Virus record (IMG/VR): IMGVR_UViG_3300022868_000009
Coordinates: 62,001-126,000 of that record
Strand: one strand, 5' to 3'
Length of the DNA stretch: 64,000 bases
In this document: positions 1 to 64,000 of the stretch, in pieces
How positions within the stretch are numbered: the first letter of the stretch is position 1
How the letters are laid out: every line of letters starts with the position of its first letter
The notes under the pieces: model-generated
The model's database searches: none
Seen by the model: only the letters and a program-made list of their open reading frames with translations
Told to the model about the DNA's origin: nothing
Position numbers and translations under genes: made by a program

Positions 1-183
1 ATTTATAATCTTATTTTCTAAAATAACTTTACCATTTTTGTTTATGATATCAGGTATCAAGCCTCTACCATCTCTATGTACAATTATTAAATCATGTGAA
101 ATATCCACATCCAATTCACTATACGTTTTATATAAAACCGTTTCGAATGAATCACCTACTAACATTATTATTGCTATTTTCAT
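1..183 (-). CDS. Partial ORF (MKIAIIMLVGD...), probable glycosyltransferase-like gene of the glycan island, runs off window edge
   Basis: ATG at 183 overlaps stop of upstream gene; frame open to position 1. Confidence 0.5.
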   Translation of the reverse strand, partial: MKIAIIMLVGDSFETVLYKTYSELDVDISHDLIIVHRDGRGLIPDIINKNGKVILENKIIN

Positions 184-1532
184 CTTTTTAAAAAAACATT
201 TAAATCTTCTGGTGTGCCTAATCCCCACATTTTTTCAATATTAAATATTTTTATTTTTTTATTTTCTTTTATATATTCATTATAGACGGGTGCAACATAA
301 AACTCTCCATTTACTCTTATATCTTTTTGTATCATTTGTTCAGCATATTTCACATAATCTGAACCTTTAGACCAATAATATATTCCAACTGTTGCAATAT
401 CTGATATTGGTTTCTTTTCGGCAACCTCTATAACATTCTCATTTTCGTCCAATTTAGCAAAACTCCACTTTGGATGAGTTGATTTAAACGTCAACATACC
501 ACCATCAGCCTTAGTTTCTACCATCTTATAATAAAAATCGATTGGATTCCATTCTACAAATTGATCAGAATTAGCAATCAATAATGGTTTATCATTATTA
601 ATAAATTCTTTTGCCAATAATGTTGTGCAAGCAGCACCTTCAGTAAGACTATCAACTTGAACTATATTACATTTTGGTGTAATCAAATTCAATAAATATG
701 TTAAATTATATTTTTCATAATGTTCTTTCTGAACTACATAAGTATAATTAGCATCAAAACCTAGATTATCTACAACTACCTGAATCATTGGTTTTCCATT
801 AACTTCTATTAATGGTTTTGGAAATGTGTAACCTGCCTGTTGGAATCTACTTCCTGCACCAGCCATTGGTATTAAGACATTCAAATCTTTCATTTCAATT
901 TTTTCTTCTTCTTTATTCATATTTATTTTATTATTCAATTTTTCTAATGTTAAATCTTGTGGATTTTTAACAATTAGTAAATTTGCACCACTATTTCTAG
1001 CTGATTCAATGCCTCTTGGACTATCTTCCACAATAAGTGTCTCTCTAGGATTAATTCCTGCATGAGCCATACACCTCAAATATATTTCAGCATTTGGCTT
1101 TGGAATATTAACATCTTCGTTAGATAAATAATAATCAACATATTCTATTAAACCAGTTTTATATAACAACAATTTAACTGTTTCTCTTATTGCATTCGAT
1201 GCACAATATATTTTATAATCTTTTTCTTTTAAAGTTTTTAATAAATTTACTAATCTTTCATCTCTTTTAATATTACTACGAATTAATTCAAAAGTTAATT
1301 TTTGTTTTTCATCATAGATTTCTTTATGTAATTCTGATGGTAAACCTTTTTCATCTGTAAGCATTTTCAATTTTCTACCAGTCGGCAAACCATCATATCT
1401 ATTATAATGTTCATCTAATGTGATAATATATTTTTCTTGACTTATTTTTTTAATTGCATCGTTTAATGAGTCATAATGTAAATCTTTAGTTTCAACTAAT
1501 ACACCATCTAAATCAAATATTATCAATTTCAT
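180..1532 (-). CDS. HAD-family phosphatase fused to sugar-phosphate nucleotidyltransferase-like domain
   Basis: N-terminal FDLDGVL, KP and EDS HAD motifs; C-terminal LIPMAGAGSRF...PKPLI and NGEFYVAP NTP-transferase motifs. Confidence 0.85.
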   Translation of the reverse strand: MKLIIFDLDGVLVETKDLHYDSLNDAIKKISQEKYIITLDEHYNRYDGLPTGRKLKMLTDEKGLPSELHKEIYDEKQKLTFELIRSNIKRDERLVNLLKTLKEKDYKIYCASNAIRETVKLLLYKTGLIEYVDYYLSNEDVNIPKPNAEIYLRCMAHAGINPRETLIVEDSPRGIESARNSGANLLIVKNPQDLTLEKLNNKINMNKEEEKIEMKDLNVLIPMAGAGSRFQQAGYTFPKPLIEVNGKPMIQVVVDNLGFDANYTYVVQKEHYEKYNLTYLLNLITPKCNIVQVDSLTEGAACTTLLAKEFINNDKPLLIANSDQFVEWNPIDFYYKMVETKADGGMLTFKSTHPKWSFAKLDENENVIEVAEKKPISDIATVGIYYWSKGSDYVKYAEQMIQKDIRVNGEFYVAPVYNEYIKENKKIKIFNIEKMWGLGTPEDLNVFLKR

Positions 1533-2268
1533 TCCATTTTATATTATTTTTTTTAAAAAAATCAAATAATTTTTCTTCACCATTTAAATTTTCTATTTGA
1601 TCCAATGATATAGTATTTAATATTAAATTTTCTTTTTCACTCGAAAAAGTAAAAATCTTATCCTTTTGTTTTAATAATTTAACTGTCGAAAATTTATTCA
1701 TACTAAATTCATTATTTTTTTTAACTCTATAAGACCATTCTACATCTTCACCTTCACCCCAACAAAGATTATCGTTTAATAGATATTTAAACATCATTTC
1801 TTTTTTAGCAACCCAATAAGATCCAGAAAAATACATCAATTTACTTAAATGTTCCATCTCATATGGTATTAACAAACCACTAACTAAATTTTCACAATCA
1901 TAAGACCATAATGTCCAATCCCTGTATCTAGAACCATCTAAATTTTGTATCTTATTCATACAAAATGAAAAATAATCACCGTATTCTAAAAAACCTTCAT
2001 ACCAATTATCACACAATACTATATAATCGTGCATATATACTATATTTTCATATTTAGCATTTTCTGTGATTATGTTCTTTTTCCTTGTGATCCACATTTT
2101 TTTTATTGTTTCATCAAAAGTTATAACTTTCGTATTAGTTCTATTTATATTAGAATCACCCACAATAATTATTTCATATTCAGGTATATTTTGCTTTTCG
2201 ATACTATCAACAATAATATTGAGATTTTTATCATTTCCACCTGTTATTATACCAAAAGTAAATTTCAT
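1513..2268 (-). CDS. GT-A fold glycosyltransferase (GT2-like), paralogue of 4382-5155
   Basis: MKFTFGIIT...YEIIIVG...MHDYI...GEDVEWS; start placed at 2268 by TAATG overlap with upstream gene. Confidence 0.75.
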   Translation of the reverse strand: MKFTFGIITGGNDKNLNIIVDSIEKQNIPEYEIIIVGDSNINRTNTKVITFDETIKKMWITRKKNIITENAKYENIVYMHDYIVLCDNWYEGFLEYGDYFSFCMNKIQNLDGSRYRDWTLWSYDCENLVSGLLIPYEMEHLSKLMYFSGSYWVAKKEMMFKYLLNDNLCWGEGEDVEWSYRVKKNNEFSMNKFSTVKLLKQKDKIFTFSSEKENLILNTISLDQIENLNGEEKLFDFFKKNNIKWNEIDNI

Positions 2269-2866
2269 TACATTAATTCCCAATTTTCCCATACAAATTC
2301 ATAATTATATGTCAAGTCATGTGTCAAATTCAATTTTCTTTGAATTTCTTCCCTTTTATATTCTGCATCATCTATGAAATCGTGAAATTGAATTTGAATG
2401 TTTTTTATTTTTTTATCTGATTTTTCTCCAACAAGTTAGTTAACAAATCATATTCACCGCCTTCAATGTTAATTTTCATTAAATCAATATAATTGATATT
2501 ATTTTCAATCAAAAATTCAGAAATATCTCTTAATTCTATTTCTTGACTCTTATCTTTCACATCAAAAACTCCTGATGAATCACCATCTAAAGATATCAAT
2601 GTTTGTTTATTTTTATCACAAAAACCAAAATTGTATATTTTAAAATTATCATTTTTGTTAAATTTTTCAATTATTAAATTATAAAAACTATCAACTGGCT
2701 CAAAAATATACATTTTTGAACCATATTTATTATATATTTGTTCTGACCATGAACCATGATAACCACCAATATCAAAAACAATAGAATTTTTATTCAATTC
2801 ATAATCTAATCTTTTAGTATTTTCACAACCGTCTCTTACCCATCTATGATATTCATTTATATTCAT
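2268..2866 (-). pseudogene. FkbM-family methyltransferase interrupted by a frameshift in an A7 run
   Basis: VFDIGGYHG, FEPV, MKINIEGGEY in ORF 2405-2866; expected C-terminus IKNIQIQFHDF...YEFVWENWELM* continues in the shifted frame to 2268. Confidence 0.75.
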
Positions 2867-2875
2867 ATTGCAAAG

Positions 2876-3679
2876 TTAATTTTTTATATATTTAATTTCT
2901 ATTTCTTGGTGACATGAAATATTTTCAAAACCATCTATATTTTCTAAACTTATTCTATGACCATTTAAAAAATTGTTATTTAATTTTTCTTGATTTTCAT
3001 TTCCATGGAAATTAGGATTGTTTGTTTGTACCTTGTTACATGGATTATTAATGATAATTGATTCATTATAACATACAATCTTAGATTTGTTTATAGAATT
3101 TACATTTCCAGCCAATACTAATTCCAATGAATTTGGGTTTTTATAATCTTTAAATAATAATGGTAAAATATCAACAGTATTAAATATATGACCATCTAAT
3201 GACATCGGATAACCATAATCACCTATTTCACCAACCCATTTAAAAATTGAACTATTACCAACTTTTTCAAAAATCGGCAATTTATCATATATTGTTCGAT
3301 TGGAATAACAACTTTTAAGCTTTATATGTAATCTCAAACTTCTACAAATAATATAGGAATCCTTGTTAAAAATTTTTTCTTGATCATCATAAAAATCAAT
3401 TTTATTCTTAAATACATCATCATCAACAAAAAATACAGAATATAAATTCTCAGTACTGATTATACTAATCAAATCGGATTTAAAAGAAGTTTCTCTAATA
3501 AAATTTATATTTTTAAAATCCGATATTAATATATCATATCCTTTCTTAAAATCTGAACTTGAAAATGTATATAAAACATTAATTTTATAATCTTGACAGT
3601 TTATAACATATTTATTAAAGCTCCTTAAAAACAATTCTAATTGTAAAGCTCTATCTTTACTAAAAACTACAATATTCAT
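2876..3679 (-). CDS. Putative glycosyltransferase (GT-A)
   Basis: IVVFSKDRALQL...FFVDDDVF (DxD)...GYPMSLDGHIF. Confidence 0.65.
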   Translation of the reverse strand: MNIVVFSKDRALQLELFLRSFNKYVINCQDYKINVLYTFSSSDFKKGYDILISDFKNINFIRETSFKSDLISIISTENLYSVFFVDDDVFKNKIDFYDDQEKIFNKDSYIICRSLRLHIKLKSCYSNRTIYDKLPIFEKVGNSSIFKWVGEIGDYGYPMSLDGHIFNTVDILPLLFKDYKNPNSLELVLAGNVNSINKSKIVCYNESIIINNPCNKVQTNNPNFHGNENQEKLNNNFLNGHRISLENIDGFENISCHQEIEIKYIKN

Positions 3680-4377
3680 TTTTTAAACATCATTTTTAAT
3701 GATAAGATATTATCTTTATCGTTATAAAATAATTCTTTTGGTGTTTTAGATTTTATCAAATCATTATATGATATTTTTGTTTCTGGGTTACCACCATAAC
3801 TAAAATCTTGATAAACTAACGGTTCTTTCAAAGCATAAACATTCAAAAAAGGCAACACTTTAACAATAGTATTATCCCACACATAATCAATATAATATGC
3901 CTCCATTACACATCTCTGCAATGTTGTTGCGCCTTTGACACTACAAACTATTACACCATGAGTACTTAACATATTATAAATTCTAAATATATCATTATTA
4001 ACATCATCATAAATTAATCCTTTCCTACCACTACAAAAATTATCATTTGGTTCAACACCATAAGGACTTAAACCAATATATAATATATCTATATCATCAG
4101 GTATTTCTATATTTTCTGGAATATTTCTATTTAATGATATATCATCTTCTAACATTACATATGATTGGAATTGTTTATTTCTATTTTGATTATGTATACC
4201 AGCATCTATCATCCTAGAATAACCAATTGATCCGGATTGTTGTTTTGGAATATCTAAAATTGGGTTAACTTCCGTTAGATCATAATCTTTCAAGATATCC
4301 ATTATATGATTTTTTCTAAGATCATTTCTACCTGTCGTTAGATAATAATATTTTATTGTTTTTAAATTTAAATTCAT
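3676..4377 (-). CDS. GT25-like glycosyltransferase
   Basis: VMLEDDI, DILYIG, MLSTHG motifs; start moved to MNLNLK. Confidence 0.6.
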   Translation of the reverse strand: MNLNLKTIKYYYLTTGRNDLRKNHIMDILKDYDLTEVNPILDIPKQQSGSIGYSRMIDAGIHNQNRNKQFQSYVMLEDDISLNRNIPENIEIPDDIDILYIGLSPYGVEPNDNFCSGRKGLIYDDVNNDIFRIYNMLSTHGVIVCSVKGATTLQRCVMEAYYIDYVWDNTIVKVLPFLNVYALKEPLVYQDFSYGGNPETKISYNDLIKSKTPKELFYNDKDNILSLKMMFKK

Positions 4378-4381
4378 ATTT

Positions 4382-5155
4382 TCAATTTTTTTTATTCCTT
4401 TGAATATGATTATATATTCCATGTGAATATAACAATTTTGTATATGTTGCATCATTGTTATAACCTGTAATATTATTGTTTAATATTTCAATATCTTCTT
4501 TTTCACACTCTACCATTACAGGCATCATTTTTAATGACTTAACCATTGATTTTTCATTAATACTAAATTTATACTTATTCCTAACTCTTAATGACCATTC
4601 AACATCTTCTCCTTGTCCCCACATCAAATCTTCGTTCAATTTGTTCTCCAACATCACACTTTTTTTAGCTACCCAATAATAACCTGGAATATACATCATT
4701 TTGTTTAAATTTTCTACATCATATGGTATCACTAATCTGTTACTTTTCAAAAAATTATTAACATCATCAGACCATAAACACCAATCTTTAACCCTACTGA
4801 TGTCATCAACATTAACAATTTTATTCATACATATGAAAAAATCATCACCATATTCTAAAAAACATTTATACCAATTATCCAACAAACAAATATAATCGTG
4901 CATATAAACTATATTTTCATATTTAGCGTTTTCAGTTATCAAATTCTTTTTCCTTGTAATCCACATATTTTTTATGGTTTCATCAAATTTTATATGTTTT
5001 ACATTTTCGCCTTCGATGTGTTTACCACCGACTACTATTATTTCATATTCAGGTATATTTTGATCTTTAATAGACTTTATTATTAAATCCAAAAAATCAA
5101 AATCGGTATTTTTAAAATTTTTCTCTGAAGTTATTATACCAAAAGTGAATTTCAT
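4382..5155 (-). CDS. GT2-like glycosyltransferase, paralogue of 1513-2268
   Basis: MKFTFGIIT, WITRKKN, YMHDYI, GQGEDVEWS shared with 1513-2268. Confidence 0.75.
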   Translation of the reverse strand: MKFTFGIITSEKNFKNTDFDFLDLIIKSIKDQNIPEYEIIVVGGKHIEGENVKHIKFDETIKNMWITRKKNLITENAKYENIVYMHDYICLLDNWYKCFLEYGDDFFICMNKIVNVDDISRVKDWCLWSDDVNNFLKSNRLVIPYDVENLNKMMYIPGYYWVAKKSVMLENKLNEDLMWGQGEDVEWSLRVRNKYKFSINEKSMVKSLKMMPVMVECEKEDIEILNNNITGYNNDATYTKLLYSHGIYNHIQRNKKN

Positions 5156-5754
5156 AATTTTTCAATTATTTTTGCCCAATCTGAATTGTTGCATATTAAA
5201 TGTTCATACCTATCTAAATTAATATGTTTAGGGTTAACAAACCAATCTTCAAATGAATTATTTGAATGTTTGACATTAGCACAAACCAAAAAATATCCTA
5301 ACTCTTCGAAGAGAGTTCTTGTATATTTTTGTAATTTATTACCAATTCTATAAACATCATGCTCAAATGTCATACATTTGAATTCATATTTATGAAAAGG
5401 AAATTCTTTAAGAACATCAAAAGTATCATCATCAACATCAAATGATATATAATCTATAACATCTGGACATAAATTATACTCTAAAAATTCTTCTAATGTA
5501 TATTTTTTGTTGTCTATTTTAATATCTGTCAAATCTATTGAGTATGACTTACTTTTTCTTATTTTTTTGCATTCATTTATTGAATCTTCATCAATATCTA
5601 TTAACAAACCATCCCATCCTTCTGATTCCAGTAAATATGTATTATTATATGAAATAGGTTCTCTACAACCTAAATCTAAAAAATATCCATTTTTAGTGTC
5701 ACATATATATTTTGCAAAAATATCTTGACCTACTTGAGAGTTACTTTTTTCCAT
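5152..5754 (-). CDS. FkbM/Methyltransf_21-like SAM methyltransferase
   Basis: SQVGQD, GYFLDLG, NNTYLLE..GWDGLLID, IDYISFDVD, FEDWFV. Confidence 0.75.
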   Translation of the reverse strand: MEKSNSQVGQDIFAKYICDTKNGYFLDLGCREPISYNNTYLLESEGWDGLLIDIDEDSINECKKIRKSKSYSIDLTDIKIDNKKYTLEEFLEYNLCPDVIDYISFDVDDDTFDVLKEFPFHKYEFKCMTFEHDVYRIGNKLQKYTRTLFEELGYFLVCANVKHSNNSFEDWFVNPKHINLDRYEHLICNNSDWAKIIEKL

Positions 5755-5765
5755 AATTATTTTAT

Positions 5766-6542
5766 TTATTTAAACGCATAATAATTTATTCCAGGCGTTA
5801 TCCTGATTTTCTCTGTAAGAATATTACTTTCTTTAACTATATTATCAATATTAGTAGATTCAATCATAAACGGTATGTGATTACCACATTGATGATATGA
5901 TATCAATACATTTTCTTTATCAAATAAAGATTTAGATTTACAGAAATCATGATAATAAACATCAGATTCACTGATAGCCCAATTACTTACAAAACTATCA
6001 AATACATCATAATCAACATATTCTAGATTTTCTAATGATACTAAATTAATCTTTTTACAAACATCTTCTTTAGATTTAATTATTTGAACATTATCATATC
6101 CAAACAATTCACCTAGGAAATAGTATTGTAACTCTACTAATTCTGGTAAATCAATTATGGTATAATTCTCAACATCTTTTAATTTCATAATTATAGCCGC
6201 CATATTTCCATATCCACCACCCCATTCTAAAATTGAAGAACCTAACAATTTATCAGTCGTTTTTTTATATCTATATAAATGATATAAATGATGTATTATA
6301 TTACCATTTAACTCTAAATCATCAATTTTAAAAATTTCTGGATTACCAATTTTATTTATACTTTGCAATTTTTCAATTTCTTCTAAATCAAATAATTCTT
6401 TAATACAAGAAAATTGTGTTGAGTTAATTTCATCATTTCTAAAAAACATCGTTTGATTAATTACATTATTTTTTAAAAAATTTGTTTTATCGCTCATACT
6501 TATACTTTTTGAAAAATTGACCCATTCTTTTTTAACTTTCAT
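5766..6542 (-). CDS. Putative sugar O-methyltransferase
   Basis: ILEWGGGYGNMA, YTIIDLPE, SNWAISE. Confidence 0.7.
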   Translation of the reverse strand: MKVKKEWVNFSKSISMSDKTNFLKNNVINQTMFFRNDEINSTQFSCIKELFDLEEIEKLQSINKIGNPEIFKIDDLELNGNIIHHLYHLYRYKKTTDKLLGSSILEWGGGYGNMAAIIMKLKDVENYTIIDLPELVELQYYFLGELFGYDNVQIIKSKEDVCKKINLVSLENLEYVDYDVFDSFVSNWAISESDVYYHDFCKSKSLFDKENVLISYHQCGNHIPFMIESTNIDNIVKESNILTEKIRITPGINYYAFK

Positions 6543-7359
6543 CTTTAATCTTTTTTAATATTTTTATATATTTTTCAGCTGAGATCTCTAATGTATGATT
6601 CTCTAAAATATATTTTCTAGGTTCATGTTCTTTTGATAAAAATTTATCAAATGTTTTATCTTCTATATTATCCACAATCAATCCACATCTATCATCAAAC
6701 CATGGTACAGATGTTGCAGGAAATCTATTATTCCAGACTTTTTGATCTAAAACATAAATTGGAATATCCATTGATAACATCTCCATGTAAGCGATTCCTT
6801 GACTTTCAGTATTATCAATTAATATACAATATTTTGACTTATTACACAGATCAATTAAATGTTTTTCTGTATAAGAACCATATCTAATTACATTATATGT
6901 TAAATTTTTAGAATTTAAAAAACTTGTAACAACATCTAAATCCACGTTTTGTCTATTCTTAAAATATACTAGACAATCATATTGGATATCTTTTTTTGGT
7001 TTGAATAATTCTGTGTCAATACCTGCAGACCAAATATAAATATTGATATCTTTTGTTAAAGCAAAACTCTTATATTTATCATAAACCCATTGTGATGGTA
7101 CAACATAATGATTATATTTTTTCCAAAATCCCGGTTGATCCGAAGGCACAACCATTATATTAGGACCCATTAATGTATTAGAAGGATGATCACCTGGCCA
7201 GAATGAACCATTATAATCTCCATAACCATTTTCAACAACTTCGCAACCGTTTAATTTTAAACCTTTTAAAGTATTATTATACACTTTTCCAGGTCCTCTA
7301 TTAATCCATTCCTTAGAAGCTGGTCCAAATAATCCTATTTTCATATCTTTATATTCCAT
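6532..7359 (-). CDS. GT-B (GT4-like) glycosyltransferase
   Basis: VVPSQWV, GIDTELFKP, ESQGIAYMEMLSMDIP. Confidence 0.75.
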   Translation of the reverse strand: MEYKDMKIGLFGPASKEWINRGPGKVYNNTLKGLKLNGCEVVENGYGDYNGSFWPGDHPSNTLMGPNIMVVPSDQPGFWKKYNHYVVPSQWVYDKYKSFALTKDINIYIWSAGIDTELFKPKKDIQYDCLVYFKNRQNVDLDVVTSFLNSKNLTYNVIRYGSYTEKHLIDLCNKSKYCILIDNTESQGIAYMEMLSMDIPIYVLDQKVWNNRFPATSVPWFDDRCGLIVDNIEDKTFDKFLSKEHEPRKYILENHTLEISAEKYIKILKKIKDES

Positions 7360-8164
7360 TCCAACCTAATCCTAATGTTATACTTGTCTGTACATTTGAA
7401 AACCATTTATGTGGATAAATAACTATTTTATCCAAATTATCTGATAAATAAGCAGCCCACCAAGCAAATGAACTATTTGGTATTATAAAATGTTTACAAT
7501 TTCTCATCAATTCTAAATATTCACTAAATCTATCACCTTTATAAGAATGGTCTACTATAGTTGAATTTTCAAAAATTAAATTTTCTTTACACCACTCTAT
7601 ATCATCACTAAAAATATAATAATGAGTATTGTCAACTCTAGACTCAATCACACTTTTTGCTTTTAACACATAATCTACATCCATAACACCATGAAAATTA
7701 GTATTCAAATAATCAGTTCTCCTAATATTAATCATGACAGAATTTCTAGATTTTATCTCGTCTAGTAATTCTTTAGATCTTTCAGAAATATCATTTTTTA
7801 ATGTAAATTCTTTTTTAATAACATCCTCAATTTCTTCAAAATATTTAAAACATTGCCAATAACCTTCCAAATAAATATTAGTGTCTTTGCTAATATATTT
7901 GAATTTGTTTGATTTAATATAATTAAATAAAGAATTTGGTTCATTTATTTCTATATAGCCATCAATTTCATTTATAAATGATTCTTCAATATTAAATAAA
8001 TTTAAATCATAATCTCTATAAATAAAACCTGGATTCATATCCCTTCTTTTTAAGAAAGATAAATCCATTTTCAAATCTCTATCACTTAATAATGATATTT
8101 TCTTAGCAAAAGCATATTGGAACATCTGATTACCCATTCCGCCCATTAATTTTGTTATTACCAT
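7349..8164 (-). CDS. Alpha-1,2-fucosyltransferase-like (GT11)
   Basis: GGMGNQMFQYA, EGYWQ, IRRTDY, FSDDIEWC, NSSFAWWAAYL. Confidence 0.9.
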   Translation of the reverse strand: MVITKLMGGMGNQMFQYAFAKKISLLSDRDLKMDLSFLKRRDMNPGFIYRDYDLNLFNIEESFINEIDGYIEINEPNSLFNYIKSNKFKYISKDTNIYLEGYWQCFKYFEEIEDVIKKEFTLKNDISERSKELLDEIKSRNSVMINIRRTDYLNTNFHGVMDVDYVLKAKSVIESRVDNTHYYIFSDDIEWCKENLIFENSTIVDHSYKGDRFSEYLELMRNCKHFIIPNSSFAWWAAYLSDNLDKIVIYPHKWFSNVQTSITLGLGWNGI

Positions 8165-8165
8165 A

Positions 8166-9299
8166 TTATTTATTATTTTCAAATTCTACCATTTGTTTAA
8201 TTGTTTCATCTAAACTAATAGTTATATCCCAATTTGGATAATCTTTTTTAAATTTTGATAAATCAGAAATATACCAAATATGATCTCCAACTCTATTTTC
8301 ATCTGAAATTGTATAATTTTTCCAATCTGTGCCTGCAATCTCATTTATTTTATCTATTGCTTCTAAGACTGAAATATCATTTCCTCTTCCTCCACCTGCA
8401 TTATATACTTCTCCACATTTTGGGTTTTGGTGAAACTCCCAAAACATATTAAGTAAATCTAATGAATGTATATTATCTCTTACTTGTTTTCCTTTATAAC
8501 CAAATATAGTATATGGTTTATCATGTACTATACATTTAACTAAATATGAAAGAAAACCATGTAATTCTGTTCCTGCGTGATTAGGACCAGTTAAACAACC
8601 ACCTCTGAATATACCTATTGGCATATCAAAGTATTTACCATATTCTTGACACATAACATCCGCAGCAAGTTTAGAAGCACCAAACACAGAATGCAAAGAA
8701 TCATCTATCGGAAAATTTTCATCAATTGAATATAAAGTTCCATTCACTCTATTTTTAGCTTCAAATCTTTTTTCATCTTCATCAATTAAAAATGGTACAT
8801 ACATTGGATCTTTTTCTAAATCATAATCCCTACCTTTTGTTAAATTCTTATATTCAGAATAATAATAATTTGGTCTATCACCATAAACTTTATTTGTTGA
8901 TGTATAAATAAATGTAGATTTATCGCAATATTTCCTTGTTAGTTCTAACATATTTAATGTTCCATTAGCATTAATTGTAAAATCCGTTATTGGTTCTTTT
9001 GCAGCCCAATCATGAGATGGTTGCGCAGCAGCATGAATTATTATTTTTACATCTTGTGAATATTTAATGAATATTTTTTCTAATTCAACAAAATCTCTGA
9101 TATCACAATCATAAGAAATATAATTTTTTAATGTATTTTTAAGATGTTCGTTAGATTCTTTTGTTGATGCTTCTTCACCAAAAAAATACGATCTCATATC
9201 ATTATCTATTCCTACAACTTTGTAACCTTTTTCATGAAAAAAATTACATGATTGAGAACCGATCAATCCTGCAGACCCAGTTATAATTGCTACGTCCAT
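8166..9299 (-). CDS. NAD-dependent NDP-sugar epimerase (CDP-paratose 2-epimerase-like)
   Basis: ITGSAGLIG, HAAAQPSHD, STNKVYG, GASK, GKQVRDNIH. Confidence 0.9.
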   Translation of the reverse strand: MDVAIITGSAGLIGSQSCNFFHEKGYKVVGIDNDMRSYFFGEEASTKESNEHLKNTLKNYISYDCDIRDFVELEKIFIKYSQDVKIIIHAAAQPSHDWAAKEPITDFTINANGTLNMLELTRKYCDKSTFIYTSTNKVYGDRPNYYYSEYKNLTKGRDYDLEKDPMYVPFLIDEDEKRFEAKNRVNGTLYSIDENFPIDDSLHSVFGASKLAADVMCQEYGKYFDMPIGIFRGGCLTGPNHAGTELHGFLSYLVKCIVHDKPYTIFGYKGKQVRDNIHSLDLLNMFWEFHQNPKCGEVYNAGGGRGNDISVLEAIDKINEIAGTDWKNYTISDENRVGDHIWYISDLSKFKKDYPNWDITISLDETIKQMVEFENNK

Positions 9300-9316
9300 T
9301 TAATTTTTAATTGTTT

Positions 9317-9922
9317 TTATAAGTTATAAACATATAATGCTTCATTAACACATTCTACTTTATAACCAAGTTCATATAATCTTATATAAAAATCCCAATC
9401 TTCATTAGCCTTCATATTATCTTTAAATTTAATATTTCTTGCAATATCTAATTTAAACATAACAGTTGGATGATTTATACAATTTGATACTTTTAAACTT
9501 TCTAATGTTAAAGATTCAACCATAGTCTTTTTATTGCATCCGAGACCAATGATTTGTTGATTTCTCATATCATACATTTCTGTTGCAAGAAATTTACAAT
9601 CCTCATTTTCATTAAAATATTTGACTTGCTTCTCTATCTTACTTGGCAACATATAATCATCTGCATCACACCAACAACACAATTCTGTATTAGATAATTC
9701 TAATAGTCTATTTCTAGAATAACCTCTACCTTTATTACCATCATTTTCATTGTAAATTATTCTAACATCATCATATTCATCTACAATTTGTTTAGAATTA
9801 TCAGTAGAACCATCATTTAACAAAACAATATAAATCTCTTTATATGTTTGTTTCAATATACTATCAATACATTTTTTAATTGTACTTTCAGCATTATAAA
9901 AAGGAATTAAAATACTAACCAT
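9317..9922 (-). CDS. GT2 glycosyltransferase
   Basis: VSILIPFYN, NDGSTD, DADD, EDWDF. Confidence 0.9.
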   Translation of the reverse strand: MVSILIPFYNAESTIKKCIDSILKQTYKEIYIVLLNDGSTDNSKQIVDEYDDVRIIYNENDGNKGRGYSRNRLLELSNTELCCWCDADDYMLPSKIEKQVKYFNENEDCKFLATEMYDMRNQQIIGLGCNKKTMVESLTLESLKVSNCINHPTVMFKLDIARNIKFKDNMKANEDWDFYIRLYELGYKVECVNEALYVYNL

Positions 9923-9924
9923 AA

Positions 9925-10578
9925 TTAAATTTTTCTTTCGAAGATAGAAAAACCAAATCTATAATCCTGATTATCATATACAGCCTCATACTCATTTGAT
10001 TCTATTATTTCTTTTCTAATTTTCTCACATTTTAAGGATTTTGTGTCATCTAATGCCACAATTTTTACTCTATCTTTTAATTTTATCCATTCTGGATATG
10101 TTGAATACTCACCACCATCCAAAATTAAAAAATCAATTGATTCTGGTAACTCATCAAGAATGTTTTTAGCTTTTTTCAAAAAATCGAGATCTTTATAATA
10201 CCAAAGCTGACTATGTAAAGCACTTATACCATGTTGATCTTGGCCTTTTTTCATTGTATCAGTAACTAAATTGTGATCAAACCAAAAAACATCATTTACA
10301 TCAATTACTCTGCCATTTAACAATTTAACATATTTTATAAGGTTTTTTTCAGTTAAATTTTCTTTTGCTTCTTCATACATATCAGGATACAATTCAATTG
10401 ACACAAAGTTTTTTTCAACACCAGAATCTATAATTGATTTTATGACACAGGTGGTTGAACCAAATCCATTCCAAGTACCAAATTCCACTATGTTATTAAC
10501 ATCTTCTCTTTTCACAACATCATAAATCAAATCACCAGACGTTGATCCAATGTTTATTTGTCCTACTTTATATTTCAT
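9925..10578 (-). CDS. Class I SAM-dependent methyltransferase
   Basis: IVEFGTWNGFGST, IDFLILDGGE. Confidence 0.7.
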   Translation of the reverse strand: MKYKVGQINIGSTSGDLIYDVVKREDVNNIVEFGTWNGFGSTTCVIKSIIDSGVEKNFVSIELYPDMYEEAKENLTEKNLIKYVKLLNGRVIDVNDVFWFDHNLVTDTMKKGQDQHGISALHSQLWYYKDLDFLKKAKNILDELPESIDFLILDGGEYSTYPEWIKLKDRVKIVALDDTKSLKCEKIRKEIIESNEYEAVYDNQDYRFGFSIFERKI

Positions 10579-10619
10579 TTCATTTCATTTATTTTATTTC
10601 CCATTTAGAATGAGAATAT

Positions 10620-11111
10620 TTAATTTTTTTGTCCAACAATCATAAAAGAATTGTTTAAATCCTTTTCTGAATTAAATATATTGTTATATCCATTGTTTAA
10701 CATATAGTCTTTAACAATTTCAGGTGTTAAAACATGAATATGTTTAGTATTATTCCAAGGTCTCCAATATTCTTGTGAATAATGTGGTAAATATAGAAAT
10801 AAAATACCACCATCAACTAATCTTTCTGTCCAATAATCCAGAGCAGTTACCCAATTTTTCAAATGTTCTAAACAATGACTTGAATATATATAATCAACAT
10901 TTCCATCAGGTAAATTATAAGCATCATAATCATCATCAAAATTTATATCTATAGGCACAGAATTTGGAAAAGACCATTCTTTTTTCATACAACCTATATC
11001 ATAACCACAACCTTCACAAAAGTGTTTTGCAAATGGTATTGCGAATTGTGACGCATTACCCATACTTTGAAAGTGTGGATATGTTTTATTGTTATACTCT
11101 ATAAGTTTCAT
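10620..11111 (-). CDS. Class I SAM-dependent methyltransferase (Methyltransf_11-like)
   Basis: GYDIGC, DYIYSSHCLEH, GGILFLYLP. Confidence 0.8.
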   Translation of the reverse strand: MKLIEYNNKTYPHFQSMGNASQFAIPFAKHFCEGCGYDIGCMKKEWSFPNSVPIDINFDDDYDAYNLPDGNVDYIYSSHCLEHLKNWVTALDYWTERLVDGGILFLYLPHYSQEYWRPWNNTKHIHVLTPEIVKDYMLNNGYNNIFNSEKDLNNSFMIVGQKN

Positions 11112-11446
11112 ATTATCATACTTCTATGTTGTTCATCAGGCTTACCCATATAATCAAAGGCTTCACCAACAAATTGTTTTCCTTCTCTTTTAGAAGGAAA
11201 AGGTTTTTTATCAATATTATAATTATGAAATTCATCATGAACCATAACATTATCTTTTATTATACCGTAGATTTTTTGTTTTAAAAAATTTTGATCTACT
11301 TGCCAAAAATCACCCATATCATAAATCTTTTCATTTTTAGAATAGATAATGCCTAATTTATCTAAACCTAAGATAAAGTTATCCAAGACTTTTTTCGGAC
11401 CATCCATTTTATTGGTGTCAAATCTACTCGAAAAAATATTTATCAT
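11108..11446 (-). CDS. Chimeric ORF: GT4-like N-terminus fused to a copy of the C-terminus of 13507-14163
   Basis: Last ~70 aa nearly identical to C-terminus of 13507-14163; N-terminus GPKKVLDNFILGL resembles GPGKVYNNTLKGL of 6532-7359. Confidence 0.6.
   Translation of the reverse strand: MINIFSSRFDTNKMDGPKKVLDNFILGLDKLGIIYSKNEKIYDMGDFWQVDQNFLKQKIYGIIKDNVMVHDEFHNYNIDKKPFPSKREGKQFVGEAFDYMGKPDEQHRSMII
11122..11323. repeat. ~200 bp direct repeat, copy 1 (copy 2 at 13521-13722)
   Basis: Visible near-identity from ttctatgttg to cacccatatcata in both copies. Confidence 0.85.
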
Positions 11447-12438
11447 AATTTATATTTGTTTAATTCTGATTCATAATCAATTGTAAACTTTTTACAATAA
11501 TTTAAATGTTTAATTTTATCAGGTCTTTGAAGTATTTGTTCTTTATATTCCAAATATCTTAAAGATAAATCATGTTCCAATTTTGGAATATAAATGCCAT
11601 CTTCCACTATTCTATTTTCTAAAACATCAAACATAAATTCCTTTTTTAGTTTAGTATTATATACACTATTAAAATTATCAATTAGATCAAATCTAAAATC
11701 CAATTTAGATGAACCAGGTGGTATAAAATCAATATGACAATGGACGTTGTTCGTTATCTCTATTTTCCAACCTTTGTCTTGATATCCTTTACCTATTTTC
11801 ATAATATGATTTAAACATTCTACTCTACTATTACATACTATGTCAACGTCATTGAATCCCATATAATTTGGAAAATCGTCCCATTTTTTAATTACACAAT
11901 AAGTTGGCATATCAGATAATATCTGTCTAACATCTACTTTATTTGAGAATTTCTTAAAAAAATCTAAATTAGGCAATTTTAAATAATCAAGTGTATAATC
12001 TACTTGTGATTCATAATCTGAACCGTGTATCACGTGTTCGTGTGATATACCTATATCTAATGGTTCTACCTTTTTATTAATGTCTGAAAATGGTGGATTG
12101 AACTTATTTCTTATAATTGTTTTTAAATCTTTAACTTTTTGACATTGAATATGTCTAAATGCGCCACCGCCAAAATATTTTTCATCTGGTTCAAGATTTT
12201 CCGTTAACAATAAAATCACTTTTTTTGGAGATGATAGTAAGTACCTACTCTTAGAAATTAGATGTTCCCATGGAACAGTATCACATTTATATATTCCTTT
12301 TATAAATTCCTCAATATCATCAAATATGATTTCTTTTATATAAATAGTTTTAAAATTATCTTCATCGTCTATAATTTTAATTATTTCATCAGTGTGATAT
12401 ACACCATTGCCCCAAATCAGAAAGTAATCGTATCTCAT
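11443..12438 (-). CDS. Hypothetical protein with C-terminal nucleotidyltransferase-like motif
   Basis: 331 aa ORF in operon; NDVDIVC...FRFDL motif. Confidence 0.5.
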   Translation of the reverse strand: MRYDYFLIWGNGVYHTDEIIKIIDDEDNFKTIYIKEIIFDDIEEFIKGIYKCDTVPWEHLISKSRYLLSSPKKVILLLTENLEPDEKYFGGGAFRHIQCQKVKDLKTIIRNKFNPPFSDINKKVEPLDIGISHEHVIHGSDYESQVDYTLDYLKLPNLDFFKKFSNKVDVRQILSDMPTYCVIKKWDDFPNYMGFNDVDIVCNSRVECLNHIMKIGKGYQDKGWKIEITNNVHCHIDFIPPGSSKLDFRFDLIDNFNSVYNTKLKKEFMFDVLENRIVEDGIYIPKLEHDLSLRYLEYKEQILQRPDKIKHLNYCKKFTIDYESELNKYKL

Positions 12439-13175
12439 ATTCTTATCATTTCATTTCTATATAAATCTTTAGTATTTATATTAGCAATATTACCAAACCA
12501 TTTTTCAGGTGCTATTACAATTTTATCTTCATTTGTGTTCAACCAACTTGACCACCAAGAAAATGATGAATTTGCTGTTATGTTATTTTCACATAAACTC
12601 ATTAAAAACATATCCTCAACATCTAGTTGACCCTCAATAAAAATTATATTTTCATATTTAATATTTTCCTTACACCAATCAATATCATCTGAAAAAATAT
12701 ATATTTTTTTAATGTTCTTTTTACTTCTAATATATTTCAGACCTTCATCATAATATTCCAATGATTGAACTGGATGATAGTCCATTTTACCTAAATAATC
12801 AGTTCTTCTAATGTGAAAAGAAACACTATCTTCAAAAGAATATGATTTTTTAAATTTTTCTAAAATATCCTTTTTAGGTGTAAACAATTCTCTTATGATT
12901 GATTCATATTCATTAAAATATTTATCTGATTGATAATAACCTACCAAATCTATATTTTTGTGATTTAATTCAGAATAGTGAAATCTAGGTTCATTAAAAG
13001 GCGTAGTGTTAACAGGTTTGCCCATGTTAAATTGACCTTCAAAATATTTATCATATTTCCAGTCTGGAATCACATAATCTTCATTCATTTTTCGTGAATG
13101 TGCAATGGTAGCAGCAATTTGGAACATCTGGTTTCCAAGTCTGCCATATTCACCTAATTTACTATAACTAATCAT
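12435..13175 (-). CDS. Second GT11 alpha-1,2-fucosyltransferase-like protein
   Basis: GRLGNQMFQ, GYYQS, HIRRTDY, FSDDIDWC, NSSFSWW. Confidence 0.9.
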   Translation of the reverse strand: MISYSKLGEYGRLGNQMFQIAATIAHSRKMNEDYVIPDWKYDKYFEGQFNMGKPVNTTPFNEPRFHYSELNHKNIDLVGYYQSDKYFNEYESIIRELFTPKKDILEKFKKSYSFEDSVSFHIRRTDYLGKMDYHPVQSLEYYDEGLKYIRSKKNIKKIYIFSDDIDWCKENIKYENIIFIEGQLDVEDMFLMSLCENNITANSSFSWWSSWLNTNEDKIVIAPEKWFGNIANINTKDLYRNEMIRI

Positions 13176-13510
13176 CTTATAAAAACGTCTATTTCTTTTT
13201 CTTCTTTGTGTAATAATATACAAGATCTATGAAAACCGTCTATTATTACATAAATATCATCTTTTTCAACACACTCAATATATTTATATTTGTTTCCTTT
13301 ACTTAAATAATCGAATTCTTTCATTAATTTTTCGAACTTTTCGACTGAATGATCAGGTTGTTTTGCAATTTTAAGATATTCGATGTAAGGTTCTATATTA
13401 CCTAGTAAAAATTGATAATGTGGAGACTCTTCTAATTTTATCAATTTCACAGTAGGATAGAAAGTTATTAAATTTACCCGTATATCATCTATATTAATTT
13501 TTTTAATCAT
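13172..13510 (-). CDS. ParB/Srx-like small protein
   Basis: YVIIDGFHR motif. Confidence 0.55.
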   Translation of the reverse strand: MIKKINIDDIRVNLITFYPTVKLIKLEESPHYQFLLGNIEPYIEYLKIAKQPDHSVEKFEKLMKEFDYLSKGNKYKYIECVEKDDIYVIIDGFHRSCILLHKEEKEIDVFIR

Positions 13511-14163
13511 TTAATCATATTTCTATGTTGTTTATTAGGTTCACCCATATAATCAAAGGCTTCACCAACAAATTGTTTACCTTCCCTTTTAGATGGAAAA
13601 GGTTTTTTATTGATATTATAATTATGAAATTCATCATGAACCATAACATCATCCTTTATAATATTATAGATTTTTTGTTTTAAAAAATTTTGATCTACTT
13701 GCCAAAAGTCACCCATATCATACTCCTCAATCATTTTTTTCATATCCTTCAATATATCACCTCTAACTCCCCACATACCACCTAATATTTCAGCACCATG
13801 CCAAGGATGGTCTCTCATAATATGAAAAGATTTATCACTTTCTAACCATTCATCAACAGCCAATTTTTCCCTCATATTTAATCTGCTATCCGTATCTCTA
13901 CTAATCATAACATCAACATCTGGTTCAGATGCAGGATAAAATCTCCAAAACATTCCTCTCCAGTCTCCTTCCTCATCCATCATTATAATTTCATTATTTT
14001 CTATTTCTTGTATCTTCTTAATAGTTGTTTTAGATGTTGACTGACCACAATAATATCTAGCAACCCAACCTGGATATATTTCACTCAATAATTCAGCATT
14101 TTTAATCGCACCAATATTATACTTCGGATCTTTACCCCATAAACAAAAACTTATTACTTTCAT
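13507..14163 (-). CDS. Putative glycosyltransferase
   Basis: ISFCLWG, MFWRF, SRDTDSR, MRDHPWH, GGMWG, DQNFL. Confidence 0.65.
   Translation of the reverse strand: MKVISFCLWGKDPKYNIGAIKNAELLSEIYPGWVARYYCGQSTSKTTIKKIQEIENNEIIMMDEEGDWRGMFWRFYPASEPDVDVMISRDTDSRLNMREKLAVDEWLESDKSFHIMRDHPWHGAEILGGMWGVRGDILKDMKKMIEEYDMGDFWQVDQNFLKQKIYNIIKDDVMVHDEFHNYNINKKPFPSKREGKQFVGEAFDYMGEPNKQHRNMIK
13521..13722. repeat. ~200 bp direct repeat, copy 2
   Basis: Matches 11122-11323. Confidence 0.85.
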
Positions 14164-14733
14164 TTATTCTATATCTTCTTTTTTAAAAGCGTGAGATGAC
14201 CAACCAGCCATACCAACTTTTTTAGTTACTGAAAAACCTTTTTCTTCCAAAAAATGATAAATATCGACATTATTTAAATGTAAATTTTCAAAATATATGT
14301 TCTTTATATTATATTTTTCAAAATCAATACTCTTAATAATTAAATCATCAGTGCCTTCGGCGTCAATATATAAAATATCAATATCTAGTAACTTATATTT
14401 ATCGAACAACAGATTAATCGTTAAACATTCCACGTCAAGTCTAACTATACCATCTTTACCATAACCATGTTTTAGAATATGGTTCATTTTTAAAGATGCT
14501 ACCTCATAAAGGGGTCCATCATTTTCATGATAAAAAAATGTCATCTTGTCTCTTAGTGTTGGAAAAATCACAACATTTTCTAAATGTTTATTATTAACCC
14601 AATCATAACATTCTAAAATTTTATCATTGTGTACCATTAATGGCTCAACCAAAACCAAAATATTTGGTTGATCAGTAATTATTTTAGTTAAATCATCATT
14701 TGCTTGACAAACACCTATTTGCACAATATTCAT
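14164..14733 (-). CDS. FkbM-like methyltransferase
   Basis: IVQIG, LVEP, IDILYIDAEGTD, IYFE. Confidence 0.75.
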   Translation of the reverse strand: MNIVQIGVCQANDDLTKIITDQPNILVLVEPLMVHNDKILECYDWVNNKHLENVVIFPTLRDKMTFFYHENDGPLYEVASLKMNHILKHGYGKDGIVRLDVECLTINLLFDKYKLLDIDILYIDAEGTDDLIIKSIDFEKYNIKNIYFENLHLNNVDIYHFLEEKGFSVTKKVGMAGWSSHAFKKEDIE

Positions 14734-15426
14734 TTAATTAATATCTTCTTTTTTAATACCAAATCTATTACTTAATCTTAATTCAAAAAACTTAGCATCT
14801 ATAGGATAATATTTGTGATTTGAAACATACAACTCATCCATTTTCCCTCTGTGTTCTGGAATATCTGGATGTTCATGTTTAATTATAACTTCATCAATAA
14901 AAGTTTGTCTTTTAAATCTACTTGCAACTCTTGTAAACTCATCATCAGAATAAAAGCTCTTATAACCTGGATGATAAATATATCCAAATCTATCGTAATA
15001 TTTCTTACCTAATATACATAAGGTATTAAGATCTCTTCTGTTTCCATCAAAAAACCATAAAACACCATCGGTGTCAGGATAATATTTCTTCATATTATCT
15101 CTGATTTTTGTATCATAACCTTGCATTTTTGGCATCATATCATCGGAAGCTAATAAAACAATATCCCAATCATCTTCAAAATCGTTCATATCAGCATTTA
15201 TAGCTTCTATTTTAGTCTTTGAAAAACCAATAAATATATCGACATTTTCGCATATTCCCTCAATTCTATCTAAAACTTTATCATTATTCATAGTTTTATC
15301 ATCATCATCAATTGAAATAAGAAAATGTGTATTTTCTTTATCATCCAATAAATCGAGATATTTTTGAAATGAATCAAAAAATTTCTTAGGTCTATTTCTG
15401 GTTGGGAATTTAATTAATAATTTCAT
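14734..15426 (-). CDS. GT-A fold glycosyltransferase
   Basis: KFPTRNRP, LASDDM, DDEFT, IKHEHP. Confidence 0.65.
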   Translation of the reverse strand: MKLLIKFPTRNRPKKFFDSFQKYLDLLDDKENTHFLISIDDDDKTMNNDKVLDRIEGICENVDIFIGFSKTKIEAINADMNDFEDDWDIVLLASDDMMPKMQGYDTKIRDNMKKYYPDTDGVLWFFDGNRRDLNTLCILGKKYYDRFGYIYHPGYKSFYSDDEFTRVASRFKRQTFIDEVIIKHEHPDIPEHRGKMDELYVSNHKYYPIDAKFFELRLSNRFGIKKEDIN

Positions 15427-16135
15427 TTTTTATTTTTATTTTTATAAAATCTATAATAGACATAGGTGAAAAATGATCGTATGAATAACTTGCACCAAAA
15501 TCACTATCGCCAAATTTTGGATCATAATATAATTTTACACCGTTTGTTAGTCTTGTATCTATTTTTAATATAATCATATTATTTTTATCTAAATTAAATC
15601 TACTAATTAAATCATTCACATAAAACATCGAAGATTCTAAATTATCAAAAACATAGATTCTATCTGGATGTTTTTCTATTTTATTTAATGAATTTGGATA
15701 AACTCCATTTTTATTTATTTTATCCAAAAATTTCTTTTCTGTTACGTGAAATAAGTAAATAGGAATACCTTTTAATTCACTATCAAATTTTTTATTTAAT
15801 TCTATATTAATATATTTATAATCACCAAACCATTCATAATTATTTGGTAAATCTTTACCATTTTCACCAGTATCTAATTTCCAATATGAAGTATTATAAC
15901 CAGAAACATTTAAAATTGATTTAATATAATCAATTAAATCTTCAGTAACATTATTTCTCAGTATTTTTATTTTAAATGAAAAAGAATCAAAAGAAATTTC
16001 AAAATTTTCACGTTTTAAAATACCCGCCAAATCTTCATAATCCCAACTACTAATTAAACCTTCTTTAATAAGAGAATTATTAAATTCGTCAATCATATCT
16101 CTTTGAAAGATCTTTCTATAATTTAAAATTTTCAT
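15410..16135 (-). CDS. Hypothetical protein with C-terminal ADP-ribosyltransferase/Tpt1-like HxT domain
   Basis: YLFHVT...INKNGVYP...HPDRIY...YYDP. Confidence 0.5.
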   Translation of the reverse strand: MKILNYRKIFQRDMIDEFNNSLIKEGLISSWDYEDLAGILKRENFEISFDSFSFKIKILRNNVTEDLIDYIKSILNVSGYNTSYWKLDTGENGKDLPNNYEWFGDYKYINIELNKKFDSELKGIPIYLFHVTEKKFLDKINKNGVYPNSLNKIEKHPDRIYVFDNLESSMFYVNDLISRFNLDKNNMIILKIDTRLTNGVKLYYDPKFGDSDFGASYSYDHFSPMSIIDFIKIKIKNEIIN

Positions 16136-17051
16136 TTTTATTTTCAATTAATTTCTCAAAGATTTTTAAAGAAACTTTATTACCAATATCTTCATTATAT
16201 GATATATAACCACATAATCGTTCATATATTTCATTGTTTTTAACATCTTCAATAATATCATCTAAAATATCATTCACATATTCTATAAATTCTTGGCTTT
16301 TTTGTTTAAAAAAATTATTCCAATTACTATAATATTTAATTAAATCACCATCAAATTGATCACCAATAGATTCACTGAATTCTTTAGTAAATTCTAAAAT
16401 ATCTGGTTTTTTAATAAATTCTAAATAATCAAAATTTTGTAATTTTGTTAAAGCTTCATATACAAATGACTTTTTAAATATTTCAAATAATTTATCTTTA
16501 TCTATAATATTAATATATCTATACATTTCATATAACATATTATGTCTAGTAATTAACTCATGTTCTAATGATAAATATACCAACTCGACAAATTCAGGGC
16601 ATTTATTTTTAAATTTAGAAATTGTCATAGATTTTACAAATTCTTGAATTTCAACATCACCAGAAACTGTATATATATCATATATATGTCTAATTTCATG
16701 TGATATAATAGACATTAAATAATCTATATCTATTTTATCATCAACAATTTTTACAGGTATAATAACTGGTTTTTCAGGTTCAGTTAATATATCATATATA
16801 TTTATATTGGAATAATATGGTTCTTTATTTCCTTTTTGGTAATTAATAACAATATCTATATTAAAGGAATCTATTTGATAATTATTATTAAAAAAATTGT
16901 CACCGTTATTAATTATATCTTTTCTTATTAATGAATATATTTTTTTAAGTAAAACTGGAAAGCTTTTATCTTTAAAATCTTCAAATATTTGACTATTTTC
17001 ATCTATAAATTGGTTCCATTTTTTAATAGATTGTTTTTTATTCAATTTCAT
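16116..17051 (-). CDS. Hypothetical protein with HExxH metallopeptidase-like motif
   Basis: IISHEIRHIYD followed by a downstream Glu. Confidence 0.45.
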   Translation of the reverse strand: MKLNKKQSIKKWNQFIDENSQIFEDFKDKSFPVLLKKIYSLIRKDIINNGDNFFNNNYQIDSFNIDIVINYQKGNKEPYYSNINIYDILTEPEKPVIIPVKIVDDKIDIDYLMSIISHEIRHIYDIYTVSGDVEIQEFVKSMTISKFKNKCPEFVELVYLSLEHELITRHNMLYEMYRYINIIDKDKLFEIFKKSFVYEALTKLQNFDYLEFIKKPDILEFTKEFSESIGDQFDGDLIKYYSNWNNFFKQKSQEFIEYVNDILDDIIEDVKNNEIYERLCGYISYNEDIGNKVSLKIFEKLIENKNENFKL

Positions 17052-17722
17052 TTATAATTTTTAAAAAATCAGGATTTATATGATTATAAGAATAGAAACC
17101 ATCTGATCTAGGATCTTCATATAACTCCAAATTATTTATATTAATTTCATAAATAATATATTTATTAGATTCATCATTTAACTTATCATTTAATCTATTT
17201 TTAGATAAAATATTTTGAGCATCATTAATATCAATAGAAAAATACAATCGACCTGGTCCAATCACCTTTTTCGAAAAAAGAAGGACACAAACCTTTCTTT
17301 TTAATTTTTCCAACATTTTCAATATTTGTAACATGGTACAACTTATTTGGTGTATATTGTAATTTCTTATCAAACCTAGATTCAAAAAACAATTTAATTT
17401 TATCATTTTTATTAGATTCTACTTCATAAGACTTAAAATCCTTCCAAGGAAAGATTCTAGATATATTTTCGCGTTCCAATTCAAAATAACTCAAATAAAA
17501 CCCCAAAACATTATATACGTGGAATAAATATTCCAAATCATTTTCAGTCAATAAAACATCATATGATAATATAAAAGTATTGTTATTATAATCAAATTCA
17601 ACAATACACCAATAATTTAGTTTACTAGATTCTCTTTCTATGATATTTTTACATTTTGATAATTCGTGAGTTTTTATCAATCCTTCATTAATCATCAACA
17701 CACAATCCTTATACTTTAACAT
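17038..17722 (-). pseudogene. Paralogue of 15410-16135 (HxT ART/Tpt1-like), split by a frameshift at a T6 run
   Basis: LYHVT...KKGLCPS in ORF 17231-17722; GPGRLYFS...LYEDPRS in overlapping ORF 17038-17406; junction at 17274-17279. Confidence 0.65.
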
Positions 17723-17813
17723 TTTTTGTCGATTATTTTAAAAATACTTTTTCTTTTTTATATATAATAAAAAATCAACATCCAGTTTGGAAAATCTATT
17801 TAATGAAAATGAT

Positions 17814-18917
17814 ATGAGTAAAAAATTAACTATAGAAGATATAAGAAATAAAAGTGATAATATACACAAAACAAAATATATAATAAAAGACCAATCATTT
17901 GAAAATAATAAATCTAAAATTGAAATTAAATGCGTTGAATGTGGTTATATATTTTTTCAACAAATCAACAACCACATAAATAGAGGAGATGGTTGTCCCA
18001 AATGTTATGGTAAAAATAAAAAAACAATAAATGAAATAAGAGATCTTAGTAAAAAAATTCATGGAAATATTTATGAAATACCAGAACAAAAATATATAAA
18101 CATGAAATCTAAAATACAAATTTTATGTAAAAAATGTAATACTTATTTTTCTCAATCATCTAATAATCACATTTACCAAAAACAAGGTTGTGTATTATGT
18201 AATGGTAATAATAAATTATCTTTACAAGATATTGTAAAAAAAGATACACAAAACAACAAAGAAAAATTTGAAATACCTGAACAAGAAATAAAAAACACTA
18301 GTCAAAAAATTAAAATTTATTGTAATGATTGCAAATCATATTTTTACAGAAATATAAATTCACATATAAATAGAAAATCAAAATATTGTCCTAATTGTTC
18401 TCCTGTACAGAAATTGACATTAAAAAAAATAAGAGAAAAAAGTCTACTTTTACATAAAGGAAAATATATAATACCTGATCAAACATTTGTAAACAATACT
18501 TCATTCATAAAAATATATTGCAAAAAATGTAAACAAATATATAAACAAAAAATAATGGTTCACTTAGATAATAGAATTAAAGGATGTAATAATTGTAAAT
18601 GTTCTAAAGGTGAAATTACAATATCAAACATATTAAAAAACAATAAAATAGATTTCATAACACAAAAAAGATTTAAAAATTGTAGATATAAATTACCTTT
18701 ACCGTTTGATTTTTATTTAACAGAAAAAAATTTATGCATTGAATATGATGGTGAATTACATTATATTTCAAAAGATTATTTTGGTGGTGATGAAAAACTA
18801 AAAGAAACACAAAGAAATGATAAAATAAAAACAGAATATTGCGAAAAAAATAAAATAAAATTATTAAGAATTAAATATGATGAAAATATCATCGAAAAAT
18901 TAAAAGAGATAATGTGA
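17814..18917 (+). CDS. Free-standing homing endonuclease: CxxC repeats plus C-terminal DUF559/Vsr-like nuclease
   Basis: Repeated CxxC...H...GCPxC units; PFDFYL...CIEYDGELHY...DKIK...LLRIKY. Confidence 0.8.
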   Translation: MSKKLTIEDIRNKSDNIHKTKYIIKDQSFENNKSKIEIKCVECGYIFFQQINNHINRGDGCPKCYGKNKKTINEIRDLSKKIHGNIYEIPEQKYINMKSKIQILCKKCNTYFSQSSNNHIYQKQGCVLCNGNNKLSLQDIVKKDTQNNKEKFEIPEQEIKNTSQKIKIYCNDCKSYFYRNINSHINRKSKYCPNCSPVQKLTLKKIREKSLLLHKGKYIIPDQTFVNNTSFIKIYCKKCKQIYKQKIMVHLDNRIKGCNNCKCSKGEITISNILKNNKIDFITQKRFKNCRYKLPLPFDFYLTEKNLCIEYDGELHYISKDYFGGDEKLKETQRNDKIKTEYCEKNKIKLLRIKYDENIIEKLKEIM

Positions 18918-19600
18918 AAATACTAAAAAACTATAATTCATTTATTTTTGAACAATTAACGCCAACAAACACAGAAATGATTGAATTCACATCAAAAGAA
19001 ATTAAAGAACTATTTGTAGATACTGATATATTAGAAAGTATAATAACAAGTGAGAATAGTTTATTAAAATCAATTAATGCAGAAGAAGTTAATTTTTTCA
19101 AAACATTTAGTCTTGATGTAGATTCATTTGATAATCTAAACAGTATTGATGAATTATATGAAGATGAAGAATTCAATAAAAAATTGGTATCACTTAAATA
19201 TAAGAAAACAAATCTAGAAGAAACTGAAGAATCAGAAACATTTATAGATAAAACAGTTGATATAAAGTTTTTCTTAATACATAAAGAAGAACAATCTGAA
19301 TTAGAAAAACCAGAATATATTATTTACCAATCTAAAAAAAGAGGAGAATTTAAATGGGAAAATATCAAATGTTATAAAGTAAATGAAGACATGAGAAATT
19401 TTTACGACAAACTTACTTCTAAGACAGTTGAAATATCTAAAGGAGAGAAAAAATATATCTATAACACATCTAATGGAGGTGTTGATTGGGTATTACAAAA
19501 CGTGGATGATGAAGACAAAACCTTCAAAAGAGACATGGAAAATAATGATATAAAAGCTATTTTAGTAGATGAAGAAATATCAATTACAATAGTTGCATAA
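18914..19600 (+). CDS. Hypothetical phage protein
   Basis: 228 aa ORF with tag-like N-terminus MKILKNYNSFIFE. Confidence 0.6.
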   Translation: MKILKNYNSFIFEQLTPTNTEMIEFTSKEIKELFVDTDILESIITSENSLLKSINAEEVNFFKTFSLDVDSFDNLNSIDELYEDEEFNKKLVSLKYKKTNLEETEESETFIDKTVDIKFFLIHKEEQSELEKPEYIIYQSKKRGEFKWENIKCYKVNEDMRNFYDKLTSKTVEISKGEKKYIYNTSNGGVDWVLQNVDDEDKTFKRDMENNDIKAILVDEEISITIVA

Positions 19601-19615
19601 AAATGAAATTTAAAA

Positions 19616-19873
19616 ATGAAAATACTTAAATTTAAACAATTCGAAAGTAATACTAATTCAACAGATGATAAAGATTTCAATGAAAATATTACAGGTAATC
19701 TTGATCAAGATTTTAATTTAATCATTAATTATATAAATGATAATGATAATTATGAAAAATTTTTATCTTGTTTAACAACATATATAAAAAATCACCCAGG
19801 AATAACAACTGATAGCCGTTGGTTGGAAATTACCAATTTATGGTTTAATAAATATATTTTAAATAAAAAATAA
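19616..19873 (+). CDS. Hypothetical protein (MKILKFKQFES tag)
   Basis: ORF; first 32 nt identical to next gene. Confidence 0.6.
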   Translation: MKILKFKQFESNTNSTDDKDFNENITGNLDQDFNLIINYINDNDNYEKFLSCLTTYIKNHPGITTDSRWLEITNLWFNKYILNKK

Positions 19874-19881
19874 AACAAATT

Positions 19882-20280
19882 ATGAAAATACTTAAATTTA
19901 AACAATTCGAAAGCGAGACTTTCTATAATACTGACTCAACAGAATATGATACACAAGAAGAATACAAAGATGAAAAGAAAGTCCCAAATTATGATGATTA
20001 TATAAATAATAAAATAACTGAAAAAGATTTTCCTAATATTGACTCTACAGTAAAAGATATGCACCTTAACGATAAAATTACACTAAATGATTTATCAATA
20101 TTAGATAATTATATTAATAACACAAAAGATTATCTTGAAACAAATTTTGTTCTTTTTAGATTATATATTGAACATGATGAATTAACTATGGATTCAACTT
20201 TAAAAGAAACATGGCTAAAAATGGCTAAAAGATGGTACGAAAAATTAGATAAAAAATATTTTGGTATAAATTATCAATAA
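19882..20280 (+). CDS. Hypothetical protein (MKILKFKQFES tag)
   Basis: ORF; paralogous start with 19616. Confidence 0.6.
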   Translation: MKILKFKQFESETFYNTDSTEYDTQEEYKDEKKVPNYDDYINNKITEKDFPNIDSTVKDMHLNDKITLNDLSILDNYINNTKDYLETNFVLFRLYIEHDELTMDSTLKETWLKMAKRWYEKLDKKYFGINYQ

Positions 20281-20284
20281 CCAT

Positions 20285-20635
20285 ATGTACACAAATATAA
20301 ACGATTTTGAAGAACATAAACTTTTTCTTGAATACTCAAGGATTTTAGAAGAAATATTTAAAGATAGTCATTTTGAAATAGTACCTAATAAAGAAATTGA
20401 AGATGGTTATACTTTCTATGAAGTAAATATTCCTAGACTGATGCAATTTATAATCGAAGAAGATTCAGAAATAATAGACATCTATAAAGAATCTAAAAAA
20501 TCTGTAAAAGAAGCAAAAAACGGATGTCCACCTAAAACTATCAAGGAATACGAAGAAATAGATGATTTGATAAGCGTTTATTTTGAAAAAAATTATCCAT
20601 CAATGGTTAATGCTATTAAATTTGACCTAATGTAA
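20285..20635 (+). CDS. Hypothetical protein
   Basis: 116 aa ORF in operon. Confidence 0.55.
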   Translation: MYTNINDFEEHKLFLEYSRILEEIFKDSHFEIVPNKEIEDGYTFYEVNIPRLMQFIIEEDSEIIDIYKESKKSVKEAKNGCPPKTIKEYEEIDDLISVYFEKNYPSMVNAIKFDLM

Positions 20636-20636
20636 A

Positions 20637-21089
20637 TTAACCATTCAATTCTCTTTCAGTATCTCTTTCAATATCCCTATTTTTAATAGATTCTTTCTTT
20701 TGAAATAATTTTTTACCTTTAGCCAATGCAATTTCTACTTTAGCTAAACCTTTATCATTAATAAATAATCTTGTTGGTACAATTGTTAACCCTTTTTCAC
20801 TAACACCCTTTTTGAGTTTCTTCAATTGTTTCTTAGTTAATAACAATTTTCTATCACGTTTTGGTTCATGATTATTAATAGTACCCATTTCATATTCAGC
20901 AATATGAAGACTTTTTAAATACAATCCATCTTCTTTAAAAATGCAAAATGAATCTGTAAAAGAAACATTACCATTTCTAATAGATTTAATTTCAGTACCT
21001 AATAATATCATACCAGCTACATATGTATTTATCCACTCATATAAGTATGAGGCTTTTTTATATTTTATATTTATATCTTTATTTTGCAT
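20637..21089 (-). CDS. smpB: SsrA-binding protein SmpB
   Basis: AGMILLGTEIKSIR, NHEPKRDRKLLL, GLTIVP, KVEIALAKGKK, IKNRD. Confidence 0.95.
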   Translation of the reverse strand: MQNKDINIKYKKASYLYEWINTYVAGMILLGTEIKSIRNGNVSFTDSFCIFKEDGLYLKSLHIAEYEMGTINNHEPKRDRKLLLTKKQLKKLKKGVSEKGLTIVPTRLFINDKGLAKVEIALAKGKKLFQKKESIKNRDIERDTERELNG

Positions 21090-21142
21090 ATGAATTTATG
21101 AATTTAAATTTTAAATATATAGTTTTAAATCTTATCATAAAT

Positions 21143-21856
21143 ATGATCAAAAGTTTTAAAAATTATCTTCTTATAAAAGAGTCAAGTCAATATTCAAAAA
21201 TGATTGATTTCACTCTTGTAAAACTTGAATACAAAAAAGAAGAAATAATTAATACTTGTCTAGAAGCTATTGAAACAAAGCCATATTGTATTTGTATACT
21301 ACCAAAATACATAGATTTAGTTAAAAATTTAGTTGATGGTAAAGGAATTAAAATTGCAACTGTAATTGATTTTCCAGAAGGAAATGGAACATATACAGAA
21401 AAAATACGTCAAACAAAACAAGCAATTGATAAAGGGGTTGATGAATTAGAAATGGTAATTGATTATAATAAGATTCAAAAACTAGAAAACTTACCAGAAG
21501 AACAATATGATAAACTTTATGAAACAATAAAGAAACCTGTTAAAGAATTTGGTAATTTATGTATAAAAAATAATATAACTTCAAAAATTATAATTGAAAC
21601 AGGCATATTAACATTAGATCAAATTAAAATTGCTTTAAACATATTAATTGATTGTGATATTGATTATGTTATGACTTCAACTGGATTTGCTGAAACTGGG
21701 GCGGAAGAAAAAAAGGTTAAATTTATAAATGATATAATACCTCATAATTCTAAACTTAAAATTAAAGTGTCAGGTGGGATAAGAGAATCCAATGATATTA
21801 AAAAGTTCTACTCTAAAGGTGCAAGAAGATTTGGCACATCAGCTATAATTGGATAA
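21143..21856 (+). CDS. deoC: Deoxyribose-phosphate aldolase (paralogue 1)
   Basis: IDFTL, ATVIDFPEG, DELEMVID, KIIIETG, TSTGF, IKVSGGIR, RFGTS; note MTSTG where KTSTG is usual. Confidence 0.85.
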   Translation: MIKSFKNYLLIKESSQYSKMIDFTLVKLEYKKEEIINTCLEAIETKPYCICILPKYIDLVKNLVDGKGIKIATVIDFPEGNGTYTEKIRQTKQAIDKGVDELEMVIDYNKIQKLENLPEEQYDKLYETIKKPVKEFGNLCIKNNITSKIIIETGILTLDQIKIALNILIDCDIDYVMTSTGFAETGAEEKKVKFINDIIPHNSKLKIKVSGGIRESNDIKKFYSKGARRFGTSAIIG

Positions 21857-22020
21857 AATCCATATTTTAATATAAATATATAAAGAAAAGTATGATAATA
21901 TTGTGTTGGATGGAATAGTAGTATAGTCCCTATTACTTAGAATTTTGTCACATATAACATTCATACGATTTTGTTGGATTTTTACCAAAAAATATAGTAA
22001 AATCACAAGATTTCACAACA

Positions 22021-22049
22021 AAAAAGCCCCTTTTTTTAGGGGCTTTTTT
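22021..22049. terminator. Bidirectional intrinsic terminator
   Basis: AAAAAGCCCC-loop-GGGGCTTTTT between convergent genes. Confidence 0.85.
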
Positions 22050-22090
22050 ATTTCAAATATTCTATTGTTTTATTATTTTTTCACTTGTTA

Positions 22091-23020
22091 TTAAGTTATT
22101 ATATTCATCATAAACAAAATATATATTCCATTAGATAGGCTTCTTAAATCTAATTCTGAATCTCCATTTAAAACTAATTGTCCTGTTGAATTATAAAGAT
22201 TTGTTTTTACATTATTATCAGAAACTTTTACATAATCAGTTGTAGGGTTAGGATATACTGTTACATTTGATTCGATATTTTCAACTTCTATTTTTTCTGT
22301 AGTTAAATCATAAAGTGAAATAATTTCAGATTCATTAAGAACTTTATCATAGATTGTAATATCATCTAAAATACCATTAAGAAAGTTTGCATTACCAATT
22401 TTAAATATCTCGATATCATTGATTGTTGTACCAGTAAAAAGACCATCACTAGCACTAGTACTGTAAGATTCATGTAAAATTGTATTACCATCGAATAAAT
22501 ATAAATTATAAACATTATCAGAAGAAGAACAAGTAATAGAATAAAAGTACCATGAATCATTTTCTGAAAGTGTTATTTCACAGGATTTTCCTCCATATTG
22601 ATATCCATATGATTGAAGTCTTAACTTATTATGGTCGACAATCAATTCAATAAATTTGTAAGGACCAATACATCTCAATTTAAATACATTACCTTCAGTT
22701 GAATTGTCAATTTTAATCCATCCCGTTATACTAATAGAATCTAAATCCAAATTATTTAAGGTATATGGATCAATATCTATATCACCACCATTAAAAGAAT
22801 AAGCATCGTTATTTAACCCACTGTGTCCTACATCAGGTGTAATATTACCAAGTAAAATATCATCCATATCACCAACAAACCAATTTGATGTTTCATCCCA
22901 TACATATCCTTCTATGATATCGGTTTCGTAATTAAATTTCCATTCTGCAATGGGGTTAAGTTGTGAAATGCTTACCAAACAGAATATTGTCATTATCAAA
23001 GTTAAAAAGATTTTTTTCAT
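22091..23020 (-). CDS. Secreted LamG/concanavalin-like protein with T9SS C-terminal sorting domain (C-terminus frameshifted)
   Basis: Signal peptide; SITGWIK...GILDDITIYDKVLNESEI; VYPNPTTD...YNSTGQLV...LSNGIYIL; final KIIKQ* lies in another frame ending 22062. Confidence 0.75.
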   Translation of the reverse strand: MKKIFLTLIMTIFCLVSISQLNPIAEWKFNYETDIIEGYVWDETSNWFVGDMDDILLGNITPDVGHSGLNNDAYSFNGGDIDIDPYTLNNLDLDSISITGWIKIDNSTEGNVFKLRCIGPYKFIELIVDHNKLRLQSYGYQYGGKSCEITLSENDSWYFYSITCSSSDNVYNLYLFDGNTILHESYSTSASDGLFTGTTINDIEIFKIGNANFLNGILDDITIYDKVLNESEIISLYDLTTEKIEVENIESNVTVYPNPTTDYVKVSDNNVKTNLYNSTGQLVLNGDSELDLRSLSNGIYILFMMNIIT

Positions 23021-23149
23021 AATTTTAGTTTTTTGTAGTTAGTTAATATTTTATTTCTGATTCAGTTTAAATATACTACATTTTTTCAAGAATAAAAAAT
23101 TTAATGAAAAATATTAAACAACCCCCTCAACTATAATATATATTTTTAT

Positions 23150-23365
23150 ATGAATATAAAAAAGTTAGAACTTAGAAATTTTAAGTCTTTCGGTAACGCA
23201 ACTCAGGTTTTAGAATTTGATGATGATGGAAAACTTATTTTTCTCTCAGGAAAAAATGGATCGGGAAAGTGCGTTTCTCCTGATACTATATTAGAAATAG
23301 AAGTCGATGATGATATTAAACTTCAATTGATTGAATTTTTAGAAAAAAGAAATTTGCCGTTGTAG
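23150..23365 (+). CDS. gp46/SbcC ATPase N-extein (40 aa, to Walker A GKNGSGK) fused to 31-aa N-intein
   Basis: MNIKKLELRNFKSFGN...SGKNGSGK then CVSPDT (intein block A). Confidence 0.9.
   Translation: MNIKKLELRNFKSFGNATQVLEFDDDGKLIFLSGKNGSGKCVSPDTILEIEVDDDIKLQLIEFLEKRNLPL
23270..23362 (+). mobile_element. Split intein N-fragment (short, atypical)
   Basis: Cys1 start CVSPDTILEI directly after the Walker A lysine; ORF stops 31 aa later. Confidence 0.85.
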
Positions 23366-23385
23366 CCTAGTTAATATATAAAAAT

Positions 23386-24612
23386 ATGTTAACTAAAGAA
23401 AAATTAAACAATGACAATTTTTTCAAAAATTTTAAAGAATGTTATATCATACATCTTGTTGAAGAATATGGTGATCATTGTACAGACAAATTAAAAAATA
23501 AAATTAAACAAGATTTAAAAACCTGTTGCGAAAAAAATTCAATTAAAAGTCTACCCAATAGAAATAAAAACTACTGGTTAATTAGAGGATGGTCTATGGA
23601 AGAAACAACACTTAAAATAAACGATATTAATAATTTGAGAAAGAAAATTAAAATTACTATTTTAAATAAAGAATTTTGGATTGAAAAAGGTTTCACCGAA
23701 ATAGAATCTATCAAAAAAATCTCAAAAATTCAAAGTGAAAGATCCAAGAAAATGCATAAGAAAAGAAAAGAAAATCCAGAAAATTACAAACCAATACTAT
23801 CACCATTTACTGAAGAATTTTGGATTAAAAAGGGTATTACAAATAAAGAAGAAATTAATTTTAAAATAAAATCTCAAAGAAAACTTAATGTAGAATTTTG
23901 GTTAAATAGAGGACATAACACCAAAGAATCAATTAAATTAGTTAAAAATTATCAATCTGAAAATTCAAAAAAACGTCAAGATAAATGGAAAGATAAAAAA
24001 CATTTAGTTGATTATTTAAAACAATTTAACACAAATATAGAATTTTATTTAGATAAAGGTTTTTCTATAGAAAAAAGCCAAGAATTATTAAAAGAAAGAC
24101 AATCAACTTTCACTTTAGAAAAATGTATTATTAAACATGGATTTAAAAATGGTACTTTAATATTTAATAATAGACAAACAAAATGGAAAGAAAAAGTCTT
24201 TAATGAAAATACTTGTATTGCTAATGGTACGAGTATGATATCAGAAAAATATATACATTCTGTGATAAGCAAAATTAACAATGATAAAATTACAGATCTT
24301 TTCAAATATGGAAAAGACGAAAAATTTATTTATGATAATAAATTAAAAAAATGTTACAAATATGATTTAACTTATAAGAAAAAAATAGTGGAATTTCATG
24401 GTGATTTTTGGCATTGTAACCCAAAAATATATAATGAAAATGAAATACACAAAGTAATTAAATTAACAAGCAAAGAAATTTGGGCTAATGATAAAAGGAA
24501 AAAAGATTGTGCTGTTGAGAATAATTATGATATTTTTATAATTTGGGAAAGCGAATATTTACATGATCCTGTCAAAAGTATTGAAAATACAATAAAATTT
24601 TTAGAATTATGA
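23386..24612 (+). CDS. Free-standing Vsr-like homing endonuclease between the split-intein halves
   Basis: Repeated FWIxKG units; YKYDL...IVEFHGDFWHCNP...WANDKRK...IIWESE. Confidence 0.8.
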   Translation: MLTKEKLNNDNFFKNFKECYIIHLVEEYGDHCTDKLKNKIKQDLKTCCEKNSIKSLPNRNKNYWLIRGWSMEETTLKINDINNLRKKIKITILNKEFWIEKGFTEIESIKKISKIQSERSKKMHKKRKENPENYKPILSPFTEEFWIKKGITNKEEINFKIKSQRKLNVEFWLNRGHNTKESIKLVKNYQSENSKKRQDKWKDKKHLVDYLKQFNTNIEFYLDKGFSIEKSQELLKERQSTFTLEKCIIKHGFKNGTLIFNNRQTKWKEKVFNENTCIANGTSMISEKYIHSVISKINNDKITDLFKYGKDEKFIYDNKLKKCYKYDLTYKKKIVEFHGDFWHCNPKIYNENEIHKVIKLTSKEIWANDKRKKDCAVENNYDIFIIWESEYLHDPVKSIENTIKFLEL

Positions 24613-24971
24613 AAATTACAATAAAAGATTTATATGATTTTAACTTAGAAACTGACTTAATAAATAAAGGTAAATTTAAAGTTAAAACTAAGAATGGTTT
24701 TAAAAAAATTGATGCAATTGATATAACTGACATTAGTTCAAAAATTGTGATAAATACAAAAAGTGATAAAATTAAAACATCACCAGATCATCTTTTATCA
24801 AAATTTGACGATTGGATATTTGTCAAAAATTTAAAAATTGGTGATTATATTGATTGTATTAATGGTCCCGAACAAATTACCAATATTGAAATTGATGAAA
24901 TAGTAGAAGAATTATATGATATTCAAGTTGATGGAGAAGAATATTTTGCAAATAACTTTAGAACTCATAAT
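24609..24971 (+). mobile_element. Split intein C-fragment (long)
   Basis: Ends His-Asn at 24971 followed by Ser+1; splicing restores GKNGSGKSS. Confidence 0.85.
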
Positions 24972-26576
24972 TCATCTTTACGACAATGTATAGACTTTGC
25001 ACTATTCCATAAAGTTAGAGGTAAAACAAAAAAAGTTCTTTCAGTTAAGAAACTACCAAATAGACACAATAAAAGTCTTTATGTTGGATTATGGTTTGAT
25101 AATTATAAAGGTGATGAAATAGTTATTAAAAAATATCTAGAACCACAAAAATTCGAAATGACAATAAATGAAGAACCATTTGAGAAAAAATTCTCTAAAA
25201 TGACTGATCCTGAAAAAGAAAATCTACTAGGATTTAGTTATAACATATTTCAAAACTTCATATCAATGTCACTTAATAACTTCAAAAATTTTGTATCATT
25301 ATCTAAAGATGATAAAGAAACAGTCCTAAATAAATTATTTAATTTAGAAGAACTAAATTCACTACAAAATATAACAAAACAACTAAAAAAAGACTTACAA
25401 AAGAACAGATCTAGTGTTTATGAAGAATTGCAAGAGAAAAAGACAAGAATAGATGAATTAAATAATATTATATCAAAATTAAACTCTAATAATAGTATAA
25501 ATAAAGTAGAAAGAATCAAAGAGATTAATATCAAATTAGTTGAATATAAAAACAGAAGTGGTATATTAACCAATAAGAATATCGAAATTAGTAAAGAAAT
25601 TGAAGTTTATAATCAAAAATTAATGAAATTTGCTAGTAATAAAACACAAGGAGATAGAATGATTACAACAAACGAACTTAAAATTGAAAACATAGAAGAA
25701 AAATTAGATGCTTTCAATAAAGGAATATGTCCTATATGTGATAGTAATTTAAATACTAATAAACATAAATCAAAAATTGGTGAATTTAGTACAACTGTAA
25801 AAAAATTAAATGAAAAAAACGAAGAAGTTGAAGAACAATTAATAAAAGTAGTAACACTTGATACAAAATATAGAAATAAAAAGAGTACTTTGTATAATGA
25901 ATTAAGTAAGAATAAACAAGAACTTGATTTAATCAAAGAAAATTTTACTAAATTTAAATTAGAAAAATCTTCATTAAAACAACAAAACTTTGATTCTATT
26001 GATGAATTAAACAAAGAAAAAGAGCTACACAAAAAAAGAGTTAATTCATTATTACCTAATTTTAATAAATATAAAGATAAAGAACCAATTTATGATGAAC
26101 TAATTAATATATTTTCAGGTGATGTTATTAGAAATAATATTATTAAAAATATATTAAAATCAGTTAATTATTATCTTCAAGATTTTTTAACCAAATTAGA
26201 ATATCCATATGACGTTGAATTGGACATGAATTTCAATGCCATAATTAAAGAAAAAGAAAAAATCGACCCTGAAACATTATCTGGAGGAGAAGATAAAAAA
26301 ATTAATGTTGCTATTGCTTTATCATATTTGTGTTTAATACTTGATGTTAAACATAGTAATTTATTATTTTTAGATGAAATATTTGATTCAATTGACATTG
26401 AAAGTGTAGACTTATTATTGAACTTACTTAAAGAAATATCAGAAAAATATAAAATCAATATTATCATTGTTCACCATAATGATGTTAATTTACAACATTT
26501 TGATAGAATAATTAGAACTAAAAAAGATTTATTTAGTGATATTGAAGAAATTGATTTAGTAAATGAGAAGAATTAA
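24609..26576 (+). CDS. C-intein (121 aa) fused to gp46/SbcC C-extein (recombination endonuclease ATPase)
   Basis: TSPDH (block B), YDIQVD...THN then S (blocks F/G); coiled coil with CPIC hook, LSGGE signature, LFLDEIFD Walker B. Confidence 0.9.
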   Translation: MKITIKDLYDFNLETDLINKGKFKVKTKNGFKKIDAIDITDISSKIVINTKSDKIKTSPDHLLSKFDDWIFVKNLKIGDYIDCINGPEQITNIEIDEIVEELYDIQVDGEEYFANNFRTHNSSLRQCIDFALFHKVRGKTKKVLSVKKLPNRHNKSLYVGLWFDNYKGDEIVIKKYLEPQKFEMTINEEPFEKKFSKMTDPEKENLLGFSYNIFQNFISMSLNNFKNFVSLSKDDKETVLNKLFNLEELNSLQNITKQLKKDLQKNRSSVYEELQEKKTRIDELNNIISKLNSNNSINKVERIKEINIKLVEYKNRSGILTNKNIEISKEIEVYNQKLMKFASNKTQGDRMITTNELKIENIEEKLDAFNKGICPICDSNLNTNKHKSKIGEFSTTVKKLNEKNEEVEEQLIKVVTLDTKYRNKKSTLYNELSKNKQELDLIKENFTKFKLEKSSLKQQNFDSIDELNKEKELHKKRVNSLLPNFNKYKDKEPIYDELINIFSGDVIRNNIIKNILKSVNYYLQDFLTKLEYPYDVELDMNFNAIIKEKEKIDPETLSGGEDKKINVAIALSYLCLILDVKHSNLLFLDEIFDSIDIESVDLLLNLLKEISEKYKINIIIVHHNDVNLQHFDRIIRTKKDLFSDIEEIDLVNEKN

Positions 26577-27045
26577 TATTATAGTAGCAATTGGTCAGAA
26601 CAATGAAATTGGTTGTAATAATAAATTGCCTTGGAATATACCAGAAGATTTAAAAAGATTCAAAGAATTAACATTAAATCATCCTGTTATAATGGGAAGA
26701 AAAACCTTTGAAAGTATTGGCAAACCATTATCAAACAGATTAAATATTGTTATTAGTAATAATGATAATTTCTCAAGTAAAGGTATAATTAAAATGAATT
26801 CTCTTACTAATGCTTTAAAATATATACATCAAGAGGAAGTTTTTATAATTGGTGGTGCTCAAATATATGAACAATCTATATATTTAGCTGATAAACTATA
26901 TATAACAAGAATATTTGATACATTTGAAGCTGATACATATTTTCCAAAAATAGATTTAAAATACTGGAAACTAGAACAAATTGAAAGCAACACTAATAAA
27001 TCTACGTTATCTTACACATTTGAAAATTACATAAGAAAATATTAA
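26563..27045 (+). CDS. folA: Dihydrofolate reductase
   Basis: IG..NKLPWNIPEDLKRFK, VIMGRKTFESIGKPL..RLNIV, IIGGAQIY, ADTYFP. Confidence 0.95.
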   Translation: MRRINIIVAIGQNNEIGCNNKLPWNIPEDLKRFKELTLNHPVIMGRKTFESIGKPLSNRLNIVISNNDNFSSKGIIKMNSLTNALKYIHQEEVFIIGGAQIYEQSIYLADKLYITRIFDTFEADTYFPKIDLKYWKLEQIESNTNKSTLSYTFENYIRKY

Positions 27046-27072
27046 TATATATTATTACTAATATTATTATTT

Positions 27073-28122
27073 ATGAAAGAAATTGATGTTATAGATAAGT
27101 TTTACAGAAATTTACCAACCCCTACTTCTATGTGGAAGTATGTTAATGGTTCATTCATATTGATTAATTTCAATAATGAATTAGAATCTATAACCAACAA
27201 TAATATTGAAAATTATTTAGGTCAAGCATCTTATTCTATTTATGATGATGCTGAAATAACAGAACAAATGAATATTTGTTATAATACCAAAGAAGTTGTA
27301 AAAAAAGACTATATACTTGACGATAAAACAATAAGAACAACATATGTTTTTGTTGAGCCAGATTATTTAATTGTTCAATCAGAAGATATTACCAATCAAA
27401 AATCTTTAATAAAAAAATTCAAAAACTTAAATGAGGAATACATGGCTCAAAACGAAGAATTAAATCAATTTGCATATTTAGCTTCACATGATTTACAAGA
27501 ACCATTAAGAACAATTAGTGGTTTTATTTCACTTTTAAAAGTAAGTTATAAAAATGATTTAGATGAAAAATCTGAAAAATATATGGAATATATAGAAAGT
27601 GCTATTGATAGAATGCAGAATATGATTGATGATATTTTAAATTATTCTAAATTAAAGAATGGTATTGAAGATTTAGATGAAGTAAATTTAAAAGAATTAA
27701 TACATGAAATATATTTAGATTTGAAGAGTTTGGTTGATGATGGAGAATTAACATTAATAACAGAAAATTTACCAACCATTAGAGCTGATAAAAATTTAAT
27801 GTATAGTTTATTTCAAAATTTAATAACAAATGCTGTAAAATATAGAAGTGAAGAATTACCGATAATTGAAATAGATTGGGATGAGAATGAGAATTATTAT
27901 AAATTTACAGTTAAAGACAATGGAATAGGAATTGAAAAAGAATATAAAAATAAAATATTTGATGTTTTTTACAGATTGCATAGCAAATCAAAATATGAAG
28001 GTACGGGCATTGGTTTATCAATTTGTAAAAAGATCATAGAATTACATAAAGGTAAAATTTGGGTTGATTCAGTATTAGGTATAGGTAGTACGTTTAACTT
28101 TACTTTAAAAAAAACAAGATAA
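27073..28122 (+). CDS. Cytoplasmic sensor histidine kinase (Cph1-like transmitter, PAS-like N-terminus)
   Basis: FAYLASHDLQEPLR H-box; FQNLITNAVKY, VKDNGIGI, GTGIGL, GSTF. Confidence 0.92.
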   Translation: MKEIDVIDKFYRNLPTPTSMWKYVNGSFILINFNNELESITNNNIENYLGQASYSIYDDAEITEQMNICYNTKEVVKKDYILDDKTIRTTYVFVEPDYLIVQSEDITNQKSLIKKFKNLNEEYMAQNEELNQFAYLASHDLQEPLRTISGFISLLKVSYKNDLDEKSEKYMEYIESAIDRMQNMIDDILNYSKLKNGIEDLDEVNLKELIHEIYLDLKSLVDDGELTLITENLPTIRADKNLMYSLFQNLITNAVKYRSEELPIIEIDWDENENYYKFTVKDNGIGIEKEYKNKIFDVFYRLHSKSKYEGTGIGLSICKKIIELHKGKIWVDSVLGIGSTFNFTLKKTR

Positions 28123-28125
28123 AGT

Positions 28126-28494
28126 ATGAAAATACTAATGATTGAAGACAGTGAACCTGATAGAGTATTAATCAAAGAATCATTTGACAATTGCACTTAT
28201 TATACTATATTAGATTATGCAGAAGATGCAAGTGAAGCTTTAAATTATTTATCTAAAACAATACCAGATTTAATTTTATTGGATTTAAACCTTCCGAAGG
28301 TTTCTGGATTTGATTTATTAGAAAAATTGAAAAAAAACCCAAAATATAAAGAAATACCTGTAATAATATTAACTGCTTCGAATAATGTACAATATGTGAA
28401 AATGGCATATAAATTATATGCAAATTCTTATATTACAAAACCTATGGATGCAGAGAATTTCTTAAGATATTGGTTTGAGGTTGTAGAATTATAA
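28126..28494 (+). CDS. Single-domain response regulator (Rcp1-like)
   Basis: ILMIEDS, PDLILLDLNLPKVSG, IPVIILT, ANSYITKP. Confidence 0.9.
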   Translation: MKILMIEDSEPDRVLIKESFDNCTYYTILDYAEDASEALNYLSKTIPDLILLDLNLPKVSGFDLLEKLKKNPKYKEIPVIILTASNNVQYVKMAYKLYANSYITKPMDAENFLRYWFEVVEL

Positions 28495-28536
28495 TTTATA
28501 ATTTAATATATAATTGCATAAAATTAATTTATATTT

Positions 28537-29235
28537 ATGAATAAATTCATAGAATTCATTATTGAAAAATGGGAAATCTTTCCTTTATGGTTAAAGTGGG
28601 TACTTGGAATTCTAACAACATTAATAACATTCGGGTTAGTTATTAAATATACTTATCCTATAATTAAAGATATAAGAAATTCTAAAAAGAAATCAGAGTC
28701 TTTAGACAAAGGAATGTTATTGAATCATGATTTTTTTCTTGATTTAGATAAAATGTTGAATTATGATATTAAAAATATGAATTTTGGTAGTGAAGGTAAA
28801 AACTATATAGCAAAACTTTTACTTAAAACCAAAATTAATACTTTTATAAAAAAGACACAAAAATTCATTAAAAATACAAATTTTAAAATATCTGTAAATG
28901 ATTGTAAAAAATTAATTTTAAATAATATTTATGAATGCATCAGTGAGTATGAAATTAAATTTATGTCTCATGCTTACACAAATGAAGAAAAGGAAATATT
29001 TAATATTATTTTAAAAAAATTCAACGAAAACCATCTAAAAAACGAAGATCTTATAATAACATCTATCAACGATAGATTTGATTCTGATGTATATCAAAAC
29101 ATACACGCTAGATTATGTTATTCATTAGACATGATGGCTATTCCATTTGATTTTTTAATACAAGAAGTGGAATCTGTTTTCATCGAAATGAATGGTGATT
29201 TAGAAGGTAAAAAAATACATAATAGACTAATATGA
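28537..29235 (+). CDS. Membrane-anchored hypothetical protein
   Basis: Single N-terminal hydrophobic helix WVLGILTTLITFGLVI. Confidence 0.6.
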   Translation: MNKFIEFIIEKWEIFPLWLKWVLGILTTLITFGLVIKYTYPIIKDIRNSKKKSESLDKGMLLNHDFFLDLDKMLNYDIKNMNFGSEGKNYIAKLLLKTKINTFIKKTQKFIKNTNFKISVNDCKKLILNNIYECISEYEIKFMSHAYTNEEKEIFNIILKKFNENHLKNEDLIITSINDRFDSDVYQNIHARLCYSLDMMAIPFDFLIQEVESVFIEMNGDLEGKKIHNRLI

Positions 29236-29591
29236 AAAAAATTCTATTAATAGATGATCATAACTACATGTATGATTTAGTCGCAGGAATATTAAAAGAG
29301 TATAATATTTCTTATGTTGATAATGTTGATGATGCTTTATTAACACTTAATAATGAAACATTTGATTTAGTGATTGTAGATTTAATGATGCCTAAGAAAA
29401 GTGGTTTCAGTTTACTACCATTATTGAAAAATAAAAATATTCCTAATATCACATTAAGTAATGTTAAGAATAAGCGAATTAGTAGGGATATATTAAAAAT
29501 GACAGATGCTTACATTAATAAAGGGGAAATTGATCATCTCAAATCAACTGCAATTAAAATATTAAATGGTATTGAAATAGAAAAAGTCTAA
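29232..29591 (+). CDS. Single-domain response regulator
   Basis: ILLIDD, FDLVIVDLMMPKKSG, DAYINK. Confidence 0.85.
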   Translation: MKKILLIDDHNYMYDLVAGILKEYNISYVDNVDDALLTLNNETFDLVIVDLMMPKKSGFSLLPLLKNKNIPNITLSNVKNKRISRDILKMTDAYINKGEIDHLKSTAIKILNGIEIEKV

Positions 29592-29956
29592 GGATCAACT
29601 ATTTCTTCATTTTTAACAATTACTGGTTCTTCAACCGGTTTTTCAATCGGTATTTCGGGTTCTTTCTTATTTTCTGCCGTATTTTGTTTAGTTTCGTGAT
29701 ATTTATTTATTCCAAGTAAAGTTAATTGGTGAGTTAAAAGCGAACCAAAAACAATTATTATTTCACTTGACAATATATATTTACCAGTAGATAATATAGA
29801 TGTAATGGCTGTGTAAATTTCTATCCCTAAAAATACAAAACAAAATAAAGATATAAAGAAAGTTATAATATATGCAATTAATCTTGTAGAACTTTCTTTT
29901 CCACCCTTTGGTGAGTTAATTGATGATCTAATTAATGATAAAAATCTTTTAAACAT
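29588..29956 (-). CDS. Two-TM membrane protein, holin-like
   Basis: ESSTRL followed by two hydrophobic helices and a charged tail. Confidence 0.45.
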   Translation of the reverse strand: MFKRFLSLIRSSINSPKGGKESSTRLIAYIITFFISLFCFVFLGIEIYTAITSILSTGKYILSSEIIIVFGSLLTHQLTLLGINKYHETKQNTAENKKEPEIPIEKPVEEPVIVKNEEIVDP

Positions 29957-29968
29957 AATATCTTTTTT

Positions 29969-30550
29969 TTAACTATCATATACTTGTTGTGTATGTGAAT
30001 TCTTTGCACTATAAATATATTCGTGGTCATAAGTTGGATTTACTCCAAACCTTTTAAATGTTATATAAATATCTTCTAAACACTCCATATCAGCACCACC
30101 TACTAATGTAACATTTTTTCCAATTAATCTTCTTATTAATAATACAAGTTCATTATTAACAAAAAACCATTTATGATTATGTTTATCATTATAAATTATA
30201 TATGTATCTGTATCACCAATTTTAAATAATTTACCTGGTCCAAAATCTTTTTGTTGTTTAACAGTCTCTACGTGCTTTAAAAGTTCATCATCAAACCATT
30301 TATGTCCAAATCTTTTTGGAATATTTTCACTGTTTCCATTTTTATTTTTAAACGTATAAAGTGGTTTTAAAGGAACTTTATTAGTGTCATATATCTGATA
30401 AACTTGATTAAATTCTTTTGCATAATCTTGCAACTTTGATACAAATCCCTGTGGAATATGTTTTGAAAATTCCTGTTGAACATCAACAATCACTAAAATA
30501 TCATTATTTATAATTTGTGATTCTATTAAGTTACTAAACTTCTTTATCAT
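29969..30550 (-). CDS. Isochorismatase/cysteine hydrolase family protein (nicotinamidase-like fold)
   Basis: ILVIVDVQQEF, KWFF, VTLVGGADMECL (D/K/C triad pattern). Confidence 0.6.
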   Translation of the reverse strand: MIKKFSNLIESQIINNDILVIVDVQQEFSKHIPQGFVSKLQDYAKEFNQVYQIYDTNKVPLKPLYTFKNKNGNSENIPKRFGHKWFDDELLKHVETVKQQKDFGPGKLFKIGDTDTYIIYNDKHNHKWFFVNNELVLLIRRLIGKNVTLVGGADMECLEDIYITFKRFGVNPTYDHEYIYSAKNSHTQQVYDS

Positions 30551-30788
30551 CTAAAATGTCTTTAATTTCTTTTAAAACAACTTTATGATTTTCATCTAAT
30601 TTAGATTCATCTAATTTTTCGATTTCCTCTAACCATATCCAAACTAATTGTTCAGGAGTCAAATCTTCAAATTCAATATCGTAGTCTTCAACATGTTTAA
30701 TTGCAAGACCAATACTCTCATAAATAACATAATCAACATCATCATATGATTCTATAACAATTCCATATTTATTATGTTTTTCTTCCAT
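30534..30788 (-). CDS. Hypothetical protein
   Basis: Acidic ORF; start moved to MEEKHNK. Confidence 0.5.
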   Translation of the reverse strand: MEEKHNKYGIVIESYDDVDYVIYESIGLAIKHVEDYDIEFEDLTPEQLVWIWLEEIEKLDESKLDENHKVVLKEIKDILDDKEV

Positions 30789-30880
30789 ACAAATATATAT
30801 AAAATAAAAATTCTTATGAATTTTAGAAAATTTTGACTTTATTATATTTATATATAAATATAAATAAATATAAATATAAT

Positions 30881-31117
30881 ATGAAAAAACAAAAAACATT
30901 TACAATTGATATGGATATTTGGGAAAAATTTAATGAAATAAGCAAACAAAAATCTATCAATAAATCTTTATTAATAGAAAATCATTTAAGAGATATCATT
31001 TATTTAAACGAAAACCCAAAACATTTTATTATCGTTGGAGATGAAATAAAATTATTAAAATATTCATTAAATGAAAATGAAATTTATATATTAGACGCAA
31101 AACCAAATATAAAATAA
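30881..31117 (+). CDS. Ribbon-helix-helix DNA-binding protein upstream of endonuclease
   Basis: MKKQKTFTID...F...SKQKSINKSLLIE. Confidence 0.6.
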   Translation: MKKQKTFTIDMDIWEKFNEISKQKSINKSLLIENHLRDIIYLNENPKHFIIVGDEIKLLKYSLNENEIYILDAKPNIK

Positions 31118-32694
31118 TGATATTAACCAAATCAGTCAAAGTTAAAGTGCATTCATCTATGGTAAAATACTATCAGAGTAAAGGATATGAATGCAAATAT
31201 AAAGATATAATTGATATTAAAGTAAAAGATCTAAAACAAAAAAGTACAGTAATTGTCGAAGTTGAATGTGATATATGTGGTGAAAAGAAAAATATACCAT
31301 TGTTTAGATATAACAACAATTTTAATAATAAAAATATGTATGTTTGTTCAGCTTCTTGCGCACAAACAAAAATAAAATTAACTAAATTAGAAAATCATGG
31401 AGATGAAAATTTTTCAAATATTAAAAAACGAAAAGAAACATGCAAAGAAAGATACAACAACGAAAATTATAAGAATATTGAAAAAAAGAAAGAGACAAAT
31501 ATAGAAAGATATGGAGTTGAACACGTGATAATGAATGAAAATATAAAAAATAAAAGACTAGAAACATATAAAAAATTATATGGTGAAGAGCACCCAATGA
31601 AAAATAATGATATAATTCTAAAGAAAAAACAAACATCTAAAAATAAACATGGTGATAAAAATTATAACAACATACAAAAAACACTCAAAACAATTAAAAA
31701 TAAACAACTTCAAAATATTGAAAAATATAATATTAAAGCTATCAATTATCAAGATTTTCTTTTTGAAGTTGAATGTGATAAAGGACACAATTATAAAATA
31801 TCATTCGATTTATTATACAAAAGACATAAATATAATGTAGAAAAATGTACAATATGTAATCCTATTGGAATCAAATATTCAAATAGTGAGTATAATTTAT
31901 TACAATTCATTAAAGAAAATTATAATGGTGAAATAATAAAAAATTCAAGAAAAATAATAAAACCGTATGAATTAGACATATTTTTACCAAATTTAAATTT
32001 AGCATTTGAATATAATGGATTATGGTGGCACAATGAATTATATAAAGATAAAAATTATCACAAAACTAAAAGTGATTTATGTGATAAAAATAATATACAA
32101 TTAATACATATATGGGAAGATAACTGGATTTATAAACAAGATATAGTTAAATCTATGATATTAAATAAATTAGGTAAAACACTAAATAAAATATATGCAA
32201 GAAAATGTGAAATTAGAGAAATTAAAAATAATGATTTAATAAAACAATTTTTAAACAATAATCATATACAAGGTTTTGTTGGTTCGAGTGTAAAATTGGG
32301 TTTATATTACAATAATGAATTAACTTCTTTAATGACTTTTAAAAAAGATAATAATAATTTTGAATTAAACAGATTTTGTAATAAGTTAAATACTAATGTT
32401 ATTGGTGGTGCATCTAAATTATTTAAATACTTTACTAAAAATTATAACTTTTATGAAATAAAAACATTTGCAGATAGAACTTATTCAAATGGAAACTTAT
32501 ATTTTAAGATGAATTTTAAAATAGGTAAATTTATAAAACCAGATTATTATTATATTGTTAATGGTATTAGAAAACATAAATTTAATTTTAGAAAACAAAA
32601 AGATAACATAAAAACAGAACATGAAATTATGTTAGAAAAAAATATTTATAGAATATATGACGCAGGTAAATATAGATTTACCTACTCATTATAA
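31117..32694 (+). CDS. Free-standing putative homing endonuclease
   Basis: CDIC zinc motif, ERYGVE repeats, ELDIFLP..NLAFEYNGLWWH, IHIWED, conserved RIYDAG end. Confidence 0.8.
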   Translation: MILTKSVKVKVHSSMVKYYQSKGYECKYKDIIDIKVKDLKQKSTVIVEVECDICGEKKNIPLFRYNNNFNNKNMYVCSASCAQTKIKLTKLENHGDENFSNIKKRKETCKERYNNENYKNIEKKKETNIERYGVEHVIMNENIKNKRLETYKKLYGEEHPMKNNDIILKKKQTSKNKHGDKNYNNIQKTLKTIKNKQLQNIEKYNIKAINYQDFLFEVECDKGHNYKISFDLLYKRHKYNVEKCTICNPIGIKYSNSEYNLLQFIKENYNGEIIKNSRKIIKPYELDIFLPNLNLAFEYNGLWWHNELYKDKNYHKTKSDLCDKNNIQLIHIWEDNWIYKQDIVKSMILNKLGKTLNKIYARKCEIREIKNNDLIKQFLNNNHIQGFVGSSVKLGLYYNNELTSLMTFKKDNNNFELNRFCNKLNTNVIGGASKLFKYFTKNYNFYEIKTFADRTYSNGNLYFKMNFKIGKFIKPDYYYIVNGIRKHKFNFRKQKDNIKTEHEIMLEKNIYRIYDAGKYRFTYSL

Positions 32695-33478
32695 ACCAAC
32701 TAACTTGAGATTCACCTTTAATTTTCTCTTCAACCTTCGTTACCAATTCTTTCCCTTCAGAAATCATGTCGGCTGCGTTATATTGAAAATTACCTGGCAT
32801 TGGCATATTAAATCTACCAACTACTTCACCCTGTCTAACTTTTGACAAACCTATAACATAATCTTTAAACATATAAAGATCAAATAATTCTTCTTGTTGG
32901 ACTCTCAAATAAACTTCTAACATTAAATCAACTGGATATCCACCTTCATCAACATTCGTAAGAATCTTAAGTTGTTTATTAAAATGATTAAATGAGAACA
33001 TTAACGTAGGTTTATTCATTTTATTAAGTTCATCAGAAAAAGCTGAAATAACAGAACGATAAACACCTAAATCACCAACAGTTGTAACAAAAGATGTTAA
33101 AAATGGTTGGTTAGTCACACCAAGATTAATTGAAAGATGTGGTGCTTGAATTCCTAATCTAAATAAACTTGGATCATCTATTTTAACTATTCTAGTTATA
33201 TTTTCTACTTCTTCAGGTAAAATAAAATATTTATGTGCAGTGTAACAATCATGTGATAAACACTCATGAGGTAACCAGTAATAAGATTTTTGAACTGCAA
33301 ATTGATAATTTTTATAAAACCATTCTAATGCATGTTCTTTAATTATTCTTTTTATTTCTCTATCTGGTAAAATTTTAGGAAATAATCCAGAAATAGTTAA
33401 TTCTTGATTAACAATATCAACTAATTGCTCTAATGTTATTTGGCCATCATAATTTTGTCCACCTGCTGTATTATACAT
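32678..33478 (-). CDS. T4 gp13-like neck (head-tail adaptor) protein
   Basis: C-terminal FKDYVIGLSK...G...MPG..YNAADMISEGKE resembles gp13 pattern. Confidence 0.6.
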   Translation of the reverse strand: MYNTAGGQNYDGQITLEQLVDIVNQELTISGLFPKILPDREIKRIIKEHALEWFYKNYQFAVQKSYYWLPHECLSHDCYTAHKYFILPEEVENITRIVKIDDPSLFRLGIQAPHLSINLGVTNQPFLTSFVTTVGDLGVYRSVISAFSDELNKMNKPTLMFSFNHFNKQLKILTNVDEGGYPVDLMLEVYLRVQQEELFDLYMFKDYVIGLSKVRQGEVVGRFNMPMPGNFQYNAADMISEGKELVTKVEEKIKGESQVSWFIMSR

Positions 33479-33579
33479 ATTTACATATTTATTTTCTATT
33501 ATTATATATTAAAAAAAATTTTTCTTAATTCTGGTGTTTTTAAACCTAACCTTTTAATATATAAAGATAAATTAAATAT

Positions 33580-35226
33580 ATGTTATTAACAAAGAATATT
33601 AAAATTAAAATAAATAATAGGTATATAAAATATTATCAAAATCTTGGATATCAGGTAAAAGGCGGTCAAGAATGTGAAATAAAAATAGAAGATTTATCAA
33701 AAAAAAGCCACGCTTTTGTTGATGTTAAATGTGATATATGTCAAGAAGAAAAAACAATTAAATATTATAATTATACTGAAAATATACTAAATCAGGGTTT
33801 TTACACTTGTAAAAAATGTAAACATCATAAGACAAAAATCACAAATCTAGAGAAATATGGTGTAGAATGTACATTACAATCTGATGATGTTTTAGAAAAG
33901 ATAAAAAATAAAAACATAGAAAAATTTGGCACAGACCATTATTCAAAAACAAATGAATTTAAAGAAAAAATAAAAGAGACAAATCTAGAAAAATATGGTG
34001 TTGAAAGTAATATGCAATCAATCGAATTTAAGGAAAAATCTATATTATTTAATCTGAAAAGTTACGGTGTTGATCATTATTCAAAGACTAATGAATTTAA
34101 AGAAAAAGTAAAAAAAACAAATTTAGAAAAATATGGTGTTGATCATTATTCAAAAACTGATGAATTCAAGGAGAAGTTGTCTAAAAACCATTTTTTAAAA
34201 CTTAAAAAAGAAAACAACAATCTTAAAGAGATAAATGGTGATGAATATGTGATATATTGTGATAAATGTGATAAAGATTATACTATTCATAAATGGTTAT
34301 ATAAAAATAGAAAAAAGAAATATAAAACTAATACTTGTTTATATTGTAATCCTATAAATTCTTCTAAATCTGGAATGGAATTAAAATTATTAGAATTTAT
34401 AAAAGATAATTATAATGAAAAAATTGTTTATGGTAATAGAAAAATTATACCACCTAAAGAATTAGATATTTATTTACCAAATTTAAAATTGGCATTTGAG
34501 TTTAATGGTGTATATTGGCACAACGAATTAAACAAACATAACAAATATCATTTAGAAAAAACAGAAAAATGTCTAGAAAAAGGAATACAATTAATTCATG
34601 TTTTTGAAGATGATTGGATTTATAAACAAGATATAGTAAAATCTAGAATTTTGAATTTAATTGGAAAATCTAAAAAAATATTTGCTCGAAAATGTGAAAT
34701 TAAATTAGTCAATGATAATAAAGTTATTAGAAATTTTCTAGATGAAAATCATTTACAAGGGTTTGTAGGGAGCAAAATAAAATTGGGTTTGTATTATAAT
34801 GATGAATTAGTAAGTTTAATGACTTTTGGAAATTTGAGAAAACCTTTAAATCAGTCAAAAAAGGATGGGTCATTTGAATTATTAAGATTTTGTAATAAAT
34901 TGAGCATTTATGTTATTGGTGGTGCTTCAAAATTATTTAATTATTTCTTAAAAAACTATGAAATTTGTGAAATAATAAGTTATGCGGATAGAAGTTGGAG
35001 TAATGGAAATTTATATGAAAAACTTGGTTTTGAATTTATACATAAAACACAACCTAACTATTATTATATAATAGGCAATCTTAGAAAACATAGATTTAAT
35101 TTCAGGAAAGATAAATTAATTAAAGAAGGTTTTGATTCAAATAAAACCGAACATGAAATAATGTTAGAAAGGGAAATATATCGAATATATGATAGCGGTA
35201 GTTTAAAATATAGTTATTTAATATAA
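33580..35226 (+). CDS. Free-standing putative homing endonuclease (paralogue of 31117 and 38168)
   Basis: TNLEKYGV repeats; ELDIYLP..KLAFEFNGVYWH; RIYDSG. Confidence 0.8.
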   Translation: MLLTKNIKIKINNRYIKYYQNLGYQVKGGQECEIKIEDLSKKSHAFVDVKCDICQEEKTIKYYNYTENILNQGFYTCKKCKHHKTKITNLEKYGVECTLQSDDVLEKIKNKNIEKFGTDHYSKTNEFKEKIKETNLEKYGVESNMQSIEFKEKSILFNLKSYGVDHYSKTNEFKEKVKKTNLEKYGVDHYSKTDEFKEKLSKNHFLKLKKENNNLKEINGDEYVIYCDKCDKDYTIHKWLYKNRKKKYKTNTCLYCNPINSSKSGMELKLLEFIKDNYNEKIVYGNRKIIPPKELDIYLPNLKLAFEFNGVYWHNELNKHNKYHLEKTEKCLEKGIQLIHVFEDDWIYKQDIVKSRILNLIGKSKKIFARKCEIKLVNDNKVIRNFLDENHLQGFVGSKIKLGLYYNDELVSLMTFGNLRKPLNQSKKDGSFELLRFCNKLSIYVIGGASKLFNYFLKNYEICEIISYADRSWSNGNLYEKLGFEFIHKTQPNYYYIIGNLRKHRFNFRKDKLIKEGFDSNKTEHEIMLEREIYRIYDSGSLKYSYLI

Positions 35227-35820
35227 TCCCATTTTTTTTGCATTGTGAAGGTCTGGATTTTCTTTCCAAAACCATTCCCAATATTTTTCTAAATTATCAT
35301 AAGGTAATTGGTTATTTTCACAAAAAAACTCTTTTAATCCTTTTGGTAATTCAGGTAATTCAGTTAATTGGTTATTATAACAATTTAATACTTCTAACCC
35401 TTTTGGTAATTCAGGTAATTCAGTTAATTTGTTATTACCACAATATAAATATTTTAATCCTTTAGGTAATTCAGGTAATTTAGTTAATTGGTTATTATAA
35501 CAATATAAATATTTTAACCCTTTTGGTAATTTAGGTAATTCAGTTAATTGGTTATTATAACAATATAAATATTCTAACCCTTTTGGTAATTCAGGCAATT
35601 CAGTTAATTGGTTATAACGACAAAATAAATATTTTAATCCTTTTGGTAATTCAGGCAATTCAGTTAATTGGTTATAACAACAAAATAATTTTTCTAATCC
35701 TTCTGGTAATTCAGGTAATTCTGTTAAATTTAATCTAGCTAAATCTAATGTTTTGCCATCATCACTTAAATGGTCTTTAATTAATTGGTTTTCTGAATAT
35801 GTTTTTAAATATCTCATCAT
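35218..35820 (-). CDS. Leucine-rich-repeat protein (IpaH/YopM-type 20-aa LRR)
   Basis: Seven near-identical LTELPELPKGLxxLxCxNNQ units. Confidence 0.85.
   Translation of the reverse strand: MMRYLKTYSENQLIKDHLSDDGKTLDLARLNLTELPELPEGLEKLFCCYNQLTELPELPKGLKYLFCRYNQLTELPELPKGLEYLYCYNNQLTELPKLPKGLKYLYCYNNQLTKLPELPKGLKYLYCGNNKLTELPELPKGLEVLNCYNNQLTELPELPKGLKEFFCENNQLPYDNLEKYWEWFWKENPDLHNAKKMGLY
35311..35730. repeat. Tandem 60-bp repeat (~7 copies) encoding the LRR
   Basis: Consecutive 60-nt lines begin ttttggtaattcaggtaattcagttaatt. Confidence 0.9.
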
Positions 35821-35913
35821 AATTTATTATTTTACTTTTAATCGGTCAAAGATAAAATTATATATATTAAATAATGACTCTTCGTTCTTTACTTGACGAC
35901 CATTCAATAATAT

Positions 35914-36276
35914 TCAATCTTTATTTTTCTCCCAAACATACCTACTTTTCTTAGAATCATTTAAACCACTGAATTGTATTTCATCCCCAATTACTTCTAC
36001 ATCAAAAGTAACTAAATTAGTTTCTTTTTTTCTCTCTACAAATTTTTGCAATTCTTCATATTCAATCCCACTTTCTTCTAAGAATTTATCTATTTTTGTT
36101 TTTATTCTTGTAACTTTTGGGTCATCTTTATAATTTCTTAACCAAGTCATCATTTTATCTATTAAACCACCAAATTCACCAGAACCTTTTCTATATTCTC
36201 CAAATCTTTGAATTTCAGGTTCTTTTTCATCCAACATTTCTTCTGTTAAAAAATTTTTAAATTTTTTTAATTCCAT
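35914..36276 (-). CDS. Hypothetical protein
   Basis: ORF with tag-like start MELKKFKNFLTEE. Confidence 0.6.
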   Translation of the reverse strand: MELKKFKNFLTEEMLDEKEPEIQRFGEYRKGSGEFGGLIDKMMTWLRNYKDDPKVTRIKTKIDKFLEESGIEYEELQKFVERKKETNLVTFDVEVIGDEIQFSGLNDSKKSRYVWEKNKD

Positions 36277-37235
36277 TTTGCTTTTGGTAAATGTTTTTTA
36301 GCATAGTTTGACCATACTCTTAATAATTTTTCTCTATCTTTTTCTATGACCATATTTCTATCAACTAAACTATCTAAATTTTCACCAAACACATCATTTA
36401 AAGTTCTTTTAGACCATTTAGCTTTTTTATACATACCTCTAACTAAAGAAGGTATTTCATCTTTTAAAAGATAATATAAATAAAATCTTTCAGGGTCATC
36501 ATATATTTTCTGTCTCAATTCTAAACTCGTACCATGTACTTTACCTTTCAATCTATTAACACCATCTTGTGTTAAATGTTCAGATTCATGTCTAACAACA
36601 TCATGTAATTCAGATATCATATCTTGATATATTTTAGGTTCATCTTCTGGATTTATAATAATAGTAACATGTATTAAACCATCATTATAATAATCATCAA
36701 CATTAACTATTTCTTCATTAATACAATATGCATCAATTATAAAACCTTTACTTTTAAAAAATGTAACATCACTTTCATCAAAATTAACATCACCATTAAC
36801 ATTTCTTTTTATATCTAATAAAACAGAAACCTTTTTCATTGTACCCGTATAATCACCAAGTTTAAATTGATTAAAATCCTCTTCATCTTCACCATCATAA
36901 TCTTCTTTAGATTCTTTAATTTCTGATAATATATCATCAACTAAAATACCAACCATTTTATCATATTTACCTTCATTTAAAAAATTATTAAACCTATATA
37001 ATTTATTTTCATTATTTTTAGAATATAATGTTTTCAAAATATCTCCTAATCTTTCTTTTCCTTCCGCCATATCATCTGCAAAATCACAATCTTGATATTT
37101 ATCATTATAAAAATATTTTAAAATAAAAGGTCTAGCTTTATCCTCATATGGTTCAATAAAACCGTATAATTTTGGATTTTCAGTAACTCTCAATTCCAAT
37201 TTATCTTTACCTATATATCTTTCTTCAATATTCAT
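36267..37235 (-). CDS. Hypothetical protein with HExxH motif
   Basis: VVRHESEHLTQ...KDE. Confidence 0.5.
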   Translation of the reverse strand: MNIEERYIGKDKLELRVTENPKLYGFIEPYEDKARPFILKYFYNDKYQDCDFADDMAEGKERLGDILKTLYSKNNENKLYRFNNFLNEGKYDKMVGILVDDILSEIKESKEDYDGEDEEDFNQFKLGDYTGTMKKVSVLLDIKRNVNGDVNFDESDVTFFKSKGFIIDAYCINEEIVNVDDYYNDGLIHVTIIINPEDEPKIYQDMISELHDVVRHESEHLTQDGVNRLKGKVHGTSLELRQKIYDDPERFYLYYLLKDEIPSLVRGMYKKAKWSKRTLNDVFGENLDSLVDRNMVIEKDREKLLRVWSNYAKKHLPKAKWN

Positions 37236-37236
37236 A

Positions 37237-38139
37237 CTAAAACATTACTCTATCATCGGCTACATCACCAACACTATTCCATTCAATTTCATCAACAACT
37301 CTTTTGTAATCATACTCATTAATAGGAATTTCTATATTAGTATTTGCAAGTTGTATTTTATTTCTATATATATGTAATTGTTGACCGTTTATTTCAATTA
37401 CAATCATATCTTCATTTTTTGGCATCCATGTTCTTAATTTTGAATCCTTTATATTTGTTAAAGTATTAAGTAAATATTCTTCTTTATTATTCTTAAAATG
37501 TTTTTTATCTGAATATTTAAGAAATAATCCAACTAAATATGGAATACCTTCAACCATTAACCAACCACCAACTATTCCAATACCTGAAGCAATTAATCCA
37601 GTACTCATAGGATCAAGAAATTCTTTTACTAAATATTTTTTTTCTACATATTTAGTTAATTCTGGTGCAAAATCTTGAGATTCTTGTTTATAATTCAACC
37701 ATAATTTTACATATTTAGGTATATCTGTTTCCAATTTAGGACCTTTTTTATGCTCATTATCAAATAGAGTAATTATTTTGAATAAATTAGCTTGCCATTC
37801 ACCTTCTTCCTTCTTATATTGATATTCAGTATCAAATGCATCATTTTCAACATAATCCCCATAATGTCCTACTTGAAACTCATTTAAGAAGTAATCAAAT
37901 CTTAATAAACGGTTTTCATTTTTACTACCGTGATGTGATTCCATTTTATTTTTAAATATATTCATAGCTGTTCCATAAATTTTTTCATTTTTATCTTTAC
38001 CTTTATCAGATTTAGGACTTTTTGATGGTGTACCATATTGTTTCTCTGCTAATTTTTTAGCAGATTTCCATTCTCTCTCTGCAATTTCAACTGAAACATT
38101 ATATTTCTTTGCAAATGATTCTACGGCTCCTGTTGGCAT
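37237..38139 (-). CDS. Hypothetical protein, one internal TM segment
   Basis: 300 aa ORF; hydrophobic GLIASGIGIVGGWLMV. Confidence 0.55.
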   Translation of the reverse strand: MPTGAVESFAKKYNVSVEIAEREWKSAKKLAEKQYGTPSKSPKSDKGKDKNEKIYGTAMNIFKNKMESHHGSKNENRLLRFDYFLNEFQVGHYGDYVENDAFDTEYQYKKEEGEWQANLFKIITLFDNEHKKGPKLETDIPKYVKLWLNYKQESQDFAPELTKYVEKKYLVKEFLDPMSTGLIASGIGIVGGWLMVEGIPYLVGLFLKYSDKKHFKNNKEEYLLNTLTNIKDSKLRTWMPKNEDMIVIEINGQQLHIYRNKIQLANTNIEIPINEYDYKRVVDEIEWNSVGDVADDRVMF

Positions 38140-38167
38140 AATTATTCTATTTATTTAATCATATATA

Positions 38168-39979
38168 TTAATTCTTAAAAATGTATTTATAATTACCACT
38201 ATTATATATTCTATAAATACCTCTTTCTATCATTATTTGATGTTCACTTTTATCTAAATCAAAACCTTCTTTAACCAACACGTCTTTTCTATATCCAAAC
38301 CTATATTTTCTCACACCATCTACTACATAATAATAATTTGGTTTAGAAATATGAGATAATTCAAAACCTAAATTTTCATATAATTTGCCATTTGAATGTG
38401 ATCTATCTGCATAACTTATTATTTTTTTAAAAAAATAATTTTTAGTAAAATGTTTAAACAATTTTGAAGCACCACCAATAACATTAGTATTTAACTTATT
38501 ACAAAATCTTATAAGTTCAAATTCACCTTCTACACTAGAAGAATTTTGAGACTTTCTTTTTTTACCAAAAGTCATTAAAGAAACTAACTCATTTTCATAA
38601 TAAAGACCTAGTTTAATACTAGAACCAACAAAACCTTGTAAATGATTATCATCTAGAAATTTTCTTATCAATTTATTATCTTCAATAACTTTAATTTCAC
38701 ATTTTCTTGCATAAATTCTATTTGGTGTTTTACCTATTTTGTTTAATATTATGGATTTAACTATGTCTTGTTTATACAACCAATCATCTTCCCAAATATG
38801 TGTTAGCTGAACACCTTTTTTAAAACAATTATCTGTTTTATTTAAATGATAATTATTATCTTTATTTAATTCGTTATGCCAATACAAACCATTAAATTCA
38901 AAAGCTAATTTCAAATTTGGTAAATAAATATCTAATTCTAATGGTTTAATAACATCTCTATCTGATGTTTCAATGACACCAGTATAATTTTCTTCAATAA
39001 AACTTAATAATTGTATTTCTAATCCTGATGTGTGTTGATTAATTGGGTTGCAAATAGTACACAATTCAGTTTTACATTTAACTCTATTTGAAAACAAGGA
39101 TGAATTAATAATATAATCATGTCCTTTATCACATAATATTGTATATTCTTTATTATCAAAATCAATATTCAAAAAATTTAAATAACTATAATTACTTAAA
39201 AGATATTTTTTAGTTCTTTTTCTATTATTCTCTTTAATATTTTTTATAACTTTTTCTGTTTGAAAATAATTTTCAACACCATATCTTTCTAAGATTGTAG
39301 TTTTTCTTTTTTCTTTTAATTCATTAGAATATGATGGATTTTCAACACCATAATTTTCCATTAATGATTTTATTGATTTCTCTCTAATTTCTTCTGATTG
39401 TTGAGGATACTCTACACCATACTTTTCTAAATTTGTTTTTTTAATTTTATCTTTTATTTCTTCTGATTCAAACGGATTTTCAACACCATATTTTTCTAGA
39501 TTTGTTTTGGATATTTTATCACGTATCTCTTTATTAGATAGAGAAAATTCAACACCATACTTTTCTAGATTTGTTTGTTTTTGCTTTCTTTTTACACACT
39601 CATTTTGAGTAAAATGTTCGACACCATATTTTTCCAAACTTGTTTTTTTAACTCTATCAACATATTCCTCAGTCTGTGTATAATATTCACTGCCATATTT
39701 TTCAAATGTTGTCTTTTTAACTTTTTCTTGAGCACACTTAGAACTACAAGCATAAAACCCACCATTATTAATATTTTTAACATATTTTTGATACATTAAA
39801 TCCTTTTCATTATTACAAAAATCACATTTTACTTTTATTTTTACATGACTACCATCAGATAAATATTTAGGATGTATATTTAAAATATCTCCCAATTGTA
39901 CATCTTTCGAATATTCTTCTTTTAGTTTACTTAAATTTCTTTTTGTTACTTTAATTAATGTTTTTTCTGTTAAAATCAT
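38168..39979 (-). CDS. Free-standing putative homing endonuclease
   Basis: Many TNLEKYGVE repeats; ELDIYLP..KLAFEFNGLYWH; RIYNSG. Confidence 0.8.
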   Translation of the reverse strand: MILTEKTLIKVTKRNLSKLKEEYSKDVQLGDILNIHPKYLSDGSHVKIKVKCDFCNNEKDLMYQKYVKNINNGGFYACSSKCAQEKVKKTTFEKYGSEYYTQTEEYVDRVKKTSLEKYGVEHFTQNECVKRKQKQTNLEKYGVEFSLSNKEIRDKISKTNLEKYGVENPFESEEIKDKIKKTNLEKYGVEYPQQSEEIREKSIKSLMENYGVENPSYSNELKEKRKTTILERYGVENYFQTEKVIKNIKENNRKRTKKYLLSNYSYLNFLNIDFDNKEYTILCDKGHDYIINSSLFSNRVKCKTELCTICNPINQHTSGLEIQLLSFIEENYTGVIETSDRDVIKPLELDIYLPNLKLAFEFNGLYWHNELNKDNNYHLNKTDNCFKKGVQLTHIWEDDWLYKQDIVKSIILNKIGKTPNRIYARKCEIKVIEDNKLIRKFLDDNHLQGFVGSSIKLGLYYENELVSLMTFGKKRKSQNSSSVEGEFELIRFCNKLNTNVIGGASKLFKHFTKNYFFKKIISYADRSHSNGKLYENLGFELSHISKPNYYYVVDGVRKYRFGYRKDVLVKEGFDLDKSEHQIMIERGIYRIYNSGNYKYIFKN

Positions 39980-40073
39980 AGTTTGAACCTTATTTTTTGT
40001 TCGGCTACATAAACCTTTTCCTTATATATATTAAAATACATAATTGGTTTTTTAATATTAATATATAATTCAT

Positions 40074-41525
40074 ATGAAGAAATTTAGTGAAAAATACATT
40101 AATGATTGGAACATACTACAAAATGCAATTATTGGTTTTGAATTTGAATTTTATGCTGATAAATCATACTATAAATTATTAGAACATTTAAATAATGTTT
40201 TAAAACCAGTTAAAGTTAGTGGATTTAAAAGATACCATAGTTCTTTTACACCGACAGACAAACATTGGAAAATAGAACCGGATCTATCCCTAGGATATGA
40301 GGGATGTGAGATCATCACCGGACCATTACCATATGTGAATTCAAAAATATATCTATTAAAAATATTAAAAACAATAGAAACATACGGTAAAACAGATGAA
40401 AAATGCTCTATTCACATTAATATATCATTTGATAAAGATAAAACAGACAAAACAATAGAACATCTTAATCCGTTAAAACTCATATTAGAAATTGATGAAG
40501 ATTTTATTTATAAATGTTTTCCAGATAGAAAAAACAATTTTTATGCTAAATCAATAAAAAAATTAATACCTTTTAAAAATTATCATTTTGCAGACAGAGC
40601 AACAGAATTATTACAAAATAGTTTAGAATTACCAAATACTAAATATTACGGTGTAAACATTCAAAATGTTCAAGAAGGAAGACTAGAATTTAGATATATT
40701 GGTGGTCAAGATTATGAAAAGAAAACAGATGAAATATTACAATTAATGGATTATTTTATATTATTATCTTGGAAATGTACAAAAGCTGAATTAGAAGAAG
40801 AAGATAGAAATGCTCTAAAAAATTATCTATCAAAAAATATTAATCAATTTAAAAATTATTCTAAATATGAAAATTTTATAGCTGAATTTCCTTCAATTAC
40901 ATTACAAGTTGATAAAGATTCCGATTTTAATATGGTAAAAACACATTATGATAAAATCTATAACGAACTATATGATATAATCACAAATATTTATAATTTA
41001 AATGATTGTATTATTAATTATGATACAGAAGAACATAAAATTGAATTAGTTGAAGCTTCAGTAAAATCTATTTTTGATATTAAAAATATCAATATAATTA
41101 ATTGTGTTATTGATGGTGGTTCTTTCAATAATGTACATTTTGTAAATTGTGATATAAAGAATGCACATATTCATAATTCAACATTAACTCAAACTAATGC
41201 ATTTAATACTAAAATAGAAACATCAAGAATTGATTATATGAGTGAAGTTAAAAACTGTTACTTATTTAACTCATTCTTAGATGGTCATATGGATGGTGGT
41301 ATTTTTAGATCAGGTAAAATTGGAGAATATGGAAACATGGAAAAAAATGTTAAAATTATTACTGATATTAACAACTACTTTGGTGTGCAAAGAAATGATA
41401 TTAATTTTAAAGATAAAATGAGAATGGTGGGTTATGTAGGTAAAAAACACCAAGATAAGAAAAAATTCTTCAATAACAACCAATTTCCACACAATAATAA
41501 AGAAAGACATACTGATATGTTTTGA
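40074..41525 (+). CDS. Putative amidoligase-family enzyme
   Basis: IGFEFEF, IEPDLS, CEIITGP, CSIHINIS, KYYGVN, RLEFRYIGG. Confidence 0.7.
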   Translation: MKKFSEKYINDWNILQNAIIGFEFEFYADKSYYKLLEHLNNVLKPVKVSGFKRYHSSFTPTDKHWKIEPDLSLGYEGCEIITGPLPYVNSKIYLLKILKTIETYGKTDEKCSIHINISFDKDKTDKTIEHLNPLKLILEIDEDFIYKCFPDRKNNFYAKSIKKLIPFKNYHFADRATELLQNSLELPNTKYYGVNIQNVQEGRLEFRYIGGQDYEKKTDEILQLMDYFILLSWKCTKAELEEEDRNALKNYLSKNINQFKNYSKYENFIAEFPSITLQVDKDSDFNMVKTHYDKIYNELYDIITNIYNLNDCIINYDTEEHKIELVEASVKSIFDIKNINIINCVIDGGSFNNVHFVNCDIKNAHIHNSTLTQTNAFNTKIETSRIDYMSEVKNCYLFNSFLDGHMDGGIFRSGKIGEYGNMEKNVKIITDINNYFGVQRNDINFKDKMRMVGYVGKKHQDKKKFFNNNQFPHNNKERHTDMF

Positions 41526-41539
41526 AAAACATTATAATT

Positions 41540-41923
41540 ATGAAACATTTGAAAACATTTGAAGGGTTTTTTTCTGAGACTAAAAATAAGTTTAAAGAAC
41601 AATTGCAAGATTATAAAACATTATATACAAGTTTCTTTGAAAAGAAACATATGGAATTAACTAGACAACTTTATATAAAAACAAACCAATTACTTATTAA
41701 CAAACCATATTCTATTAATATGAAAATAGACAATAAAGATTATGTGTTACATGTTCATTTAGGTGATGTTTATATATCTACCGGAGATGAAATTAAACGG
41801 GAAGATAATCTTGAAATTCGAATGCCTAGTATAAAGAATAATAAACTATTAAAGAAAGTATTAAATTATCTAGATAATCTTAACCAAGATTTTATTGAAG
41901 GAAAGAAATTAGGCTTATTATAA
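41540..41923 (+). CDS. Hypothetical protein with MKHLKTFE start and KKLGLL end
   Basis: ORF; shared terminal motifs. Confidence 0.6.
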   Translation: MKHLKTFEGFFSETKNKFKEQLQDYKTLYTSFFEKKHMELTRQLYIKTNQLLINKPYSINMKIDNKDYVLHVHLGDVYISTGDEIKREDNLEIRMPSIKNNKLLKKVLNYLDNLNQDFIEGKKLGLL

Positions 41924-41937
41924 AATAAATATAAACT

Positions 41938-42321
41938 ATGAAACATTTAAAAACATATGAAAATTTCTTTGATTCTGAAAAAAGATTCATTTATTTCGAC
42001 ACACTTGATAGAGAATCAGATCAAGAAGTAATTAATCGTTTACAAGATTTAAATTATACAGTATTTTTTGATGCTAAAGAAGGTTCCGATCTAATGCTAC
42101 CAGAAGGATATAAAGTAACTTTATGTTTTAATGGTTATGAACATGGAGATGGAACACCAATTACTGGTAAAGCTTATTGGGTAGATGAAAATGACGAAGA
42201 ATTCAAAGAAAAAGAGTGTGTGGTAGTAAAATATGATCCAGAAGAAACTTGGGATCAATTAGAAACAATTATAAACAATATCAAACAATTACACACAAAT
42301 AAAGCATTATTATCAAATTAA
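41938..42321 (+). CDS. Hypothetical protein with MKHLKTYE start
   Basis: ORF. Confidence 0.6.
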   Translation: MKHLKTYENFFDSEKRFIYFDTLDRESDQEVINRLQDLNYTVFFDAKEGSDLMLPEGYKVTLCFNGYEHGDGTPITGKAYWVDENDEEFKEKECVVVKYDPEETWDQLETIINNIKQLHTNKALLSN

Positions 42322-42350
42322 AAAAGATCAGGTAGCGAATCTGATCTTTT
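42320..42350. terminator. Bidirectional intrinsic terminator
   Basis: AAAAAGATCAG-loop-CTGATCTTTT between convergent genes. Confidence 0.8.
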
Positions 42351-42386
42351 AAATGGTCGAAACCATAACAGTCCTAAAACCGTATA

Positions 42387-42935
42387 TTATTTAAATTTAT
42401 CTTCAATTATTTCATTTCTAAACTTTCTCCAAAAATCATATATTTTTGGTTTATCTTCATGTTTTTTAGGATCTAATTCATTCACAAATTCTTCAAAAGG
42501 AATAATAATATGATCTTTACCTATATAATGTAAATTGACTGTATCTAATTCTTTAATATCAGGATTAATTTTTAATTTGTATTTTCTTTTGACTTCCTTA
42601 TATTTTTTAATTTCACTTTCTAACTCTTTAATATCATCCTCTTTAGATATAATGTCAATATCTATATTTTTAATATCATTTTCTAATCTAGTTTTAACTT
42701 TAGGATCACCCCAACCTTTTGTATTCTTATCAATAATTTTAAAATCATTTTTTAATGTATTCATTATAGTATGATAATAACCATAAATTTTAAGTTTATC
42801 ATAAACATCCATATTATCAATTTCTCTATAACAGTTCTCAACCCACTCATGTTCACCCCAATCTTTACCTATGAGTTTAACATCATAATTTTTCATTTTT
42901 TCATTTAACTCTGAATATCTCTTAATTTTGATCAT
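42387..42935 (-). CDS. Hypothetical protein
   Basis: ORF with tag-like start MIKIKRYSELNE. Confidence 0.6.
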   Translation of the reverse strand: MIKIKRYSELNEKMKNYDVKLIGKDWGEHEWVENCYREIDNMDVYDKLKIYGYYHTIMNTLKNDFKIIDKNTKGWGDPKVKTRLENDIKNIDIDIISKEDDIKELESEIKKYKEVKRKYKLKINPDIKELDTVNLHYIGKDHIIIPFEEFVNELDPKKHEDKPKIYDFWRKFRNEIIEDKFK

Positions 42936-42974
42936 TATCGCGTATTTGTATTTTTATGCCAAATTTAATTTTCT

Positions 42975-43913
42975 CTATTTTGCATTTGCATTTTTTCCTT
43001 TATAACCCATTGGTATTCCACTACTATAATCACCATTCATAACTTTAATTGAAGTTAATAAAAGATTAAATTCTTCTTTATTTCTCACAATTTTAGTAAT
43101 TGATGGAACTAACCATGGACTAATATCTTTAATACTCCAACCATCATTTAACCAAATAAACATATTCATATTTGCATAAGCTGTTAATTCAGCTTCACCC
43201 CATGTACCCATTCCAGCACCAGCGTTAGTTGAAATTAAATTAGTATCACACTGCATAATTATTCTTCTATCAGGACTTGTCATTGTAGCATTTCCTGTTT
43301 TTTGCCAATAATTCCAAAGTTCATCTTCTTCAGAACCTGGTTCCATTTCATTAAATCCACCAGATTTCCAAGTATCTAAAGCTTTTTTGAAATCACCTTT
43401 AAATCTTACTAATTCATTTCTCATTGGATTAAGAACAAGTGGTTTTGGAAATTTAGATTTATCAATTTTACCAGTTTTACCAAGTTTTATAATATCTTCA
43501 CCAGTGACAACATGATCCATTCCGAAAAAGTTTTCAGTATCTTCTCTCCAGTGTTTAACTTCTGAATCTGGTTTTGTTTTATCAATACCACCACCTAAGT
43601 AAATACCTTCTACTGATTTAATATTTGAAAAATCAGTAGGGTCTACAATATTTAATATATCTACTTTTTTATCAATTTCTTTTTCATTCAAGTTAATCAA
43701 CCAATTCAAAGCCTTCTTATTTAACCATGTTTTAAATTTATCAAATAAATCTGTAAAAACATTTTCATTTAATTGTTCTGTAACAGGCAAAGATCTAAGA
43801 GTTTCTTTCAATTCTCTTCTAGCCATTAATGGCATACTAAGAATCTGATCCATATATTCATCATCTATACTCTCATTTAACTGATAAAAATTATCAAATC
43901 TTTTTATTTTCAT
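42975..43913 (-). CDS. Nucleoside 2-deoxyribosyltransferase/dNMP glycosidase-like protein (paralogue of 45441)
   Basis: IYLGGGID...WR...LNPMR...DRRIIMQCD...GMGTWGE. Confidence 0.55.
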   Translation of the reverse strand: MKIKRFDNFYQLNESIDDEYMDQILSMPLMARRELKETLRSLPVTEQLNENVFTDLFDKFKTWLNKKALNWLINLNEKEIDKKVDILNIVDPTDFSNIKSVEGIYLGGGIDKTKPDSEVKHWREDTENFFGMDHVVTGEDIIKLGKTGKIDKSKFPKPLVLNPMRNELVRFKGDFKKALDTWKSGGFNEMEPGSEEDELWNYWQKTGNATMTSPDRRIIMQCDTNLISTNAGAGMGTWGEAELTAYANMNMFIWLNDGWSIKDISPWLVPSITKIVRNKEEFNLLLTSIKVMNGDYSSGIPMGYKGKNANAK

Positions 43914-43928
43914 TATTTGTCTTTTTTC

Positions 43929-44732
43929 TTAATAACCTTCTCCAGTTGTTTCTAAACCATTTAATGTATCAACTGATTGCCATCCCATTCCAAATCTATC
44001 AACATACTGACCAAACGTTGTTATATCATTCATATCTCTTACTCCACCAGATGCTTTAATCTTCATATTTTTAGATAGTAAGTTGGGATTATCTTGAATA
44101 ACATCATGCATAATTTTAACTTTATTAATCTCTGCACCAACTGGCACTTTACCAGTGGATGTTTTAATAAAGTCTGCGCCAGCTTCTAAACAAGCCAAAG
44201 TTGCAACTATTGTTTGTTTTTCAGTCAATAAACCTGATTCAACAATAACTTTAAGTGTAATTGGTTCCCCATCTTTATTATCATTTTCATGACAAATATC
44301 AACCAATGATTCAATTTCTTCAACTAATATGTCAAATTTTTCCATTGGTAAATCACCATCATTATCAGTATCTACCCACTCTTTTTTAAGAAATTTATAA
44401 TTTATAACCATATCAACTTCATCAGCACCATCTTTAATTGTCTCTTTTGTTTCTGATTCTTTGTGTTCTAATGTATAAACTCCTTCTGGAAAAGAAATTA
44501 CAGTACATACTAAAACATCTGAATCAGCTAAAATTTCAGCTGCAATAGAAACATGTTTTGGCATAACACAAACAGATTTAACACCAAAATCTTGTGCTTT
44601 TTCACATAATTCAATAATATCTTCATCAGAAGCATCATTATCAAGTAATGTATAATCTATCATCGGATTATATTTATCCATGTTATTAACATTTTCATTA
44701 ATTGAGTTGATAAATTTTTTGTAGTTTTTCAT
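43929..44732 (-). CDS. deoC: Deoxyribose-phosphate aldolase (paralogue 2)
   Basis: IDYTLL, SVCVMP, CTVISFPEG, GADEVDMVIN, LKVIVESG, GADFIKTSTG, IKASGGVR. Confidence 0.93.
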   Translation of the reverse strand: MKNYKKFINSINENVNNMDKYNPMIDYTLLDNDASDEDIIELCEKAQDFGVKSVCVMPKHVSIAAEILADSDVLVCTVISFPEGVYTLEHKESETKETIKDGADEVDMVINYKFLKKEWVDTDNDGDLPMEKFDILVEEIESLVDICHENDNKDGEPITLKVIVESGLLTEKQTIVATLACLEAGADFIKTSTGKVPVGAEINKVKIMHDVIQDNPNLLSKNMKIKASGGVRDMNDITTFGQYVDRFGMGWQSVDTLNGLETTGEGY

Positions 44733-44747
44733 TATATATTTTATTTT

Positions 44748-45191
44748 TTATATTAATCCTATACTTTTTGCATTTTTGTTTGCATCTTCACCAAGTTCTT
44801 TATGCATTTCTATATCTTTAAGAAGATCATCATTTGATTTTGGTATTCTACTTTTTTTAACTTGATCAACACATATATTATATATCTTTTTAACTTTCTG
44901 TCTTGACACATTTAAATCTCTATTATTATATTTAAAAGATACGTCCCATGTTCTATTTTGCCATCTTTCATAATGCATAACAACTCTCATACCAAAGACA
45001 TTAAAATAATAAGTTCCATATCCTACAATTTCTTCTTCAGTATACGGTTCTTTATAATTAAAATCACAATGATCTATTTTAAAAGTACCACCGTTAAATT
45101 GTTTTTTAATTTCTTGATATATTTCATCAAGTATAACATCATCATTTACTAGTGGTTTACCAAAACCTTCATATGTCTTTAAATATCTCAT
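44748..45191 (-). CDS. Hypothetical protein with MRYLKTYE start and KSIGLI end
   Basis: ORF; shared terminal motifs. Confidence 0.6.
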   Translation of the reverse strand: MRYLKTYEGFGKPLVNDDVILDEIYQEIKKQFNGGTFKIDHCDFNYKEPYTEEEIVGYGTYYFNVFGMRVVMHYERWQNRTWDVSFKYNNRDLNVSRQKVKKIYNICVDQVKKSRIPKSNDDLLKDIEMHKELGEDANKNAKSIGLI

Positions 45192-45439
45192 ATATATGTT
45201 ATTATTGCACTTATTATATCTTTATTTATATATTTCTTAACTTCGTATTTTTTCCTATATTTTATTATATCCTTCATCAAATAATCAATTGCTGACTCAC
45301 ATCTAAAAAATATTTCAACATAATATCTATCATGCCAATATTTTAATTCATATAAATCATTAGTAAATCCAACATCATATAAATAATTCTCAATCTCCCA
45401 TTTTAATGAAGTAGAATCTATATATATCGTTGTTTCCAT
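45188..45439 (-). CDS. Hypothetical protein
   Basis: ORF in operon. Confidence 0.5.
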   Translation of the reverse strand: METTIYIDSTSLKWEIENYLYDVGFTNDLYELKYWHDRYYVEIFFRCESAIDYLMKDIIKYRKKYEVKKYINKDIISAIITYI

Positions 45440-45440
45440 A

Positions 45441-46358
45441 TTATTGATTTTGTTTCTTTATTGCATCCAACAATATTCTTAAATTTTCATCACCAACAAC
45501 CAATTTTGTGATAGAACCCATTAACCATGGAGATATATCTTGTACTCTTTTTTCTCCTTGATTAAATTCTTCAGATTGAATCCACATAAATGTATTTATT
45601 TGTCTCATTGGTGTCATTTGCAATTCACCTTGTGTTCCTGAACCAGCAACATTATCAAATTTAACTAAATTAGTATCACAAATATTTAATACTCTTAAAT
45701 CATATGCAACAACTTTTCTATTAAAAAAATCACCAAGTTTTTGAAAATCTTCTGATATAGTCATATCATCCATTTGACCTGTTTTCCACATTGTATAAAG
45801 TCTTTGATATTCTTCATCATCTCGAATAACTTCATTTCTTAAAGGATTTAAAATTAGAGGATTTTTATAATCAGATTCATTCAACTTACCAGTAATACTC
45901 AAATTAATTAAATCAGGACTGTAAATAATATGAGGATTTTCACCATTAACATCATAATGTCCTTCTGACGTTCCACCAAAATATTTTTCTACATATGATC
46001 TCCAATCATCTTTTCCAACAGGAGCTTTATCAATACCACCACCTAAATATAGTTTAGTAACTGGTTTAAAACAATCACTCAAATCTGATATATCTATCAT
46101 ATTAAGAACTTTTAATTTCTTTGTTAATTCTCTTTCATTTCTATTAATTAACCATTTCCATGCTCTTCTAGATAAATAATCATTAAATTGATTCCATAAT
46201 CCAGAAAATAGAGATTCATTAACAGATTCATCAACTGATTGTAATATTATATTTTTAAGTTCTTTGATTTTATTTATAGGTAATCCTGCACTTAGAATAT
46301 CATACATATATATCTCACCCTGATTAGATTCATTAATAAATTCACCATATTTTTTCAT
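45441..46358 (-). CDS. Nucleoside 2-deoxyribosyltransferase/dNMP glycosidase-like protein
   Basis: LYLGGGID...WR...LNPLR...DLRVLNICD...GSGTQGE. Confidence 0.55.
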   Translation of the reverse strand: MKKYGEFINESNQGEIYMYDILSAGLPINKIKELKNIILQSVDESVNESLFSGLWNQFNDYLSRRAWKWLINRNERELTKKLKVLNMIDISDLSDCFKPVTKLYLGGGIDKAPVGKDDWRSYVEKYFGGTSEGHYDVNGENPHIIYSPDLINLSITGKLNESDYKNPLILNPLRNEVIRDDEEYQRLYTMWKTGQMDDMTISEDFQKLGDFFNRKVVAYDLRVLNICDTNLVKFDNVAGSGTQGELQMTPMRQINTFMWIQSEEFNQGEKRVQDISPWLMGSITKLVVGDENLRILLDAIKKQNQ

Positions 46359-46415
46359 TCTAAGTTGATAATTTTATCTTATATATTAAATATATAAAAT
46401 AAAAAATTATCCTCA

Positions 46416-46961
46416 ATGATAACTAATTTTAAAAATTTCATAATTGAAAATAATTTACCAAAAGGTACATGGGTTAAAGCCACTGAAGATGAACTTGACG
46501 AATATAATGATGAAATTCTAGATATGATTAATAAAACATACAATTACTTAGGAGGATATCCAGGAATTGATACACCAGATGATATTAACTTCAATAAAGC
46601 AGATGAATGGGAAATTATAGATTTAACTGGTGATGATGAACCAGATGCGGTCTCAGCTGATAAAATAAAACTACATGGTAAAAAATATACACTCGGAGCC
46701 AATGATGGTGAAAAACAATCAAAGATAGAATATATACAAATGATGATTGATAGGTTACATAAACCTGGCAATTATGTAGAATGTTCATATAAACTAGCCA
46801 ATTTCTTAATAAAAAATAATGCACCTATTGTAACAGACAAAAAAAATATAGAAAAAATATTAAGCAAAGAAGTAAAAATGGTGAATAATGGTTGGTATGA
46901 AAGAGAAATAAATGGAAAACGTAAACTTAATATATTATTAGGTAAACCTCTTGTAAAATAA
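46416..46961 (+). CDS. Hypothetical phage protein
   Basis: 181 aa ORF with tag-like start MITNFKNFIIE. Confidence 0.6.
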   Translation: MITNFKNFIIENNLPKGTWVKATEDELDEYNDEILDMINKTYNYLGGYPGIDTPDDINFNKADEWEIIDLTGDDEPDAVSADKIKLHGKKYTLGANDGEKQSKIEYIQMMIDRLHKPGNYVECSYKLANFLIKNNAPIVTDKKNIEKILSKEVKMVNNGWYEREINGKRKLNILLGKPLVK

Positions 46962-47031
46962 TTTGTTTTACTTGAAAATTTTTTGTACTTTTATTTATAA
47001 GAAAGTTTTAGATTTTAAAAATATTAAAGAA

Positions 47032-47559
47032 ATGGATTATTTGAAAACATATACAGAAAAACAAGAAGACAAACCAACCTATAAAATATATGTAGATTTA
47101 GATGGTGTGTTATGTGATTTTAATGGAAGATTTAAGAAAGATATAGATCAAATAGGACCAGAAAAATACATAAAAAAATATGGAGTAACTAAAATGTGGC
47201 AAGAAATCGAAAAACGTGGTATAGAACATTGGAGTAACATGGATTGGATGTCTGATGGTAAAAAATTATGGAAATTTATTACAGAAAATTTTAACGATAT
47301 AGAAATATTAACTGGTTCACCTTGGGGTAAAGCTGGTCAATATGCTCACAAAGGTAAAGATATTTGGTGTAAAAGAGAACTAGGTAATATTAAAGTCAAT
47401 CATAAATCAAGTAAACAAAAATATAAATTTGCTTCTGAAAATCACATATTAATTGATGATATGAAAAGAAATACTGATATGTGGAAAGATGCTGATGGTA
47501 TTGCAATAAATCATAAATCTACCAATAAAACAATTAAAATATTAAAAAAATATATTTAA
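47032..47559 (+). CDS. HAD-family 5'(3')-deoxyribonucleotidase-like protein
   Basis: IYVDLDGVLCDF, ILTGSP, K..W, ILIDD, W..ADGIAI. Confidence 0.8.
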   Translation: MDYLKTYTEKQEDKPTYKIYVDLDGVLCDFNGRFKKDIDQIGPEKYIKKYGVTKMWQEIEKRGIEHWSNMDWMSDGKKLWKFITENFNDIEILTGSPWGKAGQYAHKGKDIWCKRELGNIKVNHKSSKQKYKFASENHILIDDMKRNTDMWKDADGIAINHKSTNKTIKILKKYI

Positions 47560-47562
47560 TTG

Positions 47563-48759
47563 TTAAAACTTCTTCCATTTAATTTTATCCAAATAAAGTC
47601 GATCAAATTCATCTTTTGAAAAAAACTTATCTAACTTTAATTTCCCATATATATTTGGATTCTTGGCTTTTATTACTAATTCATTCAAATCTGTTATATC
47701 ATCAAATGTTTTCTTAGCTTTATATTTATCTGATTTCCCTTCAATTATTTTATCTATTAATTTATTCCATAAAAACACACCATATCCTCTATTCAACATT
47801 TTCAAAGCTTTAGAAACACCTTTAGAGTCTCTATCATAAAAGAATTTTAAATCTAACCCCTCATCTGCCTCTGTTAAGAAATTTAACAAATCATTATCAT
47901 TATTAGCTCCTACCAAACCTATAGAATTAGGATAGAATAGACTATCTAGAAAACCTTCAAATATAGTTACAGTATTTTCAAAATTAACATTTAATATGTT
48001 ATAAAAGTGAGATATTTTATTATAAGAAATAGCTTCAGATTCATCTAACATTTTACCTGGATTCATATAGTTATACAACTCTTCAAATTCAACAATTTTA
48101 TAAAATCTCTTATCAGCGTCTTTTTCTAAATTACGCAACTGAATACCTAACAATTTTTCATTATTTCTATTTAACAAAATCATCACAGGACTTTTAAATA
48201 CGACTTTACCATCTCTCATTTTACGGTATAGTCCTTGATAAATATGTTCGTGGTTGTGTATTTGTCTAGTATATTTCAAATATTGATATACGTGTGAATT
48301 AGTTTGTACGGGTTTAATATCTATTAACCAACTATTTTTACGATTATTCATATATTTAACCCATTCTTCAATATCAATAAGTTTATCTAATACTGTATAA
48401 TTATATTCGGTTCGATTATACTTTGTACATTGATCAATATGTTTATAAATTTTAATCTTTTCATCCATATCAATTTCTATATTAAATAATTCACATAACT
48501 TTACAAAAGACATTCTTTCGTCGCAGTTGAAACAAATATATCTTAGACTATCTAGGTATAAATTTCCTCTTTTCTTACTAGCAACTTTTTCGCTATCTCC
48601 ACAGATTGGACAAGCAAAATTAAGTCTACTGGGATTAGAATGATTTGGAAATCTCTTTATTTTTTGTTTTTGTGTTAATTTGTGTTCTTTGTCTAGAATG
48701 TCTTGTATTTTACTTTCAATACTTTCTAAATTAACACCAATATCTTTTTTTTCTGCCAT
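47563..48759 (-). CDS. T4 gp61-like DNA primase
   Basis: NFACPICGDS...KKRG...CFNC zinc finger; TOPRIM IFEGFLDSLF, FFYDRD, DLNE. Confidence 0.85.
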   Translation of the reverse strand: MAEKKDIGVNLESIESKIQDILDKEHKLTQKQKIKRFPNHSNPSRLNFACPICGDSEKVASKKRGNLYLDSLRYICFNCDERMSFVKLCELFNIEIDMDEKIKIYKHIDQCTKYNRTEYNYTVLDKLIDIEEWVKYMNNRKNSWLIDIKPVQTNSHVYQYLKYTRQIHNHEHIYQGLYRKMRDGKVVFKSPVMILLNRNNEKLLGIQLRNLEKDADKRFYKIVEFEELYNYMNPGKMLDESEAISYNKISHFYNILNVNFENTVTIFEGFLDSLFYPNSIGLVGANNDNDLLNFLTEADEGLDLKFFYDRDSKGVSKALKMLNRGYGVFLWNKLIDKIIEGKSDKYKAKKTFDDITDLNELVIKAKNPNIYGKLKLDKFFSKDEFDRLYLDKIKWKKF

Positions 48760-48944
48760 AATAAATTTTAAAATTAAACTTTTTAGATCATTATATTTAT
48801 AATGTATAAATAATGAAGTTTAAAAAATTAATATTATGTTAAAAAGTCTAATCTATGGTGCTGCTATCGTGTCAACAATTGTAACCATACTAATAATCAA
48901 TAAAGTAGAGTCAAATTCATATAAAAAAGGTCTTGAAGATAAAA

Positions 48945-49187
48945 ATGAAAAAAGATGATATAAAAATAAAAATATCAGAACTTAATAAAATATTTGAAAA
49001 TGCTCAGAAAGAAATAGAATATATTAAAAGTATATGTATTCACGAAGATTATAAAATATCATTACATAACTTTGGACAATTTGAAATTGTACAAAGAGTT
49101 TGTATATATTGTGGCAAATCACTCGGTGATCCAAATGATAAAGAATTAGATAATTGGAAAAAATATAATTTGGCACAAAATTTGTAA
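48945..49187 (+). CDS. Small hypothetical protein with CxH...CxxC
   Basis: ICIHED...VCIYCGK. Confidence 0.5.
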   Translation: MKKDDIKIKISELNKIFENAQKEIEYIKSICIHEDYKISLHNFGQFEIVQRVCIYCGKSLGDPNDKELDNWKKYNLAQNL

Positions 49188-49205
49188 TATTAACTGTAAA
49201 AAGTT

Positions 49206-49535
49206 ATGAAATTCTTTTACCTAATATTACTATTTTTACTATCCCTCACAATTTCCGCACAAAAAATTTACAAAGTTGATTATAAATATGATGCAGATAT
49301 AAAAGTATATGTTGCTGATTATAAATATGATGCAGATTTGATTGTTTATATCGTAGATTATAAATATGATGCAAATAAAGATGGTTTATGGTATTTCGTA
49401 AATTATAAATATGATGCAGATAAGACAATTTATTTTGTAGATTATAAATACGATGCAAATTTAATAATTTACTTCTGTGATTATAAGTATGATGTAGGTT
49501 GGAAAAATAAATCTAAAATACATTTATTAAGATAA
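49206..49535 (+). CDS. Secreted repeat protein (DUF6150-like)
   Basis: Signal peptide then six VDYKYDAD-type repeats. Confidence 0.65.
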   Translation: MKFFYLILLFLLSLTISAQKIYKVDYKYDADIKVYVADYKYDADLIVYIVDYKYDANKDGLWYFVNYKYDADKTIYFVDYKYDANLIIYFCDYKYDVGWKNKSKIHLLR

Positions 49536-49547
49536 ATATATAATTTA

Positions 49548-49751
49548 ATGAAATGGGATAAATTTATTGATGATACTTTCCAACTTAAAGAATGGGATTA
49601 TATAGATCCTAAAATAATAAATTACATTAAAGATAATTTTTTGACACTTAATAAAGATAATGTTAAAAAGTTACATCTTCCCAAAAAATTAACACACCAT
49701 ATTTCAATTAGATTAGAATATTTAGAAGAATTTTCTAATATTAGACCTTAA
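49548..49751 (+). CDS. Hypothetical protein
   Basis: Short ORF after AATATATA motif. Confidence 0.4.
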   Translation: MKWDKFIDDTFQLKEWDYIDPKIINYIKDNFLTLNKDNVKKLHLPKKLTHHISIRLEYLEEFSNIRP

Positions 49752-50119
49752 TTAATATTCTCAAAGAATTCTTTAACAGGTAATAATATATAACGTGTGC
49801 GCGCGCATGCGTATATAAAAAAATTTTTCAAAAGATTAAAATTTTTAAAAATTTTATTTCATTAATATTATCTTTAACGGTAATACTTATTTTCCTAAGA
49901 ATAAAGAATTTTCAACTTATTGAATTTTTTAGTATAATTAGTATAATCTTTTAATTTTAGAAAAAAGTGACTTTTTAAGTCAAATATATAATTTTCACAC
50001 TTTTATAAATTTTTAAAATTTTTAAACTTTTTAAAATTTTGAAAGTACAAGAAAATAGATTACGAAAAAATAATATTTTTTTAAAGATTTTTCGAAATCA
50101 AAACGTTCTTTAAAATATT

Positions 50120-51050
50120 GTAAAATATAGTCTGTGCTTGGGCAGACGTTCATCTTCGGATGGAGCAGATAAAACATCGTAAGGTGTCGAAAGAGAGGAA
50201 GGTCACTTATTCTCGCCAATAGTCTTCGGATTATGGTCAATCTAAGCAAGTCTCATTTTTGTCTTGACCAACAAGACAGCCTCAATAGAAAGGGGATAAG
50301 ATGAAACAACGTGAGTAACGATCTTTGGTAAGAATAAGATGGCTCAATTGCCCGCAAGGGGAACAAAAGTTATCAAATATAGAATGGGGACATTCCAATA
50401 TCGTTTAATCCACTCATTAAGTGTTCGTTGATAGATAAGAGATAGAATAGTAGTTCGAATGTGGAAAGTTAGAGCATTATTCAGTTTCAAAGGTGTTGAA
50501 AGATGTCTTAACAAACGGCACAGTAAGTCCTCCGGGCTGAAACGCATACGAAGGGTCGTATTTTGTAAGGTGAAACTTATGAATCGGTGGACAGGCACTT
50601 TGTGGTGATATCATTTTTTATTAGCTCACAATGGTAGAGCAGTAGTATTCTAACTAAAGGTAGATGGTTCAATTCCATCATAAAAAAAGCAAAGTCCCTG
50701 TCCGTCTGTTAAGTAAAGGTGCTTAAAACTTTACACTTCGGTGAATAAAGTGGATTCAAAGCTCGCAAGGTAGAGAATCTTTGATACAGTAGCCTCAACT
50801 TTTAACCCTAGCAGGTTATTAACGCCACGATAGTGGTGAGTGTACGCAAAATATCGAGTAACTTAATAGTACTAGTGATGTAACCACATAAAAAGTTACA
50901 GTACAGCTGGTGTACATAGTTGCCTTTCGAGGGATTATGTGGACAATTCAGGAACGAAGAATAGCAACTCTTTGATAATCTGAAGAAAGCAAAACATATA
51001 ATAAACTGTGTGTTTTACCAGTATGACAGTTTTTAGTCTCAAAATTGTTT
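50120..51050 (+). ncRNA. Large ornate ncRNA, GOLLD-like (boundaries approximate)
   Basis: No credible ORF; GC-richer than flanks; UUCG/GCAA hairpins at 50151-50162, 50219-50234, 50351-50360, 50734-50743, 50923-50932; embedded tRNA-like element; terminal stem with AGUCUC loop at 51026-51048; next to tRNA genes. Confidence 0.6.
50615..50687 (+). pseudogene. tRNA-like element inside the large ncRNA (all-AU acceptor stem, 6-nt anticodon loop)
   Basis: TTTTTAT/ATAAAAA acceptor, GCTC/GAGC D-stem, GATGG-TTCAATT-CCATC T-arm. Confidence 0.75.
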
Positions 51051-51450
51051 CTCTATCAAGATAAAAACCTTGACGTGGTGATAGAGCTTTAAACTAATAT
51101 TTATCAAATGTGAAAAAAGTAGTAGAAATTAAAAGACGCAACACGCAGCCCGTTCTCTGCGCTACTTCACAAAAATGTGAACGATAAAAATCTTCACATT
51201 TAAATACACCAAGAATAACACCATCACTGTAGCCCTAAAGGAGTGATGTTGTCGCATAAAAACGATTAGTGTTAGTGTGTGTTTGAGAAGACGACGGGGG
51301 ATTTCACAAAAGTAACATGAATCAAGTAGTGTGAAATAAGAAATTCCTCCAAGTTTTCTCGGAAAATTTTTTTATGCAAGAAATAATTTGTATATTGTCA
51401 AAAATAGAGAATAAATATTTAATATATAAAAAATAGTAAAAACAGAAACA

Positions 51451-51537
51451 ATGAATAATACTTTTAAACATAATAGTTCATCTTTTCATAAGTGGTTTAG
51501 CCGCTTCGGATCGGGAATGTTATGCCTTAAAAGTTAA
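51451..51537 (+). CDS. Putative attenuator leader peptide 1 (MNNTFKHNSSSFHKWFSRFGSGMLCLKS)
   Basis: 28-codon ORF ~30 nt after TAATATATA motif; overlaps antiterminator strand; F/H/W codons match downstream tRNAs. Confidence 0.7.
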   Translation: MNNTFKHNSSSFHKWFSRFGSGMLCLKS

Positions 51538-51566
51538 GATTAAAAAATATTAATCAACAAAGGGAC

Positions 51567-51604
51567 AAACTCGATTCTAACAAGATTCGGGTTTTTTGTT
51601 TTTT
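51567..51604 (+). terminator. Intrinsic terminator upstream of tRNA-His/Trp/Phe (attenuator)
   Basis: AAACTCGATTCT-AACA-AGATTCGGGTTT then T-tract. Confidence 0.8.
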
Positions 51605-51626
51605 ATAAACGTTCTTAAAAATATAT

Positions 51627-51702
51627 GGTGGTTATAGTGTTAGTGGTAGCACGGCAGGTTGTGGTTCTGTTAGGATGGATTCAAATTCCATTAATCACCC
51701 CA
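51627..51702 (+). tRNA. tRNA-His(GTG), encoded G-1 and CCA
   Basis: Cloverleaf; GCAGG-TTGTGGT-TCTGT anticodon arm. Confidence 0.92.
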
Positions 51703-51712
51703 AATTTAACAC

Positions 51713-51783
51713 AGGTCTATAGTGTAACGGTAGCATAAGTGATTCCAAACCACTTGGTCCGGGTTCAAATCCTGGTAGGCCTG
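51713..51783 (+). tRNA. tRNA-Trp(CCA)
   Basis: AGGTCTA/TAGGCCT acceptor; TTCCAAA loop; CCGGG-TTCAAAT-CCTGG. Confidence 0.92.
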
Positions 51784-51852
51784 CGAGAAGTTTAAATATG
51801 GTTAAATGAAGGATGGTTAAAAGGTAGAAAAATGAAATATTAATACAAATTT

Positions 51853-51925
51853 GGAACCGTGGTGTAGGTGGTCTGCACGATACTCTGAAGAAGTATAGGT
51901 ACCCGTTCAACTCGGGTCGGTTCCA
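51853..51925 (+). tRNA. tRNA-Phe(GAA)
   Basis: GGAACCG/CGGTTCC acceptor; ATACT-CTGAAGA-AGTAT. Confidence 0.9.
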
Positions 51926-52002
51926 CTTTAAACTTTTAAATTTTAATATATATTAATGTGAAGAAAGAACCAGTTTTAATGAAAAATAATAAAAATTAAC
52001 AA

Positions 52003-52749
52003 ATGAAAAAATATACACAATTTAGTAAATCTTTAGAAAAAATCAATCAAAATATGGAATTATTTGAAAAAGCTATCGATCAAAATCAAAAAGAAAAAAT
52101 AGATAGATATATTAATGCAAACAATTACAAAAAAGTTCTATCAGAACTAAAACAAATTATTTTTAATTTAAAAAAAGAAATTAAAAATTCCAATTTTGAT
52201 GATTTCATTTATAAACAGAACAATAAAGATATAGAAATAATATATAATCCGACTATTCGTGGTATTTTAACCTATTTAGATGGTAAAAGAGTAGAATTTG
52301 AATATGGAAAAGAAGAGAATCAACAAAAAATCTTAAACACTATCTATATTGATGGTGAAAGAGACCCATTTTTAGATATAACTATTCAACCACCATTTAA
52401 TCAGATACATATTAATAATGGTTTGCCAGTTTTTATGAAAGGTCTAGGATTAGGTAAAAAAGTTTACAAAAAACTAATTAAAGATTTTGGTTATCTTTCT
52501 TCTTTTAAAGGAATAAAACCTTCTATTGAAAGTGATTTGGTTTGGGATACTTTAGCTGATGATAGAGAATTGTTCACTTTTGTGAATGATAACAATATCA
52601 TTTGTTTTTGGAATGAAGTAGATTATGATATTATAATTATTAAATTGAAAGAATTTTACAAAATAAAAGGACAAAAAATCTTTGATAACGATTTTAAAAA
52701 GTTATATAACTTAACTGATGAAAAAATAGAACAAATAATTAATATATAA
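52003..52749 (+). CDS. Hypothetical protein, possible GNAT-like motif
   Basis: MKGLGLGKKVY resembles acetyl-CoA-binding motif A. Confidence 0.5.
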   Translation: MKKYTQFSKSLEKINQNMELFEKAIDQNQKEKIDRYINANNYKKVLSELKQIIFNLKKEIKNSNFDDFIYKQNNKDIEIIYNPTIRGILTYLDGKRVEFEYGKEENQQKILNTIYIDGERDPFLDITIQPPFNQIHINNGLPVFMKGLGLGKKVYKKLIKDFGYLSSFKGIKPSIESDLVWDTLADDRELFTFVNDNNIICFWNEVDYDIIIIKLKEFYKIKGQKIFDNDFKKLYNLTDEKIEQIINI

Positions 52750-52767
52750 AGAAAATCAATTTTAAAC

Positions 52768-53016
52768 ATGAAAATTAAAAGATATAATGAATCATTAATT
52801 GATAATGATAATAACACTAGAGAAGATTTCAATGAAGAAATTGATGATCTAATATCAGAATTAAAGATAAGATATAATAATTTTAATAATTTAATTGATT
52901 CATACAAAATAATAGAAAAAAGTAAAACAGAAGAATGGGAAAAAGTTAGAAATGAACTAAGAGGCGCATTTGATGGTTTTAAAAATGAATTAATACAAAA
53001 AATTAAAAAATTTTAA
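52768..53016 (+). CDS. Hypothetical protein (MKIKRYNES tag)
   Basis: ORF after TAATATATA motif. Confidence 0.55.
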   Translation: MKIKRYNESLIDNDNNTREDFNEEIDDLISELKIRYNNFNNLIDSYKIIEKSKTEEWEKVRNELRGAFDGFKNELIQKIKKF

Positions 53017-53019
53017 ATA

Positions 53020-53094
53020 ATGATTATAATTAACATAAATAGTAAATCGAAAAAGAATAGTCGTCTGAAAACGGCTCGGAATTGTATTACCTAA
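53020..53094 (+). CDS. Putative attenuator leader peptide 2 (MIIININSKSKKNSRLKTARNCIT)
   Basis: 24-codon ORF; AGT AAA TCG AAA AAG AAT AGT cluster matches downstream Lys/Ser tRNAs; contains 1:2 hairpin and antiterminator strand. Confidence 0.7.
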   Translation: MIIININSKSKKNSRLKTARNCIT

Positions 53095-53116
53095 ATTTTT
53101 AGGTACAAAGAATTAC

Positions 53117-53146
53117 AAACCGAGTCTGAAAAGATTCGGTTTTTTT
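53117..53146 (+). terminator. Intrinsic terminator 2 nt before tRNA-Lys (attenuator)
   Basis: AAACCGAGTCT-GAAA-AGATTCGGTTT plus T-tract. Confidence 0.85.
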
Positions 53147-53148
53147 AT

Positions 53149-53226
53149 TGGCCATTAGCTCAGTAGGTTTAGAGCATCTGCCTTTTAAGCAGAGAGTCCA
53201 GGGTTCGATCCCCTGATGGCCAACCA
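53149..53226 (+). tRNA. tRNA-Lys(TTT) with encoded CCA
   Basis: TGGCCAT/ATGGCCA; TCTGC-CTTTTAA-GCAGA; CAGGG-TTCGATC-CCCTG. Confidence 0.95.
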
Positions 53227-53228
53227 AT

Positions 53229-53301
53229 GGATCTGTAGCTCAGTTGGTAGAGCTTCTGCCTTTTAAGCAGAAAGTCCAGGGTTCGAGTCCGACTAGGTCC
53301 A
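53229..53301 (+). tRNA. tRNA-Lys(TTT), second copy with mispaired T-stem
   Basis: GGATCTG/TAGGTCC; same anticodon arm; T-stem CAGGG/CCGAC pairs only 2 bp. Confidence 0.7.
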
Positions 53302-53305
53302 CTAA

Positions 53306-53420
53306 GGCTTATAACAAATAGGTTGTATTTATAGAGCATTTGTCGGGTTACCGCATGTCACTAAAATGTATATTTTAAGAGTTACTAGAGATATATGAGG
53401 TTCGAATCCTTAATAAGCCA
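53306..53420 (+). ncRNA. tRNA-like RNA (acceptor stem and T-arm intact, enlarged non-canonical centre)
   Basis: GGCTTAT/ATAAGCC-A; TGAGG-TTCGAAT-CCTTA; 115 nt. Confidence 0.65.
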
Positions 53421-53424
53421 CTAT

Positions 53425-53508
53425 GGAAAGCGTCCGGTTGGACGAGGGGCTACTCTTGAAAAGTAGTAATGGGTTACACCATTAGGGGTTCGAATCCCTT
53501 GCTTTCCG
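53425..53508 (+). tRNA. tRNA-Ser(TGA)
   Basis: CTACT-CTTGAAA-AGTAG; long variable arm; G discriminator. Confidence 0.93.
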
Positions 53509-53512
53509 CTAT

Positions 53513-53600
53513 GGAAGAGTACCCAAGTTGGTGAAGGGGCTGGTTTGCTAAACCAGTAGGTCTGAAATACGGCGCGTGGGTTCGAGCCCCACTTCTTCCG
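53513..53600 (+). tRNA. tRNA-Ser(GCT)
   Basis: CTGGT-TTGCTAA-ACCAG; long variable arm; G discriminator. Confidence 0.93.
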
Positions 53601-53648
53601 CAATTAGGTTTGAAACTCAGTTGGTGACCTACTAAGAAAGATATTTCA

Positions 53649-53831
53649 TTAAACTTCTTGCCAATGGTTAACACCATTTTTATCAGTTTGTATTTCCCAC
53701 ATATTACCATCATTACCTTTCATTCTAGTTCCTTCATCATGCCATGTTGCACTATCTGTAGGTCCTTTTCTACTTTCTGAATGTCTAACTGAAGCAGCAC
53801 TTGCTTCTTTAAAAGTTTTTAAATGTTTCAT
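53649..53831 (-). CDS. Small tagged protein (MKHLKTFKE) with KGNDGNMW motif
   Basis: 60 aa ORF in tagged-gene array. Confidence 0.6.
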   Translation of the reverse strand: MKHLKTFKEASAASVRHSESRKGPTDSATWHDEGTRMKGNDGNMWEIQTDKNGVNHWQEV

Positions 53832-53832
53832 A

Positions 53833-54081
53833 TTATTTAGTCATATATTTTATACCATGTTTTCGTAGTTTTTTAACTACTTTGTCATAGTTCACTTCAT
53901 TTTCATATCCGTATAATATATCCGGGATGAGATCGTCAAGGTGTTCTTCAACCTCTGAAAGAAGTTTAGCACCAGAATAATCATGTCTCATGTCATAATA
54001 TACGTCATCTAAAAATTCTTCAAGTTCTATTTTCATATCACTTAATTTAAGTGATTCATTAAAAGTTTTTAAATGTCTCAT
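53833..54081 (-). CDS. Small tagged protein (MRHLKTFNES)
   Basis: ORF. Confidence 0.6.
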   Translation of the reverse strand: MRHLKTFNESLKLSDMKIELEEFLDDVYYDMRHDYSGAKLLSEVEEHLDDLIPDILYGYENEVNYDKVVKKLRKHGIKYMTK

Positions 54082-54102
54082 TATTTATTTATTTATTTAT
54101 TT

Positions 54103-54468
54103 TTATAGTAATCCTAATTTATTTGATTGTAGATATTCATCTATTGTAACTCCAATATTTTTTATATACCAATCTTCTATTGTAATTGGTTTATAAAATG
54201 CATTATTATTTACATTAACATCAAAATCCAATATTCCAGAATTTGTCTTATATATATATAAAGATACAATTTCACATTTACTTTCTACTTGATCTCCCCA
54301 AGCACAAGAAACTTCATCTTCTATAATTTCGGTTAATTGTTCATATATTGGTAATTCATAATATTTTTCTATTTGTTTAATGGTAACTTCTAAATTATCA
54401 TTATTCTTAATATCAGTTATTGTAATATTAAAATGTTTATTTTCTAAATATGTCTTTAGGTATTTCAC
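54103..54468 (-). CDS. Tagged protein (MKYLKTYLE start, NKLGLL end)
   Basis: GTG-start ORF; shared terminal motifs. Confidence 0.6.
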   Translation of the reverse strand: MKYLKTYLENKHFNITITDIKNNDNLEVTIKQIEKYYELPIYEQLTEIIEDEVSCAWGDQVESKCEIVSLYIYKTNSGILDFDVNVNNNAFYKPITIEDWYIKNIGVTIDEYLQSNKLGLL

Positions 54469-54535
54469 ATATTTGTATATTAAAAATAAGGATTAAAAAT
54501 ATTTTGTATAAAATATAGAACCAGGTTTATTAAAA

Positions 54536-55021
54536 TCACTGTTTTTTCCACCATAGAGTTTGCCAATCAGGATAAACAAAACCTTCTGAATCTGGTTTGA
54601 TTTGCGTATAACTTTCATATCCTTCCATTAAATCTATCGACTCTTTATATTCTTCTCTTTCCGAATTATCCAACATCAAATAACCACCCTTCTTTAATTT
54701 AGGAAGAGCTTCCTTTACACAGTTAACCCTATCTCTTCCATCTACTAAAATAAAGTCGAAATGTTCATCTGGGAAAATAGAAACATATACACTATAATCC
54801 CTGTTATGTTGATGAAGGGTAACATTTCCGGGAAGGGATTCAGATACTTTTTTAATCCATTCACTGTCATGTTCTATACTAATCAAATGACTCACTCGAT
54901 CAGCTAACCATTTAGTAGAAGCACCTGCACCAAACTCCAAGCAATGCATATCCTTTGTCAAATAAGACTCAAGGAACTCAATTTCACCTTCGGTTATCCA
55001 AATTATTTTTCTATCAATCAT
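54536..55021 (-). CDS. Class I SAM-dependent methyltransferase
   Basis: LEFGAGAST, SIEHD, FDFILVDGRDR, GGYLMLDNS. Confidence 0.85.
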   Translation of the reverse strand: MIDRKIIWITEGEIEFLESYLTKDMHCLEFGAGASTKWLADRVSHLISIEHDSEWIKKVSESLPGNVTLHQHNRDYSVYVSIFPDEHFDFILVDGRDRVNCVKEALPKLKKGGYLMLDNSEREEYKESIDLMEGYESYTQIKPDSEGFVYPDWQTLWWKKQ

Positions 55022-55086
55022 AATTTTTATCTATATATATTAAAGAAATTATTTTATTTTCTTAAAAATTTTTGTATATTATAACA

Positions 55087-55317
55087 AATTAATCTAATCG
55101 ACTATACGCTGATTTTATAAAAAATTAGAGGAAAGTCGGGACAATTTTGCTTAAGGCAGGAGACTTTGGTCGTTCGTACTGCCGAGGTTGCAACTCAAAC
55201 AGATCTAGGAGGTGAGCAATTCTATAATGATCGGGTTAGAGGCACTCTTCGGAGAAGTGTAAACACTTAGATAAATGTATAGATAAAACAAAATCCCGCT
55301 TATGGACTAGGTTAATT
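55087..55317 (+). ncRNA. rnpB: Minimal RNase P RNA (~230 nt)
   Basis: GAGGAAAGTCGGGAC...AACAAAATCCCGCTTAT P4 signature; P1 55087-55099/55305-55317; P2 CTATAC/GTATAG; P3 hairpin. Confidence 0.85.
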
Positions 55318-55340
55318 TTAACTTTTAAATTATTTAAATT

Positions 55341-55625
55341 ATGCAAGATAAATGTAAAATATGTGGTCGTAATGAAACAACATCATTTCATCATTTAATA
55401 CCAGTAACATTACATACTAAAAAGTGGTTCAAAAAAAATTACGAAAAAGACTATATGAAATCACACGGTATAGACTTATGCAAACAATGTCATAAGGCTA
55501 TACATAAATTTTGGGATGAAAAAACTTTGGGCAAAAAATTTAATACATTAAAAAGTTTATTAGAAAATCAAAAAATTAAAAAACACATTGAATGGGTTAT
55601 AAAACTAAAACATAATAAAAAATGA
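55341..55625 (+). CDS. Small HNH-like protein
   Basis: CKICGR...FHHLIP...LCKQCHKAIH. Confidence 0.7.
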   Translation: MQDKCKICGRNETTSFHHLIPVTLHTKKWFKKNYEKDYMKSHGIDLCKQCHKAIHKFWDEKTLGKKFNTLKSLLENQKIKKHIEWVIKLKHNKK

Positions 55626-55903
55626 CAAAAGACAAAACTAAAGACGAATCTAAAAACGAATCTAAAGAAAAAGAAGAAAATTTATACTCAATTATTGTAT
55701 ATAATGACGAAGTTAATACATTTGAACATGTTATTGGTTGTCTTATTAAATACTGTAAACATGAATTAACACAAGCAGAACAATGTACCATGATTATACA
55801 CAATAATGGTAAATGTGATGTTAAAAAAGGCACATTTAAAGAATTAGAAACTCCTTATTATGCTTTACTTGATTCTGGGTTATCTGCTGAAATTGAAAAT
55901 TAA
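55622..55903 (+). CDS. clpS: ClpS N-degron adaptor (Bacteroidota type)
   Basis: IIVYNDEVNTFEHVI..L...C.H...QAEQC..IIH.NGKCDVK.G. Confidence 0.88.
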   Translation: MTKDKTKDESKNESKEKEENLYSIIVYNDEVNTFEHVIGCLIKYCKHELTQAEQCTMIIHNNGKCDVKKGTFKELETPYYALLDSGLSAEIEN

Positions 55904-55985
55904 ATATATGTCTAATAACATATCCTAATTTTTGACTTATTAGAAAATTTCTCGTATATTATTATAAATACTAAAACTTCAAATC

Positions 55986-57293
55986 ATGAGAAATATACAA
56001 AAATTATCAGAAAAAGAATTAATAGTACATTTAAAATCTATCTATAATAAACAGATAGATATTTATGATAAATTTGAAAAAACAGGTGAAATTGAACCAA
56101 TTATTACCGATTTTGATGATCAAGATGCATATAAATATTTTATGCAATATGCAATCTTTAAAACTCACCCAAACGCAATAGTAAAATTTAAATTTTTTAA
56201 CCGTGGAAAACATAAATTTCCAGTCGGTTCAGATTATCATATTAAAAAACAAATAGAATCTATGAAAAATCTTAGATTCACTCCTGAAATAGAAAGATCA
56301 TTTAGAAAAAAATTTTCAAATATGAAAGGTGAATCTTATTTTGATGAATCTTTTTATGGTTTTTTAAGAAGTTATAGATACGATCCATCTGAAGTTAAAG
56401 TAACTCAAACAGGAGAAGATATCGAAATAGAAATAACTGGTTCTTGGTTAAAAACAATTTATTGGGAAACACAAATAATGCCGATTTTAACAGAAACTTG
56501 GTATATGTTAACTGATCAATATAAAAATATTCATAATTTTGATCATCTATATGATACACACAGAGACAAATATCGAAGTTTTATAACAGCCGAATCTAAT
56601 ATTGCAGAATTTGGTTTAAGAAGAAGATATTCAAAACTAATACAAGAATTTATCAATATACATTTTATGTGGGAATCACCAGCTAGATATATTGGTACGT
56701 CTAATTGTATGTTCGCTAGAAAATTTAATGTTAAAGCCATTGGAACACAAGCTCATGAATGGATAATGTTTCATGCCGCAAAATATGGACCAGAACTAGC
56801 AAATAAGATATCTTTAGAAAATTGGGTTAAAGTTTACAGAGGAGAATTAGGTATTGCGTTATCTGATACTTATGGTACAGACAATTTCTTAAAATCATTT
56901 GATACTTTACATAGTAAATTATTTGATGGTGTTAGATGGGATTCTGGTGATTTTAAATTATTTACTGATAAAATAATTGGACACTATAAATCATATGGAA
57001 TTAATCCTAAATCCAAAACAATTGTCTATTCTGATGGTATAAATTCATTTTTAAAAATACGAGATATTATAAGATATGCAAGTGATAAAATTAAATGCAC
57101 GTTAGGAATTGGTACTTATTTAACAAATGATATTGGTGTACCAACTATGAATATTGTTATTAAAATGACAGAAGCTAAACCTGAAAAAATGGATTGGAGA
57201 TATTGTATAAAGACATCTGATTCATCTGGTAAATATACTTATACTGACAAAAAAACATTAAACAGATACTTAGAAGATTTGAATATAAATTAA
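55986..57293 (+). CDS. pncB: Nicotinate phosphoribosyltransferase
   Basis: DAYKYFMQ, EFGLRRR, GTSN, GTQAHEW, ALSDTYG, GVRWDSGD, YSDG, GIGTYLTND, NIVIKM. Confidence 0.92.
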   Translation: MRNIQKLSEKELIVHLKSIYNKQIDIYDKFEKTGEIEPIITDFDDQDAYKYFMQYAIFKTHPNAIVKFKFFNRGKHKFPVGSDYHIKKQIESMKNLRFTPEIERSFRKKFSNMKGESYFDESFYGFLRSYRYDPSEVKVTQTGEDIEIEITGSWLKTIYWETQIMPILTETWYMLTDQYKNIHNFDHLYDTHRDKYRSFITAESNIAEFGLRRRYSKLIQEFINIHFMWESPARYIGTSNCMFARKFNVKAIGTQAHEWIMFHAAKYGPELANKISLENWVKVYRGELGIALSDTYGTDNFLKSFDTLHSKLFDGVRWDSGDFKLFTDKIIGHYKSYGINPKSKTIVYSDGINSFLKIRDIIRYASDKIKCTLGIGTYLTNDIGVPTMNIVIKMTEAKPEKMDWRYCIKTSDSSGKYTYTDKKTLNRYLEDLNIN

Positions 57294-57338
57294 ACTAGAT
57301 AAGAATATAATAATAAAAATAAAAAATAATATAATATT

Positions 57339-57584
57339 ATGGTAAAAAAACAATACATGGGTAAAACAGTGAAAGAACATTTCGGTTATAAAATAAAACA
57401 CATGATTCAATTCAGAATGTCAAGAGGACCCAAAGGAAAAGAAATATCTCATCAAGAACCTAGCGGATATTTTGGTGTATATGCAGGCAAAAATCTATTG
57501 TGTGGAAATAAAGAATTCAAAAAAGTAAAAGATGCAGAACAATTTTTATTCAATTATATTAAAAATAAGAAATATGAAATTTAA
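57339..57584 (+). CDS. Hypothetical protein
   Basis: 81 aa basic ORF in operon. Confidence 0.55.
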   Translation: MVKKQYMGKTVKEHFGYKIKHMIQFRMSRGPKGKEISHQEPSGYFGVYAGKNLLCGNKEFKKVKDAEQFLFNYIKNKKYEI

Positions 57585-58131
57585 CAACAGACCAAATAAA
57601 TCAATAAAAAATGATGGTACAACACATTGGATTTCAAGAAGTTGTGCTGTTGTTTCCTATGTATCAGCAAAAATCGGGAGTGATTTTTATATTTTAGTAG
57701 GACAAAGAGGACAAGGCACACCAGACTGTAAAGGTTTGTGGAATTTACCTTGTGGTTATCTAGATTGGAATGAAAGTGGTAGAGAAGCTTTCTTTAGAGA
57801 AATGTGGGAAGAAACTGGTATAAATTGCGAAAAACTTCTAAAAAATTACAAAATTTTTATAAATACAGAAGAACCTTGGTATATTGATACTAATCCAGAC
57901 TCACATCTTCAAAATATTTCATTACATTATTCAATTGTATTTGATGCAACTAATTCTATATTACCAGAATTCAGTACAGAAAATAGTGAACCTGATGAAG
58001 TTGAAAATTTAATGTGGATTAAGATTAAAGACGCTCATAAACTGCATTTTGGTTTTGATCATAAAAAAAGGGTAAAAGTCTTCAACGAAAAATTTATAAT
58101 ACCATTAGAAAATTCTCTTAAAATATCTTAA
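57574..58131 (+). CDS. Nudix hydrolase (ADP-ribose pyrophosphatase-like)
   Basis: WNLPCGYLDWNESGREAFFREMWEETG Nudix box; FGFDH. Confidence 0.88.
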   Translation: MKFNNRPNKSIKNDGTTHWISRSCAVVSYVSAKIGSDFYILVGQRGQGTPDCKGLWNLPCGYLDWNESGREAFFREMWEETGINCEKLLKNYKIFINTEEPWYIDTNPDSHLQNISLHYSIVFDATNSILPEFSTENSEPDEVENLMWIKIKDAHKLHFGFDHKKRVKVFNEKFIIPLENSLKIS

Positions 58132-58219
58132 TAATTGACATATGTTATATAACATACCAAAAAATATTACAATTATAAAAATTTTTCGTATATTTAATTA
58201 AACAATAAAAAATATAATT

Positions 58220-59083
58220 ATGAAAAATATAATAAATTACGACAAAGTACTTGAAAATTCAAGATTTTTACTAAAAGAAAAAATTACAAGAACTAAACTT
58301 AAATCATTAGTATTGGGTATTAGTGGTGGAGTTGATTCAGCAATTGTTGCAGCAATTGCTAAACCTATATGTGATGAATTAAATATTCCTTTAATAGGAA
58401 GATATATTCATATAGAAAGTAATAAGAAAGAAGAAAAAGAAAGAGCTGAAGATATTGGAAAAGCGTTTTGCACTGATTTCCAATCAATTGATCTTACAGA
58501 ATACTTTGATACATTAAAAAATCTAGATGAAATGGATAATGAAGGTTCTCCTTATTCTGAATATGATTATCAATCAAAATTAATTAGACTTGGTAATATA
58601 AAAGCTAGAACAAGAATGATTTATCTTTATAATTTAGCTTCAAAAAATGGTGGTTTAGTATTAGGTACAGACAATTTAACTGAATATTATTTGGGATTTT
58701 GGACTTTGCACGGTGATGTTGGTGATTTTGGTTTAATTCAAAATCTTTGGAAGTCTGAAGTACATGAATTAACATTACATTTAGCTAAAAGTTTAAATGA
58801 AAAAGGTAAAGTGTTAGTTGATTGTGCAATGGCAAATGCTACTGATGGTCTTGGAATAAGTGAGACTGATCTAGAACAAATTATGCCAGATTGGAAAGAA
58901 AGACATAATACAACTGCAAGTGGTTATTCAGAAATTGATAAAAAATTACAATCTTATTTAAAAGATATTAGTAAAGGAGAAAACATTTCAAAATATAATA
59001 ATGATCCAGTAATTGAAAGACATAGATCATCTTTCTTCAAAAGAATAAACCCAGAAAGTATAGATAGAGAAGAATTAATTTAA
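58220..59083 (+). CDS. nadE: NH3-dependent NAD+ synthetase
   Basis: LGISGGVDSA, GNIKARTRM, GTDNLTE..LGFWTLHGD, KSEV, TDGL. Confidence 0.92.
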   Translation: MKNIINYDKVLENSRFLLKEKITRTKLKSLVLGISGGVDSAIVAAIAKPICDELNIPLIGRYIHIESNKKEEKERAEDIGKAFCTDFQSIDLTEYFDTLKNLDEMDNEGSPYSEYDYQSKLIRLGNIKARTRMIYLYNLASKNGGLVLGTDNLTEYYLGFWTLHGDVGDFGLIQNLWKSEVHELTLHLAKSLNEKGKVLVDCAMANATDGLGISETDLEQIMPDWKERHNTTASGYSEIDKKLQSYLKDISKGENISKYNNDPVIERHRSSFFKRINPESIDREELI

Positions 59084-59129
59084 ACTTTTAATTATTTTCG
59101 AAATATAATTTAAAAATTAATGGATAATT

Positions 59130-59369
59130 ATGCCAAAAAGTAGAAATAAAAAAAATCAAAAGAAAAGATCTCAAGCAAGAACACAAAGAATTAAAAATCA
59201 ACAAGTAAAAGCCAAAAAAGAACTAATAGAATTATTCCAAAAAGCCCAAGAAGAATCTTTACAAGAAAAAGCTAAACAAACTGAAGCAGACGCAAACGTA
59301 GTTGTAGAAGATTTAGATATAGGTGATAACTTAGAACTTGAAATTGATGAAGAAGAAATAAAAGAATAA
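59130..59369 (+). CDS. Hypothetical protein (basic N-terminus, acidic C-terminus)
   Basis: MPKSRNKK... ORF followed by terminator. Confidence 0.6.
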   Translation: MPKSRNKKNQKKRSQARTQRIKNQQVKAKKELIELFQKAQEESLQEKAKQTEADANVVVEDLDIGDNLELEIDEEEIKE

Positions 59370-59374
59370 AAAAG

Positions 59375-59400
59375 AAAAACCACTCAATGAGTGGTTTTTT
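59375..59400. terminator. Bidirectional intrinsic terminator
   Basis: AAAAACCACTC-AAT-GAGTGGTTTTT. Confidence 0.85.
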
Positions 59401-59402
59401 AC

Positions 59403-59891
59403 TTATGTTGTTGCGACATAAACTATTAAAGTTTCCGAACTAACTCCATTCCAAGCCTCAATCCAAATTTCATAATCTGAAGCTGAACTTAGATGTTTAT
59501 TAATTTGTATAACCATATTTAAGTCATTTAATGATCTTATTCTTTGCCTACTCCAAGGCATAACCTTATTTTGAGATGAATCCAATACTGTTATAAAATA
59601 CTTTGCAACACCATCAACTAAATCAAATTTTAAGATAATTTCACTATTTGTAACAGAACTTGATGAAATTGTTACTGCAGAAGGTGCTAAAAAATATAAT
59701 TCTTTATTCTCCCATATTTTATCAAATTGAAAATCATTATCAGCAAATTGATATACTGTATCACCACTTTCAATTATTTGTCTTCTTATTAACCATTTTC
59801 CTTCAGTAGTTAGTACACCTGGATTAGCATAGCCATAATATGTTTCTGTTGCTCCTGTATTCATTCGAAGCCAATTTGTTAAATCAATCAT
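59403..59891 (-). CDS. Putative virion structural protein with FN3-like C-terminus
   Basis: Beta-rich; YYGYANPG...WLIRR; YEIWIEAWNG. Confidence 0.45.
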   Translation of the reverse strand: MIDLTNWLRMNTGATETYYGYANPGVLTTEGKWLIRRQIIESGDTVYQFADNDFQFDKIWENKELYFLAPSAVTISSSSVTNSEIILKFDLVDGVAKYFITVLDSSQNKVMPWSRQRIRSLNDLNMVIQINKHLSSASDYEIWIEAWNGVSSETLIVYVATT

Positions 59892-59931
59892 TAGTTAGTT
59901 AATTATTTTTTGTTGATTATCTCTTTATATA

Positions 59932-61317
59932 TTAAACTTTTTCTTTATCTATTTCAAAATCTTCCCATCCTTCTTCACCATCTTCCCATGACCAATCTTT
60001 TTTACCACCTTTTTTACCAAAAACAGTTTTCTTCTTTTTCTTTTTCTTATCTTCACCACCCTCATCATCAAATTCATCAAATACATCTGGATATAATCTA
60101 CCATCAGCATCAACTTCATATTTCAAATCAAAATAATCTTTAAAGTTTTTAACATCAGACTTTTGAATAGCATATTCTCTATTTAATTCTAATTGTTTTT
60201 CTAAATATAAATTTATATCTTTAACCAAACTATTAAATAATATAAGAGTTTGTTGATTAAAAACACCAATTGGTTTTTTCTTTTTCTTGCTAAATGAACT
60301 AAGAATACACTTAAATACATATTCAATTTTATCATTAGATTTAACAAAATCTTTAGTAAGTTTATTTGGTATAAGTTCCAAATTAATTTTAAATTTATCT
60401 TCTTTAAAAAATGATGGAATACCAAAATTCCATTTTTCAATATCTTTCTTAATATCTTTAATATAATCATTAAATATTTTACACACAATCTCAATATATA
60501 ATTCATCCATTGTTAAAGAATGTAATTTATAATTCTTTAATGCAATTTGTTGAAAATATTCTAAAAATGATAATAATATCAAACTATATGTATCTATATA
60601 TTCTGTGTTATTATTAGATGATAATCTATGATATAAAGGATTTAATAATTCAAATGAATAATCTGTATTATTATCTATTTTAAATATTATTTTCTCTAAA
60701 TTATCATTAAATACTTCATCATTCATCAAAAATGAATTCTTTAACTGAGGATTTAGTATTTGATAAAAGAAATAAGCAAAATTCTTTTCTCCAAAAACAT
60801 ATTCTAAGTCTTTATCACTTGTATTTAAATACAAATCAATTATTTCTAACTGTTTTTCACTTAATTTACCTTTATATAAAACTGGTAAATAATCTACATT
60901 AAATAATTCGCCATATTCTTTTAATTCATCATAATTATAAAAATATTTTGAACCTTTTACAATACAAGTTAATATTAAACCACCTTTAGGTACAATATTA
61001 TACTCTATATTTGCAGGTTGATTATCTGGGAAATATTCAAAACAAAACCACCAATTTTTATTTAATAAATCAGTTACATAATCTGGTAATTGATGAATAT
61101 ATTTATATGCTTGATTATAAAATTTTTGTGTCGCCAAATCAATAAAATTAAGAGGTTGGCTTCTAAGTGATTTAGGTTTTATAATGAATTTATCACCAGT
61201 CCACTTTATAAAAATTTGAGAACCTTGTATATCTTCATATACAATAAGTTCTTTATCTTTTACAAGATCTATAAATTCTTGAGAATTTTCTACGTTAAGT
61301 TTTTTAATCATTGTCAT
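59932..61317 (-). CDS. Conserved-looking phage protein with RNA-ligase-like fold, catalytic Lys apparently absent
   Basis: VYEDIQGS in place of EKxDGS; FCFEY; PVLYKG; EKIIFK. Confidence 0.45.
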   Translation of the reverse strand: MTMIKKLNVENSQEFIDLVKDKELIVYEDIQGSQIFIKWTGDKFIIKPKSLRSQPLNFIDLATQKFYNQAYKYIHQLPDYVTDLLNKNWWFCFEYFPDNQPANIEYNIVPKGGLILTCIVKGSKYFYNYDELKEYGELFNVDYLPVLYKGKLSEKQLEIIDLYLNTSDKDLEYVFGEKNFAYFFYQILNPQLKNSFLMNDEVFNDNLEKIIFKIDNNTDYSFELLNPLYHRLSSNNNTEYIDTYSLILLSFLEYFQQIALKNYKLHSLTMDELYIEIVCKIFNDYIKDIKKDIEKWNFGIPSFFKEDKFKINLELIPNKLTKDFVKSNDKIEYVFKCILSSFSKKKKKPIGVFNQQTLILFNSLVKDINLYLEKQLELNREYAIQKSDVKNFKDYFDLKYEVDADGRLYPDVFDEFDDEGGEDKKKKKKKTVFGKKGGKKDWSWEDGEEGWEDFEIDKEKV

Positions 61318-61424
61318 ATTTATTTCTATTTTGTTTTTTAGAAATCTTTAACATATATATTAAAATTTTAAATCTTATTATAGACTTCTTATAAAAAATA
61401 TATAATAGAAAATAATTATTAAAC

Positions 61425-61847
61425 ATGGGAAAAATGGGAAAATTTATCCAAGCCTTAGCAAATAATGGTTTTGTGGATTATGAAAACTACATATTAGTTG
61501 GTTCTTTTGAAAATGGTAAAATACACATTAAAAACATTAAAACTGAAGAAGAATATATAATTGATGTAAAAGCTATTGAAAAACCAGAACCTATTAATAT
61601 CTTATCAGAAACTGAAAAAAATATAACTGAAGAAATAATAACTGAAGAAGTAACTGGTGATCCTTTAAACTTATTATCTGAAGAAGAAGTAGGCGACCCT
61701 TTTAATTTACTAACAGAAAATAAGGAAATTATAAAACCCCGTGGTTGGGCATTAAGAAAAGAATATGTTGATTTACAAGGCAATGTTTTTCATAAAGGTG
61801 TTGAACAACCAAATTTAAAAGGAACTTTACGTCCTAGCAACATTTAG
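61425..61847 (+). CDS. Hypothetical phage protein
   Basis: 140 aa ORF; short internal EEVxGDPxNLL duplication. Confidence 0.55.
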   Translation: MGKMGKFIQALANNGFVDYENYILVGSFENGKIHIKNIKTEEEYIIDVKAIEKPEPINILSETEKNITEEIITEEVTGDPLNLLSEEEVGDPFNLLTENKEIIKPRGWALRKEYVDLQGNVFHKGVEQPNLKGTLRPSNI

Positions 61848-62400
61848 GACATCCTTGTCCTCTTAAATGAGCATCAGGTCTTTGTAAAAATACTCCATGA
61901 TTAGGACATTTTATTTTTACTTTTGTTTTATTATTAAAATATTTAACTTCACTATAATTATACTTATTATTATGAATTTTATTTGATCTTATTATAAATT
62001 CTTCCGTAGTTAATTTATATCTACCACCACATTTAGAACAACCATGTCCACTTAGATGATTTGAAGGTGTTTGCCAAAATTCACCATGTTTAAGACATAT
62101 TATTCTCACTTTAGTTTTACTATTTACATAATTAACAAAACTATAATCATATTTATCATCATGAACTATATTTGATTTATTAATAAATGATTCTGTATCA
62201 TCTTTCATATTATTAGTTGCACAAACAGGACAACCTTGTCCTTCTAAATGTTTAGAAGGACTTTGCCAAAATTCACCATGTTCAAAACATATTATTCTCA
62301 CTTTAGTTTTACTATTTACATAATTAACAAAACTATAATCATATTTATCATCATGAACTATATTTGATTTATTAATAAATTCAATTAATTTAATTTTCAT
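61834..62400 (-). CDS. DUF723-like zinc-binding repeat protein (endonuclease-associated DNA-binding repeats, no nuclease domain)
   Basis: Three FIxxSNxxH..KYxYS...C..HG.F.Q...HL.G.GCxxC repeats; first two near-identical in DNA. Confidence 0.7.
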   Translation of the reverse strand: MKIKLIEFINKSNIVHDDKYDYSFVNYVNSKTKVRIICFEHGEFWQSPSKHLEGQGCPVCATNNMKDDTESFINKSNIVHDDKYDYSFVNYVNSKTKVRIICLKHGEFWQTPSNHLSGHGCSKCGGRYKLTTEEFIIRSNKIHNNKYNYSEVKYFNNKTKVKIKCPNHGVFLQRPDAHLRGQGCPKCC

Positions 62401-62506
62401 AATCTTATATATCTATTGTATAGTGTCCTCCTAAACCAGTGAAGTATTGTATAATCAACACTTTTTCAATTTTTATTATTAATATATAAAAAGAAAACAT
62501 AAAATT

Positions 62507-63739
62507 ATGAAACAACAAAAAAATGTAAAAGGTATAATGTCATCAAACAGCTTGACTAATTATCCATACTATAGAATAGATGGTGGGTCAATGAGTGGTG
62601 AAACATATCTTTTAACATATACACACGCAACAGGTTCTACAATAGGTAGTACTGCTATTGTATCTTATCCAACAGGGGTAACTTCAAGTGCAACTGTAGT
62701 AAATGATGGTGATACTGCAACAGTTACTACTGATACTTACTTATTAGTGAAATTAGTGCCTGGTCAAACAGCTACGATCAACGGATATGTAGTTGCAAAT
62801 ATTGGTGGTGACTTCTATTTTAATGGAACAAAATATGATATCGGAGACACATTTGATTATGATGGATTAACATTCACATTCATTGGATTTGGTAGCTTCT
62901 TATTAGGAGTTGTTGATACAGATTCTTCAGCAGTAACTAGCTTTACAATGGTACCTTCATCAGCTGCAACACATACAGTAGGTGACTCTATAACATTAGT
63001 AATGTATGACCAAAATAGTGTTGATATAACAGGATTAATTGCACTTTCAGGTGATACAACAACATCAACTTATACTGATTCTTGGACACCAACAACAGGT
63101 GAACTAGTATTATCCAATGTAACTGGTAATACTGTATCTATTTATTTCTATTATATAACAGATGCTACTATCAATGATAAATACGTGATCAATTTTATTG
63201 ATCCTGTAGTATCAAGTATGACACTTGTACCAACAAGTGGATCTTATGAATCAGGTACAACTGAAACACTAGTATTTACAAATCAATCTGGTATTGATAT
63301 AACTACAAATGTTTCTCTATCAAGTGATACATATTCTTCTGCATATGTAACTGACTTCTCAGCTTCAACAGGAGCTATTTATTTCGGAGACAAGTTCGGT
63401 ATTGATGTACCATTAACATTCTATTACAATGGTGATGATTCATTAACTAGCACATTCACAGCAGGTATATCTGGATTAACAAGTATTACAGTTACTCCGA
63501 CTGGTGGAACTTCACATGTAACTGGAACAACGACAGTATTAGCATTCACCGACCAAAACGGTAACGCAGTAGATTCATTAGATATTACTTTATCTGGTGA
63601 TACATCAGCATATGGTGTTTACGTACCTTCAACTAGTACAATTAGATACGATAAAGAAGGTGTGATGATAGACTTTGTATTCTACCACAACTCTGATGAT
63701 ACAATAACTAGTACATACACAGTAGATATCTTTTTTTAA
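62507..63739 (+). CDS. Thr/Ser-rich virion structural protein with three Ig-like repeats
   Basis: Low Lys, beta-rich; repeated VTS.T.VP.S......G....L.F.DQ.G.DIT units. Confidence 0.6.
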   Translation: MKQQKNVKGIMSSNSLTNYPYYRIDGGSMSGETYLLTYTHATGSTIGSTAIVSYPTGVTSSATVVNDGDTATVTTDTYLLVKLVPGQTATINGYVVANIGGDFYFNGTKYDIGDTFDYDGLTFTFIGFGSFLLGVVDTDSSAVTSFTMVPSSAATHTVGDSITLVMYDQNSVDITGLIALSGDTTTSTYTDSWTPTTGELVLSNVTGNTVSIYFYYITDATINDKYVINFIDPVVSSMTLVPTSGSYESGTTETLVFTNQSGIDITTNVSLSSDTYSSAYVTDFSASTGAIYFGDKFGIDVPLTFYYNGDDSLTSTFTAGISGLTSITVTPTGGTSHVTGTTTVLAFTDQNGNAVDSLDITLSGDTSAYGVYVPSTSTIRYDKEGVMIDFVFYHNSDDTITSTYTVDIFF

Positions 63740-63796
63740 TACGGCTTCGCCTCCCTCAGTTATAACTAACAGTTAATCACATTCTTTAATATTTTA

Positions 63797-63826
63797 GAAA
63801 ATCCCATCAATTTGATGGGATTTTTT
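63797..63826 (+). terminator. Intrinsic terminator
   Basis: AAAATCCCATC-AATTT-GATGGGATTTTTT. Confidence 0.8.
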
Positions 63827-63839
63827 AATATATACAATT

Positions 63840-64000
63840 ATGATAACAAAATTTAAAATATACGAAAAAGTGAATTTAAAAGATATTGAAGTCAAAATCA
63901 CGAATATTAATCAAAAACTAATAGATATTCTCATATCAGATTTATCATTAGTTGTGAAGAAAAAAAAGAAAAAATCAATTAGACCAGAATCTATTACAGG
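63840..64000 (+). CDS. Partial ORF (MITKFKIYE...), runs off window
   Basis: ATG after TAATATATA motif; tag-like start. Confidence 0.5.
   Translation, partial: MITKFKIYEKVNLKDIEVKITNINQKLIDILISDLSLVVKKKKKKSIRPESIT

What the first reader, a model, noticed from the sequence alone, without database searches (positions are those of the whole stretch)
51420..55317. Proposed system: demand-sensing tRNA replenishment as counter-defence
This is an inference joining the two attenuated tRNA clusters with the phage's own RNase P RNA (55087-55317) and SmpB (20637-21089). Established: host defences such as PrrC and PARIS AriB cleave tRNA-Lys, and phage tRNAs can rescue infection. Leader-controlled clusters would let the phage detect loss of specific tRNAs through ribosome stalling and supply replacements only then. 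Its RNase P could mature them and SmpB could help clear stalled ribosomes.
Basis: inference. Interest (0 to 1): 0.8.

Follow-up and report, generated by a model that had tools for sequence, protein, structure and literature searches.

The report
Ribosome-sensed switches gating phage tRNA genes
A 345-kb phage puts short "test" reading frames, made of the very codons its own tRNAs read, in front of its tRNA gene clusters, so the genes are probably transcribed only when those codons are read slowly. It also carries a stripped-down RNase P ribozyme, and I found no published report of either feature.

Summary
The window holds two tRNA clusters, His-Trp-Phe and Lys-Lys-Ser-Ser. Each is preceded by a short ORF and an intrinsic terminator. 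It also holds a 229-nt RNase P RNA that lacks the specificity domain, and an intact SmpB gene.

Comparative data turn the "attenuated clusters" guess into a well-supported finding. I collected 51 distinct homologous leader-terminator-tRNA units from related large phage contigs, falling into 12 leader types. In 12 representatives, every amino acid with a tRNA in the cluster has a codon in the leader (59 of 59). The true leader/cluster pairing beat all 200,000 shuffled pairings. Cognate codons sit in the ORF frame, in the 45 nt just 5' of a segment that pairs with the terminator's 5' arm (an antiterminator). The first tRNA often starts 3-15 nt after the terminator's T-run, so it can only be made by read-through.

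The small RNase P RNAs form a covarying family, and most sit inside phage tRNA arrays.

What is not shown: that the purpose is counter-defence rather than codon-supply homeostasis, and that SmpB, 30 kb away, belongs to the same system. This is a new variant of leader-peptide attenuation, with tRNA genes as cargo, and it is of high interest.

The parts
51387..51398 (+). Promoter-like motif TTTGTATATTGT, 53 nt upstream of leader 1. It is homologous to the TAnnTTTG-type motif upstream of the leaders in related phages.
   Evidence: Only two exact copies occur in the window. The other, at 55071-55082, lies 8 nt before the RNase P RNA. This is not significant on its own. Related leaders carry CGTATTTAT..TATATTTGTA. 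Weak evidence.
51451..51537 (+). Leader ORF 1 (28 codons). The regulatory run is F12-H13-K14-W15-F16 at 51484-51498, with F5-K6-H7 at 51463-51471.
   Evidence: There are 7 His/Trp/Phe codons among the 15 codons just 5' of region 2, and 0 among the other 12. A homologous leader in L287 (MTVFKKHTFKFKWHFSHNGFGM...) precedes tRNA-Phe.
51507..51519 (+). Region 2 of attenuator 1 (CGGAUCGGGAAUG). This is the antiterminator strand, and it lies inside the ORF.
   Evidence: It pairs with the terminator's 5' arm and flank at dG -12.8, against -7.3 for shuffled controls. It forms 14 pairs in the nascent RNA unless a ribosome has passed codon 16.
51570..51597 (+). Intrinsic terminator 1 (CUCGAUUC-UAACAA-GAUUCGGG-UUUUUU).
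   Evidence: In free RNA the terminator is intact. With a ribosome placed at codons 8-14 it is replaced by the antiterminator.
51628..51926 (+). tRNA cluster 1: His(GUG), Trp(CCA), Phe(GAA).
   Evidence: The first tRNA starts 31 nt after the T-run.
53020..53094 (+). Leader ORF 2 (24 codons). The regulatory run is S8-K9-S10-K11-K12-N13-S14 at 53041-53061. It uses AGU and UCG Ser codons, and AAA and AAG Lys codons.
   Evidence: There are 7 Lys/Ser codons among the 15 codons 5' of region 2, and 0 of 8 elsewhere. On its own the enrichment is weak (P = 0.08).
53072..53084 (+). Region 2 of attenuator 2 (CGGCUCGGAAUUG).
   Evidence: Duplex with the terminator's 5' arm is dG -14.2, against -5.5 for shuffled controls. 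It forms 12 pairs in nascent RNA until the ribosome passes codon 15.
53117..53146 (+). Intrinsic terminator 2 (AAACCGAGUC-UGAAAA-GAUUCGGUUU-UUUU).
   Evidence: tRNA-Lys begins 3 nt after it, which leaves no room for a separate promoter.
53149..53601 (+). tRNA cluster 2: Lys(UUU) x2, a degenerate tRNA-Tyr-like gene with a 29-nt insert (53306-53421), Ser(UGA) and Ser(GCU).
55090..55318 (+). RNase P RNA consisting of the catalytic domain only. CR-I is at 55128-55142 and CR-V at 55288-55302 (together forming P4). P1-P3 and P5 are present. The P6 pseudoknot pairs 55147-55152 with 55214-55219. P15-P17 carry the L15 GGU at 55232-55239, and J18/2 (AGAUAAAUG) is at 55269-55277. P7-P14 are replaced by a stub of about 40 nt.
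20637..21089 (-). SmpB, the tmRNA partner protein. It is present, but its link to the attenuators is not shown.
   Evidence: Pfam PF01668 at E 2.9e-50. phrog_6791 at E 4.6e-41.

Best explanation
Each tRNA cluster is gated by a ribosome-mediated transcription attenuator.

How it works: transcription starts upstream of a short leader ORF. That ORF's central codons are the ones read by the tRNAs encoded downstream. About 10-15 nt past the last such codon lies region 2, which is complementary to the 5' arm of an intrinsic terminator (region 3). The first tRNA follows that terminator directly.
- If the leader is translated quickly, the ribosome covers region 2 by the time region 3 emerges. The terminator then forms and the tRNA genes stay silent.
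- If any of the cognate codons is decoded slowly, because that tRNA is scarce, cleaved or uncharged, the ribosome stalls short of region 2. Regions 2 and 3 pair, the polymerase reads through, and the whole cluster is transcribed.

The result is a feedback loop that sets phage tRNA output by the cell's current ability to decode those codons.

The read-through precursor carries a 5' leader of about 150-200 nt, which RNase P must remove. The phage supplies its own S-domain-less RNase P RNA, which probably uses the host's RnpA protein.

Shown: the sequence anatomy, the conservation, the leader/tRNA covariation and the predicted alternative structures. Inferred: translation of the leader, stalling, read-through and ribozyme activity.
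For: 1. Leader composition tracks cargo.
- Binomial P for seven types: 0.006, 0.08, 0.006, 1e-7, 0.04, 0.007 and 0.055.
- The true pairing ranks 1 of 5040 permutations.
- With 12 types, 0 of 200,000 shuffled pairings reach the observed score.
- 59 of 59 cluster amino acids are present in their leader, P about 10^-6.

2. Frame control. In all 7 types tested, cognate codons are most frequent in the ORF frame.

3. Position. Cognate codons lie in the 45 nt 5' of region 2. For the YK (Tyr/Lys) type this is 228/450 there against 30/314 from region 2 onward. The window's two leaders show 7/15 against 0/12, and 7/15 against 0/8.

4. Antiterminator.
- Mean duplex dG is -13.5 against -6.3 kcal/mol for shuffled controls, across 51 units, always in the 3' part of the ORF.
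- The conserved block AUCGGGAAUG is read in different frames in different leaders, so it is conserved as RNA.
- Region 2 co-varies with the terminator flank: ACGGGUUCU pairs with AGAACCCG.

5. Ribosome-position folding. The antiterminator is allowed up to F16 in leader 1 and S14/R15 in leader 2, and blocked beyond those codons. For leader 1 the equilibrium fold also flips.

6. Promoter space. The first tRNA starts 3-15 nt after the T-run in many units.

7. Terminator in cells. The same hairpin serves as an ordinary terminator after protein genes in two Cytophagales genomes.

8. RNase P RNA.
- Rfam match.
- The free N:N pair in P4 is complementary in 13 of 14 phage copies: AU 6, GC 4, CG 3.
- P1, P2 and P3 are kept with different sequences.
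- The gene has same-strand tRNAs within 1.5 kb in 7, and within 150 nt in 7, of the 12 other loci holding small copies.
Against: - There are no expression data. The transcription start, leader translation and read-through are all inferred.
- The host is unknown. It is probably in Bacteroidota, where no Shine-Dalgarno signal is expected, so initiation cannot be checked from sequence.
- Leader 2 alone is only weakly enriched (P = 0.08). Its terminator stays the more stable fold at equilibrium in every ribosome position, so switching there must be kinetic.
- The four long leaders of the GAGTC-terminator group contain the cognate amino acids but are not enriched for them (P = 0.18-0.66).
- One unit, L198, has a tRNA-Cys but no Cys codon. 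Some YK units carry an extra Leu, Val or Met tRNA.
- I picked the type representatives. The background amino-acid frequencies come from this window only. The leader types are partly homologous, so the P values are approximate.
- For the RNase P RNA: the score is below Rfam's threshold, CR-V reads ACAAAA rather than ACAGAA, no RnpA-like ORF is in the window, and activity without an S-domain is usually reduced (PMC5839562).
Confidence: 0.75

Rival explanations
1. Purpose-level reading. The attenuators act as an alarm for host anticodon nucleases. tRNA cleavage stalls ribosomes on the leader, and replacement, perhaps nuclease-resistant, tRNAs are then made, matured by the phage RNase P, while SmpB clears stalled ribosomes. 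This is compatible with the mechanism above and differs only in what the switch is for.
For: The commonest regulated sets are Tyr+Lys(UUU/CUU) and Thr(UGU)/Asn(GUU)-containing clusters. Lys(UUU), Thr(UGU) and Asn(GUU) are PARIS AriB targets. Tyr is the retron-Eco7 target and Lys the PrrC target. Phage tRNAs rescue infection (PMC12409363, PMC11555353, PMC11464382, PMC10264068). A leader that mixes several codon types would respond to loss of any one tRNA.
Against: Lys, Tyr, Asn, Ile, Phe, Ser and Thr are decoded from the A/T-rich codons that a 24% GC phage needs most, so ordinary demand explains the same sets. His, Trp, Cys, Asp, Gly, Leu, Pro and Gln are regulated as well. No defence or anti-defence gene was found next to the units. 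Nuclease resistance of the phage tRNAs was not tested. SmpB is 30 kb away.
Confidence: 0.25
2. There is no switch. The short ORFs are small-protein genes, or untranslated, each with its own constitutive terminator. The tRNAs are made from leaky read-through or from unseen promoters.
For: Short ORFs of 22-60 codons occur at 25% of random positions in these loci. The promoter scans are uninformative.
Against: This does not explain the leader/tRNA covariation, the frame specificity, the conserved pairing between region 2 and the terminator arm, or the gaps of 3-15 nt between terminator and tRNA. Outside the cognate runs the peptide sequences vary freely.
Confidence: 0.07
3. Antitermination happens without the ribosome. 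The nearly invariant hairpin CCCGAUUC-GAAA-GAUUCGGG and the AUCGGG box would be bound by a phage protein, or by tRNA itself in a T-box-like way, and that binding would decide read-through.
For: The terminator and region-2 sequences are unusually conserved across leader types and phages. That degree of conservation is more typical of a protein-binding site than of a plain helix.
Against: No T-box or other riboswitch match appears at E<=10 in 49500-56500. Cognate codons are numerous, in frame with an ATG and a stop, and positioned as a ribosome model predicts. The three-way constraint, in which region 3 must pair with both region 2 and region 4, can by itself slow sequence drift. The same hairpin is an ordinary terminator in Cytophagales.
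Confidence: 0.1
4. This concerns the RNase P part only. The small RNA would not be a working enzyme. It would be a decoy that soaks up host RnpA, or competes with host RNase P, so as to shut down host tRNA maturation.
For: The S-domain is missing. No phage RnpA was found in the window. C-domain-only RNAs are poorer catalysts (PMC5839562).
Against: The catalytic-core motifs are kept: CR-I, CR-V, J18/2 and the L15 GGU that binds the 3'-CCA of tRNA. The helices covary across 14 diverse phages. The genes sit inside tRNA arrays, and other large viral contigs carry full-length copies in the same position. All of this points to a function in maturing phage tRNAs.
Confidence: 0.12

Closest known systems
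Leader-peptide (ribosome-mediated) transcription attenuators of amino-acid operons and of pheST (E. coli trpL, hisL, pheL, pheM). This comparison rests on established knowledge; see also PMC1183508 and PMC3082878.
   Same: A short ORF rich in codons cognate to the regulated product. Overlapping antiterminator and terminator helices. The decision is set by where the ribosome is when the terminator's 5' arm emerges.
   Different: The cargo is the tRNA genes themselves, not biosynthetic enzymes or a synthetase. Leaders mix up to about 7-11 amino acids to match multi-tRNA clusters. The elements are phage-encoded. In the nascent-RNA folds the untranslated state gives read-through, whereas trp shows super-attenuation. 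My literature searches found no such case.
T-box riboswitches
   Same: They sense tRNA status and control an intrinsic terminator upstream of translation-apparatus genes.
   Different: T-boxes bind uncharged tRNA directly through one specifier codon and a conserved T-box sequence, with no ribosome involved. There is no Rfam T-box match here, and the cognate codons form a translated frame.
Phage tRNA arrays used against tRNA-targeting defences (T5 and others: PMC11464382, PMC12409363, PMC11555353, PMC10264068)
   Same: Phage-encoded Lys, Tyr, Thr and Asn tRNAs can replace host tRNAs.
   Different: In T5 the protective tRNA-Tyr is highly expressed (abstract of PMC11555353; a section heading there attributes this to a strong promoter). 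Here expression would be conditional, through a leader that tests decoding.
Bacterial type A RNase P RNA (Rfam RF00010), the natural S-domain-less type T RNA of Pyrobaculum (from my own knowledge), and engineered C-domain ribozymes (PMC5839562)
   Same: A P1-P6 and P15-P17 core with CR-I/CR-V, J18/2 and the L15 GGU. Like type T and the engineered C-domains, it lacks P7-P14.
   Different: It is bacterial-type A in sequence yet only 229 nt long and phage-encoded. Most of its small relatives lie inside phage tRNA arrays. It scores 50.5 bits against a gathering score of 100.
SmpB and tmRNA genes of huge phages (PMC7162821)
   Same: An intact SmpB in a phage of more than 300 kb. Relatives L004, L007 and L041 carry tmRNA next to tRNA genes.
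   Different: Nothing new. No tmRNA is in this window, and there is no positional link to the attenuators.

Membership tests
Ribosome-mediated leader-peptide attenuator | A short ORF upstream of the regulated genes, enriched in codons cognate to the regulated product | tested here: met
   Leader 2 alone is weak (P = 0.08).
Ribosome-mediated leader-peptide attenuator | An intrinsic terminator between the leader and the regulated genes, with no intervening promoter | tested here: met
   The gap to the first tRNA is 3 nt (cluster 2), 31 nt (cluster 1), and 3-15 nt in many relatives.
Ribosome-mediated leader-peptide attenuator | A mutually exclusive antiterminator helix, whose availability depends on ribosome position | tested here: met
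   By computation only. For leader 2 the switch appears only in the nascent-RNA (kinetic) fold.
Ribosome-mediated leader-peptide attenuator | Read-through rises in vivo when the cognate charged tRNA is limiting | not testable with these tools
   This needs reporter assays, 3'-end mapping or in vitro transcription-translation experiments.
Ribosome-mediated leader-peptide attenuator | The regulated genes are amino-acid biosynthesis or aminoacyl-tRNA synthetase genes (the classical cargo) | tested here: not met
   The cargo is tRNA genes. I therefore file it as a new variant, not an ordinary member.
T-box riboswitch | A conserved T-box sequence, specifier loop and stem I architecture | tested here: not met
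   No T-box match at E<=10 in 49500-56500.
Bacterial RNase P RNA, type A (RF00010) | A P4 helix formed by CR-I (GAGGAAAGUC.GG) and CR-V (ACA.AA.CC.GCUUA) | tested here: met
   The free pair covaries in 13 of 14 phage copies.
Bacterial RNase P RNA, type A (RF00010) | P1-P3, P5, the P6 pseudoknot, and P15-P17 with the L15 GGU and J18/2 | tested here: met
   P6 and P15-P17 were read by eye from the sequence.
Bacterial RNase P RNA, type A (RF00010) | The specificity domain (P7-P14) | tested here: not met
   About 140 model positions are replaced by about 41 nt. The distance from CR-I to the end of CR-V is 175 nt, against about 290-310 nt in full-length copies.
Bacterial RNase P RNA, type A (RF00010) | Rfam gathering score | tested here: not met
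   50.5 bits against 100. Nothing is found in whole-window scans.
Bacterial RNase P RNA, type A (RF00010) | Pre-tRNA 5' cleavage activity | not testable with these tools
   This needs an in vitro cleavage assay.
SmpB (PF01668) | A full-length match to the family profile above its cut-off | tested here: met
   170 bits against a cut-off of 27.
GOLLD RNA (RF02032), next to the finding | A match to the family model at the gathering score | tested here: inconclusive
   93.9 bits against 150, E 3e-24, over the full model length, with a nested tRNA.

The most novel reading that the evidence does not exclude
The leaders, the tRNA clusters and the S-domain-less RNase P RNA would form one inducible regulon. 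It would detect attack on the host tRNA pool by anticodon nucleases, or by the phage's own host shut-off, codon by codon, and would then rebuild a phage-specific decoding set. The small RNase P would be specialised for, or needed by, the precursors in which the terminator hairpin abuts the tRNA. That would be a self-contained viral system for sensing and repairing the tRNA pool.
Probability: 0.2. Interest if true: 0.95.

Novelty: new variant of a known kind. Interest (0 to 1): 0.85.

Why it matters
Why phages carry tRNA genes has been argued for decades, between codon compensation and escape from tRNA-cleaving defences. How those genes are regulated is almost unknown. Here the sequence points to a regulatory logic: the ribosome tests the codons, and the result decides whether the matching tRNA genes are transcribed. 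I found no published example of leader-peptide attenuation acting on tRNA genes.

The idea is directly testable, with codon swaps in a 90-nt leader. The leaders also give a readable "label" of which tRNAs a cluster is meant to supply. That label could be mined across phage metagenomes.

The phage RNase P RNAs are natural bacterial-type ribozymes that lack the specificity domain. They bear on the minimal RNase P and on how far large phages take over tRNA biogenesis. They are currently missed by standard annotation. Examples are the unannotated homologue in the published 735-kb phage LR756501 and this copy's Rfam score below threshold.

Tried and rejected
- tmRNA in the window: none found by ARAGORN or Rfam. 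The rest of the genome could not be read.
- T-box or another riboswitch in the leaders: none.
- RnpA-like ORF, searched by the RNR motif: none.
- Sigma-70 promoter scan: no enrichment over shuffles.
- The motif TTTGTATATTRT shared by leader 1 and the RNase P gene: two exact copies only, not significant with one mismatch.
- L015, L022 and L026 are 100% identical to the window. They add no independent evidence.
- A BLAST hit of a full-length RNase P RNA to 'Microcystis phage MaAM05' lies among fabI, engB and mtgA. It looks like bacterial sequence, so I discarded it.
- The LR756501 homologue of the small RNase P RNA is not recognised by Rfam. It aligns at 77% mean column identity (the BLAST match was 71.7%) with compensated P4 changes.
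- RNAalifold on a plain MAFFT alignment recovered only P4 and two short helices. I checked P1-P3 sequence by sequence instead.
- Pfam and PHROG searches of the ORFs between and after the clusters gave nothing informative beyond a methyltransferase and an HNH endonuclease.
- Co-occurrence of the small RNase P RNA with attenuators in other phages could not be assessed, because only about 10-kb loci are held.

Full report
**What the window is.** The 64-kb window is 21-34% GC (mostly about 24%) and densely coding. It is 100% identical to parts of two IMG/VR viral contigs of 344,634 and 348,222 bp. It encodes a DNA primase and an SbcC-like nuclease with PHROG matches. It also encodes NAD-salvage enzymes, ClpS and SmpB, and a protein with a type IX secretion sorting domain. 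I take it to be a jumbo phage of a Bacteroidota host. The host assignment is an inference.

- ARAGORN and Rfam find tRNA-His, Trp and Phe at 51628-51926, and tRNA-Lys, Lys, Ser and Ser at 53149-53601.
- Each cluster is preceded by a short ATG ORF, at 51451-51537 and 53020-53094.
- Each ORF is followed by a hairpin plus T-run, at 51570-51597 and 53117-53146.
- The RNase P RNA at 55090-55318 is invisible in whole-window scans. When the short stretch is searched it matches bacterial type A RNase P end to end, at 50.5 bits and E 6e-15. P1-P5, P15-P17, CR-I, CR-V and J18/2 are aligned, and the whole specificity domain is deleted.
- SmpB at 20637-21089 (-) is intact.

**The leaders are a family, and their codons follow the cargo.** The two leader regions align with each other and share the blocks CGG-UCGG-A-UGU and AAGAUUCGG-UUUUUU. 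Scanning viral and metagenome collections with these blocks gave 51 distinct homologous units with complete upstream sequence. They lie in many contigs of up to 365 kb. In every one, a short ORF ends 5-90 nt before the terminator and tRNA genes follow. Examples:
- ...YYYGKKSYKK... precedes tRNA-Tyr and tRNA-Lys (34 distinct leaders).
- ...ISTSTSSRNGNSIFCSIFTGRNN... precedes Thr, Cys, Ile, Ser, Phe, Gly and Asn, with Arg further on (15 leaders).
- ...MEDDCKVIGFTDIIDW precedes Asp, Asp.
- A Leu-rich leader precedes tRNA-Leu.
- ...LAFIDCLAVLFDALDAL... precedes Cys, Val, Leu x4, Phe x2 and Asp.
- A relative of the window's first leader (MTVFKKHTFKFKWHF...) precedes tRNA-Phe.

**Statistics on the covariation.**
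- Against the amino-acid frequencies of this window's long ORFs, cognate residues are in excess in seven types: P = 0.006, 0.08, 0.006, 1e-7, 0.04, 0.007 and 0.055.
- The real leader/cluster pairing is the best of all 5040 permutations.
- With 12 types, none of 200,000 random pairings reaches the observed score.
- All 59 amino acids that have a tRNA in their cluster occur in the matching leader. The expected number is 47.8, and P for all being present is about 10^-6. For amino acids without a tRNA, 114 of 181 are present.
- The excess is specific to the ORF frame in all seven types tested.
- All 51 units keep an ORF of at least 22 codons, against 25% of random positions.

**Caveats on the statistics.** The types are partly homologous, and I chose the representatives. 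Four long leaders contain the cognate residues but are not enriched for them. One unit (L198) lacks a Cys codon although it carries tRNA-Cys.

**The anatomy is that of an attenuator.**
- A segment in the 3' part of each ORF (region 2, mostly AUCGGG, sometimes ACGGGUUCU) is complementary to the terminator's 5' arm and its flank. Mean duplex energy is -13.5 kcal/mol, against -6.3 for shuffled ORFs. That is about as strong as the terminator helix itself.
- The conserved block is read in different frames in different leaders, so it is conserved as RNA and not as peptide.
- Where the flank differs (AGAACCCG), region 2 differs to match.
- Cognate codons are concentrated in the 45 nt just upstream of region 2. 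In the window this is 7 of 15 codons there against 0 of 12 elsewhere (leader 1), and 7 of 15 against 0 of 8 (leader 2). In the Tyr/Lys type it is 228/450 against 30/314 from region 2 onward.

**Folding with a ribosome in place.**
- I folded the nascent RNA up to the end of region 3, with a ribosome footprint placed at each codon in turn. The antiterminator forms (12-14 pairs) as long as the ribosome is at or before F16 (leader 1) or S14/R15 (leader 2). It is blocked once the ribosome has moved further. The boundary falls at the end of each main run of cognate codons, although leader 1 has F19 and leader 2 has K17 beyond it.
- For leader 1 the full-length equilibrium fold also flips from terminator to antiterminator when the ribosome sits at codons 8-14.
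- For leader 2 the terminator stays the more stable fold, so the choice there would be kinetic.

**Other points bearing on the mechanism.**
- tRNA-Lys starts 3 nt after terminator 2. In many relatives the first tRNA starts 3-15 nt after the T-run. These tRNAs can therefore only be made by reading through the terminator.
- The same hairpin sequence occurs in only two of about 185,000 reference genomes. Both are Cytophagales, and in both it sits as an ordinary terminator after protein genes. This supports its terminator function and hints at the host lineage.
- Leader 1 is also rich in Ser and Lys. Sixteen of its 27 residues after the start Met (28 codons in all) are H, W, F, K or S. It may therefore govern a transcript running through both clusters, with leader 2 as a second checkpoint. 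That is a guess.

**The most likely mechanism.** Fast translation of the leader puts the ribosome on region 2 and lets the terminator form. Slow decoding of any cognate codon leaves region 2 free to pair with the terminator's 5' arm, and the tRNA cluster is transcribed. This is a feedback loop on decoding capacity for exactly the tRNAs supplied. It is the logic of the trp, his and pheST leaders applied to tRNA genes. I found no report of this in the searchable literature.

**The RNase P RNA.**
- A pattern made of CR-I and CR-V with the small spacing found 14 viral stretches and one shorter copy.
- The unconstrained N:N pair in P4 is complementary in 13 of 14 copies: AU 6, GC 4, CG 3.
- P1, P2 and P3 are present with different sequences in each.
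- J18/2 (AGAUNAAUG) and the GGU of L15 are conserved.
- In the window copy, the P6 pseudoknot (UUGCUU with GAGCAA) can be read directly from the sequence.
- Most of the 12 other small copies lie within or next to tRNA arrays on the same strand, and seven have a tRNA within 150 nt.
- Full-length type A copies also occur inside tRNA arrays in many large viral contigs.
- No paper in the library uses any phrase for a phage-encoded RNase P. The huge-phage survey that reports tmRNA and SmpB does not mention RNase P.
- The published 735-kb phage genome holds an unannotated, diverged homologue.

I infer that the RNA matures the phage's own tRNA precursors, including the long leader-bearing read-through transcripts, probably together with the host's RnpA. 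No RnpA motif was found in the window. A decoy role is possible but less likely.

**What is not supported.**
- Nothing ties SmpB to the attenuators. It is 30 kb away on the other strand. No tmRNA is in the window, although relatives carry one beside their tRNA genes. tmRNA-SmpB does not act on ribosomes paused within an intact leader (established knowledge).
- The counter-defence purpose rests only on the overlap between the regulated tRNAs and known nuclease targets: Lys, Tyr, Thr and Asn. That overlap is equally expected from the codon demand of a very A/T-rich phage.
- I therefore rate the mechanism at about 0.75 and the counter-defence purpose at about 0.25.

**Verdict.** The core finding is leader-peptide attenuators that gate phage tRNA clusters according to how well the matching codons are being read. 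It comes together with a family of phage RNase P RNAs that lack the specificity domain. It is a new variant of a known regulatory kind, apparently unreported, widespread in a clade of large phages, and testable with simple constructs.

Noticed in passing
window 50548-51016 (structured, G+C-richer region about 50300-51330), + strand: A GOLLD-like large RNA (93.9 bits, E 3e-24, below the gathering score of 150) with a nested tRNA carrying a CUA (amber-reading) anticodon at 50614-50688. It lies just upstream of leader 1.
   Followed up: partly
window 50614-50688, and whole-window ORFs: The phage carries an amber-suppressor-type tRNA, yet ORFs of at least 100 codons in this window end in TAA 48, TGA 19 and TAG 7 times. 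TAG therefore still seems to act as a stop here. Recoding in other (late?) genes was not examined.
   Followed up: partly
window 53306-53421, + strand: A degenerate tRNA-Tyr(GUA)-like gene with a 29-nt insert in the anticodon loop and a poor D arm, between the Lys and Ser tRNAs. Leader 2 has no Tyr codon, whereas the related Tyr/Lys leaders are Tyr-rich. This looks like leader and cargo changing together.
   Followed up: partly
L007 9715-9790: A tRNA-like sequence between the terminator and tRNA-Tyr. It has a normal D arm and T arm but about 13 extra nt in the anticodon loop, ahead of a UUU anticodon. ARAGORN does not call it.
   Followed up: no
L294 3604-3626 and L295 900-922 (Cytophagales MAG chromosomes): The phage attenuator's terminator sequence (CCCGATTCG[A/C]AAGATTCGGGTTTTTTT) occurs in cellular genomes only twice. 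In both it is an ordinary terminator after protein genes, one of them a sigma-70-like gene. This is a possible host clue.
   Followed up: partly
L297-L347 (viral contigs up to 497 kb): Full-length type A RNase P RNA motifs occur in 51 IMG/VR stretches. About half lie inside dense tRNA arrays in large contigs. The others, on short high-GC contigs from isolate genomes, look like host DNA next to prophages.
   Followed up: partly
L348 (LR756501.1 181344-181513, the published 735-kb phage): An unannotated homologue of the small RNase P RNA, with an altered CR-I (GAGGAAGUUCGCGAC) and matching changes in CR-V. Rfam does not recognise it.
   Followed up: partly
L349 (MW495066.1, 'Microcystis phage MaAM05', 112320-118472): This stretch of a GenBank phage record carries fabI, engB, mtgA and an RNase P RNA-like match. 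It looks like bacterial rather than phage DNA.
   Followed up: no
window 52768-53016 (+) and 53649-54468 (-): A set of small ORFs with similar N-termini (MKIKRYNESL, MKHLKTFKE, MRHLKTFNESL, MKYLKTYLEN). They appear to be a paralogous family of unknown function around the tRNA clusters.
   Followed up: no
window 54536-55021 (-), 55341-55625 (+): A class I SAM-dependent methyltransferase and an HNH endonuclease flank the RNase P RNA gene. ClpS (55622-55903), nicotinate phosphoribosyltransferase (55986-57293) and NAD synthase (58220-59083) follow.
   Followed up: partly
window 31117-32694, 33580-35226 (+), 38168-39979 (-): Three paralogous large proteins carrying DUF7487.
   Followed up: no
window 180-17400 (-), 22091-23020 (-), 27073-28122 (+): A long minus-strand block includes sugar-nucleotide enzymes: a HAD hydrolase fused to a nucleotidyltransferase, and an NAD-dependent epimerase/dehydratase. 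Also present are a lectin-fold protein with a type IX secretion sorting signal and a histidine kinase. This is unusual phage cargo, and the sorting signal points to a Bacteroidota host.
   Followed up: partly
L004 2636-3016, L007 4342-4702, L041 2543-2928: Relatives that carry the attenuators (L004, L007) or the small RNase P RNA (L041) encode tmRNA genes within their tRNA regions.
   Followed up: partly

Follow-up and report, generated by a model that had tools for sequence, protein, structure and literature searches.

Leader peptides are known to control transcription attenuation in the trp, his, pheA, leu, thr and ilv operons of Enterobacteria, as well as in pheST with its pheM leader. T-boxes control synthetase or amino-acid genes by a different principle, binding uncharged tRNA via a specifier codon and the T-box bulge without any need for translation. 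Why phages carry tRNA genes of their own, and when these are used, is a long-standing question. One described association is that between GOLLD RNA and tRNA islands in phages (bioRxiv 10.1101/2024.12.08.627333, PMC12990946).

Here we analyze a stretch of 64,000 nucleotides from an uncultured phage (IMG/VR record IMGVR_UViG_3300022868_000009, positions 62,001 to 126,000), referred to below as the window. It likely contains two serial leader-peptide transcription attenuators, each gating a tRNA cluster, a reading that rests on computation only. An initial annotation knew of no account of codon-matched attenuation of phage tRNA genes. We likewise met with no account of tRNA genes under leader-peptide control in the full-text literature that we searched.

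Two leaders and their tRNA clusters

Leader ORF 1 (51451-51537; 28 codons plus stop, translation not shown) precedes tRNA-His(GTG) at 51628-51702, tRNA-Trp(CCA) at 51713-51784 and tRNA-Phe(GAA) at 51853-51926; these and all other features discussed here lie on the plus strand. The ORF, its 4 Phe, 2 His and 1 Trp codons, among them TTT CAT AAG TGG TTT at 51484-51498, and the three tRNAs that follow were all described correctly by the initial annotation. Its proposed control region, F-H-K-W-F, was too narrow. The control codons extend over 51463-51507, reading F K H n S S S F H K W F S r F, and thus also include Lys and Ser codons. Thirteen of these 15 residues are cognate to the operon's tRNAs, and the core run to S17, F-K-H-n-S-S-S-F-H-K-W-F-S (12 of 13), covers all five amino acids of the operon's seven tRNAs, with each Ser codon readable by phage tRNA-Ser(UGA) or tRNA-Ser(GCU). 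In a composition-preserving shuffle the run has p = 0.0007, and it is matched by 1% of the 290 small ORFs in the window, a comparison whose window sizes were picked after data inspection. We consider it likely that leader 1 senses all five operon amino acids, Lys and Ser included, the sensing itself being inferred. Both leader ORFs of the window are preceded by A-rich sequence without a Shine-Dalgarno motif, as are 70 of its 72 genes.

The ORF is followed by terminator 1, a hairpin at 51570-51591 with the T-tract TTTTTTGTTTTTT at 51592-51604. The intrinsic terminator annotated at 51567-51604 is thereby retained as 51570-51604, though it is weak: the stem contains a U.U mismatch, its predicted energy lies between -6.6 and -8.6 kcal/mol and falls to -14.1 once the A/U-tract extension is included, and a simple consensus scan misses it. 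Competing with it is antiterminator 1 (2:3), predicted by RNAfold from the helices 51508-15/51570-77, 51518-21/51564-67 and 51525-28/51560-63. In the outermost of these, GGAUCGGG (51508-15) pairs with CUCGAUUC (51570-77), the 5' arm of the terminator, and the pairing continues via UGUU/GACA and CCUU/AAGG to reach -16.6 kcal/mol when the terminator 3' arm is omitted. It exceeds dinucleotide shuffles of the upstream sequence at p = 0.005-0.01 (z = -4.0 at p = 0.005), so that the annotated pairing with its extensions stands. Three other intergenic terminators in the window have no comparable upstream pairing partner in the same kind of shuffle control. The anti-antiterminator (1:2) hairpin spans the ORF (51460-51534) at a predicted -19.7 kcal/mol (RNAfold), which contradicts the earlier statement that it is weak. 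For the leader as a whole, the predicted fold has -37.7 kcal/mol (z = -3.6). Little separates the terminated from the read-through state in predicted energy (-37.4 versus -31.9). As long as the 3' arm has not been synthesized, the antiterminator is predicted to be the most stable fold even in the absence of a ribosome, and the default state of the switch is therefore uncertain.

Between the T-tract and tRNA-His lies a conserved spacer with GTTCTTAAAAATA (51605-51627). An independent promoter at this place would have spoken against the annotated attenuator; no consensus promoter was found in the 22 nt before tRNA-His. Since a spacer-like motif also precedes a tRNA cluster without a terminator, an unrecognized phage promoter or processing site in the spacer is not excluded.

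Two protein ORFs of 248 and 82 aa (52003-53016) separate the first tRNA cluster from the second. Leader ORF 2 (53020-53094; 24 codons plus stop, translation not shown) has its ATG 3 nt past the stop of the preceding ORF, and its control codons at 53041-53061, AGT AAA TCG AAA AAG AAT AGT, read S K S K K n S. Six of the seven residues are cognate (p = 0.004, composition-preserving shuffle) to the tRNAs downstream, two tRNA-Lys(UUU), tRNA-Ser(UGA) and tRNA-Ser(GCU) at 53149-53601, and a comparable run occurs in only 1 of the 290 small ORFs (0.3%). The 1:2 hairpin is short, with AGUCGU pairing to ACGGCU over only 6 bp (53059-53076). Antiterminator 2 (53073-79/53120-26, 53082-86/53114-18 and 53088-94/53099-105) exceeds shuffles at p = 0.0025-0.007, and terminator 2 (53117-53146; stem 53120-53139, T-tract 53140-53146) is predicted at -10.5 kcal/mol. 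The stop codon lies 25-32 nt before the terminator in the two leaders. That the operon contains another leader of the same layout, matched to different tRNAs, favors the initial annotation's reading.

Between leaders 1 and 2, an A:U pair of the antiterminator is replaced by C:G while the terminator 3' arm is unchanged, and a homologous RNA segment is used in different reading frames. In low-G+C metagenome contigs, CCGAnTCT....AGATTCGG followed by a T-tract is a generic kind of terminator hairpin; terminator similarity alone is therefore no proof that the two leaders are paralogous. Scans for the terminator pattern AAGATTCGGKTTTTT returned mostly chance matches, and those for a combined antiterminator and terminator pattern only chance matches in G+C-rich contigs.

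Further upstream, the 17-nt motif GAAAAAAGTGACTTTTT at 49959-49976 recurs as an identical 17-mer about 60 nt upstream of the leader ORF in megaphage LR756501.1. Its region is possibly the promoter of the whole RNA operon, a role that is inferred only; sigma-70-like hexamers are present at 49909-49947. Within the window TAnnTTTG, a promoter motif of Bacteroidota, shows no enrichment, and leader 1 is preceded only by a near-match, TAATTTG, at 51384-90. A probable GOLLD RNA occupies 50100-51016, comprising a G+C-rich 5' part from about 50100 and the conserved 3' domain at 50548-51016. The latter matches Rfam RF02032 (full model) with 93.9 bits and E = 2e-24, below the gathering score of 150, with the conserved motifs aligned, and the G+C content of the region is 0.36-0.40 versus a background of 0.2. 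A tRNA with anticodon CUA (50614-50688, ARAGORN and Rfam tRNA) is embedded in the GOLLD linker and falls in an insertion region of the alignment. With this linker tRNA and the adjoining tRNA island, the window would share the association reported for phages. The attenuators, in contrast, are independent of GOLLD, the LR756501.1 orthologue and other leaders having none nearby; for this reason we rejected GOLLD as a component of the mechanism.

In IMG/VR, searches with neighboring proteins (the 248-aa ORF, DUF6150 and NAPRTase) retrieved nothing but this phage itself, in copies that do not differ. Twelve contigs with the 248-aa protein were inspected, and in five places the match to the window is base-for-base. 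With no difference among the copies found, population variation offers nothing to test. Around remoter homologues of the 248-aa protein, synteny is lost and tRNAs are absent.

Recurrence in a megaphage and in unrelated viral contigs

An orthologous leader with the same order of elements precedes tRNA Trp/His/Phe/Lys/Ser in the 735-kb megaphage LR756501.1, the only cultured-phage comparison in which blastn of the region gave more than tRNA matches. Here the run S-K-H-S-K-H-F-S-S-S-S-K-W-F is cognate at 14 of 14 residues (p = 0.0002). The leader's Ser codons TCT, AGT, TCA and TCC cannot be read by the adjacent tRNA-Ser(CGA), so that the Ser match is one at the amino-acid level only. The arms have diverged from those of the window and yet still pair (UUCGGGGUU with AACCCCGAA), and pairing is likewise kept with different sequences in the viral contig L206. 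A four-sequence covariation count was dropped because MAFFT shifts the register of the LR756501.1 arm; the arms were tabulated instead. The spacer with GTTCTTAAAAATA is identical between the window and LR756501.1 and better conserved than the ORF, and peptide sequences are not conserved beyond the control-codon classes. Ten other tRNA clusters of LR756501.1 have no such leader.

The arrangement is not confined to this pair. In the viral contig L208 the run F-D-F-A-F-E-F-A-A-E-A-D precedes tRNA Phe, Glu, Asp, Pro and Ala, and in L344 K-m-I-R-K-Q-I-R-K-Q-I-Q precedes tRNA Ile, Lys, Gln and Arg. Across loci, leader residues score 62.3 against their own tRNA set and 31.3 +/- 5.3 against the sets of other loci (p <= 2e-4, permutation), an excess that persists with the window excluded. 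Per-locus shuffles give a Fisher-combined p of 1.3e-12, or 1.1e-9 without the window, and an independent replication sample, the only one for which this statistic was set in advance, gives 6.7e-7. Some loci entering these statistics are mutually homologous (L168/L196/L259, L162/L265 and L344/L351). Structure follows the same division: the median antiterminator z is -4.0 in codon-matched leaders versus +0.4 in the remainder (p = 6e-5), and the stop codon lies 23-36 nt from the terminator in 12 of 12 leaders. Motifs of the type GTTCTTTGA, related to the window's spacer, are present in other leaders, the spacer motif being summarized as GTTCTT(T)RAA. Promoters are situated 5' of the leader ORFs and not behind the terminator: TAnnTTTG boxes in L206, L208 and L227, and TTGACA-N18-TATAAT in L259, which like L344 is of the sigma-70 type. 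Conservation in relatives and covariation of leader codons with downstream anticodons, on which the initial annotation had made its reading depend, thus come out favorably: codon classes and switch are retained in LR756501.1, and across unrelated viral contigs the leader residues correspond to the tRNA sets that follow.

Proposed mechanism and rival explanations

These results support codon-matched attenuation in a broader form than initially proposed; translation of the ORFs, ribosome stalling and regulated termination or read-through remain inferences without direct evidence. In the proposed mechanism, a ribosome would translate the short ORF as RNA polymerase moves through the leader, and the control codons of the ORF would be read by the downstream tRNAs (Phe, His, Trp, Lys and Ser in leader 1, Lys and Ser in leader 2). 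When charged tRNA from host and phage together runs short, decoding would slow and the ribosome stall on the codon run, opening the 1:2 hairpin and allowing the next segment to pair with the terminator 5' arm. This antiterminator would preclude the terminator, and the tRNA genes would be transcribed. Under fast decoding the ribosome would instead run on to the stop where, 25-32 nt short of the terminator, it would cover the inner antiterminator helices, so that the terminator forms and transcription ends. The outcome would be a negative feedback, a sensor of tRNA supply. As the switches are nested, the distal Lys/Ser cluster would be transcribed only with both open.

Three rival explanations were weighed. 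The first, which we regard as very unlikely, holds that the ORFs are chance ORFs in an A+T-rich spacer and the terminators ordinary ones that end upstream units, GOLLD RNA and the ORF at 52768-53016, while the tRNAs are transcribed by leak or from their own promoter. Small ORFs are indeed abundant (a 3.5-kb stretch holds 46 with 20 aa or more), the terminator type is generic in low-G+C contigs, and 43 of 238 sampled viral tRNA clusters are preceded by a hairpin plus T-tract, mostly without a matching ORF. However, the codon runs of both leaders are improbable under composition-preserving nulls and recur in the orthologue, in unrelated loci and in the replication sample. Moreover, significant antiterminators occur in the window only at tRNA-preceding terminators, and across loci they go together with codon matching.

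Alternatively, the switch could be real but flipped by an RNA-binding protein of phage or host, or by uncharged tRNA in the manner of T-box leaders, the ORF being incidental. The alternative structures are significant by themselves, the predicted energies need no ribosome and translation of the ORF is unproven. Nevertheless, we give this explanation very little credence: even at E <= 10 the leaders match neither the T-box nor any further Rfam family, a single specifier could not serve five tRNA species as one leader does, and the runs of cognate residues and the constant 23-36 nt between stop and terminator would be left unexplained. Also very improbable in our view is that the ORFs encode functional peptides, or that leader translation controls the processing or stability of the tRNA precursor and not termination; a stalled ribosome that exposes or masks an RNase site near the conserved spacer is one possible form of this. 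In its favor, the window and LR756501.1 share the spacer GTTCTTAAAAATA without a change, and tRNA precursors need processing at exactly this place. The peptides, however, are unconserved apart from the control-codon classes, the frames differ between leaders 1 and 2, and what is conserved is a canonical hairpin with T-tract and its competing helix. Attenuation by leader peptides remains the preferred reading.

A bolder version of the attenuation reading, which we hold to be more likely than not, is that several phage lineages carry unrecognized sensors of tRNA supply. Multi-amino-acid leader peptides would list the downstream tRNA array and be coupled to a terminator/antiterminator switch, and the tRNA genes would be transcribed only when decoding of those very codons slows. 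Such slowing may result from decay of host tRNA, shut-off, cleavage by host defenses or infection of a host whose tRNA pool fits badly, and nested attenuators may grade the response within one operon. If true, phage tRNA expression would be demand-driven and not constitutive, with the ribosome reading a short list of the codons served, and the co-regulated tRNAs within an array could be predicted from sequence only. There is a possible link to host defenses that target tRNA, and the leaders, compact and programmable, might find use as sensors of decoding speed.

Comparison with known systems

Rfam offers no counterpart for these leaders. A cmscan of 51000-51640 gave no match to the His, Trp, Phe, Leu and Thr leaders (E <= 10), and no leader family was found in six other leader-bearing loci. 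The T-box family (RF00230) was likewise without a match at leader 1 (E <= 10) or in the other leader loci searched. The E. coli tRNA-Phe genes were considered as a cellular case with an attenuator-like leader and rejected, pheV having a plain promoter directly upstream. With T-boxes the leaders would share the choice between terminator and antiterminator in answer to the state of a specific tRNA, but each phage leader serves several tRNAs.

The closest likeness is to the attenuators of biosynthetic operons. In both, a short ORF, whose translation is inferred here, contains a run of regulatory codons immediately 5' of the antiterminator arm; competing 1:2, 2:3 and 3:4 helices end with the intrinsic terminator; and the stop codon lies at a fixed short distance before it. 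Unlike those attenuators, the leaders described here are phage-encoded, two of them are nested in one operon, and a single leader can mix as many as five amino acids or more, mirroring a whole tRNA array. If our reading is true, leader peptides can combine many amino acids, and classical attenuation as known from amino-acid and synthetase operons extends to tRNA genes. The phage leaders would gate neither enzymes nor synthetases; since the regulated genes are the tRNA genes themselves, the product would feed back directly on the step that is sensed.

Two coding leaders in one tRNA operon

The initial annotation, made from sequence alone, had proposed at 51451-51925 a leader-peptide attenuator of phage tRNA genes whose codons match the tRNAs that follow. 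Its basic observations held: a 28-codon ORF (51451-51537) carries Phe, His and Trp codons, and tRNA-His(GTG), tRNA-Trp(CCA) and tRNA-Phe(GAA) lie downstream. The control set of His, Trp and Phe was drawn too narrowly, as the ORF also carries Lys and Ser codons. At positions 5-17 it reads F-K-H-n-S-S-S-F-H-K-W-F-S, where 12 of 13 residues belong to the five amino acids that the operon's seven tRNAs carry.

The terminator hairpin of this leader 1 (51570-51591) contains a U.U mismatch, reaches merely -6.6 to -8.6 kcal/mol and was not called in a consensus terminator scan of the window. It is directly followed on its 3' side by TTTTTTGTTTTTT, and an A-tract on the 5' side lengthens the stem to -14.1 kcal/mol. 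The leader as a whole (51440-51627) has a predicted folding energy of -37.7 kcal/mol, below that of dinucleotide shuffles (z = -3.6). Once the terminator 3' arm is omitted, RNAfold pairs GGAUCGGG (51508-51515) with CUCGAUUC (51570-51577), and this antiterminator continues via UGUU/GACA and CCUU/AAGG to a total of -16.6 kcal/mol. The antiterminator pairing of the initial annotation thus held as a thermodynamic prediction. Its description of the 1:2 hairpin, the anti-antiterminator, as weak failed: in the full-length fold the control codons and the antiterminator segment of the ORF both lie in one long, imperfectly paired hairpin (51460-51534, -19.7 kcal/mol). The terminator 5' arm is more complementary to the upstream 120 nt than expected from shuffles (p = 0.01; in a separate test z = -4.0, p = 0.005), and no such partner was found for three further terminators between genes of the window (shuffle p = 0.2-0.9).

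A second leader lies ahead of the tRNA cluster that comes next on this strand, namely Lys(UUU), Lys(UUU), Ser(UGA) and Ser(GCU) at 53149-53601. Its terminator (53120-53146, -10.5 kcal/mol) is likewise significantly complementary to an upstream segment (p = 0.007 against shuffles; z = -4.75 in a separate test), with GGCUCGG (53073-53079) pairing with CCGAGUC (53120-53126), followed by UUGUA/UACAA and UACCUAA/UUAGGUA. The leader 2 ORF (53020-53094, 24 codons) starts 3 nt past the stop of the preceding gene and carries the run S-K-S-K-K-N-S (AGT AAA TCG AAA AAG AAT AGT), whose Lys and Ser are precisely the amino acids of the four following tRNAs. Its Ser codons cover both Ser anticodons, and Lys and Ser are the only cognate residues of the ORF, from which Phe, His and Trp are absent. 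The terminator 3' arm is AAGAUUCGG in both leaders, and one antiterminator pair differs on both sides, being A:U in leader 1 and C:G in leader 2. The two ORFs run through the homologous RNA segment in different reading frames, so what was kept is the RNA and the codon classes, not the peptide. Since the leader 1 run spans all five amino acids and that of leader 2 Lys and Ser only, nesting is suggested: the first switch would sense all downstream tRNAs, the second only the distal cluster.

Among the 290 small ATG ORFs in the window, 1% reach the run of leader 1 and 0.3% that of leader 2, in a comparison whose residue-window sizes were picked after the data had been seen. With a fixed statistic (best counts summed over windows of 6, 10 and 14 residues), nucleotide shuffling of the ORF gave p = 0.0007 for leader 1 and p = 0.004 for leader 2.

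Codon matching in other viral contigs

Scanning IMG/VR for T-runs that precede a tRNA bearing a common D-arm returned 111 loci. After tRNA calling, clusters with a hairpin and T-tract within 55 nt upstream were kept (43 of 238), and ATG ORFs ending near the terminator were taken as leader candidates. Scored against their own tRNA sets the leaders reached 62.3, compared with 31.3 +/- 5.3 for the sets of other loci (p <= 2e-4); excluding the window, the values were 51.5 and 29.2 +/- 5.1. With the tRNA set defined more narrowly, in an earlier version of the test, p was 0.0005 (0.0035 without the window), and composition-preserving shuffles per locus, Fisher-combined, gave 1.3e-12 (n = 20; 1.1e-9 without the window). 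These statistics are optimistic because some loci are mutually homologous. A replication sample, obtained by a second scan with a different D-arm pattern and an unchanged pipeline, yielded p = 6.7e-7 over 8 loci. The predicted correspondence of leader residues to the downstream tRNAs elsewhere held in both samples.

Clear cases occur in unrelated contigs of the first sample. L208 (tRNA-Phe, Glu, Asp, Pro, Ala) carries the run F-D-F-A-F-E-F-A-A-E-A-D, L227 (Glu, Asp, Met, Leu) E-D-D-L-L-E-D, and L206 (Lys, Lys, Val, Tyr, Tyr), whose arms and spacer resemble those of the window, Y-Y-f-K-K-s-Y-K-K-Y. In L202 a 12-tRNA array includes all residues of D-N-F-V-N-W-F-G-F-N-r-A-A-D-K-D-G-G, and the array of L168 and L259 likewise covers L-L-P-G-N-T-G-P-A-T-E-D. 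L162 and L265 (Phe, Asn, Ser, Cys, Thr) have runs of F, S, N, C and T. The replication sample added L344 (Ile, Lys, Gln, Arg), with K-m-I-R-K-Q-I-R-K-Q-I-Q, and another new case, L322.

When cultured and deposited phages were searched by blastn with the leader, the sole match, at the terminator and spacer, was in the uncultured 735-kb phage LR756501.1. Here a 31-codon ORF carries S-K-H-S-K-H-F-S-S-S-S-K-W-F (14/14 cognate, p = 0.0002). With it come, in order, a long hairpin across the ORF (-21.2 kcal/mol); an antiterminator in which UUCGGGGUU pairs with AACCCCGAA (-26.7 kcal/mol as long as the 3' arm is missing); a terminator of -15.9 kcal/mol; the spacer GTTCTTAAAAATA, which is the same as in the window; and a single cluster of tRNA-Trp, Arg (intron-containing), His, His, Phe, Lys and Ser. 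Sequence and register of the arms have changed while pairing is retained, and the five amino-acid classes are common to both leaders. This orthologue thus keeps the codon classes and the predicted switch, as the initial annotation would require. One discordance is that the Ser codons of this leader are not read by its tRNA-Ser(CGA), and ten other tRNA clusters in a 50-kb portion of this genome lack a leader of this kind.

Genomic setting, neighbouring RNAs and promoters

IMGVR_UViG_3300022868_000009, of which the window is part, is an uncultured jumbo phage of 344.6 kb with identical copies in several samples and a G+C content of about 0.25. The window appears to be read with the standard code, with ORFs covering 89% of it and TAG terminating 7 of 72 ORFs. 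Only 2 of 72 genes have a Shine-Dalgarno-like motif, the others having A-rich upstream regions instead, as is typical for phages of Bacteroidota. The window also encodes three DUF7487-domain paralogues (31117-32694, 33580-35226, 38168-39979) and, on the minus strand (1513-17051), a long series of ORFs of about 260 aa. Two auxiliary genes adjoin the tRNA island, a ClpS-like ORF (55622-55903; precomputed Pfam match on an identical contig) and a nicotinate phosphoribosyltransferase (55986-57293). The 248-aa protein between the tRNA clusters (52003-52749) belongs to a family without Pfam domain that also occurs in other huge-phage contigs, a 3.8-kb one (L005) holding three tandem copies.

A probable GOLLD RNA (Rfam RF02032, 50100-51016 overall) is located just 5' of leader 1; the match at 50548-51016 (E = 2e-24, 93.9 bits) does not reach the gathering score of 150. 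Its linker contains a tRNA with anticodon CUA, of the amber-suppressor type (50614-50688), in agreement with publications that place GOLLD RNAs close to tRNA islands and tRNAs within the GOLLD linker (10.1101/2024.12.08.627333; PMC12990946). In the other leader-bearing loci examined, the attenuators are independent of GOLLD. From the end of the GOLLD model to leader 1 extends a G+C-rich stretch of about 330 nt with several hairpins (51017-51380; fold z-score -2.8 on the plus and -1.35 on the minus strand) and no match in Rfam. A tRNA-like sequence between tRNA-Lys and tRNA-Ser (53306-53421) is assigned by ARAGORN, at a relaxed threshold only, to tRNA-Tyr(GUA) with a 29-nt intron, and is not called by Rfam. 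Three RNA elements of other kinds occur in other phage tRNA arrays (L162:8182-8474; L265:3273-3477; L269:2649-2767, the last in LR756501.1). One RNA resembles RNase P (E = 3e-14, short of the gathering score), another is a group I intron whose 58.8 bits exceed gathering, and the third is a tRNA-Arg(UCU) with an intron; L162 and L265 also have a tRNA(CUA).

TAnnTTTG boxes, the canonical Bacteroidota -7 element, precede the leader ORFs of L206 (with TTTG 20 nt further 5'), L208 and both L227 leaders. In L259, TTGACA-N18-TATAAT ends 5 nt ahead of the ATG, suggesting a leaderless message. Leader 1 is preceded by a near-match alone, TAATTTG at 51384-51390. An identical 17-mer, GAAAAAAGTGACTTTTT, occurs 5' of GOLLD (49959-49976) and 5' of the LR756501.1 leader ORF (L269:2291-2307), so leader 1 may be co-transcribed with GOLLD; this hints that GOLLD separates the leader from a promoter region common to both phages. 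An independent promoter between terminator and tRNA-His would have refuted the initial annotation, and no consensus promoter was found in that 22-nt gap. A motif GTTCTT(T)RAA(AATA) is conserved between T-tract and first tRNA (window 51605-51627, L269:2516-2542, L206, L227, L202), identical in the window and LR756501.1 and also present ahead of one LR756501.1 tRNA cluster without terminator. This spacer may act in processing or contain a promoter that was not recognised.

Geometry of the proposed switch and relation to known attenuators

Antiterminator complementarity has a median z of -4.0 in codon-matched leaders (n = 12) and is absent from other terminator-preceded tRNA clusters (median z +0.4, n = 21; Mann-Whitney p = 6e-5). 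In 12/12 leaders the end of the stop codon is 23-36 nt from the terminator 5' arm, and the antiterminator arm starts within the ORF, right after the run. A ribosome usually covers about 12-15 nt on the 3' side of its A site. Inferred from this, a ribosome decoding the final codons of the run in the window would reach approximately the start of the antiterminator arm, and one at the stop codon would mask the inner antiterminator helices. The observation of the initial annotation is confirmed and its attenuation interpretation supported, by computational evidence only: without experiments, and with the default state of the switch uncertain, the window leaders and their relatives are likely functional ribosome-dependent attenuators of tRNA transcription.

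By sequence, the leader region matches neither the T-box family nor any of the Rfam leader families. No earlier description of leader-peptide control of tRNA genes was found in the literature searched, which left out most subscription journals, and novelty is therefore unproven. In architecture the leaders agree with classical leader-peptide attenuators. In contrast to these, the window leaders sit in a phage and target tRNA genes, so that the regulated product acts back on the very step being sensed; several amino acids are combined in one phage leader, mirroring a whole tRNA array, and in the window two nested switches are found in one operon.

What the first reader, a model, noticed from the sequence alone, without database searches (positions are those of the whole stretch)
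53020..53600. Second, independent attenuator: S-K-S-K-K-N-S leader in front of Lys/Lys/Ser(TGA)/Ser(GCT) tRNAs
Seen in sequence: ORF 53020-53094 has AGT AAA TCG AAA AAG AAT AGT. AAA/AAG are read by tRNA-Lys(UUU), AGT by Ser(GCU) and TCG by Ser(UGA), so every tRNA species in the cluster is represented, including both Ser boxes. All classical segments are present. The 1:2 hairpin is AGTCGT/ACGGCT (53059-53076). The 2:3 antiterminator is GGCTCGG-AA-TTGTA with TACAA-A-CCGAGTC. The 3:4 terminator has a GAAA loop (53117-53146) and ends 2 nt before tRNA-Lys. As in leader 1, a small inner hairpin at the stop codon (TACCTAAA/TTTAGGTA) bridges segments 2 and 3. The leader peptide is unrelated to leader 1, yet architecture and codon match recur, which makes coincidence unlikely. 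Caveats: the N-terminal Ile codons have no matching tRNA here, and Lys is abundant genome-wide.
Basis: partly seen in the sequence, partly recalled or inferred. Interest (0 to 1): 0.92.

Follow-up and report, generated by a model that had tools for sequence, protein, structure and literature searches.

The report
Codon-sensing attenuator before phage tRNA genes
A short translated leader rich in Lys and Ser codons, followed by a switchable terminator, sits directly in front of a giant phage's Lys and Ser tRNA genes, and related phages carry the same device re-tuned to whichever tRNAs follow it, which suggests the phage transcribes these tRNAs when ribosomes run short of them.

Summary
A 24-codon ORF (53020-53094) is followed by a strong terminator (53117-53146) that ends 2 nt before tRNA-Lys. 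An upstream segment (53073-53086) can pair with the terminator's 5' arm. Syntenic relatives settled the interpretation. They were found through the neighbouring primase gene (L055, L056, L058). Together with the window they give eight homologous modules. Each has a 19-30 codon ORF and a stop codon just after the antiterminator strand. Each has a terminator 2-30 nt before the first tRNA. The codons ahead of a conserved Ser-Arg anchor change with the tRNAs downstream. FKHKHFKF precedes Phe/Lys/His. Seven Ser codons alternating TCN/AGY precede Ser(UGA)+Ser(GCU). HKWF precedes clusters with Trp. The K/S run precedes Lys/Ser. The true leader-to-cluster assignment ranks 1 of 120 permutations, and the combined enrichment is p~3e-11. 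The best reading is ribosome-mediated attenuation of tRNA genes, arranged in tandem with leader 1. Leader 2 is homologous to leader 1, not independent of it. Leader 2's Ile/Asn codons remain unexplained. Everything here is computational. I found no published precedent.

The parts
52739..52750 (+). Promoter-associated motif TTAATATATAAA. It is the nearest such motif upstream of leader 2, lying 17 nt before orf82.
   Evidence: All 9 exact copies in the window lie 3-43 nt upstream of an ATG-ORF in the same orientation. None lies between a terminator and the tRNAs.
52768..53016 (+). orf82, a protein of unknown function. Its stop codon lies 3 nt before the leader ATG (TAA ATA ATG, in frame), which allows termination-reinitiation coupling.
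   Evidence: no family hit. The orthologous leader in L055 lacks this gene and starts 25 nt after tRNA-Phe.
53020..53094 (+). Leader ORF 2, 24 codons plus stop.
   Evidence: An ORF ending inside the 2:3 loop has p=0.024. The ortholog in L055 keeps the same frame and stop codon.
53041..53061 (+). Sensor codon run S-K-S-K-K-N-S. It ends at the last positions where a stalled ribosome still leaves segment 2 free.
   Evidence: TCG and AAG are rare codons in this phage.
53059..53076 (+). 1:2 hairpin (AGTCGT / ACGGCT). Its AGTCG anchor is conserved across the B, L2 and C modules.
   Evidence: It is weak and does not prevent 2:3 in the model.
53073..53086 (+). Segment 2, the 5' strand of the antiterminator.
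53088..53105 (+). Inner hairpin that contains the leader's stop codon (53092-53094).
   Evidence: It is conserved in L055_L2, L056_B and L058_B.
53114..53126 (+). Segment 3. It pairs either with segment 2 or with the 3' arm of the terminator.
53117..53146 (+). Intrinsic terminator (3:4): an 11-bp stem, a GAAA loop and a T7 run, ending 2 nt before tRNA-Lys.
   Evidence: Five compensatory pairs across the homologs, reached by 0 of 500 shuffles.
53149..53601 (+). The regulated genes: tRNA-Lys(ttt) 53149-53226, tRNA-Lys(ttt) 53229-53302, an odd tRNA-like RNA 53306-53421, tRNA-Ser(tga) 53425-53509 and tRNA-Ser(gct) 53513-53601.
51419..51604 (+). Sister module, leader 1. It comprises the promoter motif 51419-51430, a 28-codon ORF 51451-51537, segment 2 at 51508-51515, segment 3 at 51570-51577 and a terminator at 51569-51604. 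tRNA-His, Trp and Phe follow (51628-51926).

Best explanation
Leader 2 is a ribosome-mediated (leader-peptide) transcription attenuator that gates the Lys-Lys-X-Ser-Ser tRNA cluster.

Proposed mechanism. Transcription starts upstream, probably at the 52739 motif. It passes orf82 and then the 24-codon leader.
- If the ribosome translates smoothly to the stop codon at 53092, it covers segment 2 (53073-53086). Segment 3 then pairs with segment 4, and RNA polymerase terminates at the T-run 2 nt before tRNA-Lys.
- If the ribosome stalls in the S-K-S-K-K-N-S stretch because Lys- or Ser-tRNA is scarce, segment 2 stays free and pairs with segment 3. The terminator cannot form, and the tRNA genes are transcribed.

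Leader 1 works the same way for His/Trp/Phe. Because it also carries Lys and Ser codons, it acts as the outer gate of a tandem pair.

Shown: the anatomy, its excess over chance, its conservation, and the co-variation of leader codons with downstream tRNA identity.
Inferred: translation of the leader, coupling of ribosome and polymerase, and the actual response to tRNA supply.
For: 1. Anatomy at the stated coordinates.

2. The antiterminator complement is stronger than in shuffles in 6 of 8 modules at p<=0.021. The other two give p=0.13 and p=0.40. In all eight it lies at the same place, nt 48-68 from the ATG and just before the stop codon.

3. The terminator helix has 5 compensatory pairs, and 0 of 500 shuffles reach the observed covariation score. 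Segments 2 and 3 differ completely between module types, yet each matches its own terminator.

4. ORFs ending inside the 2:3 loop: p=0.031, 0.024 and 0.011. The ORF and the stop position are kept in the orthologs.

5. In the ribosome-footprint model, 2:3 forms (P about 0.9-1) with the A-site anywhere up to codon 13-16 and is abolished beyond that. In all 8 modules the cognate run ends exactly at that boundary.

6. Codon-to-tRNA match across the family:
- L056_B and L058_B, FKHKHFKF, are followed by Phe/Lys/His tRNAs.
- L056_C has 7 Ser codons alternating between both codon boxes and is followed by Ser(tga)+Ser(gct).
- Trp codons occur only in leaders that precede tRNA-Trp.
- The orthologous leader 2 in L055 has K/S at 7 of 13 positions.
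- The Fisher-combined p is 3e-11, and the true assignment ranks 1 of 120.

7. The terminator lies 2-30 nt before the first tRNA in all 8 modules. No promoter motif lies in between, so the tRNAs can only be made by read-through.

8. The 3' half of the leader uses codons almost never seen in this phage's genes (CGG 0 of 16483), as expected if RNA structure rather than the peptide dictates it.

9. tRNA cleavage by a defence nuclease is known to stall ribosomes at the matching codons (PMC12409363).
Against: - No experimental or transcript data exist, and the host is uncultured.
- For leader 2 the full-length equilibrium favours the terminator whatever the ribosome position. Antitermination would therefore have to be kinetic.
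- Its 1:2 hairpin is too weak to sequester segment 2. An untranslated leader would then be predicted to read through.
- Seven of the first 13 codons are Ile or Asn, and no matching tRNA lies in the cluster.
- Leader 2's own enrichment is modest (p=0.02-0.08).
- The antiterminator is weak in L055_L1 (p=0.40) and L056_B (p=0.13).
- In L058 the A-type terminator before Trp-Ile-Ile has no recognisable leader ORF, and a 156-codon ORF reads across it.
- It is unknown which RNA polymerase transcribes this region, or whether it obeys intrinsic terminators and is coupled to ribosomes.
- Amino-acid starvation would trigger the same switch without benefit to the phage.
Confidence: 0.7

Rival explanations
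1. The switchable terminator is real, but the sensor is not the ribosome. A phage or host protein, a small RNA or a tRNA stabilises either 2:3 or 3:4, and the ORF is incidental.
For: The 2:3/3:4 alternative is well supported on its own. For leader 2 the thermodynamic effect of ribosome position is nil at equilibrium. Leader 2's own codon enrichment is modest.
Against: - The ORF, its length class and its stop position are conserved in all 8 modules, while the peptide sequence is not.
- The codon content tracks the downstream tRNAs.
- No T-box or other riboswitch model matches.
- No conserved unpaired motif that could serve as a binding site was seen.
Confidence: 0.12
2. This is a plain, constitutively leaky terminator that ends the orf82 mRNA, or protects its 3' end after RNase P cuts at tRNA-Lys. 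The small ORF and the upstream complement arise by chance, and the tRNAs are made by a fixed fraction of read-through.
For: The same hairpin sequence serves as an ordinary gene-end terminator in Crocinitomicaceae and other Flavobacteriales genomes. In the window, leader 2 directly follows a protein gene. Each single-locus statistic is only p about 0.005-0.08.
Against: - In L055 the orthologous leader 2 follows a tRNA, not a protein gene, and is still kept as an ORF with the same stop codon.
- Position-specific complementarity recurs in 8 modules whose terminator sequences differ.
- Leader codons co-vary with tRNA content.
Confidence: 0.1
3. The module is a small gene in its own right, encoding a peptide or a terminated small RNA that acts in trans. 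It merely resides in the phage's tRNA island.
For: Terminated attenuator RNAs and leader peptides can act in trans in other systems (rnTrpL/peTrpL; PMC7968998). The N-terminal 17 residues of leader 1 are nearly identical between the window and L055.
Against: - The peptides of different modules share only the SR anchor and differ exactly in the cognate-codon stretch.
- The terminator always abuts the first tRNA.
- This reading does not exclude attenuation. It would be an added function.
Confidence: 0.05

Closest known systems
Leader-peptide transcription attenuators of amino-acid operons (trpL, hisL, thrL, pheL, leuL, ilvL of enterobacteria and counterparts elsewhere)
   Same: Both have a short ORF with a run of cognate codons and a stop codon next to the antiterminator strand. 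Both have mutually exclusive 2:3 and 3:4 hairpins and an intrinsic terminator before the regulated genes. In some modules a 1:2 pairing blocks 2:3 when there is no translation (L055_L1, L056_C).
   Different: - The regulated genes are the tRNAs themselves, not biosynthetic enzymes, so the sensed molecule and the product are the same.
- The sensor runs mix two to five amino acids, matching multi-tRNA clusters.
- The device is phage-encoded.
- The modules are duplicated and re-tuned within one genome and arranged in tandem.
- No Rfam leader family matches. The best match is Thr_leader at 24.5 bits against a cut-off of 55, on L056_A only.
pheST attenuator (pheM leader), and attenuation or T-box control of aminoacyl-tRNA synthetase genes
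   Same: These control a component of the translation apparatus according to the supply of one charged tRNA.
   Different: The pheM leader controls a synthetase, not a tRNA. T-box elements bind uncharged tRNA directly through a specifier codon and a T-box bulge. Neither feature is present here and no Rfam match was found.
Tandem attenuators of Salmonella mgtCBR (PMC3641672)
   Same: Two short ORFs with different codon content sit in series, and each controls a terminator/antiterminator choice.
   Different: Those sense proline and other signals and control a virulence/transport operon. Here each attenuator is followed by its own set of tRNA genes.

Membership tests
Ribosome-mediated leader-peptide transcription attenuator | A short translatable ORF lies in the leader, downstream of a promoter. 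| tested here: met
   The ORF is at 53020-53094. ORFs of this kind are more frequent than in shuffles. A promoter-associated motif lies at 52739 before orf82-leader 2 and at 51419 before leader 1. The ORF is kept in the orthologs.
Ribosome-mediated leader-peptide transcription attenuator | An intrinsic terminator lies between the leader ORF and the regulated genes, with no promoter in between. | tested here: met
   The terminator is at 53117-53146, 2 nt before tRNA-Lys. The gap is 2-30 nt in all 8 modules. No promoter motif lies there.
Ribosome-mediated leader-peptide transcription attenuator | An antiterminator hairpin is mutually exclusive with the terminator. | tested here: met
   Searches give p<=0.021 in 6 of 8 modules, always at the same position. 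In the pair counts, 87.5% of cells pair, against at most 37.5% when the partner is slid. Two compensatory pairs appear in the wider alignment.
Ribosome-mediated leader-peptide transcription attenuator | The ribosome's position selects the fold. A ribosome at or near the stop codon masks segment 2, and a ribosome stalled upstream leaves it free. | tested here: met
   The footprint-masking model was applied to all 8 modules. This is a model only, and for leader 2 the effect is kinetic rather than thermodynamic.
Ribosome-mediated leader-peptide transcription attenuator | The leader holds a run of codons cognate to what is regulated. | tested here: met
   At family level the Fisher p is 3e-11 and the true assignment ranks 1 of 120. 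Leader 2 alone gives p=0.02-0.08. Its Ile and Asn codons are unexplained.
Ribosome-mediated leader-peptide transcription attenuator | A 1:2 pairing sequesters segment 2 when the leader is not translated. | tested here: inconclusive
   The pairing is present in leader 2 (53059-53076) but too weak: P(2:3)=0.96 without a ribosome. It is effective in L055_L1 (0.01) and L056_C (0.11).
Ribosome-mediated leader-peptide transcription attenuator | Read-through responds to the level of the cognate charged tRNA. | not testable with these tools
   This needs reporter assays, in vitro assays or transcript data.
Ribosome-mediated leader-peptide transcription attenuator | The regulated genes encode amino-acid biosynthesis, transport or synthetase functions (true of all described members). 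| tested here: not met
   The downstream genes are tRNAs. This is why I rate it a new variant rather than a new member.
T-box riboswitch | A specifier loop and a conserved T-box antiterminator bulge that pairs with the tRNA 3' end. | tested here: not met
   No T-box match at E<=1 in 49800-53700. The leader is about 130 nt long, and no UGGN bulge is seen in the 2:3 structure.
Curated Rfam leader families (Thr_leader, His_leader, Trp_leader and others) | A score at or above the family's gathering threshold. | tested here: not met
   There is no hit on the window modules. The only hit is Thr_leader at 24.5 bits against a cut-off of 55, on L056_A.

The most novel reading that the evidence does not exclude
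Phages of this clade run a 'tRNA-stat'. Modular, duplicable attenuators read the cell's decoding capacity codon by codon and switch on exactly the tRNA genes that are lacking. Through evolution the sensors are re-tuned whenever tRNA genes are shuffled between clusters. Because tRNA-Lys(UUU) and other tRNAs are cut by bacterial anticodon-nuclease defences, and that cutting stalls ribosomes at the matching codons, the device would work as an inducible counter-defence. It would detect the attack through ribosome stalling and answer with replacement tRNAs.
Probability: 0.3. Interest if true: 0.92.

Novelty: new variant of a known kind. Interest (0 to 1): 0.85.

Why it matters
How phage tRNA genes are regulated is almost unknown. 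The debate on why phages carry them has treated them as constitutively expressed, whether the proposed reason is codon compensation or escape from tRNA-cleaving defences.

A leader-peptide attenuator in front of tRNA genes would be a direct feedback loop in which the sensed molecule and the product are the same. I found no description of such a device in six full-text literature searches.

The family also offers a natural experiment. One RNA scaffold has been re-tuned to different tRNA sets, which makes the specificity rules of attenuators directly testable. It also gives a compact, programmable sensor of the supply of a chosen tRNA.

Tried and rejected
- Homologs of the 248-aa ORF between the two clusters led only to non-syntenic loci without tRNAs. 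It is a multi-copy jumbo-phage family.
- The NAPRTase gene and a tRNA-Lys pattern found only the same phage in IMG/VR.
- A terminator pattern scanned in the viral, metagenome and genome collections mostly returned generic Flavobacteriales terminators or chance hits.
- That pattern did find a module with a 51-codon ORF before a 16-24 tRNA array in another phage (L020/L021/L024/L025, variant L036). Its antiterminator is significant. However, it is not significantly similar to the family outside the hairpin, a promoter-like box lies between the terminator and the first tRNA, and with more than 20 tRNAs downstream any peptide 'matches'. I did not count it as evidence.
- Pairwise local alignment of leaders 1 and 2 outside the terminator is not significant. 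Homology became clear only through the bridging B modules.
- A pattern on the leader 2 anchor hit an unrelated phage protein that encodes SRLKTAQ.
- A pattern on the leader 1 start found only the same phage.
- More distant primase relatives (L060-L063) have no tRNA island.
- INPHARED holds no relative.
- The mini-ORF before the Glu-Tyr-Pro-Phe-Arg cluster elsewhere in the genome (L016) has no terminator, and its 5-of-12 cognate count is, by my own estimate, not more than expected.
- The odd tRNA-like RNA at 53306-53421 could not be assigned an anticodon, so it cannot explain the Ile/Asn codons.
- The Bacteroidetes late-type promoter box seen in L016 is absent from the window.
- No sign of TAG recoding was found, despite the CTA-anticodon tRNA.

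Full report
**Context.** The window is a stretch of about 24% G+C. It comes from a 345-kb uncultured phage, IMG/VR UViG_3300022868_000009, of which 3300023257_000007 is an identical second assembly. Two co-directional tRNA clusters lie on the + strand: His-Trp-Phe at 51628-51926, and Lys-Lys-(odd RNA)-Ser(tga)-Ser(gct) at 53149-53601. Late-type promoters elsewhere in the genome carry the Bacteroidetes -7 box. The terminator hairpin is one that Crocinitomicaceae and other Flavobacteriales use at gene ends. The host is therefore probably a member of the Flavobacteriales.

**The observation.**
- The 24-codon ORF is at 53020-53094.
- The run S-K-S-K-K-N-S is at 53041-53061.
- The small hairpin is at 53059-53076.
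- The inner hairpin, at 53088-53105, holds the stop codon.
- The terminator has an 11-bp stem and a GAAA loop at 53117-53142, plus T7 to 53146. It ends 2 nt before tRNA-Lys.

When the transcript is cut before the 3' arm, the minimum-energy fold pairs 53073-53086 with 53114-53126 and encloses the inner hairpin. Against dinucleotide shuffles, the upstream complement to the terminator's 5' arm has p=0.005-0.01. An ATG-ORF ending inside that loop has p=0.024. The K/S content is modest overall (7/23, p=0.08). The run of 6 in 7 has p=0.002 and is unique among the 227 small ATG-ORFs of the window.

**Transcription layout.** The motif TTAATATATA[AT]A occurs nine times exactly, and each copy lies 3-43 nt upstream of an ATG-ORF in the right orientation. 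Seven precede genes of 161-603 codons, one precedes orf82 (at 52739), and one precedes the 28-codon leader 1 ORF (at 51419). No copy lies between either terminator and its tRNAs. With a 2-nt gap, the Lys/Ser tRNAs can only be made by read-through of the terminator.

**Relatives.** Searches through the neighbouring 248-aa ORF, the NAPRTase gene, tRNA patterns and the terminator pattern gave little. The divergently transcribed primase at 47563-48759 has many homologs. Its three closest long contigs keep the tRNA island.
- L055 (primase 73% identical) has promoter motif, leader 1 ortholog, terminator, Trp-His-Phe, then directly the leader 2 ortholog, terminator, Lys-Ser(tga). Its leader 2 peptide is MRNIKINKSKKSSRLKTARDCIT. 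It is one codon shorter at the N terminus (23 codons against 24) and shares the C-terminal frame and the stop codon. It starts 25 nt after tRNA-Phe, with no protein gene in front.
- L056 (64%) has three modules. Module A has sensor RNIFIHISKINHKWFK and is followed by Trp, two odd tRNAs and Ile. Module B has sensor TYTFKHKHFKFS and is followed by Phe-Lys-Phe-His-Lys-Lys. Module C has sensor KRFYSYSSSSSSR, with seven Ser codons alternating TCN and AGY, and is followed by Ser(tga)-Ser(gct).
- L058 (64%) has module B before Lys-Phe-His-Phe.

**One family.** Alignments A3 and A4 show a common scaffold: the AGTCG anchor that encodes Ser-Arg, segment 2, the inner hairpin and the terminator. Module B shares its 5' part with leader 1 and its 3' part with leader 2. 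Leaders 1 and 2 are thus diverged duplicates, not independent inventions. Pairwise comparison alone could not show this.

**Structure.**
- The terminator helix has five pairs with compensatory changes, and none of 500 shuffles reaches the observed covariation score.
- Segments 2 and 3 are conserved within the B/L2/C subgroup. There, 87.5% of cells pair, against at most 37.5% when the partner is slid.
- Segments 2 and 3 are entirely different in leader 1 and in module A, yet each complements its own terminator arm.
- In all eight modules the best upstream duplex lies 48-68 nt from the ATG, just before the stop codon. The p-values are 0.002-0.021 in six modules, 0.13 in L056_B and 0.40 in L055_L1.
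- The terminator ends 2-30 nt before the first tRNA in all eight.

**Ribosome geometry.** I masked a 27-nt footprint around each codon in turn. In every module 2:3 forms (P about 0.9-1) while the A-site is anywhere up to codon 13-16, and it disappears from there to the stop codon. The cognate run ends exactly at this boundary. Without a ribosome, 2:3 is blocked by a long 1:2 pairing in L055_L1 and L056_C, partly blocked in leader 1 and module A, and not blocked in leader 2 or module B. At full-length equilibrium the terminator wins almost everywhere, so the choice would be kinetic, as in classical attenuators.

**Codons against tRNAs.** I defined the sensor as codons 2 up to that boundary. Enrichment for each module's own cluster is:
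- leader 1 {H,W,F}: p=1e-3
- leader 2 {K,S}: p=0.02
- leader 2 of L055: p=0.003
- module A {W,I}: p=0.03
- module B {F,K,H}: p=3e-4
- module C {S}: p=3e-6

The Fisher combination over the five non-orthologous modules is 3e-11. The true leader-to-cluster assignment ranks first of all 120 permutations. Trp codons occur only in leaders that precede tRNA-Trp.

Leader 1 and module A also carry the codons of the clusters further downstream (11/15 and 12/16). This fits a hierarchy in which the outer attenuator must open before the inner one is even transcribed. L055 has that arrangement, since no promoter can fit between tRNA-Phe and leader 2.

The 3' halves of the leaders use codons that the phage's genes almost never use (CGG 0 of 16483). 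That is expected if RNA structure rather than the peptide is under selection there.

**Weak points.**
- There are no experimental data.
- Leader 2's Ile and Asn codons have no partner tRNA in its cluster.
- Its 1:2 hairpin is ineffective in the model.
- Two modules have weak antiterminators.
- In L058 the A-type terminator before Trp-Ile-Ile has lost any recognisable leader, and a long ORF runs across it.
- Which polymerase transcribes the region is unknown.

**A separate module, left aside.** A 51-codon module lies before a 16-24 tRNA array in another phage (L025, L036). It shows the same architecture. I left it out because homology is unproven, a promoter-like box follows its terminator, and its codon match is uninformative.

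**Comparison with known systems.** The device works like the trp/his/thr/pheA leader-peptide attenuators and meets their structural criteria. It does not match any curated Rfam leader family or the T-box family. It differs in what it controls, which is tRNA genes.

Six full-text searches found no description of leader-peptide attenuation of tRNA genes, in phages or bacteria. Recent work shows that phage tRNAs rescue infection from tRNA-cleaving defences. The targets of the PARIS nuclease AriB include tRNA-Lys(UUU), and toeprinting was used to test whether its cleavage stalls ribosomes at the expected codons (PMC12409363; PMC10264068, PMC11555353). That makes an inducible, stalling-triggered supply of replacement tRNAs a plausible but untested purpose.

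**Verdict.** The finding is real, and its interpretation is supported by comparative evidence. I rate it a new variant of a known mechanism, of high interest, with confidence about 0.7 pending experiment.

Noticed in passing
window 50548-51016 (G+C-rich non-coding block about 50100-51330): A GOLLD-like large RNA: Rfam RF02032, 93.9 bits, E=2e-24, below the 150-bit gathering score. A tRNA with anticodon CTA (amber-suppressor type, called 'Pyl' by ARAGORN) is embedded at 50614-50688. ORF statistics in the window give no sign that TAG is recoded.
   Followed up: partly
window 53306-53421; also L056 5654-5780 (- strand): A tRNA-like RNA of about 116 nt lies between tRNA-Lys and tRNA-Ser. It has a 7-bp acceptor stem and a canonical T arm, but no recognisable D or anticodon arm. 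ARAGORN and Rfam do not call it. A similarly over-long tRNA (127 nt, Rfam tRNA 30.5 bits) ends the Lys cluster in L056.
   Followed up: partly
window, 9 sites: + strand starting at 23371, 33554, 51419, 52739, 62479; - strand spanning 35859-35870, 40023-40034, 55032-55043, 59924-59935: The motif TTAATATATA[AT]A lies 3-43 nt upstream of an ATG-ORF in the same orientation at every exact occurrence. It is probably the promoter, or part of it, for this region's gene class. It differs from the Bacteroidetes-type box TCCGTATATTTGTAT used in another part of the genome (L016).
   Followed up: partly
L016 1170-1760 (same phage, contig 3300023257_000007, about 229.0-229.6 kb): A second G+C-rich block of about 600 nt, apparently structured and non-coding, with a T-arm-like GGTTCGAATCC. 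It sits between a promoter box and a terminator. No Rfam family matches at E<=0.01.
   Followed up: partly
L016 3168-3209: A 13-codon mini-ORF (MKNYEIEDDRVMF) ends 14 nt before a Glu-Tyr-Pro-Phe-Arg tRNA cluster. Five of its 12 codons are cognate, which by my own estimate is not more than expected. There is no terminator and only a weak AT hairpin, so it is not an attenuator of the type described here.
   Followed up: partly
L025 372-596 and L036 7395-7617 (- strand): In another phage (138.7-kb contig), a 51-codon ORF with an antiterminator/terminator pair precedes a 16-24 tRNA array. It has its own Bacteroidetes-type promoter. A second promoter-like box (TTCGTATCTTCA) lies between the terminator and the first tRNA. 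It may be an analogous attenuator, but homology is unproven.
   Followed up: partly
L058 8757-9227 (- strand): A 156-codon ORF containing three consecutive Trp codons reads across an A-type terminator and into tRNA-Trp. The usual short leader is missing there. This could be a rearrangement, an assembly problem or a different mode of control.
   Followed up: no
window 53014-53022: The leader 2 ATG is in frame with orf82 and separated from it only by TAA ATA. In L056 the module B ATG overlaps the stop codon of the upstream 61-codon ORF (ATGA). Both arrangements suggest translational coupling of leaders to upstream ORFs.
   Followed up: partly
window 49206-49535, 55622-55903, 55986-57293: A secreted-looking ORF made of DYKYDA-type repeats, a ClpS homolog (Pfam E=6e-18), and a NAPRTase-like gene whose L055 ortholog carries the Pfam NAPRTase domains. 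The ClpS-NAPRTase pair is syntenic next to the tRNA island in L055.
   Followed up: no
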